64,000 nucleotides of DNA from Takakia lepidozioides (lineage: Eukaryota > Plantae > Bryophyta): the NCBI GenBank assembly GCA_030704615.1, contig CM060731.1, positions 22,320,001-22,384,000 on the forward strand, written 5' to 3'. The first letter of the stretch is position 1. Every line of letters begins with the position of its first letter. Below the pieces are notes generated by a model. It was not told where the DNA came from. It worked only from the letters and a program-made list of their open reading frames with translations, and searched no databases. Below are positions 1-64,000 of this stretch, in pieces. The position numbers and the translations under genes were made by a program.

Positions 1-835
1 CTGTAGCACACCGTCCCAAATCAACCCAGGACCATTGTCTCGAAAAACATGAGACGAGGGAAAGCTTATGAGCGTAGGCAAGGCTGCATGTGGTTGCCCC
101 ACTCGATTTACTACTGCTAGAGGTGGACGGTCATCATGTTGCACCCTCTGTGGTTGCCTCCCTTGGTCCAAAATGCCCTCAACTATGAGATTGGGTGGCC
201 GTTGAATGGAATCGTATGCTCTCTTGAGCAGCTCTGGTGGTGCAAGATTGGTCCACCACAATCGAGGTTAATGCGCTCGTGATCCCACCGCTGCTGCATC
301 CAATAGCACCGCCGATCCAATCCAAAACCGCACCTGATGCTTACTGGCTATAACCCTGGCCCGAGAGTCCCCTATAAGAGGAACATTCTCCAAGATATAG
401 GCTAGCACTTGCTTCGTCTACAAATCACGCAACACTTTCAACATCTCCCAAAACAAATGCAATCGCGCATCATGCAAGCCATTCCCATGACCTATGGGAT
501 AGTGTCCTTGACAAGACCATCCAGCTATCACCAAGTCAATGGCACCATGCTGGTCCAAATCATCCGCCCCCAGCAAGGTAATGTCTGCTAGCCAAGCCTT
601 TTTGATACCCTTGAATTGCTCAGAGAGGCAACAACTCAGGATACCGGTGTGTGAGCAAGACGATGTGGCACATAGAAATACACCGAGCTATCTCATCCTT
701 CTCCACATACAAGTACTTGCGTACTTTAAACCCTGCTTGCAACACTCTTGCAAGCCCAGTGCTCATGCCTTCAAACATGTCTAGCAAACAAATCCTCGAG
801 TCAAGTGGTTGCCAGATAATGAGCATTGTGTCCAA
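1..835 (-). pseudogene. Degenerate C5 DNA-cytosine methyltransferase domain inside an LTR retrotransposon (continues past window start)
   Basis: Manual minus-strand translation gives motif I LLDMFEGMSTG (~787-755), motif II YLYVEKD, a frameshift at ~600, then IDLVIAGWSCQG (motif IV, Cys at 513-511, PCQ->SCQ), GLHDARLHLFWEML, YILENV (motif VI, 390-382) and DAAAVGSRAH*PRLWWTNL (motif VIII, 300-244). In-frame stops at 620, 420 and 270. Confidence 0.9.
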
Positions 836-844
836 AATGGAGGT

Positions 845-1060
845 GAGAGAGGCTCATGGAGGCTCAACTACAAGAAGATGAGCCTCCTCCATCCTCACAA
901 AGGGAAAACCTATCCCCATGTCCCAAGTGAGGCTCAACACCTCATTTGGCATGTGAGACCCAATGAAGTCCCAACACACAAAATATAAATATAACTATCT
1001 AAAATGTCCTAGTTAACTAGAAGTAGGTAATTCTAGATAACCATGACTAAAACCCTGATA
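845..1060 (-). repeat. Partial LTR (5' part on minus strand) of the DNMT/PHD Gypsy family
   Basis: Near-identical to 38032-38248, including the LTR terminus (aaaaccctgata vs aaaaccatgaca). Directly abuts the DNMT sequence. Confidence 0.85.
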
Positions 1061-1456
1061 GTTTGGAAGGGAAAACATTCAATGTATATATAGAGGATTT
1101 AAGAAAGGCTATAACAAGAAAACACATATCATAGTGAGAGACAAATAAATAAATAAATAAAGGCCCAAATCACAAAAAACAACTTATTGGTAATAACTAG
1201 TCATCTTACTAGTAAGTCCAACTAGGAGAAGTTCACCAAGTTATAGCTGCATTTTTTTTTCTTTCAAACCCTAAACATATCCTCTCATTCCCATACATGC
1301 TCCAAGCAAGCTAAAAAACAGCTCTAATATAGGATACACAACCACAAGAACATGAACAACGTTTTTTTTTTTGCGAATTTTTGCCAAAATGCTCCATTTG
1401 TTTTGGCTCCTACCTCACTTTAGTCTTAGAGGAAATGAAGGCATTTTTTTTCTAGG

Positions 1457-2517
1457 CACTACAGGAAAAAAAGGGGGGGTTTCCGACGCCGGGGCCACGT
1501 CGCGGCGTCGTAAAACAGCCCTTTTCGGGCGGGGTGGGAAAGAACCAAATTTGCGTCGTCCAGGCGTCGCAAGCCCGTCGCCAAAAAAACGTTGCAAATT
1601 TGCGACCAATGGGGGTCACAAATGGGATCGTGATTTGCAACGCCCGGGCATCGCAGGGGATAAATAAATTTTATAAATAATAATTAAAAAAAAAACCTAC
1701 TCTGCATTGTAGAATTAGCACTGTCCGGGGGTCGCAAAGTGCGACGCCCGGACGTCGCAATTTAAGGGGGTACATTTGAGTTTGGGCGGAAAAATTTAAA
1801 TTTAAACTTGTTGACCATTGACTCCGGTTCTATCTAATGGCGATATGTTCATTATTCTACATATATCATGCAATGCATACTTGAACCTAAGACCTCCACG
1901 TTATAACATTTCTAAGACACTGCAGATTAACCAACATACCTACGTCTCATCTATGTATCACCAAAACAATCTTATATATATACATATGAAGATTTCCTTC
2001 AAGTTCCCTCTAAGGGGGTCCCTCTTGTGACGCCTGTGAGTTGCAACCTCCACAACCTTAGTGCCCAGCCCCAACCCCAGCCCCAACCCCAGCCGTAGTT
2101 GCACCCCCCCACCGCTACGCCCCAAGCGACGCCCTTGTGATGACCTAAGCTAACTACAACACCATTGCGACCCTCTGGCGTCGCAGCATTGGTCGTCCCA
2201 GCGCGGGGCACAACCAGCGACGCTTTGGTGAAGTTGAGGGCCGTAAAGCAAAAAAAAAAACAAAAAAAAAAACGAACTCTCATTGTGGTGATGCAGAAGC
2301 GTTGGGGCGCCCTCAGTGACGCTTTTGCAACGTCGGGGCGTCGCAAGAAAAAAATCCGTCGCAGCGAGGGCCTTATTTCATCCTTCATGCCACCTTGCAA
2401 CGGCTGGGCATCGCAATGGTGTCGCAAAAAAACACCGCGGCTCGGCATAGCAGGCTCAGCACCACGCGGGGCGTGGGAGCGCGGCTGACATCGCAAACCC
2501 CCCCATTTGTTGTAGTG
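1457..2517. mobile_element. Non-autonomous CACTA (En/Spm) DNA transposon
   Basis: Termini CACTACA...TGTAGTG, 3-bp TSD AGG (1454-1456 and 2518-2520), many subterminal GCGACGC/GCGTCGC repeats, no transposase. Confidence 0.92.
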
Positions 2518-3162
2518 AGGTTTTCACCAAAATCGGAGAGATGAACAAGAGGTTGTCGCAAAAAAAATCTGTATGATTGCCATCATGGACCTGTTAAAAT
2601 GTGCCACGTGTTATCTAATGACCTTGGTGAGGTTCTAGCTCATGTGTGTCGCCACCTATGACACTAGATAGAATGCAAATGTGGCTGCTAGCACTACTTT
2701 CGAACAATGAAAAAAAAAATGTTGGACACGAGTGCATAGAACATAGTCAACCGGCTACCATTCGTAAAAAATTTACACAGAGCTTCTTAACAAATCATTC
2801 AGTTTAAAAAAATTCAATTAATTTAAAATATATATATATGTATAGTTTTTTTAGTTTTTTTTTTTTTTCCCAGGCCGCTGATTTTCTTTCCGTGCCTCAA
2901 GGTGGAGGGTGAAAGCGGCCGGGGTGCAGCCAAATCTTTCTTTTTCAGCCCTCCAGCTACATCCCTAGTAAGGCTTCATCATACGAGCGGAGCTCTTCCC
3001 CCCTCCATTCCCTTCACTTTTTTTTCACTTATCCTTTCTATTTTTGGTCCTCCCAAAGTTACCAAGGGGCGAAGCTAGACTCAGAAGAAGAGAGAACATG
3101 GACGGGTATTTGGATAATATACCATTAGATATTATTAGGTATCCAGTAACGACATGTCTTTT

Positions 3163-3537
3163 CTAGTGCCGGCAACATTTCGTATTAGGGAACGTTACCA
3201 ATCTGGTGTCAAAGCAGTCTTTGAAAACTATATCCTGAGGCGCATTTGGGGGATTTCTCGCGGATATGTCCGGACCCAAAGAACGGATCCTATTTGAGAC
3301 TATATGGGTTAAACCCGGTTTCTCTATATTCACCTCAAGGTGGAGGTCATCTTTAGGGAATTGTGTCACGTGTTTGATCACATGCTTCGCTAAAGATTTG
3401 GGTCCACACAATAAGACAATGAAGTCATCCGCATAGCGTACATAATGAAGGCGTACATAGTTCGGATCCTTCTGGTCCACAGAGATTATTCCTTGTTTCA
3501 CAATTAGCTTGAGATGTTGTCTATTCTCTTTCTCCAA
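3163..3537 (-). pseudogene. Group II intron reverse transcriptase/maturase fragment (mitochondrial insertion, NUMT)
   Basis: RLHYVRYADDFIVLLCG catalytic YADD motif followed by ...DDLHLEVNIEK..., typical of organellar group II intron RT domains 5-6. Lies next to a mitochondrial-type tRNA. Confidence 0.85.
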
Positions 3538-3575
3538 AACGATCGAGTTACCTCCCAGCTCCTACGTTCTCGTTT

Positions 3576-3655
3576 GCCTCACTATCGGACTTGAACCGAT
3601 AACCCATATGAACAGATTTTAAGTTTGTTGTGTTTACCATTTACACCAAGTGAGC
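3576..3655 (-). pseudogene. trnL-UAA: tRNA-Leu(UAA) pseudogene, organellar (mitochondrial) type
   Basis: Reverse complement GCTCACTTGGTGTAAATGGTAAACAC..ACAAAC-TTAAAA-TCTGT..GGTTATCGGTTCAAGTCCGATAGTGAGGC folds as a cloverleaf with anticodon UAA, a variable arm and a GTTCAA T-loop. One anticodon-stem mismatch and an acceptor-stem defect. Confidence 0.8.
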
Positions 3656-5195
3656 TTAAATGGCGACTAAATCTAAAGTTGGAGGAATGGATCATTTATG
3701 GCTTTTGAAGGGTGGGAAACCAAGGAAAGACCCATGTCAACTTACAATAGTGCCTTTATTTGGTTCACAAATGAATTGATGTATGAAATCGTTGTTTTGC
3801 AGATTTCATCACGACCTTCTTTCTCCGTGACTTTTTCAGAAAGTCAAAATTCCGAAATAGATATGACTTCTCAAACTCTGAAGATGCCAATCAAATTATA
3901 AATTACAAATTACAAATGACAAGTATGGCGCAACATGAGAAATCAAGGGTTCTTACTTACGGAGTTTACACTTCTTTCCATTTTAATTTATAATTTATTA
4001 TGATAAGGTTGTGTGAAAGGTCAAAAATTTGTTAACCTGTCATGTGAAAGGCAATTTCTCAAATTTGTCTATCACAGTAAAAGTAAAAAGATTAATCTAT
4101 CACAAAAAAGGTAGGCCGACATGTCAAAAAACACCACTGCTTGGAAGCTTGATTGAAAAAACTCTCAATGTGCCTTATAATATATTTATGAATTGGAATG
4201 TACTGAATTGAAGCTTATGGTAATTTCGCCGAAAAACTCTAATTAGGCCCTCTAAAATAATCACGCACATAAGGGGCACTGCCCGCGCTAGCTCGTTCTA
4301 GGGTACGTTTTCAGCCGCCCCCAGGAGTGGGTTGGAGCATTTTGGTTGTAGCCATTTTTTTTGCATTTATTAAAAAAAAAACTTTTGGTCCATGGTTCAA
4401 CCTGAACTGACTATGGAGAAATGTTTCACAGAAGTACTTTTTGAGATTCCATGTGATTGAGGGCAGTTTCAATCCCCCGAAAACACCTACAAGCAGCTCC
4501 AGGCCAAACATGGTCTTTTTCCTTCATTTGAAACACCTAGCAAAAATCGAACAACCCTCCAAATTTGGTTGGTCAAAGCAAAAACTATATGTTCCAAAAT
4601 ACCCAAATAAAACAAATCCCCACTAAGACAATATATTTTAGGGTGAAATGGGCTCAACTTGAGTTAGTGGATGCAAGTGCAAGGTAGGCAGCAATGCGTA
4701 CGGCTCATTTTTGAGGCTGAATACGGGTAAGGTGAATAGCCTCAACTTCCTGGACAAGGTGATAACTTTCAGGTGTCAAAAAGGAACTATGTAAGCATGA
4801 AAGGTCCATTCTGGTACCCACTCTAAGAAGAGAAATTATCAGTTATGTAGCTGGGAATTTTCTATCATTCGACAGCACAGTATGCTGTCACAATTCGGAT
4901 GGACAAATTGGAGGATGAATGGGACGTGTATTTCATCCCAAATCAACAATCCGTGTTGTGAACATGATGCTTCAATTAGGTAGAGTACACCGTGTATCTT
5001 GTATCTTCCAGCTTTGATCTGCAAGTAAAGCAAATTTGTTTTTTCCCATTCCTTTTCAAGAAGTGGCTAGGCTAGTCAGATGTGGCTCCTCCTTGTGAAT
5101 AGTGGAATCTACTTTAATCCATAATAATCTTAAGAAATTTCATCTATTTATTTTTCTTTTGCTAAAAAATAGAGATGTTACACATCTTTGACTTA

Positions 5196-5585
5196 GGGCC
5201 GTACCATACTAGCGGCACACCAACGACACTGACGTGGATGTTGCAGGCTAGGGATTGTTGGATGATATAGGTGCATGTCACCAAGTGGCAATGAATCGGC
5301 TACCAAACTCAGCGACAAAAAATCGGTAGGAGAGACCATCGCACAACGGGGTTGGAGACAAAGGCTTCGCGCTGGCGGGAGAATCGCGTCACAACAAAAT
5401 GTCTTCCTAAAATTGTGGATTTCCAGGCGACACTAACTGGAAATCCATATTTCACGGTAATGTGACATGTAGGCGCTAGGTGGGAGCCTCTCTGCCGGCA
5501 GCCGGCACACTGCCCTCCCTTAAACCAATAGGAGGGTCCAAAATTGAGTGCAACTGCCCCTCTTGCCCATAGTGTGGTACAGCCC
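5196..5585. mobile_element. PIF/Harbinger (Tourist-like) MITE
   Basis: Imperfect ~22-bp TIRs GGGCCGTACCATACTAGCGGCA / TGCCCATAGTGTGGTACAGCCC, flanked by TTA on both sides. Confidence 0.8.
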
Positions 5586-8500
5586 TTAGTTCAAGGGAGA
5601 GGAGGTGGCACCTGGGAAAGGCGCAATAGGGGCTTAGTAATTTTTGACACTATGTGTAGTCTCCTCTTTAGAACAAGCCTAAAACGACGATGGACTTGCT
5701 TTGGCAAAACATAAGAGGAAGGTGAGAGTAAGGGGCGTGACTCAGCACAACACACCAATCGGAGCCTCGACACGGTGTAAACATTTTCTCCCTCGACTTG
5801 AACATGTTGCTGCATACATAGCCTCTCTCTTCAAGAGAGCCATTAAAGAGGGCAGCCAATAAAATTAAACTGGTCCTAAATTATTTAAGGAAAATAATGA
5901 ATCCTTTATTGGTTCATGAATGCCGATTCTAACCAATATAATGTGCCAATAAAAATAAGCACTCTATTTTGGATATTTAGTTCATTTCTGTCTTTTGTGC
6001 TCAAGTTTGATTCTTAGTACTAAATCCAGCATTGATGCCCCATACTGAGTTGATTTATCAGGGTTCAACAATAATACATGTTATGCCCCCCAAGTCTGCC
6101 ACGCACTTGTTTCAGTCAACTGTCAAATGGAGGGCCTGCATTATTTTTAAATTAGTGAAACTTTGGAACTACCTCCACTTCCCAAGCGTTATATTACTCC
6201 AACCGTTCAATTAATGCCATATATAATACTGCAAACACCATAAATCGTCTTATTACGCAGGGTCCCACCAATTAGAAATTGTAACGCATCCTATCCATGC
6301 TCTGTACTCTCTCTCTATACATATATAGAGGAGTAGTAAATAGCTGCCCACTGGATTTAACATGGGGTAATAATTATGATGCGGCCGCAACATATAACCA
6401 CTTGGACGAGTTAATGCGGATCAAATTCGAACCTGCGACCCCATCTCCCACATAGTTCGCCTTTAGTTCGTTGGATGAATTTAATGTTAGGATGGTTGGA
6501 TGATCAAAGCATCGTTCATTCACCCGCGTCATTCGGATGGATGATATATGTTTTTACATTTGCTGTCTTCATTCGTTCCGTTTGCATCCATTTTCAGTAG
6601 TTGACGAAAATTGCGGACATTTCTGAGTGCGGGGCGTGATGACCGGAGGATGAACTAACAATAAGTTATATAATACTGTAAATGAAGATATTATTATTAA
6701 TTCAAACAATATTGAAGTTATCGTTGACACGCACTATATTCAAACTGAACCAAGTGTAGGCGTACTACGAACGTTAATCCACTTATTCATCCGGAAGACG
6801 ACGATTTGCCGGCCAAGTACGAACGAAAAGGCTTTCACATTCATCTTACTGGAGAGGATGACCTAACCGGGGCTAGTCGTTAGGGGGGGAGGAAAGTTTG
6901 AAGAAGGAAGCCGTTACGGTTTCCCCCGCGATGGCGCGGAGCTGGGGCCCGCCCCGCCGCCATGGCTGCCTGCGTGTGCATGCAGCAGCGCGCTTCGCTC
7001 GCTGCTGCTCGTCGGCCTCGTCTTGGCGCATTCGGGACGCACTGCCAGAGCTTTCAAGACATTTCACGACATTGATGATTGAAATTTGAGGGGATTGGGA
7101 GGTTTGATCCGCATTTAATGTTTGTCTGCAACAGTAGTGCGCGTGTGGCTGCGGAGCTCGGCTTTGCTCGGAATTGTGTAAATGCGAGGCCCGTGCCCGT
7201 GTGATCCAATTTGCCGTTTTGGAGAAGGTAGATAGGTGGATTTAGCTTGACTGTGTGCTTATATGTATGCGCTCTCCTTTTAAACTACTTACTCAACTCC
7301 AGGCGTGAGTGCAATGCTGAGCTTGAAATTGGCTTAACATTTATTGATCTGCCTGTGATGGTGTGCGTGTGTGTGTGTGCCAGAGCATTGCCCTTCCGCC
7401 TTGTCCCTTGCTATCTATATTTTGCTTGCTGATCCGCTCTCCGGTGATCTCGATGAATCTCTCCGATTCTTTCTCCAGTGAGGCGTTGTAGTTGCAGGCT
7501 CTTTCCAAGCGAGATCGTAGCTGTGCTTAGGTATTGTTTCTTGTGTTCATTGAGATGTTCTCGTCTCTCCCTCTGTGTAGCTGTCATGATCTAAAATTTG
7601 GACAATTTCGGTGCTAGTACTGTGCCTTCATTGTTGTCCGGAAGCAATTCTCTGAATGCAGCATGCGAGGAGGTGACTGGATCTACGTTTTACTGAAAAC
7701 TTATTTTATCCAGCTACTGTCAAGTGCATGCTGATTTCTGTCACGAATTCTGGCTCGATCCTCGAGCTTGTCCATCGGTAGATAGGCGAGTGCAGCCGAT
7801 AACTTTACCTCCAAGCCTGTCGGATCGTCCATCACATCCGAAGGAGATCCGGACTCAAGATAGAATACGCGTCTTCATGGAGTACTCCATGACCGCGACC
7901 ATCGATATAGGAGGCAGGGGACGAAGCCAGGGTGAAGGAGTTGTCCATGTACGTTGTTTCTGAACCCACATTGTCTCAAATGTGTGAATGAGGAGAATGA
8001 CAGAGTATAATTGTGCTGGGACATCCTATTTTGGAGTTGGCTGCGATGTGTGGGGGGGAACAAAGGAGGGATTCCTGAATTCTGGGGCGCTTAGAGTGTC
8101 TAAGCAAAGACCTACATCGCTTGTTTGCTGATCGCTGTACTCTATAGCATACATGTCAGGTACATGACGGTTTTCTGTGTGCCTAGAGGTCGGCCTGCAG
8201 ACCACTTGCCAGCGGTAGTGCCTGTGCTGTGGATTATCACAATTTCAGAGTTCAATTTGCACGCAAGAATGTGATGTGTCGGTTGATGTATTACTAGTCT
8301 TTCTTCTGGAGTGGAGGCTTTCAAGGGATGTTTATGAGAAATGAACCCTAACCCGGTAGTAGGCAGATTTCCCCTCTTGTGAGGCGGGTGTGATGGTCTC
8401 TAACCATCCTGTTTGCAGCTTTTAGTCGGATAACAAAAGAAGTGCCTTAACTGCTGTTCACTGACTGCAGACTCAGCAGTTTCGTAGTGCGTCTGCATAA

Positions 8501-8725
8501 TCTTCTCTATGATTCCTCCGTGGTGAATGGACTTTCTGCTGCCAGCTGAAGGAGTCAGCTGCGGGGATATCTCACCATTCTCAATTCCTATGAAGACATG
8601 TCAAGAGAAGGATGGCTTATTGGGATGCTTTTGGCAGAATCATGTTGTTGTGAACCTAATTGAGTATGTCAAGTGCTCATTATCAATGGAGAGTGACAGA
8701 GGAAGGGGTTAGGGATTGCTTGATA

Positions 8726-11518
8726 ATGGGAAATTGTATAGGAAATGGTGACAGCTATGAACGACACGAATGGGTCAGAAAATGCAGCCAGCATTTGGCC
8801 AGGGGTTTGCTGGACAACAACAATACCAATATGCTTGTCTTCAATAGAAAGGACCAAGTTTCTGCAACAATTCAGAGCTCAACTAAGTCCTACAGTGGGG
8901 TATTCAGTCCATGTTCTCCTTCGTCAAAGCACCAAGAGCTGAGTGATTCAAGACTTGTAGAATCTATAAAGGAGGTGACAACTAGAGATGACTGCAGCAA
9001 TGCTTCTGATTTCAAGAAAGAACAACACACTGGAGATAACACTGCAAGTGAGGCTGAGACGAAGGACCCATCAGGAGTTGATTTGAGGGAGACATCAGCA
9101 TCAGAGGCACATGAAGACTCTAAGAAATTTGCATCTGACCTTCATTTTTATGTCGTGACCTGGAATATGAATGGCAAGGTGAGTCATTTCATTATAGTAG
9201 AAATGGAGAAATGAAAGGGAGTTGTGGCAGTTACAACAGAGACAGAAAGAGACCAGAAGAATTGGAGATCAATGATCTGGGACTCTGTCCTAATGCTAAA
9301 TTACTATGAATTGACAGAGATGATTGTACCGAATGTCTCTGAAGCAGTTGATACTGGACGTCAAACTTCTCTCAGGCTTCTCTCTCGTGCTTATGAGGAT
9401 GGTGGCTTGCTGCAGGCACCTCTTGATAATATCTCCAAGCTCCTTGATGTGACAGATGAATGTTATGACTTCTATGTCATTGGCCTCCAAGAAGCCCCCA
9501 GCTTGCCTGTTGAAGCTGACATTGCTGACGCTCTGGGTCACACCTACTGGTTTTTGTCAATCCCCTCTTGCTGTTTGGTGCCCTTCCAATATCTGTACAC
9601 TTGAGATACAACCTAATTTGACCTCGTTGCTTCTTGTTTACCTACTATTGCAGTAGCAATCTGTGCTTCTAAAGTGCAGTCTGTTCACTAAAGACCTTGT
9701 GTTGACATGGCCATGCAGTCTTGTTGGAGCAGCAGTTATGATGTCCCTCCAACTCTTTGTGTTTGCTAAGATATCTCTCCAAGTACATATCTCAGGTATT
9801 TATCTTTATGCTGTGAGCAGGTCTATTAGGGAATCTGTTGTATCTATCATGTTTCTGGATCAAGGCCAAGCTTCTGATGGAAAATCCATCCATATTCAGT
9901 GGACAGCATGGATTTTGAAGTCAGGTTAATGTGCTGAGTGCTAGTGGAAATCTGTTGATATTGGAACTATTAAGCACCCCTGCAGGTAATCTGTGTTGCT
10001 CTCCTGGACCCAAGGGAGTGTTGGTTTGGAATGGTCATGGGTATCAAGCATCACGATGATGGGACCCAGAGGCACAGTAAGGCAGAATGAAAAGGATGGC
10101 TGCAATGACAGTTGTCAGTTACAGACTATCATTCCAGTAAAGAATTGACTAGTGTCCTGCCTGTGGGAAGCAGGTCTAAAGGTAGATAAAGTGGGAGTAG
10201 GAGGCTTTGGGACTGTGGTTGGCCGCCAGAAAGGTGCTGCAGCAGTCATGTTGAACTTCAAGGAGGTTTCTCTCCTCTTCATTACTGCTCATCTTACTCG
10301 TGAGTCACATTTCCTTCCCTTCATGGTATGTACTGTCTCTTTCATATGATATTAGTATGTATCCTTTCTCTAGAGCCCTGCCTATGATAGGCTGAAGGCC
10401 CTAGAAATAAGTGGGAGCCACTTTTCATAGCTTGAAAAGTTATGTTTAGAGGGCTGTGTGGAAAGGCTTCCAAAGGCTCACTATTTTGCTTGTTCTCCAG
10501 TGCAGCTCATGAAAGCAATGTTGAGGCACGCAATGCCCAGTACCTTCGCATCTCCCAAAATGTGTTTGCCAGATCGACATCAGGCATTTGTTCCTGTATT
10601 CCATCATCAGCTGTTGCTGATGAGCCCCATTGCAAGGTCCCAGGGATGACCTCCAATTTTGTGGAAGAATCGGATTTCGTAGTATGGCTTGGCGATCTCA
10701 ACTACCGTGTAGAAATGCCCCGCAGCTCTGTGGGATTTTTAATCAACCACAACCTGGAGGAGGTAAAATTGTTTGCTTTTGGACTTGGATTTGCCTTTGT
10801 CTTCTCTCACTCACATCTCTTCTCAGGAACATTTATTGGGTCTTGGTTAAGATGGATGATGGTGGTATGGCAGGTGTTGTGGGCCAAGGACCAGCTGTCA
10901 AGAGCAGTGCAGAGCGGCCAAGTCTTCAAGGGTTTTGAGGAAGGGCCTCTCTTGTTCCCACCCACATACAAGTACGATATTGGCACTGACAACTATGACA
11001 CGAGCTCTAAGGTATGGTCGGTTACTCAATCTTGACTGTACAACATTCCCTGCAAGTAGTGCCTATGACATAGTTCTTGCAGGATACAAACCTTCATGGA
11101 GCCAAGATGTTGGGTTTTGGGCTTTAACCTGCCAGGTTGAAAAGTCACCCCAGAATTACAAGTGCCCAACATTTGCTAACAAGGTGAAATAAGGAAGCAG
11201 ATACATCCTGGTTGCACTACTATTGTTTGTCATACTGGCCATGCTTGTAAATTATCGTCAAAAAGCCATAAGCTAACCCAGTATGGATCAAGTCTTTCTA
11301 AGTACACAATGTCATTCTCTTACTCCTGTCTTCTGTGGGTGTGGATTCAGGAAAGAGTACCATCATGGACAGATAGGATTCTCTATAAAGTGAGCCACTC
11401 AAGCTCCATCAAGGTTGAATTGCAGGGCTACACGTCGATAGGTTGTGTGAAAAGTTCAGATCATCGGCCAGTGAAAGCATATCTTGCATTGAAGAATCTC
11501 AAGGAGAGCAGCTCATGA
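8726..11518 (+). CDS. Inositol polyphosphate 5-phosphatase (5PTase11-like), ~450 aa; exons 8726-9178, 9416-9549, 9719-9795, 10174-10299, 10506-10762, 10874-11011, 11351-11518
   Basis: All introns GT-AG with frame preserved (1353 nt). Motifs VTWNMNG, YVIGLQE, KGAAA, WLGDLNYR, FPPTYKY, PSWTDRILY and SSDHRPV. Confidence 0.92.
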
Positions 11519-12347
11519 TTGGGCTTTTCATCCATTGGTGTCGCAATGAACCAATTATTTATTTTTGCTGCTCCTAAATAATGCAGTAACATGACAAAGA
11601 GCTTGCTTTGCATGACTGCTTGGTTTCCAGTTCGAACAGTACAGAAAACATGACCGAGTGAGCTTTTTTTCCAACCTGATTTGCAATCAGACTCAATTTC
11701 ACTTAAACAGAGAGCTGCCTAATACTGCTGAGGGCAACATCTTAACCGTTCCAAGAGGAATGTAGCAAGAATGTTATTCAAAATGGAAACAATCAACCAC
11801 AAATTCATCTTTTGTTGGATCCATTCATCACATCTCTTTTGATGGCCATGCTCTATTCTGTCGTTCTCAAGCTCTTCAATCTGGGCTTGGATTTTATTAG
11901 GCCTCCTTGCTCTTTGATTCTCTGAAGGTTTACAGTACATGCGCCTGAACAGCTGATATGCATGGCAAACTGAGCGAAGGGACCACCTAGAGGATCGACC
12001 ATGCCCAAAAGTGACATGAAAAGGAGGTCTCCACCTTCAATATTGTGTACATATACAGTAGCATTCACATTGGTAACATGTAAAGAGGTAGCGATTAGGG
12101 CACAAATTGAATGTTTGGTTTCGTGTTCAAACTACAGCAACAAGATTGATTTAATTGTTAGGCCAGTTTTTTTCTGTAGATGTGCAATACTATTTGCCTC
12201 AACTGAACGTGATCGTGCAGAAGCTAGCATAACTTGTGTTGTCATTTGACACAAAGGATTAGTCTGGTGCCTGGGGTGGGAATGTAAAGGTTGGTAGAAT
12301 GTGACCACACCTATGTGGGAAGGTGGAGGTTGGTAGAATGAGACAGA

Positions 12348-12468
12348 GGTCCCGGCCCCGCAGTCAAGGTTAGGGCACTCCTTGCGCAGGCGCTGCACCT
12401 TGCCGGAGTCGTCCACCTTGTAGAACTTTCTTCTTTTTGTGTTTTAGCTTCTTGGGCTTGGTGTAGGT
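12348..12468 (-). pseudogene. RPS27A: Ribosomal protein S27a (ubiquitin-extension protein) gene fragment
   Basis: [41 protein letters not shown]. The KLAVLQ codons are deleted, and there is no ubiquitin moiety or C-terminus. Confidence 0.85.
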
Positions 12469-12659
12469 GAACTAAATCAACGATTTCGGACCGTTCTGTT
12501 TTTAGGTTTTGGCCGAGTTGAACATTCTCGCACACGTTTTCCTTTGCTCTCTCGCAGTTGTCTTCTCTCCGCAGGTACACGCGTTCCGTCTCTTGCCTGT
12601 GTTGGTTTTTGGACTACGAGGATTGCACTCGGTTTGGGGACTCTCGCAGATCCAAGGAG

Positions 12660-14560
12660 GCAGACCGGGCCTACAAACCCTGTGATCCCTCGCGCCTTCT
12701 TTGAACCACCCGAAGATGTTTGAATTTGGAAAGGGCAACGCTCCAAATCCGCCTCAGTGAGGCCCAAGCCTGCAACTGTTGCTCTCCCCAACATCAATGG
12801 TTGTGCTCCCAAATCCAACAAGACTCGCAGTGGCCTATACCTCCTCCCGACTGGGCCACTCAACTGAAATATTCCATCCTGATTGTCCACCAGAACTACT
12901 CCAAGAGTCATCATGCTGCGCTCAATGGTTAGCCTAGCTGGCAACTCCTGCAACCTTGCAGCTGCCGCTTGCCATGGCGCAGCCGTGGCTGACTTCACCC
13001 TCGAATCCAAGGCATCCATAGACTGCACCTTATCTGCTATCCCCGCAGATAGTGCCGATGCATCGCCACTATCACAAAGTCTAGTTGCTAGTCTGAACAC
13101 AGCAGCTGGCCGTATCCCCGGCATTGCAATGGTCATTGCAGAAAACTATGGAGGTTGGCAAACAACCGTAGTCGCCCCCAACAATGTACTAGCTACATCT
13201 TGCTTTGCAGCACCACCTACTGGCATTTCCCGAGCCACACCTACTCTCCCCAATGATACTCGTGGCTCTACCTATGACACACTTGGGCGAGCGGGTACCA
13301 TCGATGGCGTAGTTGGTACTGTCTCAGCCAATGTAAAGGACTGTGGAAGCCTTGTCTGATGACTTGCTTCCCCCCTTTGTGGATCAAAATCCACATTCGC
13401 TCCTCTTGGCTCAGGAGCAACCGTTGTTGTTCAAGTAACAGCAGCAACAGAGTCCAATATATGCAATGACCATGCAAGTGTGGCTCCACACATGAAGCTC
13501 GTACCAATCTGGTCTTCCCTAGGCATATGAGGTTGTGCAGGTGGGGCTTGAACCTCATGCCTTGGAGCTGGCGCAACATGAGTAGTGGCCATGACAGCAA
13601 GATGTTGCTCTAGCTGGGCAAGTCTATCCACCATGCCTTGGTCATGACCTTGACCTGTGCTCCTTGGTTTTGGTTACGACCTCCACCACGACCTCTACCT
13701 CCTCTACCTCTCTGGACTACATTGCCTCGTCCTCGGCCATCATTGTTCCCTTGGAACTGGCCTGGCCGTAGCTCCGGATGCAAGTCATAACAATGGGCCT
13801 CCTCATGTCCATACTTTTCACAATGCCCACGCTGTAGTTGTGTAGGTTGTGCCTGTGCCGGCCCTTTGTCTCTCTCTGGGCAATCCTTCTTGACATGGGG
13901 TCCTCCTTCTCCTCAGCTCCTTGTCCAGGATCCCATACCAGAACTGGGCTGTCTGAGCTTCTGTAAGCCTTTGGGTTACGTTTATCAAGCGCCTCATGCG
14001 AGTGTAAACCTCCCTCAAACTCTCGGTAGGTCTTCGTTCGAACTCTTGCAAGCTCCGTAACTTCTCTGTCATTATCCCTTGGTAGTTTGTCTTTAACTCC
14101 TCGAAGAACTCCACAACTGGGTTAAAGGCAGGCATAGGTGCTGGTGCTGCAGCAGGAGCTTGAATGGATTTCCCAGCTCCTGTACCACTTGTCCCACTAC
14201 TAGTGCTTACAGTTGGAGATGTTGGTGTAGCTGCTGGTGTCGCCGCTGCCCTTGTGCCTCTAGTCATGGAGACATAGTCAGGTGACCAATACTCTCGCCA
14301 CTCCTCAATCTCCATCTCATGTTCCCGCCTGAACTCATGGTAATCGTCCATTGGGCGGGCCCTCAAGGTGCTGAAACAACCCCTTCCACGCCATAAAATG
14401 CGTAAACAGTTGTGGATTGCACATCTGCTGCAAATCCCACCAACTATCAAACTCTTGTATGAAATCATCAAGCTCGATGGTGCCCACAGCTCCAGAGTAC
14501 CGACGTGGCCCCTTGGTAGCTCCATACATTTCCTCCATCGTGTCCCACAACAATGGCAAA
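12660..14560 (-). mobile_element. Degenerate Ty3/Gypsy gag-protease region (same family as 38335-39960)
   Basis: Gag-like ELDDFIQEFDSW / FERRPTESLREVYTRMRRLI, zinc-knuckle remnants, and aspartic protease LRVLLDLGAQPLMLG. 13205-13900 is a near-copy of 39100-39790. Confidence 0.85.
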
Positions 14561-14942
14561 AATATAACCACCAACCGACGAGGTTTTATGGTGACTTGTA
14601 TTATTATTATGTCATGCTCTCCGTATTGAAGGCTAAATTTTCTGCTCGAAAATATATCTCCAACGCACTTGGCTGTATTCCATTATGAAATATGTCATAG
14701 TGAGAACCAGACGAGGACGCCAGAGAAAACATAATGACGTAGTTGGACATGGTGCCACCCACGGATTCACAAGGTTTGGCCCTTCACTTGTCAAGGGAGT
14801 TTGCCACATTGCACCATGTGGCGAGCTTTCGTTTTGGCTATCGTAGCTCTAATAGCGACATCTGGGGTTTGTAGCCTCGGTAATACTCCCCCATTCCCAT
14901 TCCAATTACGTTCGATAATGGCCACCGGTTGACCCTGCTCGC

Positions 14943-15090
14943 GGCCCAATTTTATCCAAGTTTCGCAGGCCAACCAACCCCGCCGCTTGCCGGGTCCGCC
15001 CGGTGGCCATTATCTAGTACATAATCTGATACTAAACAAAAGAGAAAAAAAAACCAGGTTTGGCCTGCCAAACTTGGATAAAATTGGGCC
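14943..15090. repeat. 30-bp inverted repeat (MITE-like hairpin)
   Basis: ggcccaatttatccaagtttcgcaggccaa (14943-14972) is the reverse complement of 15060-15090, with 1-2 differences. Confidence 0.6.
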
Positions 15091-16261
15091 TGACAATACA
15101 CAAAAAACACAAAAAAAACAACTTGGGTAATTTTGGCCCTATCCGTCATACGTAACAGAAAAAAAACTGCTCCCAGGTGTTTCCCTTTCAATTGAAAAAG
15201 AAAAAGAAAAAAAGAAACATAAAAGGCAATTAAGAACAAAAAAAACCAGAGAAAAAACAAACCAGGTTTTGTCGAAAATTGAATAGATGGCTTGCGCTGA
15301 TCAGTTTCGCAACTTGTCTGTAGTCTAATTTCGTCAAAGCATCTTCAAAGAATCTTCTAGAGATATATAATATTATCTTGCAGAGTACAATCCAAATCCA
15401 TCAAAGCATCTTCTAAGGAATTCTAAGAATATATCAGGGATTCTCTTATCCTGGCATGAACCTTTGCCGCATGCTACCCAAACCTGGAAGGTGGACACTG
15501 GACCCCTTTAGGCCGTCCCACATCTCCTTGCAACCCACACCCACCACCCGGCAGCTTGTGCCCTTCCAACTCGGCTACATGTTGCTTGTGATTAGTTTGT
15601 GGATTAGTTTGTGGATTGGGTAAGTCGATCTTTTCCATCACCGCCTCCAGTGCTGCCCACATTGATGCAAAGATCAGCTCAAGTTAGCTGCTGCTGGGTG
15701 TCTTCAGCCCTAGCCCGCCAGCCCCCTTGGGCATTACCTCTATGATCTATCTTATGTCCATTTTTCACGCATCTCTCTGTGGCTCGACAGGGAGTAGTTG
15801 AAGGAAACAAAACTGTTGTACACATTTTGAGCAGCCATATACAACAGCAACACGAGCAATGTAGCTAGTCACACACTACGCAATCCGAGCGCCAGCTCAA
15901 GTCAAACTTGAGAAGTGCTTAGTCACCTCTCGAAACTCTGGAGATATCCCCTTTGAAATGGGACAACTTTATTATCAAGCATCATTTTCCTCCGTATATT
16001 GTTTCGGTATCCGTCCCTATTTCCATCATTCCATCCCACCCTTCTAGTACGAACCCAACCACCTTCCTGCATTTGCATATATGGAAGATAAATCTTATGA
16101 CGCTGATTACTTTCATCATCAAAAGACTGGCTTAGTGGGGTATCAGAGCAGGACCTAACACTCAAAACTTCCGCGGTACTCACACACGCACACACACAGT
16201 AGCTGCAGGCCAAAACTGGCCACTGCCTCTTGAGAGTTTTCATCACTGAAATGACCAGATG

Positions 16262-16361
16262 TAGAAAAAATAGCCTGAGAGAAAAGGCCTACAACTGACC
16301 CCAGTCAGCAATAGAAAAATAAGCCTGAGAGAAAAGGCCTACAACTGACCACAGTCAGCAA
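16262..16361. repeat. 50-bp tandem duplication spanning the cyclophilin stop codon
   Basis: Two copies of tagaaaaa..agcctgagagaaaaggcctacaactgacc(c/a)cagtcagcaa. Confidence 0.9.
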
Positions 16362-16855
16362 TAGTAACCTTTTGCCTGGTCGATCCACTTTGAGAACCAA
16401 CCTTCTCAATGTCTTTCACCACATTCATGCCCTCCACAACTTGTCCAAACACCACGGCTGCCATAAAGCCATGGGGTGGCCACAGTGCACAGGAAAAACT
16501 GAGACCCATTGGTGTTTTTCCCTGCGTTGGCCATGGACAAAATTCCAGCGCCCGTGTGCTTCTTGGTGAAGTTCTCATCTGCAAACTTTTCACCATAGAT
16601 CGACTCCCCGCCAGTGCCGTTACCCTTGGTGAAGTCACCTCCCTGGCACATGAACTCAGGGATCACGCGGTGAAACGAGGAGCCCTTGAAGTGGAGGGGC
16701 TTCCCTGAAGCACCCTTCCCCTTCTCCCCAGTGCAGAGGGCACGGAAGTTCTCGGCAGTCTTCGGGACTGTGTCAGCATACAACTCCATGATAATTTTCC
16801 CAGATGGCTTGCCGCCAATGTGGATGTCAAAAAATACACGGGGATTTGAAGCCAT
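16339..16855 (-). CDS. Cytosolic cyclophilin (peptidyl-prolyl isomerase, ROC/CYP18-19 type) with an apparent 2-nt frameshift near 16455-16462
   Basis: [10 protein letters not shown]...[16 protein letters not shown]...NGSQFF...TPWL, then VVFGQVVEG...IADCGQL* in another frame. The CDS is 517 nt versus 519 expected. A 5'UTR intron (~17233-16860) is present. Confidence 0.85.
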
Positions 16856-17432
16856 CGTGCTGCACATTGAAACAGTTGTGTCAGATAACCTTTCATCACA
16901 TTTCCAATACGTCCGGTTTGGGAGAAATAGGGTTAAAATGAAGGCTAGAATCCCCACACAACTAGGACAATTCTAACTTTCAGATCCTGTGCAGCCCAAT
17001 GCCCTTTCCTATCCATCTAGAATAGCCAATCGCATCAGCTAACTAACACCTCCTCCGAAGCATCAAGCGCCTTCCCAAGAAAATGAGCACCTTACTCTTC
17101 AATATTCACATTAACACAACCAGACTAGCGACTTCCCACCGTCCAGAACAAAAGAAACACTCGTAACAGACATCTAGAGCTAAGCAAAATCCGAAAAGGG
17201 CACAGATTGGCGCACAAGTTCGCAGACAGATACCTGAATCGTAGAGGCTGCGAACAGGAATCCGATCGCTGAAGAAATCACAAAGACAAGCCCGACGTCG
17301 TAAAGGATTGCGGCTTCAGACCAAGGGAGAGATGGAGGCAGGCTGCCTTCTTTTCAGCAGCGGTCGGGAGGTCGCACTTGCCAACCTTCGGCTTAGACCT
17401 GACCGTCGATCTCCATCCACCGCTGCGATCGT

Positions 17433-17441
17433 CTAGGGTTT
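17433..17441 (-). promoter_or_regulatory. Telo-box-like motif upstream of the cyclophilin
   Basis: ctagggttt (AAACCCTAG on minus) about 200 bp upstream of the 5'UTR intron donor. Confidence 0.4.
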
Positions 17442-18449
17442 TGTAGCTGACCCTACAGAGCGTATTTCAACGTATGCTTATCGTATATTCTTTAGTAGGT
17501 ACCAGCCAGATGTAGGTGGCACACAGGTATGTATGTAGGTGGGTAGGTACCAGAATACGTGTTTTTTTGGTATACATAAGAAGACCTCTCCATTTGTTTG
17601 ATTTATTTTCATTCATTCTCATTACATCCACTCCTGAGCAAATATTTATTTATTTATTTTATTCTATTTTTAAAAAAGGGAAAACATTGGGAGCGACAGC
17701 TCACAAATCAGGCCCCTTAATAGTGAGAGGAGAAAATAATAAAAAATTAAAAAAACCTCTTTCAAGTAACTGCTCCTTGAATGCGTAGAAATTGGACATC
17801 GCCCAAGGGAAGGGGGAGAAGAATATACCACTCCCATCAAGTAGCAGGATTTGACCTAGAATCGTCTGGGTGGCCCCGAGTGCACTAACCAACTCTATGA
17901 GCGGGTAGCATTCCCAATTCGTCATTGGGCCAGGGCCCCAGCCACGTGAGAACACCTAGAGTCACCACACTCGTGGTTTTCAGCCCATTTGGGCAGCTAA
18001 CCTGCCCTCCATTCTAAGTGGTCAACTAGGGCCAGGTTAGGGCGAGAAAATTCCGGCACCCCCATCTTGCGCATGGTGGCGCTCGTCTCCCAACACCCCC
18101 CTCCTAGGGAATAGCAAAAAGGCTGTGTTAAGCGGGACGCCATAAAAATGAGAGTTTTGGGCTGGCCTGGGCCGCTGCCCGGGGTCTAGACCATGGAACC
18201 AAGCCAGAGTCTGGGCCTGTGAGGACTGGACGTCCTGCGCCACCCCATCCATACAGGAACTCATGGCGAACAAATTTCGGCTGATGCCCGTCCTTTCCTG
18301 CTATCTCGGGGTTGCAGTGGCCCGGGCTTAGAAAGCCCGGGAAAGATTTGCTAGCCCTGGGTAAATATTCCGTGGACCCGGGAAAGATCTCTTTACCCTG
18401 GGATATGAAGACACCCAGAAATATTGCAGACGAATATTCCTTGACGCCC

Positions 18450-18925
18450 TTTAACCCTGGGTTACATAAGGCCAGTTTTCATCTGTCGACCATGTATTCT
18501 ACATCACGAATTTTCTAGGTTGTCTCGCGTACGAGAGCACTGCCTCTACGCCAAACAACAAAGGCGTCGTTTTTACTGAGCACACATCCGTTTTCCTTCC
18601 TGTTTGTTGGATCTCGTGTATCGTTAAATGTCTCTGCGAAACGAGGACAGACTCTCTTGAGGACTCCAAAGATACTTGAAAAATACCCCCAAGCAGTTCG
18701 GCAGAGGTTAAGGATTTCCCCTTGAAAGCACAGAACCATATCCCAACGTAGAAATACTGGAAGAGAAGGTTTAAAAACTCGCAGACCTGGGGCCTTGGGA
18801 AAACATACTTGTTGGTGGTCAACACCCATGGCCGATGAGCCCTCGGGTTGGGCTGAATGAGTACGCGTAGGAATAGAGTGGCACAGGATCCCGTTCAGGT
18901 CTAGAACAATTAGTTTTGACTTTTC
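18450..18925 (-). pseudogene. FCP1-homology/NIF (HAD superfamily) phosphatase-like domain, frameshifted
   Basis: KSKLIVLDLNGILCH (HAD motif I variant), YVFPRPQVCEFLNLLFQYFYVGIW, and a downstream VD..K.ALCNP remnant. Confidence 0.7.
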
Positions 18926-19881
18926 AATGAAAGGAGCTTTTGAAGGGGTGTCACGGGGTCTCACCTCAGTGGGTTGGGAGACAACAGTCACCCCGGAGGG
19001 CAAAGTTTCGGTCCATCTGCAGCCTGGATCAGGCAAACTACCACCCTCTCCCCTACAGCTTCCCCTTTTCCCCCATCATCAGCAATGACCCCCCCATCGT
19101 CCATGTAATCCCCACCAACTTGCTGGACCTCTCCCTCTTCAACGAGTGGACCCTGCCCCCCACTGTGAATATCATCAACAACAGGCTGGACCTCGGTCAC
19201 ATCCCTACCCACTACAATTACTTCCTCCTTGTCAGGTACAATGGTCGCAGCAGGGGGTCTTCTATAATGCCACCCATCACACCCCCTTTTTGCCCCATCA
19301 TGAGTTCCACTATCTTCTTCAGTTGTGCTTCTATTCCCATCTCCCGCTCCGCAGAGAGAGCCGCAAGCCTCTCCAGGGCCCCGATGCGGGCTGCCATTGA
19401 GTTCCCCGCCCCTCCCTACGCATACAAACACCCACCCGTACTGTTAAAAACCAGAAGAAGAGGCCGAATGTGCAGGATTTCAAGCATTCGGAGATGGCTG
19501 GGTTTGGCATAACACCCCTCGTGTACCATGCGTGGGGGCCCCATATACCCACCAAATCTTAGTACAACAACAGATTCATGAATGGAAACCGGACTTCAAA
19601 ACATACCTGGCTCAAAACAGACTCTGATGGGGTGCCAGTCGCAGCGTTCTTTTGCTCCGCCCCGAGCTCGACAGTGGCGGGCTCCGCGCTTTGCGTCTTT
19701 TCTGTATTTGCCCATCCACACACTGTCAGTACAAAATGCCAGGAGCATATGGACAAAGCACTGCCCTGCATATCACATAAACAACTAATTATGCACAAGG
19801 AATAAAACCCACTCGTGGGTGTCTCTTCCATCACAACATGCCACAACGTAAGAGCAATGAGAAGGGGGTGTGGGAGATTAC

Positions 19882-22018
19882 CAAACGGGCTGCTTGGCCT
19901 GCAACTCCTGCCCGGCCCCAACGCGAGGGGTTCGTGACACAAGCATGCGCTTGCTTCATCCCTTCGGCCTTTGCAAGTCCACGAGGGGACTCCCAGTAGG
20001 CAACAAGCTTATCCCAATAGGCGGGTTCAGTGTTCATTGGCCTCACACCAGTCTTCGCCCATTTATCTTTCAGTTTTGCTCTTTCTCCTTCATTATCTTC
20101 CCACATTGCTTGACTATAAAATCACGATTGGCAGGGATAGGTGTGTACTCGTACATTCCATTTATGCCCTCTATTACTGTTGACATGGCACTCTGGGACT
20201 GCTGGTCAATGTCTTGTACGCTTGAGTCAAGGTAACGCAATGCCAGGCCATGCAAATCACGCTGCCAGTGTTCCTTACCTTCGCAGCCAACATTGATGAC
20301 TCCATTTCCATGCACCTCCACCTTGTGGCGCTTTAGCCCTGCAGCCACCCTTCCCTCTCCATCTCCTTCCCATTGTTTCATGGCATGGCGTCGTTCCTTC
20401 CTCAGCTCCGATGACCGTTTCCTGCCCCCATGCTCTGGAGCAGCGCCGTCATATGTTGTGGGGGGTGACTGATGTGTGCCGGAGGGGGGAGGGCCGTATG
20501 GAGATGTGGGAGGCCCCCATTGTGACGTACCAGCATCAGGTAGCCAGCGCCACGACCCCGAAGCAGGGGGGGCTCCCCATGGTGCACTCTGTTGTGGAGA
20601 CCATCCGGAAGGGTGGGTGCCAAGGTTGGTGTTGGTTGGCATTGTATGGTGGCTGTGAGTGCTTTGCTGCAGCTTCACTCCCCTTCCGCTGCCAAAAACA
20701 TCCCACACACAAGGTGCATCAGCTGTAGTCCTACTGAACACAACGTCACCAGAGCACAAACCATCCCACAACCACAACCATAAACAGCAGACCTCAAACC
20801 CACTCCCCTGCAGCGCAAATGCCAAAAAATGAAAAGGAGAGGGACAGAATGTCCTCATAACATGTAAGGCCATTAATTGGTGAAGAAGCAGAATGTGGGC
20901 GGGTTCACATCAGTACCACATGAAACTTACCAGGAAACAGAACATCCATCCGGGTTTTCCACATATCCAGTGGACATCTATTCACACAATCATGTGCTGG
21001 CTGTATGTGCTTGCCCAGCAACGGAGCCCCAAAAGGCCTAAAGACTCTCAATGTTGGTAAACACAGGTGCAGACACAATTCAATTGATAGCTTGGATATC
21101 CGGTGGTTTGTCTGGTGATATCACCCCGGGCAGTGAATCAGACAAATGAATATTGTGTTTGTGGAGCCCACAGAACGGGCAATAGCACTCTCTCATCCCT
21201 CTCAGCTTCTGTTTGTTGTCCAAAGGTATGCTTCCTCACCAAATCCACAATTTCAGTCTGGTGCACACAGTGGGTAGACCCTTCAGATCATCCAGCACAA
21301 TCTAGAAACAGGTTCATGGATGTTTTATGCCTAACTTCTTTGTCATTACACAATTTTGTGGCAGCACACTTGGCTTTGGACACTACAGTCTCTAAGTCAC
21401 ATAGTTCCAGCAAGGTCAAGACTTGACGGTCCACATTCAGATCCTTGAGAGTCTCATCTAGTCTCTTCTGGCAGGACTTGGCCTGTTTGGCTGGGCGGTC
21501 CTATTTCCAAGATAGCAAATGCGTACTCCAAGGCAAGTCCAATGACGCGACAAAGCAAGGTTTTCTTGACCTCATAGTTAATCCCTCTGTACGAGAACAA
21601 TTTAGTGAGACTCGGCACTTTGCCCTTCCTGTTTGAACAACTTTATGGATATGTGCATCCCAGTTTTAGTTTGAGGAGAACTCAACGCCCAGAAAACATG
21701 AACACAAGTAGGGGTAGAACTCACCTCATGCGCAGCGGGCTTGTGCCGTTTGCGCACCTTTTGGAGAGACTCTGCAGATGGAGGTGCAATTTCCGCCAAA
21801 CTGTCCTCCACGTCATTGTCGTCGCCCATGCTATACTCGCTTGTGTCAGAATCCGAACTCGAAGACCGCCCACCGTGCCGCCTTCCCTCTCGCACCGAGG
21901 CCATCTTTTGCGGATTCAGTCGAGCCAGGCGGGGGCTCCTTCGTACCGCGGGGCTGGAATGTGCAGAAGTGGGAGGAGGTGATGCTCCCTCGGCGGTCGA
22001 GCGCTTCTTACTAGGCAT
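19882..22018 (-). pseudogene. Spliced En/Spm TnpA-like (Ptta/En/Spm plant transposase family) gene; exon 22018-21725, exon 20666-19882, further exons probable
   Basis: Exon 1 (MPSKKRS...RRSPRL...KVRKRHK, NLS-rich) ends at a phase-0 GT donor and joins in frame at AG 20667. RPMNTEPAYWDKLVAYWESPRGLAKAEGMKQAHACVTNPSRWGRAG matches the P..W..LV.YW.S...G pattern. Frameshift at ~20085. Confidence 0.65.
20790..21700 (-). mobile_element. 5'-truncated, internally deleted LINE copy in the intron of the TnpA-like gene
   Basis: Reverse-complement similarity to 46753-47900, e.g. 21400-21515 vs 47133-47260 and 21530-21665 vs 46765-46905. Confidence 0.85.
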
Positions 22019-25000
22019 GGACATAGACCATGACAAAGATGAAGACGAGCGAGGACATAGACCATGACCAAGACAAAGACGAGCGAGGAAGACCAAGACA
22101 TGCAAGGAGGAAAGAAGGACAAGGAGGGGAGTGTGATCACACACCCCCCCGATCTGTAGTGAAGATCCGGCCGTTGTTGATTTCAAATAGGAACACGTGT
22201 CATGCATCCGACACTATGGCTTTTTCGACTTTGAGACGTTTCAAAATAACCACTTACAATCCTCCAGACAACTAGATATAGTGATTCACACAACTGACAT
22301 GGATCCGTTCACTTTATTTCGTTCAAATTAGGCGAAGGAAATACACTGCAATGATGTCGTGTATGGCTCCGCTTTACATGCATTCTTGGAGAAAATGCGC
22401 ATGATGTGTGAGAAGTGAACACAGTGCTCTGCCAAATGATTCAGCAAAAACAAACTCAACTGTAGTGGTTCTCCCATCGCAAAGAAGGGTCCATTCGACA
22501 CCCATCGCACCATGCCAGGTTGAGGTCCTCACACACACACCTGCGCACCGAGAATTTGCGAACCCACATCAGCTGGGAGAACATGGAAATTACCCTGTGG
22601 ATCACATGCAAGCGTGAATGAGAAATGGAAGGAGAATTGCATGGGAGATTTTGGTGTACCTGCGTGACATGCAATTCTGTCTACATACTCCATAAGTCAC
22701 TGTCCCAAGACCCAAGTGGACAAGGGAGGCCAGTGAGAATCTGGACCTAGGGGAGAATGCAGACCATGAGGGTCTGAGGGAACCACAAAATCTACCAGAT
22801 ACGGCCGAACCAGTCTCTTTGGAAGGAGCAGTTACCTTTAATGAGGAAGACATTCCAGGGTTGGTAATTACCGCAAGGCAAATTGCAGATGTGGGCAGTG
22901 AAGGGGAAGATTCTTTGGATACGGATAGTGAGCCCAGCTGAATCTCAGTGTCCATTAAGCTGGCAACTCGTAGACGAGAGCTGTGCTAATGACTCTTACT
23001 GTCCTTAGAACCCATTTTGTACAGTCCTGCAAACGCGCAAGGGCGAGACAGTTAATAGTATCGATAATGTCCCGGAATGTGGTCCGTACTGTCTTGTGAA
23101 CAAACCTATATTTACAGTATGATTTTAGTTCAGAACCAAAGGGCATATCCTTCAGCCTTGACGTCTTTGCGATCTTCTTCTGTGACGCCTTCTTCATAAC
23201 TTGAGAAATGGAAAAGCAGCTACATCTCAAATTATTGCAAGGCCACTCAATGGCACTAAGAATGTTGCGTGGATACTTGGGAATTGATACCAGAAGGGCA
23301 TGCCCGTATGCGCGCTCCATCGTGCCTCCATCCAGCACATTCTGTAAATCTTGAATGACCAAGACCCCGATGTTACACCCTTCTGAGAAGCCACTACGCG
23401 CGCTCACTGTATACGAAGGCCTTGCCGTGTCAGGATTCACATTCCCACGTCCCGCCATGTCCGACGAAGCACTTGCATCCCTGTCTCTGCCAGGTGGAGG
23501 CAACACGTATTAAAATATCTATTCCCCCAAGGCCACATTTGGTTTACCTCTTTTTGTGAAAGTCACATCAGCAAATGTGCTCCCGAATCATGGGTGCAAT
23601 GAATGCGCAGTGGTTCATGGAGTCGTTGAGTCGACTACATATTCACTTTAATGAATAAATATTTTTATTCCATTAATCGAATTAGGAAAGGAAATTTGTA
23701 GTCGCATGTGCAGTAATTACAACCACTTGTAATTTTGGCTTTTTCAAATTTTATGTATTTACGCAATTCGTAAAATAGCCCGGAATTCTGCTACGACTCC
23801 GGAGTCGTTGACCCCACTTCTGTCCGCCGTCTGAAATGCCCCCGTGGGCCCACATTGTCTGTTTCGACTCTCCAGTAGTCCAGTTTACTACCAAGTGGTT
23901 CCCGGAGTGGTCGCGGACATACAGTCGATTCGGAAAAGACACGAATGCTTCTAGTGAGAGATGGGTGCGTACAACATACAACTTATTAGCACCCAGTCTT
24001 CAAGTAATCACTGAATTGCAGTGCCATGGTCCTACCCCGTCTCACAGTGGGTTTTAGGGCCACCACTTTCTGCAACTATTCCATCAGCACAACATCGAAT
24101 AGCTGCACCTTTGCCATGCAAATACTCTCTATAGCACATCCAAAATGTGATTATGAGGAGAAAACATTCTTCCCTTTGTTCAGCTTGTCCGATTTTGGCA
24201 AGACATCCCCCATCTAGCCACAGTCTCTGAAGTTTATGTCCAATCACCACTATACTACACGTCACTGTGCAATATGTACACCTTCCAAACTCACAGCATC
24301 ATGAACAGAGGATCTGCAGTGATGGTCAGTAGCCCTTGTTTCCTCGAATTTGCTTCGTCATATCCACCTGTCCCACAATCGCCTTGAAAATTCTCTGAGA
24401 AAGATTCTGCTTATAACACCTTCAGTTGTTGGTCTCTGATGAGAGGTGAAATGAGTTCTCTTTCAGTTTTGTCGAGGAATTCAATGCAATGCAACTCGTA
24501 GCAGCAATTATGTTAACCAAATACTCCTCGTTTCATAAGAGACAATTTACGAGATCCAACAAACAGGAAGGAAAACGGATGCTCAGTAAAAACGACGCCT
24601 TTGTTGTTTGGCGAGAGAGGCAGTGCTCTCGTACGCGAGACACCTAGAAAATACGCGATGTAGAATACATGGTCGACGGATGAAAACTGCCTTATGTAAA
24701 CCCAGGGTTAAAGGGGTCAAGGAATATCCGTCTGGAATATTTCTTGGGTGTCTTCATTTCTCAGGGTAAAGAATCTTTCCCTAGGGCTAGCGAATCTTTC
24801 TCGGGGTTTCTAAGCCCGGACCACTACAACCCCGGGACAGCATGAAAGGACGGGCAGCAGCCGAAATTTGTTCCCAATGAGTTCCCTGTATGGACTGGGG
24901 TGCAGGACGTCCAGTCCCAGGCCCGGACCTGGCTTGGTCCATGGTCTAGACCCCGGGCAGCGCCCCAGGCCAGCCCAAAACTCTCACTTTTATGGCGTCC

Positions 25001-26087
25001 CGCAACACGGCCTTTTTGCTATTCCCTACCCCTCCACCCTAAAGCGCCCTCCATCGTCGGGCAAAGGCAAAGGCACCCCCCCAAAACCCACATACCTTAG
25101 GGCTGCCTGCCAAAACGTATAGGCAAACATAGATGCACATAGATGCACATGGAGAAGTCATGGGCAGGGGAAAAAATCATATGAAGGGAAGCTCTGATTG
25201 GCGCAAAAGTTTTTTTGTGCTTACACAAACCTGCCCACTACAGTACAACTGGAGCGATTAACAATTCAACGGTTCAGATCTTTTCACCAAATTTTCTAAT
25301 ACGGTTTTGTGCTTGCCAATTGAAATTGGGAAATTTGACCCCCCAAATTGGCCATACAAAGCAGCCCACATGAGAACATGTCAGAAAAAGCTGAAATTTT
25401 CAGAGCAGATGTCTTACCTGGCAGGGTACAAGATTCTGGTTTGTGTCATGTCAAACAGTTTCACAGCTGATTCGATAAGAAAAGCTGTGTTTTTTACCCC
25501 ATTGTAAATAGGAAATTTGTTTTTGGCCCAACTTTCAACATTATAATCTTGCAATCCGGCGGTTTGATTTAGACCAGACTTTGTTTGGTCATAGCTGGGG
25601 TAAGTAGGAACATATTACAACGGTCAGTTTTACAGGGCCTGAGGAAATCTCAAGATATAAATTATTTAGTGGGGGAGGGTCAAGTTTTTGGGGGTGGACA
25701 CAAAAATTGGGGTTAGTCCTTTAGGGGTTAAAGTCTCTAAGCGCACCCCTTTTTATTTTTTTTCTTAAAGGCATGGGCCTGTTAGTTTCATACAATGGAG
25801 AAAAAAAAAGTGCGGAGGAGGCCATAAGGCAGATTACAGTGAGGGACCAGCCAACGCAAAGCAAGAGAGAAACAGCACAGTAGCCTAGACCCAGAAATAG
25901 CAACCCCATTGTTAATTTCAAAATTTACACCCTGATAAATAGTAAACAATAAGAACCTATAATAACATGTGATGTATATGGAAAATCCCACAAGGGGAAG
26001 AGGCTCTTATTTACGCTAGCTCCGGTTGGCATCCTATATATATATATATATGGAAATAAATAAATAAACTTCAGGATCCGGAAGATA

Positions 26088-26578
26088 TCCGTGATGACAA
26101 TTTGCTTCCGGGGCTTTCCACTCTTGGAGCCAACAGCCTCCATCGCCTTCACAACTGCGAAACTGTCGTGTACTTGTCCAAATACAACATGTTTGTTGTC
26201 AAGCCAGGGGGTTGGAACGGTACACAAGAAGAATTGTGATCCGTTCGTATCAGGGCCTGAGTTGGCCATGGACAGAACTCCGGGGCCCAAATGCTTGCGG
26301 ATGAAGCTCTCATCCGCAAATTTGTTTCCATATATAGATTCCCCAGCACCCGTGTCCCCTCCCTGGCACATAAACTCGGGAATGACCCGGTGGAAAGTTG
26401 TGTTCTTGTAGAGGGTTGTTCTCGACTTGCCCATGCCCATTTCCCCGGTACACAAGGCACGGAAGTTCTCGGCCGTCTTGGGGGTGGTATCTTTGTACAG
26501 CTCCATCACAATTCTGCCTTGGGATTTTCCGCCAATGCTGATGTCCAAAAACACTTGAGGGTTTGCCGGGTTCGGTAT
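26088..26578 (-). pseudogene. Cyclophilin pseudogene
   Basis: Cyclophilin sequence with the start mutated (tgcag|caagATA vs tgcag|cacgATG in the first copy), a deletion in [14 protein letters not shown] (reads GGDTGAGES), and loss of the terminal CGQL. Confidence 0.85.
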
Positions 26579-29500
26579 CTTGCTGCATATTCCTGACAAA
26601 TTAGACCACACAATACCAACACAAAATCATGGAATGCATATGAAATGTCAAATCTTTCCCAAGAATATGTGTTTGTAATTGCAAGGCCTGAATTATGGTG
26701 AGCGGTCACTCCCAGGTACTTGCCGTTGTTCCGATGCAGCATCCTGCTGTTGTTGCGATATTTCATCGCTATAAAATCTAATTCTACAATTGCCAAGTCC
26801 TATCACTGTGTGGACCTACCGGATAAGAGAAGAAGGGGAACAGACAGATCGCAACCCGTCTTCAACAATCGCCATAGTACGGTTTGAACAGTTTCAAGTT
26901 GCCGCTACTTGTACCGAATTGGTAGCCTAACATGATGTCTATGCAGCTTCCTACGGTCATATGGACGTCAGAGTCCTACTCCATGTTCGTCTCCAACTCT
27001 ATCTAAATTCCTAAGTGCTTCCCAAATAACTAACAACTTGACCCATTTTGGCAATACTTGTAATGCCAAAACTGCCTGGCTAAAGATAAAAAACGATCTG
27101 AAATTGTACCCATTTATGCATCTATAATGTGCCGTTGGCCCAAGTGTCTAGTGTCATCTAAGTCCAAGTGAGTCTCCATGTCGAGGCCCAAGTGCGATCT
27201 TTAGGGTAGCCTGCGCCGTTGGCCCATGAGTGAAGAATTAGCGACCAAAAGTACTTGAAATTCCAAATGGGCCAATCATTGCTCCAAGAAAGCCCACTTT
27301 GCTATATTTCGCGAATTTCCAACGACCAAAAGTACTTGGAATTCGACATCTCCCACACCGCGGGTCCAAAAATTATGAGACCAAACCAGTGAACCCCTCT
27401 TCATCGAGGGCTTTCCAACAACACCAACGCTAGGGACCCGCGGTTTGGGAGATTTCAACGACGCTACAAAACAAACAAAACTAAACTAAACTAAACAAAC
27501 GTCTCGCTTCATATATTGATAGGCGTGGAGGTGGCTACAAAATGCTGGGGATAAGTGCAAAGGTGACGACTATTATCCACCTAGATCCTACTTGGCTACA
27601 TGTTTGCAGAGCTACTGTACAATATGGCGATTTTTTCACTGCATGTACATATTGGAGGGGCGACATATCTGGAAATGGGGGCGAAAATAGGTGGCTCCGT
27701 AGCCCATGTGTTGCCTGCCCCTCCAGCCTGCCAAACTCTGGCGATCGGACGGCCCTCACAAGTGCAACTGGTGAGATTGCGGAGATTTCTGGTGCGATGG
27801 GGGATCGACCATTGGATTTAGGGCGCAAGGGAACTCATTTCCCAAGCGAAAAGGGCTGGTTCCCATGGTGCTTTCTGGCACGGCCTAGCCAGGAACAGAC
27901 ACTTTCTGGTTTTATTTGTGTTTTAGGCCCCTGTTTTTTACAAACGGGTTTGCAGCCCTTTTCTTTGTGCTTGAGGCTGAATATCGCCTAAAAAGGAGGG
28001 CTGGTCCCGTTATGGACATCCCAACATATCTCATAAAACTTATTTATTTCAACAGCACATCGTTATTTTTTACTATATTTTTTATTTTTATTTATTTTTT
28101 AAAGGGAACGGAGGCCCTGAAAATATATTAGCATAGAGTGGAAAAAATAACCACCCATGAGGGAGGTATTTTATTCAAGTTATAAATTGTATTTTATTTA
28201 CATGTGTCGTTCTTCAGAAAAGGACAAATGCCACATACTCAATATAGAAAGGTGAGAACGGTGCTGCCAAGTGTTGCCATAATTTCGACAAAACTTGTCA
28301 ACATCCAACACCACTCACTCATAAAACAATCAACATATTGCATAGTTTATTTAAGTTTCAGCATCACACACACACATGTTAGGATAGGTGAAGGTTGGCA
28401 AGGGCGGTAGCCAAGCCTTCCCAATCCCTTGTGTATGTACTTTTTGGTCAGCGAACTTTCAAGAGTCACTTTGTAATGAGGGTGTTGGTGCAAAGGCCGG
28501 GATAACACTAATAGTGGACGACAGTGCACATTCTTGCGGTAAGACGTGACTGACCTTAATGAGACTCGAGAGTTGTTGAGATTATCACCTGCATACTCAC
28601 CTTAACTTCGAAGTTGCATTAACAAACTAACTAGTATTACCTCCATGAGGATAGTTCAACAAAAGCGGCAGAACATACTAGAAATTAGTTTCAGGGTATA
28701 TAATTATCACATGGACAATCATAGGAGCCAAGTCTGATCTATGTATCATATCCCCTTTCCTTTTAACATATAGATATATTATATCCCGCAACGAAAGAGG
28801 CAAGGGAAAGATCACTTGCGGTCTACTACATCCATCTTCTAAGTGCATGCTATTTAGGGCCAACTTCCATGCCCTAGTTGTGGCCAAGGTTGGAGGTTGA
28901 TTAGCATGTGCAGGCTCCCGCCTCACGCAAGCATAAGAAGATATACCAAACATTCCAAGAATATTCTTAGAAGATACTTAAGCGAAACAAAAATGTGCTC
29001 ACATAGGTGCGAAACTTTTTGAATGTTTGCTCATGGGATCCAGCACAAGCCACAAAATTGGTATTTAGGGGTTTTCTATCAAGGCCAATTCCTTAAACCA
29101 TGTCTGATGATTAATTGTTGTACTTATTATCATGCGATGTTGTCGCTCTTAGCAGTCCCTAATATGCGAAAGTAATCATTGTGCTTTTCCCACGAAACTG
29201 TTGGATAATGACCTACCGTACCAATCGTGTAAACCTCGTTAGCGAAGTAAACCTCGTTAAGAATGTCATCGAGTTTTCCTTAACATAATCTTGAAAAATC
29301 TAGATTCTTGATTTATTTCGCCAACTAAATCCGTGGTGTATTTTACTGCAAGTACCACTACTCACAATTCGGCCCTTTTCAAGAGGAGGGAATCTTAACC
29401 CTTCAAGGACGAGGCGACCCGTATCGGGTCGGGTCGAAATTTCGATTGGATGATAAATGCGCAGATCATGTCGGATGAAAACGATTCCTGAACGAAAAGT

Positions 29501-31433
29501 GTAGCCCATAAATATTTACGGCCCCCTGTGTTGATCGCACCCTAAAAAATCTCATCCCCCGCCCTCAGGATATTTTGGAATCTGGAGGGGTACCCAAAAT
29601 CCTGTGGTTTTGGGCCCGTCAGCAGGTTGACTGGCAGACATGGCAGGCAGGATTGGGGGGTGGGCGTTTGCCGGCAGCGGGTGACAGCGGGGGGCTGCAT
29701 GTCCGCCCGTGCAGACAGGGCGGACCCCGGCACGCGCGAAACGCCAGGCACGTGGCCCAATCAGGTGGCAGGTGGCGGGGGCGGGAGATTCTCACCCGCG
29801 TATGGTTTAGGTGCGTGGCCCAATCAGGTGGCCGTTGGCAGGTCATGGAGGGAGAGCGCTGAAACGCAGGGTGGAGGGCCCCGTGACTTCCTTGGTTTGT
29901 GATGACGTGGACGGATTTTGTGGCCGGTAATGTCCACCGGCTCCGGCAATTCTTGGCCGGAGCTGGGATTCAAGTAGGGATTCGGTTTTTTGGCAATCTT
30001 TGCCTACAAACAGCTTAGAATGTGGATTTTTTTTTCCAGGGTAACTCGGTAGGTAGGCAAACAACAACATGACGAGAGGAATTTGGATTCCCTCACAAAT
30101 TGCCCCACATTTGGGGGGATGTGTTTTTCATTTTGACCATACAAAGCAACCATCATGCATTTTTGGAATTTGGCTCTGGAATTTTGGGAGGCTTTGCTGT
30201 GGGTGCCATATAATCTGAATCTGGGTAGGCTGTATCAATGAGAAATAAAAAAGGTTGGCAATCTGCTTGGTCAAACCAAATTTTCATGTTGAAAATATAT
30301 CCAACCAAAAAAAAAGCCTAGAATTTTTGTTATAATCTTCCACTTTAGACGGTCAATTCTCCTGAAATTTTTACTTCAGGTGCGTGAAGTAGGTAGGATG
30401 ACGTTGGAACGGTTCATCCCCTCGGATGTTTGTCCAATGGGAGATACACCCTCATCCGTGAGGGTATGTCTGGTTTTAGACGGGGCCCACCAAAAACAGG
30501 CTCGTCCTTGAAGGGTTGAACACCCTTTCATATTAGCCATAGACATACACAAGGGAGACATAGTCCCTGGTCATGAAAATGTAGCTAGATTTCAAACCCA
30601 GAACTATTGGGGTGAAACAAATATCAAACCATCTGTCGAGACCCACCATTTGACAAATGACCATCTTAAAGGGTCAAGGCTACTCCTGGAACCCTCCTCA
30701 CATAAAAGTGACATTCCCTATCGTCGATCGGCAATGCTCCACCGATGTCGGCCCGAATCAGGATAACTTGGCCAAGCCGGCCGGGACATGGAAGTTGGCC
30801 ATTATCCCTAGAACCAATAATAAGTATAGTGAGATTCCCATTCTTAAGTCATGGTTGGTATTCCAATTTGGATTTGTAGTGAGATCATGTGCCATGGTTA
30901 GATTCCACCAAAGTGTGAGTTGGAATCTCCAATCACAGCAGAGCGGATGGAGAGCAAGAGTGTTCCATCTTATATACGAGCTGAAAAGTGTCAAACCCAC
31001 CCTCCACATGGCCAGTGGGTAGGTGGTTGTGGCCAGAGTCATCTTTCTCTCTACGCTCATAGGTGTTGAGTCCTGCAAACAACAAATGGTGGGAGTTTTC
31101 TTTACGGAAGGTCCACTGCAAAATGTTTGCAGCCTATGCCTAGCCTGGCTCTTCCTACATTCAACACTTTGTCTCCCCCACCCAGGACAGAAGAAGAAGA
31201 AGAAAAAAAAAAAAAAAAACTCTGTCCTATCCCATTTCCAACCCTTGAATCTACGGACCAATGTTGTCATGGTACATAGGGTATCACCCCATGGTATCGA
31301 CACTAGAAAAAAAAAACCCGAACCCGAACCCGTTGGTACATGAAGAGTTCTTGGAACCTACCAGCTGGTATCATTTGGACAGAAAAATACTCTACTACTC
31401 GAGCCAATACCACGTTGAGACGAGGTTAATCTG

Positions 31434-31470
<37 letters not shown>
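31434..31470 (+). repeat. Poly(A) tract (37 nt)
   Basis: Homopolymer run seen directly. Confidence 0.9.
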
Positions 31471-31471
<1 letters not shown>

Positions 31472-31663
31472 ACGCGCCGCCTTAAGGAAGCATAAAGTGA
31501 GTTTCTTTTGCAGATGATGTAATTTACATAGAAACATTCAAAACAATTTGCTCTAATCTTACGATCTGATGTTATACAATTTTTTTTCAATAAAATACTT
31601 TAAAAAATTGATTTATACATCTTAAAGTTAGTTTTATAAAATTGAGGGTTTAAATGCCAAAAA

Positions 31664-32152
31664 CTACATCAAATCACGTTTAGAAGTGAGTCTTAGAGTT
31701 GCATTACAATAAAACTTACTTGTCAATGAAGTATTGTTGCTCTGGTGTAAGGCTGGAGGCTTGGTTGGCTTGACTGGTTCCACAACAATCGCCGCTTTTG
31801 CAGCTCTAGCTTTTAATTCTTGAAGTTGTTTTTCTCTTGTTTTTTGTGGATCAATATTATCAGTAGTAGGTACCATGGCATGAGTTGTAGGACTACTAGT
31901 TGTGCGCATTGATCCAATATCAATCTTAGTGGAATAAGATGGCATAGAGGATTCAGACTTAGTTGAATAAGATCGCATGGAGGATTCAATTCTGGGTGAG
32001 TCACTAGACTTAGTTGAGTAAGATTGCATGGAGGATTCAATTATGGGTGAATCGCTAAACTTATTAATAGTGGAATATGAGTGCATGGAGGATTCAGCTA
32101 TGGGTGAATTGTTTGCTTGTGTGCTTAATCCACATCCCTTCCCCTTTCCCAT
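31664..32152 (-). CDS. Hypothetical Ser-rich protein with four ESSMxSYST repeats
   Basis: 162-aa ATG-initiated ORF in very AT-rich DNA; the repeat unit lengths preserve frame. No recognisable domain. Confidence 0.35.
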   Translation of the reverse strand: MGKGKGCGLSTQANNSPIAESSMHSYSTINKFSDSPIIESSMQSYSTKSSDSPRIESSMRSYSTKSESSMPSYSTKIDIGSMRTTSSPTTHAMVPTTDNIDPQKTREKQLQELKARAAKAAIVVEPVKPTKPPALHQSNNTSLTSKFYCNATLRLTSKRDLM

Positions 32153-34383
32153 TGTCCTTAATTCATGATATACTTTATATTTTACAAAATTAATTAATAT
32201 CTCTAAATCCCAACAATCTGTAAAATAAAAAATGACAATTACATGTTAGTGGACAATGTCAACTATTCTCATAATTATGTCAAAGAAGTATAAATTCCGA
32301 AATGTTATACACAAGGTCCAAATCAAGTAATAATGTTCAAAAAATAGATTAAAAACAAGATCTAGCAAGTCGTATATGAGACCTAATATATTGTACTGTT
32401 GGATGAGATTTATAGCATGAATATAAGTGAAATAATTGACAAATACGTGGATCATAGAACTCATTGAAGTTTTCTCAAACATCAATCTTCCCACATTTTT
32501 ATTGATTGAGAAATTCTTATATCCACATATATGATTTATTAGTAATATAAACTTGTGATGTTAAATTTTAGGTTAAATTACATTCATTTTACTATGTGAT
32601 CTATATGCTAAGGGTTTTAAAATATAATACATCATATATAAATATCCTGAATATAACTTTATGGTACAGTGGAACTTGGTCCATTTTAGCAACACGGAAA
32701 TCAAACTTGGGTGTGGGATACAATAGGGATTCTATTGGGTTTGACAAGTTGACAAATCATTATATTTCTAATAGACAAGTTTTGAGTTGATAAGTGGCCA
32801 TCCATTTTTTAAGAAAGAAAATATGAGGGACTTGCTAGTACTCCTCGGCTAGTCCAAAAAGTGGGTAACCATCTTTGTTTTCCTCAAAATTCTCCGCATA
32901 CCCAGTATAACCACTTTGTTATTTCTACCATTTCTGTATTAGAACATTTAGTATTACTATTCATTTCTTTTCTATTTGTTCTTCAAATGACTTGTTTCAC
33001 CATTAGATCAAAATTAAATCTTGATCTACATGGATCTTGATCTATGGAAGCAGATTAATAAGATAAATAGAGCTTACAAATAGGCCACATCAGCCACTTA
33101 CTGATCATATTCATTGGCATCGTGTGGGTCTAGGGATCAATCCTCGATCAATCCCTTGTGGTTTATCTTGGGTTTAGTCCATATATATATAGAGCTCATG
33201 GCTTTATTTTTCCCTCTCAAGGGCTTTGCAACCATAGCTCATGTTTCTTTAAAAATAAATGGAATAAAAACTATAAGGACGTATGGGTTTGGATATTCGT
33301 TTTTTAATTAACTGATCCAATGATCCAATAGCAAATAAGTAATAGTTCAAGTATTGTTTATAACTACAAAACAGGTTGTTAAGTCATGTAAGCATGTAAT
33401 ATGGTATATACAACACCTATATGGTATGTAGACCATTAGCTTACGAGGGTTCGAATGAGTAGTTGAAGATCATATTGTGAGTAGACACGTAGTTGGTATA
33501 TATAATAATAATACATGATGCCTCCTGAAGGAAGCAAAAATTAGATGGGACATACAAAATATATGTGTATGTGTATTTCAATCTTGTGAAGACAATGTCT
33601 TATAAATAAAATAGATGAGGCATTTCCAAGGGATAAGTAAAATATTTGGTGTGAACTCTAACTTTATCCTAGGTGAGAAGAACCCCAAACCAATGTGTAG
33701 TAGATTGACATTCTACATCTCTTCAAACGAATTTCGTTCCATATCATATTTGGCCAGCGGTTATCTCGTTTTGTTGAACATACCCGCAAAAGTTTGGGAA
33801 GGACCTAAATTCGTATATCCACAAACGAAATCGGCCATTACTTCTAAACTCTTCTTCTAAAAAAACTATTAGCGCGCGTCTTTGAATGAAATTGGTCATG
33901 TGTTGCATCAATTGTCATGATTTTGGTGTGAATCTGAATTTTAAATTAAAACTAAATGACGGCAAATATGCAAACCTAATATTTCAATTGTTTCCTCAGA
34001 CTCTGACCTATGAACTCTTTGGCTTGTAGAATGGAAGATAACTCTTGAGTCCTCTAATCTAAACCTTCTCATTTTCTTAAACACTGCTTGTTTTAGTATT
34101 GTTTGAGATTTTTGTGGTGCCCAAGCTGATGAAGAAGTCTCCCCTAAATCTCCTTTTAGATGATTATCACTCTATTTCTTCATACTTTGAATGTTCTAGT
34201 TCATGTTGTTCCTGTGACATTTCGAAGTACAAAGATTACCTTTGGAAATATCAAAGGGGCTAGCCGTATTTGAAGCAACTTCCATAGCATCTGTCACATC
34301 AATAACCATAGATGGGCTATGAAGTGTATCGCTTGAATACGTTTGGTGATCATTGATCAATTTTTCGTTTAAGAGCTCAGGGG

Positions 34384-35756
34384 TCAAAATATCCACTGCA
34401 GCATGGGACGTGCTAGAGAAACTAATTGAGCCCGTTGAAATGGGAACATCATCATATGCGATATTTTGTTCCGTATAATTGGCGAAGCTCGTATTCGTTC
34501 CTTTGTATAGGATCCCCCGTTGTATAACAACCTCCATTTTGCAGAATTGATTCTACCCAACGATGGAGTGTGAAGATTTGAACTTGCATTATCCATTGGA
34601 TTTGTTTTTGCAACTCCAGGTAGACTTGCATCCTCATCCAAATCATCCATCTCTGGGGCTGTAGTGCAACACCAATTAATATTTTATTAAGACTTACAAT
34701 CATTGCTATGGAGAATGTCCTAATATATAGGTCTTTAAATTATTTTCTAAGGCTTTTTGTGTCCAAAAACTGTACAAAGGCTATAAATTGTTGGTTTCAT
34801 AATTTGAAATCAACTATGAGGGAATAATCAATACAATGTGAAGTATTACAATTTGGTGTCGAAGTCTTACCTGTAACAAATGAACTATAACTGGATCGTA
34901 TGGAGCCAAATGCCACTAACAATTCTTGCGGCATATGTTGATTATCAATAGAGGTCCTCATGTTAATATCCCATATATTTGGATGAACACGTGAGTTCAT
35001 TGGACCTTCAGGTGCAATTGGCATCAAAGCGTAAGGAATACCACCAGCAAGAACAATGTTGACACGACAAAGAGGGCAAGTGGAGTTTGACAATAGCCAG
35101 GTGTCGATGCATGATATATGAAATGCGTGACTGCAATTGGGAAGAATGCGGATGATTTCGTCATCCACAAACTCACTTAAGCATACTGAGCCTTCTGAAC
35201 CTTGAATTGACCCATCATTTTTGTTGTATTTGCAAATAGGTATACGCTTGATAAACGTCTCTGCAACTCCGAGTGAATTAACGGGCCATGCTTGTTCTTC
35301 TGTTCCGAGACCCTATTCACAATTTGATGATCAAAATATTAAATAGGTTACATTGATTATATATAGTAGGTTCAATTGGATTTTTTTAAATATTTAGAGA
35401 AATAAATGATTATAATTCAACATGAACTTATAATGATTTGCATTCATTTGCTCCATTATGCATCAAAAGATCTTATTTAACTCGTAAAACTAAGTGATAA
35501 GTACTACTATTTGTGGAATTCCAACTCTTGAAAATATGGTATGTACCTGGATGTTGAATGAACCTTGATCTCCATTACTTTGTAGATGATCTACTCTCGG
35601 CTGTATCCGCAATCGCATATAATATTTGACAAAAAGACGATAATAGCTTACTATTAGAAATGCACCTGCTAGAACCCCTATTACTGCAATGATATATGGA
35701 CTAAAACGAGATACCGATAGATTATTTGTGCTACTTGTGCTTCCATTAGTATCCAT
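34384..35756 (-). pseudogene. ATL-family RING-H2 E3 ligase, probably degenerate; exons 35756-35547, 35312-34871, 34658-(34384)
   Basis: TM helix IIAVIGVLAGAFLIVSYY, GLD-like GVAETFIKRIP, RING EGSVCLSEF...LPNCSHAFHISCIDTWL...CPLCR with the first Cys replaced by Gly. The 3' exon appears frameshifted, with coding-like sequence continuing to ~33950. Confidence 0.75.
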
Positions 35757-37829
35757 ATATGATACTAATGAAATGTAAAAATAAGAATCGTTCATCTTCA
35801 AAATATCTAAATGATAGGTTGAAGTGTCCACACATAGTACTAATCATGAAGAAATGATGAGATGATATATAGAAAGAGACGAGCTTTCGGACAGTACTTG
35901 ACTATAGACAAATATTGCTAATGTTTGAAATTATCTTTGTAGCTGCGCACTCAAGCTTGGCATATTGTTAAGAGGTGTGTCATTAAATGACAGTCAAAAG
36001 CTGCAAAAAAAATAAATCTCTCAAACATCGTTGTAGAATTGATAATACTAACTTGAAAGTTTTGCCTACGCTCCACGATAAATTGACGTAGGTTTTGCCC
36101 GAAGTGCATTACATGACTTTTGAAGAAGAGATGAATTGGTGTGACATACATATGTTGAAAGAAGAAGAAGAAGACCAATACCAATGTAACTAAAAGCCAT
36201 ATCACCTCATAACTACAAACCCTTCTGATGATGATAGAGAGAGCCTAACAAAGAGGCTACTAGAGATGTGAGAGGCACGACATGTTACAGAAATCATAAA
36301 AACACAGAATACGACACATATTGACTCTACTCATTATAATACAATATATATTTGATGGATGGACAATGTGAATATAAATAGTTGAAGCAAGATTCAATTG
36401 CAGGTAGCTATAAATCAAATAAATAAATAAAATAATTTAAAAAGAAAAAAAAATTGACATGAATATGAAGTCTAATACCCATTCCGAGAGGGTGTTGATA
36501 GTTGGTGGCAGACCACAATTTTGGTGATCATAACATTAATTTATACACATGAGCATTTATTTTTGTATTTTGTTAGGATTGGAATTTGGTTCGGGATTAG
36601 GTTCGGCATCATGTAGATCTCCAACTTTTTTATGCTTAACGACAAAAATATGATATAATATTTATCTTTGTCTATAATACCGACAAAGATGTCTATTTTG
36701 GAATAAAATATCAAGGTAAAGATTTATTCATTTACTTTCAATGATAAAGTTTGGCATCTCCAAATAGAGATGCGTACAATTTGTTCATTTGAGCGACACT
36801 TCAGCATATGGTAGTTGAAAGGACAAATAGATGGAAGAGATCGTCAATACTCCTTTGTTTTTATCTCAGAATGGGATGATGAGCAGGTGAGCGTGTGAGC
36901 GGCCAAATTTTTTTAGGTTCGGACATGAGAACCTAATCAAACCTATAGGTTTGGCGAGATTTATAGGTTCGGCACCAATAATATGGCTTCAGATATAGGT
37001 ACGGAAATAGGCTCGGGCTTGGTTCTCCGGCGAACCAAGGGCGAACCACACATTGATAGTATAATACAATACTCTTATCATTATTATACTTGCAAAATTC
37101 AAGGATACCAATACCTATATTCATACCAATTTTGGATATTTGTGAGCTCTTAAGAACCAAAACCGGCTAGTTTATCAAAATTTTGACTTCCGCATAACAC
37201 TGGTGAAACCCTTTGTGCTGTCTTCTTTGTCTTATGTGCTCTATCTTTGTTTTCTCCCTAGTTGTAGGGACTCGTGTAAGTGCCAAGGCAAGGCCAACAA
37301 AAACAAAAACAAAATATATAAAATACTTCTAATTATATAGTATTAAAATAACTGTTGAGATGTAGGTTTGAAGATTTGTCTTCTCCATATCTTTTTGAAG
37401 AGCTCAACTCAATAATTAATATTATAAGTCTTTGAATTTTTGGTTAGATTGGAGAGCTTATTTTGACAAATTGAGGGTCTAGATGCTATATTGTCTAGAT
37501 GTAGCTCTAAAGAAGCTGTAGAGCTCGATCTCACGTGCTCTTCAGGGATTCCTGGAAGATATAACACCGAATGGATTTTTTGAATTTGAGGGTAGATTCC
37601 TCAACATTTGCGAGTAAGAGATGGACGGTGTGGATGATAAGTTGATAATGGTATAACTTGATCATGCGGCTTCTAGTGGGGATTACTAACAACCAGTGTT
37701 GTGCGGGTATTTGATTTTTTTAATATCAGCTAGTCACGGAATCTGTTTAACTTTAACTTTGTGTTCGCATCCTCTGGTTCCGGGGTTTTGGAGCTTTTCC
37801 GTTTCTGATATCCTGCAGGTTGGCAACTT

Positions 37830-38248
37830 TGTCGTGCACCTAAGCATCGTGCCACAACATACATCGCTGTCCACCACACAATTTAAGCACACAATCCTAG
37901 AAAATTATACTACAATGTGATAATGAAAGTGAACATAATGGAAACACACCACTCATGAACCATTCAATCACAGGGAATCCACCCTACAAAGCCCTCACTA
38001 CACTCCCTCTCAATACCTAGAGCTATGGGGGCGAGAGAGGCTCATGGAAGCTCAACTACAAGAAGATGAGCCTCCTCCATCCTCACAAGGGGAAAACCTA
38101 TCCCCATGTCCCAAGTGAGGCTCGACATCTCATTTGGCATGTGAGACCAAATGAAATCCCAACACACAAAATATAAATATAAATATCGAAAATGTCCTAG
38201 TTAACTAGAAGTAGGTAATTCTAGATAACCATGACTAAAACCATGACA
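37830..38248 (-). repeat. Complete 419-bp LTR
   Basis: TGTCGTG...CATGACA (TG...CA with short terminal inverted repeat). Partial copies at 845-1060 and 38251-38334. Confidence 0.85.
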
Positions 38249-38334
38249 GCTGTCGTGCATCTAAGCATCATGCCACACATACATCGCTGTCCACCACACA
38301 ATCTAAGCACACAATCCTATAAAGCTATACCACA

Positions 38335-39960
38335 ATCGCCCCCCTAGCCACCGGATAGCTCACAAGTATCCATCCCAATAAGATCATTGCTTGGTCATCA
38401 ATCGCCCAAGTCCCAGTATCTGAAGTCAATAGATCAAGAGGTCGGGTGCAAAAGTAGCCCCATCGTTACTCGCCTTCCTACAATCCATGGCTTCAATTGG
38501 GTGTCCATGGCATTGAACTCCTGTTAGCTAGACCTTGGATCACTTGTCAATTTCACCACTGTCATGCTCCACTACCTCTGTCCAAGGCATCGTGGATACA
38601 ATCATTCTCCACTATGAATCTCCTCAAGTGGCGGTGTCAAGCATCCCATGTGCCACCCCCTTGAGCATTTGTCATACACTAACATGGTCGCGGCACCACC
38701 AGCATGCCCACATAGCATGCAACGCACCCTGCATGTACCACTGCAAGGTTGGGATCTATCCTCCCATCCACATGTGGAAGGTGACATGGCGCACAATTAC
38801 GCACATGGTCCTTCCATACCATGCCATCTCGACCCTCCAGAATCAACACTCCTGAAGGCAACACCTCCCGGACCCTTAGAATCACACGACCTGCTGTGAC
38901 ATCCAAGGTCGTAGGCGTTGTCTGCTGCAGATACACATAGTCCTCAGGATGGAAACGCCGAACACCTGGCCGATATCCCCCTCCACGTATAGTAACGTAC
39001 CTCAATGTGTCTCGGTGTTGGGCAATAGCAAGGTTCTCAAAAGCCATAGGCATGACTCCTGAGTCGGGTGGTTGCCCTGGGTAATGGGCAGCGTGTTTTG
39101 CAGCACCACCCACTCGCATTTCCCGAGCCACACCAATTCTCCCCAATGACATTCGTGGCTCTACCTCTGACACACTTGGGTGAGCGGGTGCCATTGATGG
39201 CGTAGGTGGCACTATCTCAGCCATTGTAAAGGACTGTGGAAGCCTTATCTGACGACTTGATTCCCCCCTTTGTGGATCAAAATCCACATCCGCTCCTCTT
39301 GGCTCAGGAGCACGCGTTGCTGCTCGAGTGACAACAACAGCAGAGTCCAATACATGCAATGTCCCTACAAGTGCGGCTCCACACATGAAGCCCATACCAA
39401 TCTGGTCTTCCCTAGGCATATGAGGTTGTGCAGGTGGGGCTTGAACCTCAAGCCTTGGAGCTGGCGCAACATGAGTAGTGGACATGGCAACAAGACGTTG
39501 CTCTCGCTGGGCAAGTCTATCCACCATGCCTTGGTCATGACCTTGACCCTGACCCTGTGCTCCTTGGTTTTGGTTATGACCTCCACCACGACCTGTACCT
39601 CCTCTACCTCTCTATGACTACATTGCCTCGTCCTCGGCCACCATTGTTCTCTTGGAACTAGCCTGGCTGCAAGTCATAACAATGGGCCTCCTCATGCCCA
39701 TACTTTCTACAGTGCCCACACTGTAGTTGTGTAGGCTGTGCCTGTGCCGGCCCTTTGCCTCTCTCCGGGCAATCCTTCTTGATATGGGGTCCTCCACAAT
39801 CCCAACAAGTCACACCGACTGTTGTTGGCCTGAGCATGAATGAAGAGACCTCTGCATCTGAGATCATCTCTGTCCTTCCCTGGGCTTCGTCTGAGCCCTC
39901 TTGTTTCCTTGAGCACGTTGGGGAGTTGGTTATTGTTGGCTAGGAACTCCACTTCATTGT
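38335..39960 (-). mobile_element. Internally deleted Ty3/Gypsy element: gag with two CCHC knuckles, integrase C-terminus, PHD finger, PPT
   Basis: CWDCGGPHIKKDC and CGHCRKYGHEEAHC; MPMAFENLAIAQHRDTLRY...RRFHPEDYVYLQQ...LEGRDG (post-integrase); CMLCG..TMLVYDKCSRGWHMGCLTPPLEEIHSGE*LYPRC (PHD); purine tract ggctaggggggcgat at 38349-38335 next to LTR sequence. Confidence 0.85.
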
Positions 39961-42249
39961 GTTGCCAAACCCCACCATAACCACTTGCTTCTCCACCATA
40001 TTGAGCTCTATCCGCTCTGATAGCAGGGTTTCATGTGCATCCCATGCTAGGGTTTTGTGCCCTATCCTCTACTAATCGCACGGTGCTTGCTGTGTCCGTG
40101 GATCCTTTGAGCACTGTAACGACGCTATGTCGGGAGCTTGCGAGCCTCAGCTCATGTTTTTTATGATGTGGCATGAGCCTAGGCTCACCTTTGCCATGTG
40201 ACATGCTTCTAGGCTCATATACGCTACGTCATCAATAAGAAATGTGACCTATACCCATGGAAGAATGATCATACAAACCGTAAGGAGCTTTGGTTTGCGA
40301 GCCTCAATGACGTCAACTTCAAGTTTAACACTATTATGAAATAGAATGGACAACAACAGCCCGCAACAACAGATATAGAGACACCCAAATATTTCATAAT
40401 GGATTTTTATCCTTGTTACAAAAAATGACAACAAACAAAGAATGTGCCAATGACTCAACTACATTCTTTTCACCTTCAATTGTTGGCTGATTGCTCATAG
40501 TATTTGGCTTTTTTGCTTTGGACTCGTTTTGGGGATAGTGGGAGTGAGACTCTTGAGGTGGAGGATCTCATGACTTGAGAGAGATCATATGTGGAGCTTT
40601 TGGTGAAGAGAGAGTGGTCTTTGAGGGATTCAGATGTCTCTGTTGGCAATGCATGTGTGGGGTTTCATTTCACAACAATCAGCATCTGCTGAATGCATTC
40701 CTGTGATGTTCATCATGCCTTGACGCTGTTAGGTTATCATTGGAGTCTAGAGCTGCCTTGGAACTCACTGTTTTCTTAAAATGAACTGAGGGCAATAAAA
40801 GATTTTGAGAGAGAGAGAAGATAAGTGATACCAAGGCTTACTTAGCCAAGGTTACTAATGGTGAAGAATTATAGAGGTGTTTATATCTGATAAGCCCCAT
40901 GAGCACATTGATGCCTTGATATTTTGCTATCTCTCTGTGATTACCGAGTTGGCATATGCAATTACAGGAGCCATAACATAAAGTGTTGAGCATCTGCTGT
41001 TCTTTCTCTTCCACTGCAAGGTAGCAAGCGTGGAATGTAACGGTATTCTTGGCACTATTTAACACTTGGGTAGTTTATGTAGCCCCCTTTTTTCACACCA
41101 CAGAAATCTGTCCGTCATTACTCATGTGATCATGTGACTTTGCATTTCATGTTTATGTTTAGCGGGAGATATTAATCCTGCATGAAATACCTTTGTTTGG
41201 GACAAGACCAGGGATGTATGGAATCTCCGCCATACACTACTGTTTATTATTTATTTTATTGATTATGCCCAGATATTACTTGTTATCGGCCTTCATATTA
41301 ACGCCTCCCCACCCACCGCCCCCTCCAATAATCTTACCAACCACCTTATTGAATTCACCTATTGCCATGACCGATACCCCAATATAGCCATCATAAACAA
41401 ACGCGAAAAAATATGCTCTTCTCATCCGAAAACTCAGACGGTAGGCATGGAACACTGGTCCCGGCCTAACAATAATCACAATTGGAACCAGAGGCGGTAT
41501 TCATAATGATAGCATTAATGCTCTTCATAACAACTTCAAAACCCCTACCACTACCATTCATCAATGCTTTAAAGATATCCACCTCACTGTCATGCGATTT
41601 CTTACAGAGAACTGACCATTAGTTAGAATCAATCTCAAATGTTCGGAGGAGCGATGTAGGAGCTCCATGGTTTGCGGTGAGAGACAAAGACTCCCAACGG
41701 TCTCTTCGTCTCTCTCACCTCAAGGATCTATCGACGTTCTCGATTCCTTCCCTGCGAGTTGGGAAATTTAGGCTTCATTTCCCCTCATGATTTTTTCCCC
41801 ATCATTTGAGCTTCTTTTCATTATATTCTTCACAAAACTTGATTATGTACTAAAACTTTCACACCTCTTTTCCTAATCATCACCATTTCATCCTAACACC
41901 TTTACTTCGCAGCATGTAAGTGGCACTATTTATCATCAACAGGCTTCTCACGGCTCTGTTGTCGCCGTCAATATCAAGTCCAAAATTTAACTCCTGCCAC
42001 TTGGTCGGCTCTCTCAGCCGTCACCCTCCATTATTCCGCTTCTCTACCCCCTGCCAAAATAGAGAGAAGACTCCGGCCGAAACCGGCGTAACTAAAAGCC
42101 ACTTCGCCTCATGACTACTTCCCCCTTTTGGGGGTGGGCCCTATAAAAAAACAGATGTCCAGGGGACACCGGGTAACCATGGGATAGGGTAACCCCCGGA
42201 CATCGCAAATCATTTTGGGTCTTACTTGGGTTGCATTGCCGTCTTTGAT

Positions 42250-43300
42250 CCATTCCTGAACATAGATAACATCAACTCGGCCTAGCATGGAAATCTGCTA
42301 CTATTGCATCAAAAGTGAATGAGACAGGCAGTGCAAATTTGTTCTTATGATGCCTAACGAGGCTAGCTTCCCGCCCTTCGTAAAGCTACCTATTGACGAG
42401 GAAAGTAATACTACACCATCAGGCTAATGGAAGACACCTCATCTATGGCTTGTTTCAATTGCAGGAAATTGGGACACATCAAAATGGAATGCAAGGAAGG
42501 GAAGAGGAAGAGAATGGGAGTCAGAATCCACACTCCCTCCTCCCCTCGGCCAACTACTTCTGAATGCTTTCCCATTTCCAGGATCCCTATTGCAACAGGG
42601 AATCCCATAGATCTGCTACAAATTACAAGCCCCTCTGATGGTGCTATCAATGGGCTAGATGAGGCGACTGGGCTCCTCCACATCAACCCCTCGCCTCTAG
42701 CTTCCAAGAAGAAAAGGGATGAATCGGACCCCATGCGAATTGAATCTCGAGTGAACAGAGCTTCTTCCTAGGGGAGACGGCCTGCATTGTCCAACCCCCT
42801 TTTCCCCCCTTGCAGACTCTGGTATCCTCCCAAAGGCCCCACTCAAAAACCACTGTTCTCGCTAGAATTGCCAACAACCCTTCCATTGCGAAAATTTTTA
42901 TGAGTATTAGATCCTTCCCCAATCTTTCCCTCCGCTGTTCCTCTGAGGTCAACACTGTGATTGCCCATTTAAGCCTCTTGCATCACACCCTGGTGTTCAA
43001 GAAGGGCCCTCCGCAATCATTTGGTCACTAAATCAGCATGGGAGGACTTTATTTCACTGTGGATCACTGTTCAAGACGTCCGCCACTTCATGGCTACTTG
43101 CCCTCCTAACGGTTGCCCAAAAAACATGCTTAGGAAGAAAATTCAAGACTTCTTTTTCTCATTTCTGCCACACTCATCTTTAGGCACTACAAAAGTCTCC
43201 TGGGACTCTTACTTGGAAGTTTTCCATGGTCTCAGCTGCAACCCTGCAACCCACATTCTAGCTTCACTGAGGAATGAGATGTGATTAATCTGCCTATCCT
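42250..43300 (+). mobile_element. Degenerate L1-type LINE remnant (ORF1 zinc knuckle)
   Basis: CFNCRKLGHIKMEC knuckle followed by a low-complexity S/P-rich region; fragmented frames. Confidence 0.5.
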
Positions 43301-44578
43301 GATTTCTACCTACTGAACCTATGTGTATGCTAGCACTTGTTTCTGACTATACATAGACTCAGTTTGTTGGAAACGGCCAAGCACAACATCAATGTTGTTC
43401 AGGTTATTCAAGCACGTCATTAGAGCCATATGGTGGCGTACTACTCATAGGTTTCTTTTGTGCAAATAATGTGTGTGCGTTTGTAGCCTGGCAAACAGGT
43501 GTCCAAGCCAAAATTGTGCATTGACGAACCTTACTTGATTGTCATCTTGCTTGGTCATCAATACAGATTGCTTCTTCAGCATACATCTATCTGCCGAAAT
43601 CAAAGGGCACAATTCATGCATCACAATTGGTGCCTTTTAAGTTTACATTTGACCTAACCTAACATATTCGACCTACAACGTCGAAAATTGTTGTGGTTTT
43701 GACACCCAAGAAACGGAAGCAAGGCGAATTGCATGAGATGGCAGAAGACTGATCAGCTCTGTTGCATGATGACTTGGCTTTGACTTGGCTTTGATTAGTG
43801 TGGTGATCACCATTCATTTGTTGGATGTAATAGGTGCATTTGGGTTTTTTCCAATTGAAGGTTTTGTCGTTCGCTCAACTTGTAGAGCAAAGCTTTCCTT
43901 TCTCTCTAGTTTTCTCTTCCCACTTGCTTGACGACTATTAGATGGTATGCTTAGCTCACATAAGCTTAGTAGCAAGTGGCGGTGGCAGGCTTCAGATATC
44001 TGAGGGACCTTGTTCTACGCATAGCTTTATTCCTCATGAATGAATGACATAGTTACTGTTAGGATGAAGCCTCCTCAAGGGCCTGAATTGTGAGCAGTAG
44101 CTCCCAGGTTTCCTTTAATATATATATATTTATTTATTTATTTAAAGAAAAGAAAAAAGGATGAAGTTGATCTTTGTTAACAACTAGTTTTAGATATGAC
44201 TAGCTTGGCTAGCAACTTATCTCTTATGGCACTTGGGCTAGGAATTTGAGTGGCGTATAAACACCAACTAGTTGGCTGATTTGCTTAGGGTTATGATTCC
44301 TATTTAAACCTGGAAGTTTGGGCTCTTGGGGGTGGTGTTTTTGGTGTTAAACTGGTGTACAGTTGGTTGGATGAATGATGTTGGTTGTATTAGTGCGATC
44401 AATAGTGTATGTGTTGTTTGGAAGGTTGTGGAAGAAACATCCCTTTCCTCTATGATCTATCCCTTCTGCCTCGCTTGCATGCTTACATAATATCCCATAA
44501 TAGTCAACACTACTTAGGAGAAGAGGAATCACTAGTGGAGCAAGAATCTCGGTTCATGCAGACAGAAACAATTTCCAT

Positions 44579-44580
<2 letters not shown>

Positions 44581-44619
<39 letters not shown>
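44581..44619. repeat. (AAT)n microsatellite
   Basis: 13 AAT units seen directly. Confidence 0.95.
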
Positions 44620-45295
44620 TGTATACTAATTTATATGACAATTAATTAGAAAAACATTTTTCCAACAAGTTTCATGGAAACAACAAACAACCTTGATATA
44701 AGGTTAAGTCAGCTGTCAGAAGCAATTTAATGTCAATTTAATGTTTGCACAGTAATCTAAATGACCACTAATTTAAGAAAACATGTTCCCAACAAGTATG
44801 ATGGGAACAACCCATGCCGAGGGTGACTCAGGGAAGGGCGAACGGGGAAAAGGACGGAGGGGTGGTGGCAAGGGGGGGTTGTTGGGGTAATCGAAAGAGC
44901 GCGGGTGCCACCAACCAACGAGCGCTTTGGAAACTCCGTCCAACGCTCTGCGGCTGCCACGTCGGCCTTCGCCTTGTCGGGAGCGCGTGGAGAGTGTCGC
45001 CCTCGCACTACTGACGGCTCTCTCTTCAACGCTCCTCCCTTCCTACAATGCGCTCCCTTACGATCCCGCTTCACTTTCCTCAAAAAGCCTGCGGTGCAGG
45101 ACCAAGCTGATGTATTTGGAATTTTTTTTCTGTTGAATTTGGTGCCCTGTGGCGCACGGGAGGGAACTGTGCTGAAGGAATTCCGTTAGTTGATCTGTGA
45201 GTGTCGTGATTTTCAGGCTCTGTTACATGCACGCGTTCTGTGGAGAAGTATAATTTCTTGCTCGACTTTTTTTGAGTTCGAGTTAGTCGTTTGAG

Positions 45296-48200
45296 ATGGC
45301 GCAAGCAATGCGCTTGCCTTCTTTGGCGACGTACTGCGTGCAAGGTGAACTTGCTGGAGATCGATGCGCTGTTGCAGGAAGAAGCCAGGTCTCTGTTTCC
45401 CTTCCTCTGTCGACAATGTCCCGGGGCGCAATCGGGAGGTCTCTAAGAAGAAAGTGTAAAAACAGCACAGGCCTACACAGAATGTCGTCTGTCGTGAATG
45501 TCTTGACTGGGAAAGAGGAAGGCGCTGAAACAGTCGTGGAGCCCGAGAGCCGCACGACCTTCGAGGTGTTAAAGGGTTTGGAAGCCACTGTTCAAGAGTC
45601 TACCAATGGTATTGCATCCTTCAAGAAGGAAGAAGCGTTGACCAAGGGTATTGAGATCGACATAGTGATAGAAAAGGATCTCAAGGAGAACGGCTTTCGC
45701 AGTACGCGACGCACAAAGCTGGTCGCAACTATCGGGCCTGCCTGTTGCACGTTTGAGCAGCTTGAGGCGCTGGCATCTGCGGGGATGAATGTGGCTCGGC
45801 TCAACCTGTGTCATGGGACAAGAGAATGGCATCGCAATGTCATTCACAACTGCCGTAGATTGAATGCAGAGAAGGGATACGCAGTCGCAGTGATGATGGA
45901 CACCGAGGGCAGCGAGATTCACATGGGAGATTTGGGAGGTGTGTCTTCTGCTAAAACGGAGGTAACGCACCGTCCTAAATGTTCTCTTGTTGGTTTGACC
46001 GTGCTATCAGAAGGACACTTTTATGATCTCTCCTGTGCACACGCAGTTTCATTCCAAAACATTTAATCTGGCATGCTCTAAACTGCATGGTGGATGTTGG
46101 AAACAGAGACACAAGCTGAGATGGATTGCTGTCTAACCTGTACGGCTCTTGTGTCATTCTGGATCAATCCACTGCCTGATAGATCGGAGATTTCCATACA
46201 AAATTGAACATTATATATATATATATATATATATTTGGTAAAGATCTTCCTTCCACCATGAATACATTGTTGCAGTTGTATTAATTGGTGTGGCGGTACC
46301 GTATTCTTTCTCTTATTTGGAAGTTTATGTCACAACGGAGGTGCAAAGAATCCACTAGGCAGTTTTAAAATCTTCCATTCTCCTTTTGATAGCGATTCCG
46401 GCAACCTTTTGGCAACCTTTTGGGTCCCCTTGGAATTCACAACCTTTGGCCAAGCATTCGCCAAGTGTTTCACAATCTCTTGACAATCATTGGCAACCTT
46501 TTGAGCAAATGGTGGCGCCATATGAAGGAAGAATCGACCCCTGCGCATGTACATTCCCTCTGGGTCCCACCCAATTGACCTTATTAACTATATTCACTTC
46601 ATGATTGCCTGTGGTATGTGATAATTATCAGTGGTCTGTAAAAATATTCATTCACAGCCTCTATGGGAATGGTGAATGCATAGAGGTGGCAGCTTGACTC
46701 TCTCTTTCACACACACACACACTCTCTCTCTCTCCTCTCTCTCTCTCTCCTCTCCAATTGTAATTGGGATGCTCATATCCGGAAAGTTGTTCAAACTGGC
46801 AAGGGCAAAGCTCTGGGGCTCACTAAATTTTTCCACTGCAGAGGGGTCAACTCTGAGGTTAAGAAAACCATGCTTTGTCGCGTTATTAGACCTGCCTTGG
46901 AGTACGGATCTGCTATATGGGTTGATAACTCCAACCAGGCTAAGTCTCTAGAATCCATTCAAGTGGGGGTGCTTAAGGAGTGTATGTCAGCATGCTCCAA
47001 AACAGCCAATGTGGCTGTTCGGGGTGAGTTTGGCATTCCGTCCTTAAGCTCCCGACGAGATGAATTCAAGGTCAGATGGTGGGGTCAGCTGCAACATATG
47101 CCCAACACCAGATATCCTAAGTTAATCGACTCTATATCTTGGAAACAGGACCGCCTTGTCAAACAGGCTAAGTCCTGTCAGAAGAGAGTAGAAGAGATCC
47201 TCAAGGACCTGGACCTGGATCCGCAAGTCTTGACCCTGCTGGATAAATCTGACTTAGAGGCTGTAGTGTCCTCAGCCATGTCTGTTGTCATGAGATTGTC
47301 TGATGAAAATGAAGTTAGGCAGAAAACTTCCCTGAACTTGTTTCCAGTCTGTGACATGGGGGAGGACATCTTGGATGACCTCAAGGGTCTACCCACTCTC
47401 GGCACTAGACTGAAATTTAAACTCAGGGCAGGAAGCCTACCTTTGAACAGCAAACAGAAGCAGAGAGGAAAGGGAGAGTGCAATTGCCCGTTGTGTGGGC
47501 AATCTGAAGACAGTATTCATTTTCTGATACACTGTCCGGGGTTCTCTCACCAAAGAGACGCTCTCTTCAAATCTATTAAGGGAATTGTGCCTGTACCCCT
47601 GTTTACCAACTTCGAAAGTCTCGAGGCTGAGCCAAAAGCCCAGGCCCTCCTGAGGCCTAGTTTTTGGGCAAATCACACACAGCAGATTGATGCTTGTGTG
47701 AAGGGATTTCTAGAGGATATCTGGAAAACCCGGATTAATTCTTTATATGGAGGTAAGTCTTACTACCAACGTCAGCCCCTGACAGAGGTAGGTTCTGTCC
47801 CTTTTGTTCCCGCTCAAACTGGGCACGGGGTCAATGGCCACAAGGCTACGGCAAACAACGTCCTATGAGTACAATCTCTCCTTTCCTGTGTGGACATAGT
47901 AGATTTCCTTCTCTTTGGGCTGCCTTAGGTGTTATGAAGTTCCTTTCAGTCTTTCCTTCTTTCTTTGTCTCTCATTGTTGGGGTTTAGCAAGAATGTTGC
48001 TGAGGACCAAAAGGGAAATTATGTATGCCTTTTTCAAGGGATCCAGAAGGGTTGTACGACATGGTCTATCAGTGGAAGATATCAAACCATTGGGTTTTAG
48101 TGGTAGCCAATCTGAACACCTCGCCCAAATGAGCCCCTGGTCCTTGCTAGTTCTTATCAAGAAATCATTGATTTTGCACATACTCTTTCAATGAGACATG

Positions 48201-51200
48201 AGTTTGACCTCCTCCTTGTCTTGCATCCTCACGCTGCAGAATTAGTCATGAGACTATCACAGGCAGTCAATCTGTAGAATGAGTAGTACTATAGGCTTAT
48301 TCTTTTGTAAACTGCATATGTACATGCATAAGTTTTAAGTTACATCAAGGTCTCAGAAAGCCAGGTGCACCAACTCCCTGTTTTGAAGAAGGGTTTAACG
48401 TTTGCTGAAGAATGCCAACTTCTGATCCCAGTTTTAACTGTTGAAATGAAGGATGGGGAGGAGTGGGTTTTCACGGTGCGTAAATTCAGCGGGCCTTTGC
48501 CTGCCTCCACCATTCAGGTCAACTACGATGGTTTTGCTGAGGGTAATCCCTCAATTCTTTCCAGTGTACTTTATCCCGCAATCATTTAGCGCCCCTATGG
48601 ATGTCAATCCACATAGTACAAAGACCTTGATACTTTGCAGGCTCCTTATACGGTCGCATGCCGCAGCAGGGCCGCTTGGGTGACTCAAAATTGCTTAGTA
48701 GAGGTAGAAGGAGAGCAAACCCAGTTTTAACATGTAGACGCCCCCACCCTTCCCTCCATCTCTTTCTCTTTCTGTGCTGGCAACAACTGTATGACAACCA
48801 TGATCTTTTCTCTTACTCTCTCTTTCTCTGTTTGAGAGGTTTTGTGTTCTACTTTGTACCATGGCCCTCAGGGCCTCCTATGGATGTTTTAGAGGATTTT
48901 CTCACATGTGACAGAATGGATGGCAGATGTGAAGGTGGGGGATGAGCTGGTAGTGGATGGAGGCATGGTGCGATTTGAGGTGGTGGAGAAGTCGGGCCCT
49001 GATGTGAAGTGCAAGTGCATTGACCCTGGTCTCCTTCTGCCACGTGCTAATCTCACGTTCTGGCGTGATGGCCACATCGTGCGTGAGAAGAATGTTATGC
49101 TTCCCACTATCTCTTCCAAGGCATGTCTTCTCCTCTTGGGTAGTCTTTGGTTCTTTGCTGTTCTACATGTGTGCCTTGTGCCTTTCGCCTCCTGCAGATA
49201 TACTAATTCGTTCTTTCCTTCTGTCATTTCATTTCATTTCCTCTGTGTTTGTACTGTGTTGTCTACTGTATCCTGTTGGGCCTCCAGTAAACGTAAAGTT
49301 ACTTTTCCTTCTTCTCCTTTAGAACCTCTTGTGGATTTACTAAACTTACTAGAATTTTTTCTTTCGTCGTCTCTCTCTTCACAACCTAGTCAGTCTGATC
49401 ACAGCACATTGTTGCTTCTGAGGAAGGAGTGGGCTAGATTAGAAAATGTTGGAATCATCATCTGTTTTCTTCTGTGATACAAATGGCACCCTTAAATCAG
49501 TTTGCAACTCCCTGTTGTTTGTTTGTTGTCCAACTCTGGACAAGTGCTATGGCACTTTGGGCTAAGTTTTTATATTTTGGTAGGTACAAACATGTCTCTT
49601 TCCCTGTGTCGGTGTGGTTGGTTTGAGAGCCCTTGTTCCATTCACAACTTCGCCGTTTGCATGTTTAAGAGAACTCCTGCATGAGCTTGCTGAAGGTGGC
49701 CAGGAAAGCTTAGTTTGTTGCAATGTGGGCTGCAGGACTGGGTTGATATTGACTTTGGAATCTCGGAGGGTGTGGACTTCATTGCCGTGTCGTTTGTTAA
49801 GACCCATGAAGTCATCACACATCTCAAGAGCTATATTCAGGCCCGGTCGCCTAATAGGTACTAACCTCAAAGCTTTTCATTCGATGTTACCTGCATCCGC
49901 TGGGTGTGTTACCCTGTATACAGTCCACATGTTAATTTTGATGGTTTCAGCAAAGGCTCTCAACCCTTTATCATGGAAGTTGATCATTTCTTCCCTTCAA
50001 TTCTCACGAACCCACCAATCTGTCTTTAATACTTTTCCATGCACTTGCTTTGCTTGTTGACTGTGTAGCTCCATTGGCGTGTTTGCCAAGATTGAAGCCG
50101 TCGACTCACTCAGCTGCTTGGAAGACATAGTTCGAGTTTCTGATGGAGCCATGGTGGCCAGAGGGGACCTTGGGGCGCAAATCCCACTCGAACAAGTGCC
50201 ATCTGTGCAAGAGACCATCATTGATGTTTGCCGCAAGCTGAACAAGCCTGTCATTGTTGCATCACAGCTTCTCGAATCTATGATTGAGTACCCAACACCA
50301 ACCCGTGCAGAGGTCGGACATTTCTTCAACCTCCTTTTGTTTGACAGCCTATGTGAAGGCTCAAGGCAAGAGCTGAAAGGATCTTGTGCTTTGTATATAC
50401 ATGTGCCAACTGCCAGTGAATCAGCAGAACTTGGAGCTGTAAAGGAATGTACTCATAAGACGATGTTTACTGTAGCCTTGTGGCCATAGAGTTTGGGCCC
50501 AGTTTGGGCAGAACAAGCGCGAACTGAGACTATGTGAGGCTCACATCAGTAGTGGGACTTACCTTGATATAAACAATTACTTTGGGCTTTCCAGATTTCC
50601 TCTAGAAATCCCTTCACACGAGCATCAATCTGCTGTGTGTGAGCTGCCAGGGCTTTAGGCTCAGTCTAGAGATTTTGAAAGCTGGTAAACGGAGGTGCAG
50701 GGACTATGTCTCCCTTTCCTCTCTGCATCTTTTTATTGTTCAAAGGTAGACTCCCCACCCCAAGTTTAAATTTCAGTCTAGTGCTGGGGGTAGGTAGGTC
50801 CTTCAGATCATCCGTCAGGTCCTCGCCCATGTAACACATGGGAAACAAGGTTACGCCTAACTTCGCTGGGAGCTGTAAACAAAAGGGTATGAAGAGCAGG
50901 AGAAAATGAAGGAACTCTAAAAAAGGAAGAAAGAAATCTAGTATGTCCACAGTAGGCCCCAATGGCACAAGGAAGGGATGAAGAGATAGAGATAATAAGT
51001 TTGGCAGAAAGTTCTTTCATGTATGCTAATGATGGAGCAGTGGATGACTGGCAGGTAGCAGATGTATCAGACGTAGTCAGACAGAAAGCAGATGCTTTGA
51101 TGCTATCTGGGGAGTCAGCAATGGGTCTGTTCCCTCAGAAGGCCATAGAGGTGCTGCATACAGTGAGCTTGCGTATGGAGCATTGGTGCCGTGAGGAAAA

Positions 51201-52077
51201 GCACAATGAAGCTGCCCCCTTGCCCGAACTCTCTGCCACATCAACTGAAAGGATTTCTGAGCAGATCTGCAACTCTGCAGCTCAAATGGGTGGGTGAATG
51301 TCTCCCACAGCCCCTGCTTCTCTGCAAAGTTCAGCTGCATTTACTGGTTCTTTTTTAGTGTCCAAGAGCTCATTCTCGATCTCCAGGGAGCTTCCGTGTA
51401 ATTTAGAAGGGCCCCAGTATCAACACTGACATCAACATCATGCTTTTCAGTAGGATGTCAATGCTAGGCCACAAATTAAACACAGACCTGATAGTATCGG
51501 CCCATAGCGACTCATGGGTTAAGAACTCAACCCTGGTGCTTTACAAACCCATAACCAGCATCTGGAGGGTGAGTCTCCCAGGAATTTATCCTCAAGGGTA
51601 TGCCATTGAGGAAATAGTACATTCTGTTCAAGCTTTGGGAGGGTTTATCAATCACATTACCAGATTAGTGGCAAAAGTGCTCTGGCTTTCTTATCAGTAG
51701 CACCTCCATTTTCACTATCCATATTGAGCATGCATGGGTGGGTCACCGCAGCCAACAAACTGGGAGTGGATGCCATTTTCGTGTACACAAGGCAAGGCTA
51801 TATGGCATCTCTCCTCTCACGCAATCGGCCGGATTGCCCGATTTTTGCTTTCACTGAATCCCAAAGTGTCAGGCAATGCATGAATTTGCAATGGGGTCTG
51901 ATTCCAGTTCGACTTGCTTTTGGAGAAGATATGGAGAGCAACCTTCGTCGAACATTTGCACTTCTGAAGGCGCGGGGCATGGTGAAGTCAGGAGACCTGA
52001 TTATTGCGGTATCTGACATTTCATCAGCAACACAGACAGACCTCTCACAATCAATTCAAGTTCGCAAGATTCCATGA
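45296..52077 (+). CDS. PKP1: Plastidic pyruvate kinase, alpha subunit (isozyme A), ~625 aa; exons 45296-45961, 48452-48542, 48927-49120, 49736-49857, 50069-50312, 51055-51289, 51752-52077
   Basis: Transit-peptide-like N-terminus; [58 protein letters not shown]. Exons sum to 1878 nt in frame; intron 3 is GC-AG. Confidence 0.95.
46753..48000 (+). mobile_element. 5'-truncated non-L1 LINE (RT C-terminus plus CCHC finger) in pyruvate kinase intron 1
   Basis: Open frame ~46753-47868: [48 protein letters not shown]. Preceded by a (CA)n(CT)n microsatellite. Confidence 0.88.
50445..50870 (-). mobile_element. Deleted copy of the same LINE in pyruvate kinase intron 5
   Basis: Reverse-complement similarity to 47320-47480 and 47625-47872. 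Confidence 0.85.
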
Positions 52078-53920
52078 TAGAGTTGCCTCCAGTAGTTTGA
52101 CAGGGGCTGTGGTATGACGGGACATAATTGTGAGCTGCTTACCTGGTCTTTCATTCTTTCTGTCTTTCTTTCTCTTGCAGGAGCAAATACAGAGCATGGT
52201 AGTCCCATCAAGATTCTTGAATGGGTGTTAGGATACCTTCCACCGTGGAGGTCTTGCAAGGAAACATAGCACAGATTAATATTCTTTACACAGACACCAT
52301 GTTTTGAGAGGCATTATGGCGGTGGGGGGGGCATGGAGGGTTCTAAGCTTACTTACCATGGGTGCACAGTCTGGTAATGTGAGTTGCCAAAGGCATAAGA
52401 GGCAAGCTGTCCTGACAGATTTGTAACAGTAAGGTAGATAAGTGATAGATAAGAAAGTAGTGTGAGAAGAGCAAGAGCAAGGAAGAGGGGAAATGAGCAG
52501 AGAAAGTTGCAGTACAAAGGGAGTTAAACATGATTAGTCCAGAACTTCTGTCGAGCTGTTTGGGCATTCTGTACACTGGACAGAGTTGTGGCGCAGTGAC
52601 GGTTGTTTGGCACCTTATCATAAATAGCATTGTAACACTGAGGTTTTAAATTTGAAAAAACTCTGCCCTGGCGAGCACCAGCTTTGTTGCAGTGTCTTGT
52701 CTGATGTATGATTTCTGTTGAAAAGATGTATTCGGCCTTGGGCTGTCCCAAGAAATTGGGCCTCTTCATCAACGCACAAAATTGTAAAGCCCTACAATAC
52801 ACCTTGAGTAAGCGGATAAAACAGTGGTTTTGTTCTCGAGCTTCAAGTGAATTACTTATCTAAGGTAGGACGAAGTTGTCATCAAGCATAGATATTCTGG
52901 GTACATGTACGAGTTTTTCTTACATAGGGTAATCTTCCATAAACTTTTGAGTGCAATTAACCAGAAAGACCCACAAATATCCTTGACTATTTACTCAGAA
53001 TCCAGAAACCAGACTTGATTGTGCTTCCAGGGTGGTTCTTGAGCTGTCATATTCTGATCCCATAGAATCATCCAGGGCTTCGAAATCCAGCTTAATCTGT
53101 TAGGAGCTAGAGATCCTTTGGAGACACAAAGACAGAAGAAAACAGAGCTTACTGGCAAGTCTCTATGACTGCCCAGACAAGTCCAAATCCTGAATGTAAG
53201 CCCCCTACTTATTAAGAACATACATGACAATGGTGTGAAACGGGTACCAGGGCTGAAGTTTCAGCTTGAACACCTCACATATACGAGAGTTTTGCCACTG
53301 TCAAATCTTCAACTCCACTTTGAAAGACATGGATTTCTCACGAGAGCTTTCAGGGCCTCTGATCACATCGACCGAGCCACAAAACAAGAGAAAGAAACAA
53401 AGCGAAGTTCATGAAATCCAAGGGAGGAATGGGAGTTGAGGGGGAGAAGAGGCAAGCTAAACGTGTGTGGACTTTACAAATCAAGGAGGCCTTTTCACCT
53501 CCACCAGGAAAGTCGCCCGCAGTCAATCTGCTAAGCAACCACTAGAGTCAAGGCTACCAAATGTTTATTGATCTGTGCTTCTGAACAATCTCTGCCTTTC
53601 TAACCACAGATCAATGTGTTCCTTTCCACCCACAGACTTATAGGACAGTGGGAATGTGTTTATGGGACTACCAGCAAGATCAACTAGCCCAAGACCAGCA
53701 CAGTTTTCCACGGACAGGCTCACTCCTCATGTTACAATACGAGGTTTGATCTACACATATCTCAGTTCATTCTTCACATAGAGGGCTAACCGATGTTCCT
53801 CACTCTCCCAATAATTTCATAGATGCCAAGCCCAGCTGGCAAGAAGATAGAACATGAATTTGAAACAAAAAAATGGAGGAAGCTCAAATCTTGGGTCGAT
53901 TATGATATCTGTGCTGCAGT

Positions 53921-57513
<3,593 letters not shown>

Positions 57514-58929
57514 CCTTTGATGTTTTCTAAATTTTCACTGGTCCCTGTTTTCAAATGTTGTGCGCTAACCAAAACATTCTCCAGCAGCTTGTAAGACCCG
57601 CCTCAGCTTCTCAACTAACCTCTGTGTAAAATATTCACTCGATCGTTTAACAGTAGCATAAGTTCACGAGACTCGCTGTGCTTGGTATAGCCATTCGAAT
57701 TGATTGTATTCCTTGTCCTAAAACAGGTCCTTAGTCCTGGAGCTCTTCCTACTCCTGCCACTATTTTTGTTCCCCATCATGGAGATCCCCGCTTCACATC
57801 CTACTACTGCAGAGCACCACCGAGTGTCTTTTCACCTCCACCTTACCCGACTTCCAAACTACGAAGAGCAATTCGACAAACCCGATGAGCCAATATCAGC
57901 TGCCCATCCACGTACCACCTTGCAAAGTGGGCTTCTGTCACTAAGCCCCGAGGTCCACACCTGGACCTCAAACAACACAAGCCAGGGAGACCCACATGGT
58001 GCCGCCAAACGGAAAGCATAATCCAGCAAAATTTCGGAAAATTAGCGATGTAAAGATCAGATTTTCCTTGCCGTATCCCTGTACAGACTACAGACCCAGT
58101 TTGCACAGTGAGAGAGACACAATGGAAGGAAAAAAGAAGTACGAGGAAAAATCGTGCTCAAGAAAAATGGAGAGCGTAAGCGATAACACCAATCTACCAA
58201 CAGATTCCGACTGAAGAAATGTGGATACTGAGGAGATGACCAATTACCAGGAAACAGACAAGGAAAAATCTCCGACGACTCGCAATGCCCACTGCCAAGA
58301 GGGTCCCAGCTCCAGCTCCAAGCGCGCCGGAGACCTCGGACTGTAGAGAGGACAAACCCGCCGGCCACCTCTCCGTTATTACCGGTCGCATTCATAGGAC
58401 GGGGTATTCACTGGACGAATGAAAGATAACATTGTGGAGAATTCATCCGTTATAACGTATTAAGAGATGTAAAATGACAGGCTACTCTGCCGTATCTCCC
58501 TCAACATCCTTGACTCTTACTTCACAATCCACAACCAAGAAGTCTTGATTCTACTTCGAGGGTAGTTCTTGAGCTGATCCACGCTTCGAAATCTGTTTGT
58601 TTCCTTCGCCTACAAAACCTTCTCGAAGCAGCGGTAATTTGATGGCGTGTTGTGAGCAGTGGAGGAGCGGCGCAGGCTTCTGGAAGGTTCGAGTGCAGCT
58701 TGCAGGGCCAAGACTTATTCTATCCACCAAGTAGGATTAATTTGTTTTGGCCCTCGGACCAACTTGTGTGAAGCCAATCTGAGCCAAGATGGCAAACCAA
58801 CCACTAGAATCACGGCCCCTCAATGTGAGAGTGATGGGATCTTCATTCCCTGCATGGACTCCCTATTTTGGACCTTCAGACCATTTCCTAGATTTGGGAT
58901 ACCCTAGCTTCTGATCCCTACAGTGGAGA

Positions 58930-59900
58930 TGCCTTTTCAAGTCTGCACCTCACACACGGGCCCCACCCTGGACTTTTTGGTGTCAATCCATTGGTTTTGC
59001 TAATCTGGGTTTCCATATACGACAGAGAATATACATTGAATATATATAGGGCCCCTCATCCTTTGTTTGCTAGTAAGATGGTCATCCTCTCACAATTGTA
59101 TACGTCTGATACGCCTTCATTCGGCAAAGGAATATGAGAAACCCCAAGCATCCATTCATAGAAGCGCAGATGGGCGGTCAACATTTGAGTGAAGATATAT
59201 GCCTTACACAAACTAAGGCACCATCATCGGATACCTCAGGAATCCAGCCCAATTCAATCACCGTTAAACCGATGCGTTGCCAACAAGAGCGACAATCATA
59301 TTTATTTATTCATATCTAATTGCTGTTGTGGTCAGCCTCACCTACCTTTATCCGAGATTCCACGTACTTCAGTACGATCATTTGAAGGCCAAATAGCTTG
59401 GCCTCCCTCCAAAACGTGCCTCCATGATTCATTCAATCCAAAAGGTCATTCTTACCAATTGAAAGTGGATGGGCAAGGGGTGGGATACCTGCTCACTATG
59501 TACGACACAGACATAAAATACCCCATTGAACCAAAAAAGTACATTTTGCAGGGCCCACCCTTGACACGGGGCTATAGCCAAAAGGTGAAGTGGCTCTTGG
59601 TTATGCTGGCCCGGCTAGCATATCTCTTATCTCTTATCTCTCTCTACAACAAAAAAAATATTCAGTCGATGATGCCTCTGCCTTATAGACAATGCTCCCG
59701 TCTTCCAATATGATCCGATGATGCTCACAAATCTCTGAGGATACTCCTTTCAAATCAGGATGGAACCATATATACTTCATATCGGATGAATCTATAGGGT
59801 CCAATGCCGGTCCAGTGCTGGTACTTGGTTTGTTACTTGGTGCCAATACTACTGATTCCTCACTTGAATCCGAATATTAGGTCTCCGCATTAGGCATGAA
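58930..59900 (-). mobile_element. Highly degraded Ty3/Gypsy pol fragments
   Basis: W...DLKGVSSEICEHHRIILED...YKAEASST resembles the pre-RT Gypsy segment (W..DLxG....CEH.I.L....P.RQ). Confidence 0.45.
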
Positions 59901-60598
59901 CTTTATGTACACTTTTATGCATCCTCGGATTTTCTAATCAACCTCTCGATTGGATCTAGGAGTTATCACCTCTATAAGACAAATGATCATTTATTATTAT
60001 TATTATTATTATGGATATTCCCTTCACACTCTCGATTGTGAACAGAGGATCTTCTCCAACACTTAATTCAACCCTTTTGTAAGATCTAAGTTTTCCGGCT
60101 GGCAGCTGCTAGTGGCGCCAAAAAAATGTGGAATAATTTTCCATTATGACTAATTATGACTATATATATATTTATCCCCCCAAAAAAAGTGGCACGGTCC
60201 AATAACAGTTGTGTTCAAATAGGTAGCTCCCGCGGTTGAATGGATGTGAGGGTGTTGTGGTTTGCGCTTCGCAGTGAGGGAAGTTGGGACTTAAGGTAGA
60301 TGAACCCATTTTGGCTCATTTAAAGAAAGAGAGCAAGGTTGAGAGATGCATTTTCAGTACTGATATTTTTCCTACATTGGCAAATGTAAATAAGAATTGT
60401 TGTAGAACAAACAAAAATCAAATGTCAAAAACCGTAATATTGGTGAATATTCAAACTGCTAACACAAAAAACAACCATTGTGGGTTATAGAGGGCACTAT
60501 TCTGGACCAGAAATCAACTGAACACTAACATTGGAATGTCCTTAACGTGCAAGCTGTTTGTCTCTTTACTGAGTGACACATATACAAAATGTGGACAA

Positions 60599-60763
60599 CC
60601 AAGTTGTAGCCCAGTGGCAATTGGCACATACCACCTCGGAAGTGGTTGTGGGTTCAATCCACCCTTGGTGTCACAAAGGTATCCACCTTCCTAGCGGAAG
60701 GCAGTGATCCTTCGGGATGAAGAGACACCATAATTTACGATTCCTTCGGGAGGCGTCAAATAT
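60599..60763 (+). mobile_element. tRNA-derived SINE
   Basis: A box TAGCCCAGTGG (60607-60617), B box GGTTCAATCC (60651-60660), 16-bp TSD tacaaaatgtg(g/c)acaa at 60583-60598 and 60764-60779. Confidence 0.8.
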
Positions 60764-61099
60764 TACAAAATGTGCACAAGTCCTGCCAGCAAACTGCTCA
60801 TGCAATTATATAAAATAAACCTTCCCCTTCTAGTAAACTAAACTCGAGTAAGTACTGATCAGGTCCATATGCATGGTGATCCACCACCAGCCAAAATCAG
60901 ACCACAAGCTACCTAAAATCGGATGGCATGAGAAAACTAATCTCCTCGCTTGCTAAAACTGATCAGACTGAAACATAAACCTGATCGGTGATCACAAGAT
61001 ATGATTCGGTCTCCCGCCAGTTTCGATTCCTTCTCCCGCCAGTATGATCCAATCCTTCATGTCAAACAGACTTTCACGATCTAGAAGCCTTGAACAACC

Positions 61100-61980
61100 G
61101 TAACTTTTTACTTATGATTTACAGATGATCTATATTATACCAGGGAGGTTCTATGAGTTGCATGTTTGATGTCTTGTCTGGTTTTCCTCGCTGCTCTACG
61201 TTGAATTGTTCCTTCGGCAAATGGGAGGAGCATTCCTACCTCTGTACGCGCTAGGAGGGATTGGTGCTTGTGTTCTGATCGCCTCGTGGAGCCTCTCTCC
61301 GTAGTGCATGACTTTGCAGACCGGGCCTCATTGAATCGCTTCGATCCTCACCCCTCTAGCGTTTCGCATTCTCTTTATCAAGCTTCACAGCAGCCCTTCG
61401 TTCCTTGGCCAAAACTATTGCTACCCTCCTTTCTTCCCTAAGCCTGGTAGCTTCATCTTTCCTTGCAGATTTCTGCTCCAATGATCTCAAGTAATCATCT
61501 GAAGTCCAGGGTTCTCAAGGTCGGGGCTTGGGTGTCATTCTCAAAGGCATTACTCTGTAAATGCTGCAACCTTGGTATCTCGGAATCAATTGAGTATTGC
61601 CTCCTCCTCTGTACCATATCCTCTAAGACTTGGCCTCGACTCCTTCCTGTTATGCAGATATGGAAACCAAGGTCACCCTCTTCAGTTCAAAAGCTTTTAA
61701 ATTATGACCTAGTATCTTATCAACTTCACTGTTGCAGCCCAGTGTATGAATCCTTTAGATCTATTGCGTTGTGGAATATATGGAAGGTAAGATGCAATTG
61801 GACTCTAAATCATGAGAGAGGTTGTCTCTCTGTTTTGCTATCTACAATATTTCATGTGGTCCAGATTGAGGCAAGAAAGGCTTGGGTTAAAATGCCTGCA
61901 GACATCAGCACGGATCCAGAGCCCGCCAAACTCCTGGCAGTTTGTAGCCTATACTCCTGTATTTTTATAATGTAATTTAC
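61100..61980 (+). mobile_element. Degenerate L1 LINE ORF2 3' region
   Basis: CKCC...ESIEYCLLLC zinc-finger remnant and RSIALWNIWKVRCNW, typical of the plant L1 C-terminus. Confidence 0.6.
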
Positions 61981-64000
61981 CAGTTTAACTTCCTCTTTGT
62001 CTCTCAATGTCCCTTTGATTCCCCGCTTTCTAGTTCTTGTTACTCCATATAAATGGTTTCATAGGCTTGTCACGATGACACCCTACTACCTGCTTGCCTC
62101 TCGTATTGTTATTCCTGCCCCCACAGCATTCATCGCCAATCTCAATGAATTATTTGCCCAATTCCCGTTCTTCTTCGGATGAAGAGCTTCGTGTGATCAT
62201 CTAGCTGGTCTGCCATCAGGTGCATCAAAGGAGTCAAGTGTGTTTGCATTTTGTGTGCAGTCTAAATTCGAAATGGGAGTGGACATGGGATCGGGCATCG
62301 GTGGGTCGTTAAGCCCGTTATGAGCTCCCTGTGTGCCATCGCCATCATTTTCGAAACCTCCACGTTGCCCACACTAGATCTCAACACTCTCATATGGATT
62401 TTGTGCCCACGCATAATTTGGATCGTCTAACAAATCACTCCCTGAGTCACTCAACTTACTATCGGGGTGATCTACAATCGTCGTCAATCGTCGTCTCAGT
62501 TGATTCTGATTCCCCTCCCATGGCATTGACGATCAGAATCACTACTCACTAATTAGACATTCTCATATCCTCCCAAGTCACTATCAGATAACAATCAAAA
62601 TGGCTGGGAAGCATGGAATTCGGAAGCCATACTGAACGTGAAAGCAAATGTGAAAATTTCCCTCGAAAACTCCATTTCGAAAATGGCCCGTTGTTGTGGT
62701 TATAATGCTTCGTTCGAATTCAAATATGATCAGAATTAATTCAACAACTAACCCACTGTTCATGCATTAAGTGATGGCGGCATGCTGTAAATTGGATCGA
62801 GGCATCCTGATTAACTGCTCATAGGTGTTCCGAAATTTGCCTTAATATCTCACTCAAACTGCGCAGCAATATTTCAAATATGGACCGCCAGTAATTTTTA
62901 AGGTTTCCACTTGTTGCTGTCATCATACTCGTCTTTGAGTTAAAAGAGGTCACTTCAGTTACCATTCTAGCCCATCACGTAATCTATTCTAACCACTCAT
63001 AAGATCTTAGCCTTTCTAGCTTTGCATGTGGTTGGTTTTGTATATTCATCTAGGGATCCATTTTCAAAAGTGGTTTGAATTGGGTTCATCTACCTTAGTC
63101 GTTTCTGCTAGCTCCCTCCCTCCCTTCACCACACTAAATCTAACATCCTCATATGTCCCTTGTTCTCCTTCCATCTGTTTCTTGATTAGTCTTTGAGGCG
63201 CTAAGGTGTTGTTCATCCTTACTCGGCTTTCTTCTCATCTCCATATTGCTACTCATCCCTGGTTCCGAAATACTCATTTATTTTCAGTTTGGCGTTGGCG
63301 GGAGACGCCGCATCATGAGTACCTCTTGTCTCTTTCATTTCATGGTGTTTTCATTGGATTCCTCGCACACATGCGCTCCCTCTTTTTGTGGCACGTCCTC
63401 GTCTTCCACTGTTGCACTTGCAGACTACATGGTAGGGGCACTGAATGCGCCCCCGGCATCGTCCGTTTTCCTCTGCTAGTAACTAATTCATGTTCCTCAT
63501 TTCCATTGTGCAGATACCTTGGTGGTCTCACGTTTTTGTCTTGGTGGTTGTTTCATATCCTGGGGAGGTCACTATATGTATTTTTTCCATATCACGTGCG
63601 TACAAATGTATAGTATGCATACTTATTACATTTTTCATTTTTTTCCATCCTATCTTTAGGTAATACTAGGGTAATATGTGTCGTTGGCCCCCCCGTTGCA
63701 GGTATGGACGTGACGCCGCAGTAATACGTCCGCGTCGGTGTCACGTCAAGACGTGACGGTCGTCACGTCACGTCCATAACAAGACATTCATCGCGGTATT
63801 TTTTTTTTTAAACTTTTTTATTTTTTATCTTCTTTTGCCACGTTGGCAACAGCGAGGACGAAGGCGACCGGCCAGGTGACGGCTTGCCGAGGCGACCATC
63901 CAGGCGCCGGTCGCCGGGCGGGATTGGGCGCTGGCCCGGTCGACCGCCACGTCAGCGGTCGCCATGTGGGCGACTGCCACATCAGCAGTCACCACATTGC

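Follow-up and report, generated by a model that had tools for sequence, protein, structure and literature searches.

A dead copy of a DNMT3-type cytosine methyltransferase carried by a Ty3/gypsy retrotransposon in a land plant

Introduction

Retrotransposons carrying a cytosine methyltransferase are known from algae, which are hard to manipulate, and it is an open question why a transposon should carry an enzyme that normally silences it. In the available text of de Mendoza et al. (2018; PMC5890265), KnitGypsy-Dnmt3 of the alga Klebsormidium nitens has DIRS-like repeats and encodes its methyltransferase (DNMT) in one ORF together with the reverse transcriptase (RT) and the RNase H (RH). By this published description, and not by sequence, the family studied here, whose host is a land plant, shares with KnitGypsy-Dnmt3 an intronless and unrearranged DNMT3-related domain within a Gypsy element, a DIRS-type repeat layout (A1, ORFs, B, A2, B) and purifying selection on the DNMT. 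However, K. nitens is described as having few copies whereas our family is highly repeated, and in the relatives of the window copy the DNMT and the RT lie in the same frame but with a stop between them (34 of 34 in-frame loci). No match named Klebsormidium appeared among the DNMT matches of our protein searches.

SymbioDIRS-Dnmt3 of Symbiodinium is, according to the accessible part of the same report, also a retrotransposon-borne DNMT3 with split repeats and methylates CG in yeast, but it belongs to a dinoflagellate DIRS element and, as stated there, was captured independently, whereas our family has a DDE integrase and 4-bp target duplications. The EpiLTRs of Cymbomonas and Euglena (10.64898/2026.05.21.726589) likewise combine, in an LTR element, a cytosine methyltransferase with a domain that reads chromatin; however, their DNMT is sister to DNMT4, they bear DAM and a chromodomain, and the text available states that they are distinct from the streptophyte Gypsy-DNMT3. 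Gypsy-7a_cRei of Chlamydomonas (10.1101/2022.06.16.496473) is a Gypsy element with a PHD finger, but it has ordinary paired LTRs and no methyltransferase is named for it in the accessible portion of that source. Finally, the host DNMT3 and DRM of bryophytes have a DNMT3-class catalytic domain, but the motifs of the host DRM are rearranged in the part of the description at hand (PMC6453930), whereas the domain of the element is multi-copy and fused to Gag-protease.

Regarding land plants, PMC12344493 and 10.64898/2026.05.21.726589 refer in their available passages to 'streptophytes' and do not name land plants, and the supplementary table of PMC12344493, in its accessible form, has neither Marchantia nor Sphagnum rows. 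Such an element is not mentioned in the available portions of PMC6453930, PMC9985172, 10.1101/363937, PMC11244446 and 10.1101/2022.06.16.496473, and our literature search, most subscription papers lying outside its scope, found no land-plant report of one. The element described here is a land-plant variant of the known algal kind, real but dead at this locus. Marchantia polymorpha has annotated hypothetical genes that are relatives of the element, and methylation mutants of this liverwort are described in the accessible text of 10.1101/363937, so the question of what the enzyme is for becomes testable.

A broken DNMT3-type domain at the start of the window

The window, that is, the whole stretch of 64,000 nucleotides that was analysed, begins within a C5 cytosine methyltransferase domain (Table 1). 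Motifs I to VIII are included, as is some of the target-recognition region, and the domain runs on past the window start; the edge falls at about residue 1145 of the Marchantia protein and GQAMD is at residue 1182, so the last DNMT motifs are outside the window. The original prediction of a dead, intronless copy with C5-methyltransferase motifs I, IV, VI and VIII in canonical order, interrupted by one frameshift and three stops, agrees with our results. The four motifs were found in that order on the minus strand, the domain is spread over two frames with a single frame change near 590, and one of the three stops is inside motif VIII. Motif IV of the window copy has Ser-Cys. Marchantia protein P0005 aligned with 64% identity over 612-4 and 53% over 850-587, and its alignment showed no intron-sized gap. 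The PF00145 search proposed with the prediction was also positive, giving for 1-588 an E value of 6.6e-6 and 26.2 bits (curated cut-off, 22), and 572-838 by itself matched no Pfam family. The Marchantia protein scored 258 bits on the window DNMT, and none of 200 base-shuffled copies of that DNMT gave more than 22.7. The stretch 1-836 is a dead, intronless copy of a retrotransposon DNMT3-type methyltransferase.

Table 1. Features of the DNMT retrotransposon family in the window.
Feature	Position	Strand	Basis
Broken DNMT3-type C5 cytosine methyltransferase domain	1..836	minus	PF00145; 53-64% identity to Marchantia gag-PR-DNMT proteins; motifs and stops
Motif VIII (RAH.PRLWWTN)	279-247	minus
Motif VI (ENV)	390-382	minus
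Motif IV (GWSCQ)	522-508	minus
Motif I (LLDMFEG)	787-767	minus
Three stops of the DNMT	620-622, 418-420, 268-270
Terminal repeat A (element 5' end), first 224 bp, fused to DNMT	837..1060	minus	94.7% to 38025-38249; contigs; depth
Broken gag-zinc knuckle-protease piece, same element family	12681..14538	minus	tblastn with Marchantia P0005 residues 1-683, 39-81%
Repeat B2	37916-37830 (within 37830..38248)	minus
Spacer between A2 and B2	~37975-37917 (within 37830..38248)	minus
Repeat A2	38248 to ~37976 (within 37830..38248)	minus	self-comparison; locus comparison
Repeat B1, CA end, then two bases and TG of A2	38251..38336	minus	90.8% to 37830-37916
Polypurine tract directly ahead of repeat B1	38339..38345	minus	place and sequence type as in L005, L014, L055
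Integrase C-terminus and PHD finger of third copy	38587..39056	minus	77% / 60% identity to whole element L063
PHD finger of third copy	38587-38727
Gag piece of third, internally deleted copy	39174..40068	minus	tblastn with P0005 residues 208-494

In profile comparison, the best solved relatives were DNMT3A (E 6e-18), DRM (8e-9) and HhaI (5e-5), and the predicted model of the relative P0003 (pLDDT 87.5) matched the DNMT3A fold (E 2e-17). With DNMT3A first both by profile and by the modelled fold of P0003, the enzyme is assigned to the DNMT3 class. Selection was compared on the DNMT, the dN/dS of the RT being set aside as disturbed by frameshifts. Values of pN (0.24-0.33) and pS (0.70-0.77) between the window DNMT and the moss-like copies described below show purifying selection between lineages; two moss-like DNMT copies differ from each other neutrally (dN 0.055, dS 0.056). 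Among the 25 best-supported places where a transition distinguishes the window copy from most contigs, 5 are CG, 6 CHG and 14 CHH, the CG share not being above background.

Abundance, relatives and domain order

In the related sequencing run X1, 3299 contigs fall on 1-1500, so the DNMT is not single-copy, and one of them is identical to the window over 1029-1500. The summed contig depth was 34,000-129,000 over the DNMT and 38-209 over the flank, a quantity which is not a copy number and supports 'highly repeated' at most. In the related runs, the stretch with the DNMT is highly repeated. Contigs of two runs, the RNA nature of which is a guess, fall on the gag and integrase parts. A single host gene, the pyruvate kinase treated below, points to a liverwort as the likely host.

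The first protein search retained 39 proteins out of 2336 candidates, 19 of them with organism names: 15 Marchantia polymorpha rows, partly duplicates as they span several assemblies, 2 from Calypogeia fissa and 2 from Sphagnum. No vascular plant was among the named matches of this search or of a 64-match search, both word-limited. A profile search with an E limit of 1e-30 yielded 423 clusters. When 230 proteins were classed, 49 had gag or protease ahead of the DNMT, 109 had the DNMT between RNase H and integrase, 4 showed only an RT after the DNMT and 68 consisted of the DNMT alone. In addition, 145 of 196 matches from a metagenome scan were confirmed, and the best 80 of these 145, some of which are one insertion in two assemblies, were analysed as loci. 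Because the locus translations match Sphagnum fallax P0040 closely, these moss-like loci are likely peat moss. In the ESM Atlas, a 57-member streptophyte PF00145 cluster ranked first, two phage clusters having an equal score, which is no more than a lead; viral contigs gave 19 pattern matches, none of them a relative.

Whole relatives do contain the DNMT, as anticipated, but not within a single gag-PR-RT-RH-DNMT-INT-PHD ORF. Among the best 80 of 145 loci, 53 of the 60 with room have a protease (PR) upstream of the DNMT and none of those 60 has an RNase H there; RT is downstream in 46 of 56, with a stop between, and the whole relatives read gag-zinc knuckle-PR-DNMT-stop-RT-RH-INT-PHD. This layout was pieced together from relatives and the window's three broken copies, not read from a whole element of the window's own genome. 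The catalytic Cys was kept in 79 of the best 80 of 145 loci, ENV in 74 and motif I in 76 of 78-80; PCQ was found in 56 of the 80. The DNMT domain was unbroken in 3 of 73 covered loci of this set, and in none of the three does an open frame extend back as far as gag. In these relatives, a DNMT3 with its catalytic motifs retained is fixed within the ORF of Gag and protease. They also show the order PR-RT-RH-INT, an integrase with H2C2 and rve, a polypurine tract, TG...CA ends and a target duplication, and the retrotransposon family with this DNMT is a land-plant member of Ty3/gypsy.

The predicted order RT-RH-DNMT-INT does not apply to the window's family but exists in a separate, more distant group. 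This large group (P0053-P0080 and many of P0277-P0413) has the arrangement RT-RH-DNMT-INT-PHD in 43 whole proteins and forms a separate DNMT clade; its single named match, a weak one, is the green alga Monoraphidium neglectum. The position of the DNMT has shifted among related elements. In a FastTree of 79 rows, which was midpoint-rooted, left out partial domains, host DNMT3 and K. nitens and had the RNaseH-DNMT-integrase group thinned to every third row, the window DNMT grouped with copies from Marchantia and Calypogeia and with moss-like ones in a clade of 14 rows (support 99), and the proteins of the RNaseH-DNMT-integrase order stood apart (support 93). Counter to host kinship, the Marchantia copies joined the moss-like copies (support 92) and not those of Calypogeia or the window, a grouping attributable to transfer or to old parallel lineages.

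The possibility was considered that the DNMT is a pseudogene of a host DNMT3 or DRM gene lying by chance beside a retrotransposon repeat. Within the window, neither RT nor gag is attached to this copy, and the nearest gag-protease is 11.8 kb off, past a host gene. However, every close named relative is a retrotransposon protein, the motif order is unrearranged and free of introns, thousands of contigs fall on the DNMT stretch, and 80 loci (the best 80 of 145) place the DNMT between protease and RT. Contig abundance and locus order refute this explanation in practice, and we consider it extremely improbable.

A conserved stop between DNMT and RT

The DNMT-RT spacing was normal in 47 of the best 80 of 145 loci. 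In 34 of these 47 the two domains share a frame, and every one of the 34 carries a stop at codon 76 past the DNMT. Among motif matches, a stop was found ahead of the RT in 50 of 50; it is TAG in 37 and TAA in the remaining 13, CAA comes next in 47, and an ATG is present three codons beyond it. The gene models of Marchantia and Calypogeia terminate 92-94 residues past GQAMD. With all 50 copies having this stop before the RT, synthesis of the DNMT together with Gag is likely, whereas RT and integrase would be produced by read-through of the stop or by restart at the ATG three codons later. Presumably, TAG-CAA at this site resembles plant read-through signals. As the RT is behind the stop, the DNMT would be more abundant than the RT, so the stop amounts to a prediction on the abundance of the enzyme.

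Broken copies in the window and the junction at 837

Three broken copies of the DNMT retrotransposon are contained in the window. Besides terminal repeats, what is left of the element there is gag, PR, DNMT, the end of the integrase, PHD and the polypurine tract. The gag-protease piece stops within the protease and carries no DNMT. The gag piece of the third copy has about 89% DNA identity to 13201-13906, and its integrase-PHD piece is also matched by the integrase-PHD of P0041; loose contig ends are present at 39058. A host gene and a 5' repeat stand between the gag-protease at 12681-14538 and the DNMT, so these were not taken as a single element split by 11.8 kb.

The DNMT had been reported as directly joined to an LTR segment with a full copy at 37830-38248. 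The repeat match stood, with 94.7% identity over 225 bp between 837-1061 and 38025-38249, but the adjacency of repeat A and DNMT is likely a deletion scar and not the native layout. Moreover, 37830-38248 is not a plain full LTR: it consists of A2, a spacer and B2, with a second B at 38251-38336, and the summed depth over the spacer bin is about tenfold below both sides. At 837, a 4-base word is common to both sides of the join. In run X1, 34 contigs part from the window at this point and continue as repeat A, 23 loose ends at 1058 open with the B-A junction, their agreement being low further out, and the depth is back to flank level past ~1060. No contig spanning the 837 junction was among the run X1 contigs listed, and there is room for a mis-assembly at this position. 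The stretch 837-1060 is a truncated 5' repeat A. An internal deletion would have removed the remainder of A, the leader, gag and protease from the window copy, which would then have decayed.

Split terminal repeats

The complete layout (A1, ORFs, polypurine tract, B1, A2, B2) was found in L055, and the 3' part of it in L014, L051 and the window, where it occupies 38345-37830 behind the integrase-PHD and gag pieces of the DNMT element. The B1-A2 junction of the window recurs in L005, L014 and loose ends of runs X1 and X5. Two identical LTRs were not found; the elements end as A...B or A...B-A-B, A beginning with TG and B finishing with CA. Both forms are flanked by 4-bp duplications, and in nine whole elements the duplication was exact in six, had one mismatch in two and was absent in one. 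By blastn, the moss-like A and B repeats gave nothing beyond short words against those of the window; kinship of both sets of ends is proposed because layout, tract and junction agree. A TGG start after A (tRNA primer site) was absent by eye in 7 of 7 loci. A DIRS element with tyrosine recombinase was rejected, the family having instead a DDE integrase and 4-bp duplications; bearing on the recombinase by frame length alone, no leader frame above 133 codons was present in 4 loci. Tools that require two matching LTRs likely overlook such elements, and the split ends together with a DDE integrase suggest an unusual way of making or inserting the cDNA.

In 4 of 6 loci the B1-A2 junction consists of CA, two bases and TG; the other two are recombined (one insertion). 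This fixed junction is likely the site opened by integrase on a circle, or a template restoring both ends. It is conceivable, if somewhat doubtful, that circular DNA gives rise to the copies after being opened where B meets A, with circles of one repeat yielding A...B and those of two yielding A...B-A-B; alternatively, the ends would be restored from a template in the manner of DIRS, B-B recombination following later. In agreement with circles are the contrast between the fixed B1-A2 junction and a variable A2-B2 join, which contains filler in L055 and L070/L071, the 4-bp duplications on both forms and the depth dip across the window spacer. However, symmetric circles predict equally frequent extra repeats at the 5' end. 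Among 20 tract-preceded B1 ends with room, A2 follows in 6 (5 of 18 distinct insertions) and 13 of the 18 distinct insertions stop at B, whereas B lies ahead of A in none of 23 5' ends, a count leaving out two rows that were A2 copies. This asymmetry, none against five, argues against a plain symmetric circle, and collapse of B-A-B to B could also come from short-read assembly or B-B recombination.

What the enzyme would do

The reading that we favour, and hold to be probable with some reserve, is that 1-836 is the dead DNMT3 of a much-repeated Ty3/gypsy element with split repeats, whose whole relatives are organised as gag-PR-DNMT-stop-RT-RNaseH-INT-PHD, and that the enzyme of a working copy is likely made with Gag, packed and used to methylate the element's own new DNA before insertion. 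Produced at the Gag level, the DNMT would enter the particle and be cut free; we infer that it may methylate the cDNA in cis, new copies thus arriving pre-marked. The methylation of CG in yeast by the DIRS-borne DNMT3, as given in the available text of PMC5890265, was counted in favour of this reading, and the lack of methylation by KnitGypsy-Dnmt3 in yeast, which the same text calls inconclusive, was counted against activity.

The inactivity of KnitGypsy-Dnmt3 on yeast DNA, in the accessible part of PMC5890265, would also fit a DNMT retained for nucleic-acid binding or for an RNA substrate, and so would its location on the Gag side of the stop, among structural proteins. We judge this quite unlikely, since the catalytic Cys (79/80), ENV (74/80) and motif I (76 of 78-80) are kept in the best 80 of 145 loci and the fold is that of DNMT3, not DNMT2. 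It is also unlikely, although a little less so, that the enzyme works after integration or in trans on the insertion site or host DNA with the PHD finger as a guide. Whole copies, and the window too, have a PHD finger behind the integrase, and an enzyme made at the Gag level could outstrip the needs of the cDNA; but the stop separates DNMT and PHD, the protease would likely part them, and cis action is argued by the authors of PMC5890265 in the accessible peer-review file.

Extending the favoured reading of cDNA methylation, we put forward as a speculation, for now rather improbable, that liverworts and peat mosses host a Gypsy lineage with a Gag-level DNMT3, methylation of cDNA within the particle and DDE integration through a head-to-tail circle junction, not through linear LTR ends, which is a major repeat in the window genome and may have shaped the host methylome.

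Other features of the window

A non-autonomous CACTA-type element was found at 1457-2517, with CACTACA...TGTAGTG ends and an AGG duplication on both sides. A reverse transcriptase piece with YADD at 3166-3561 (minus strand) matched RVT_1 below the cut-off (E 1.4e-4); we take it to resemble a group II intron protein, perhaps in organellar DNA. Two intronless cyclophilins, at 16342-16972, spanning two frames, and 25928-26626 (both minus), lie about 9.7 kb apart. Phosphatase gene exons (PF22669) are at 8660-11515 (plus), a ribosomal S27a piece at 12135-12443 (minus) and RING-finger frames at 34800-35312 and 56187-56588 (both minus). Dispersed repeats without annotation are located at 20948-21665, 46762-47876 and 50445-50849, and a second dispersed pair at 18105-18617 and 24549-25028; neither set matched any Pfam family. 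Two copies of the first set are in introns of the host pyruvate kinase gene (45.3-52.1 kb), which was placed beside liverwort paralogues in a quick tree of 39 rows (SH-aLRT 96).
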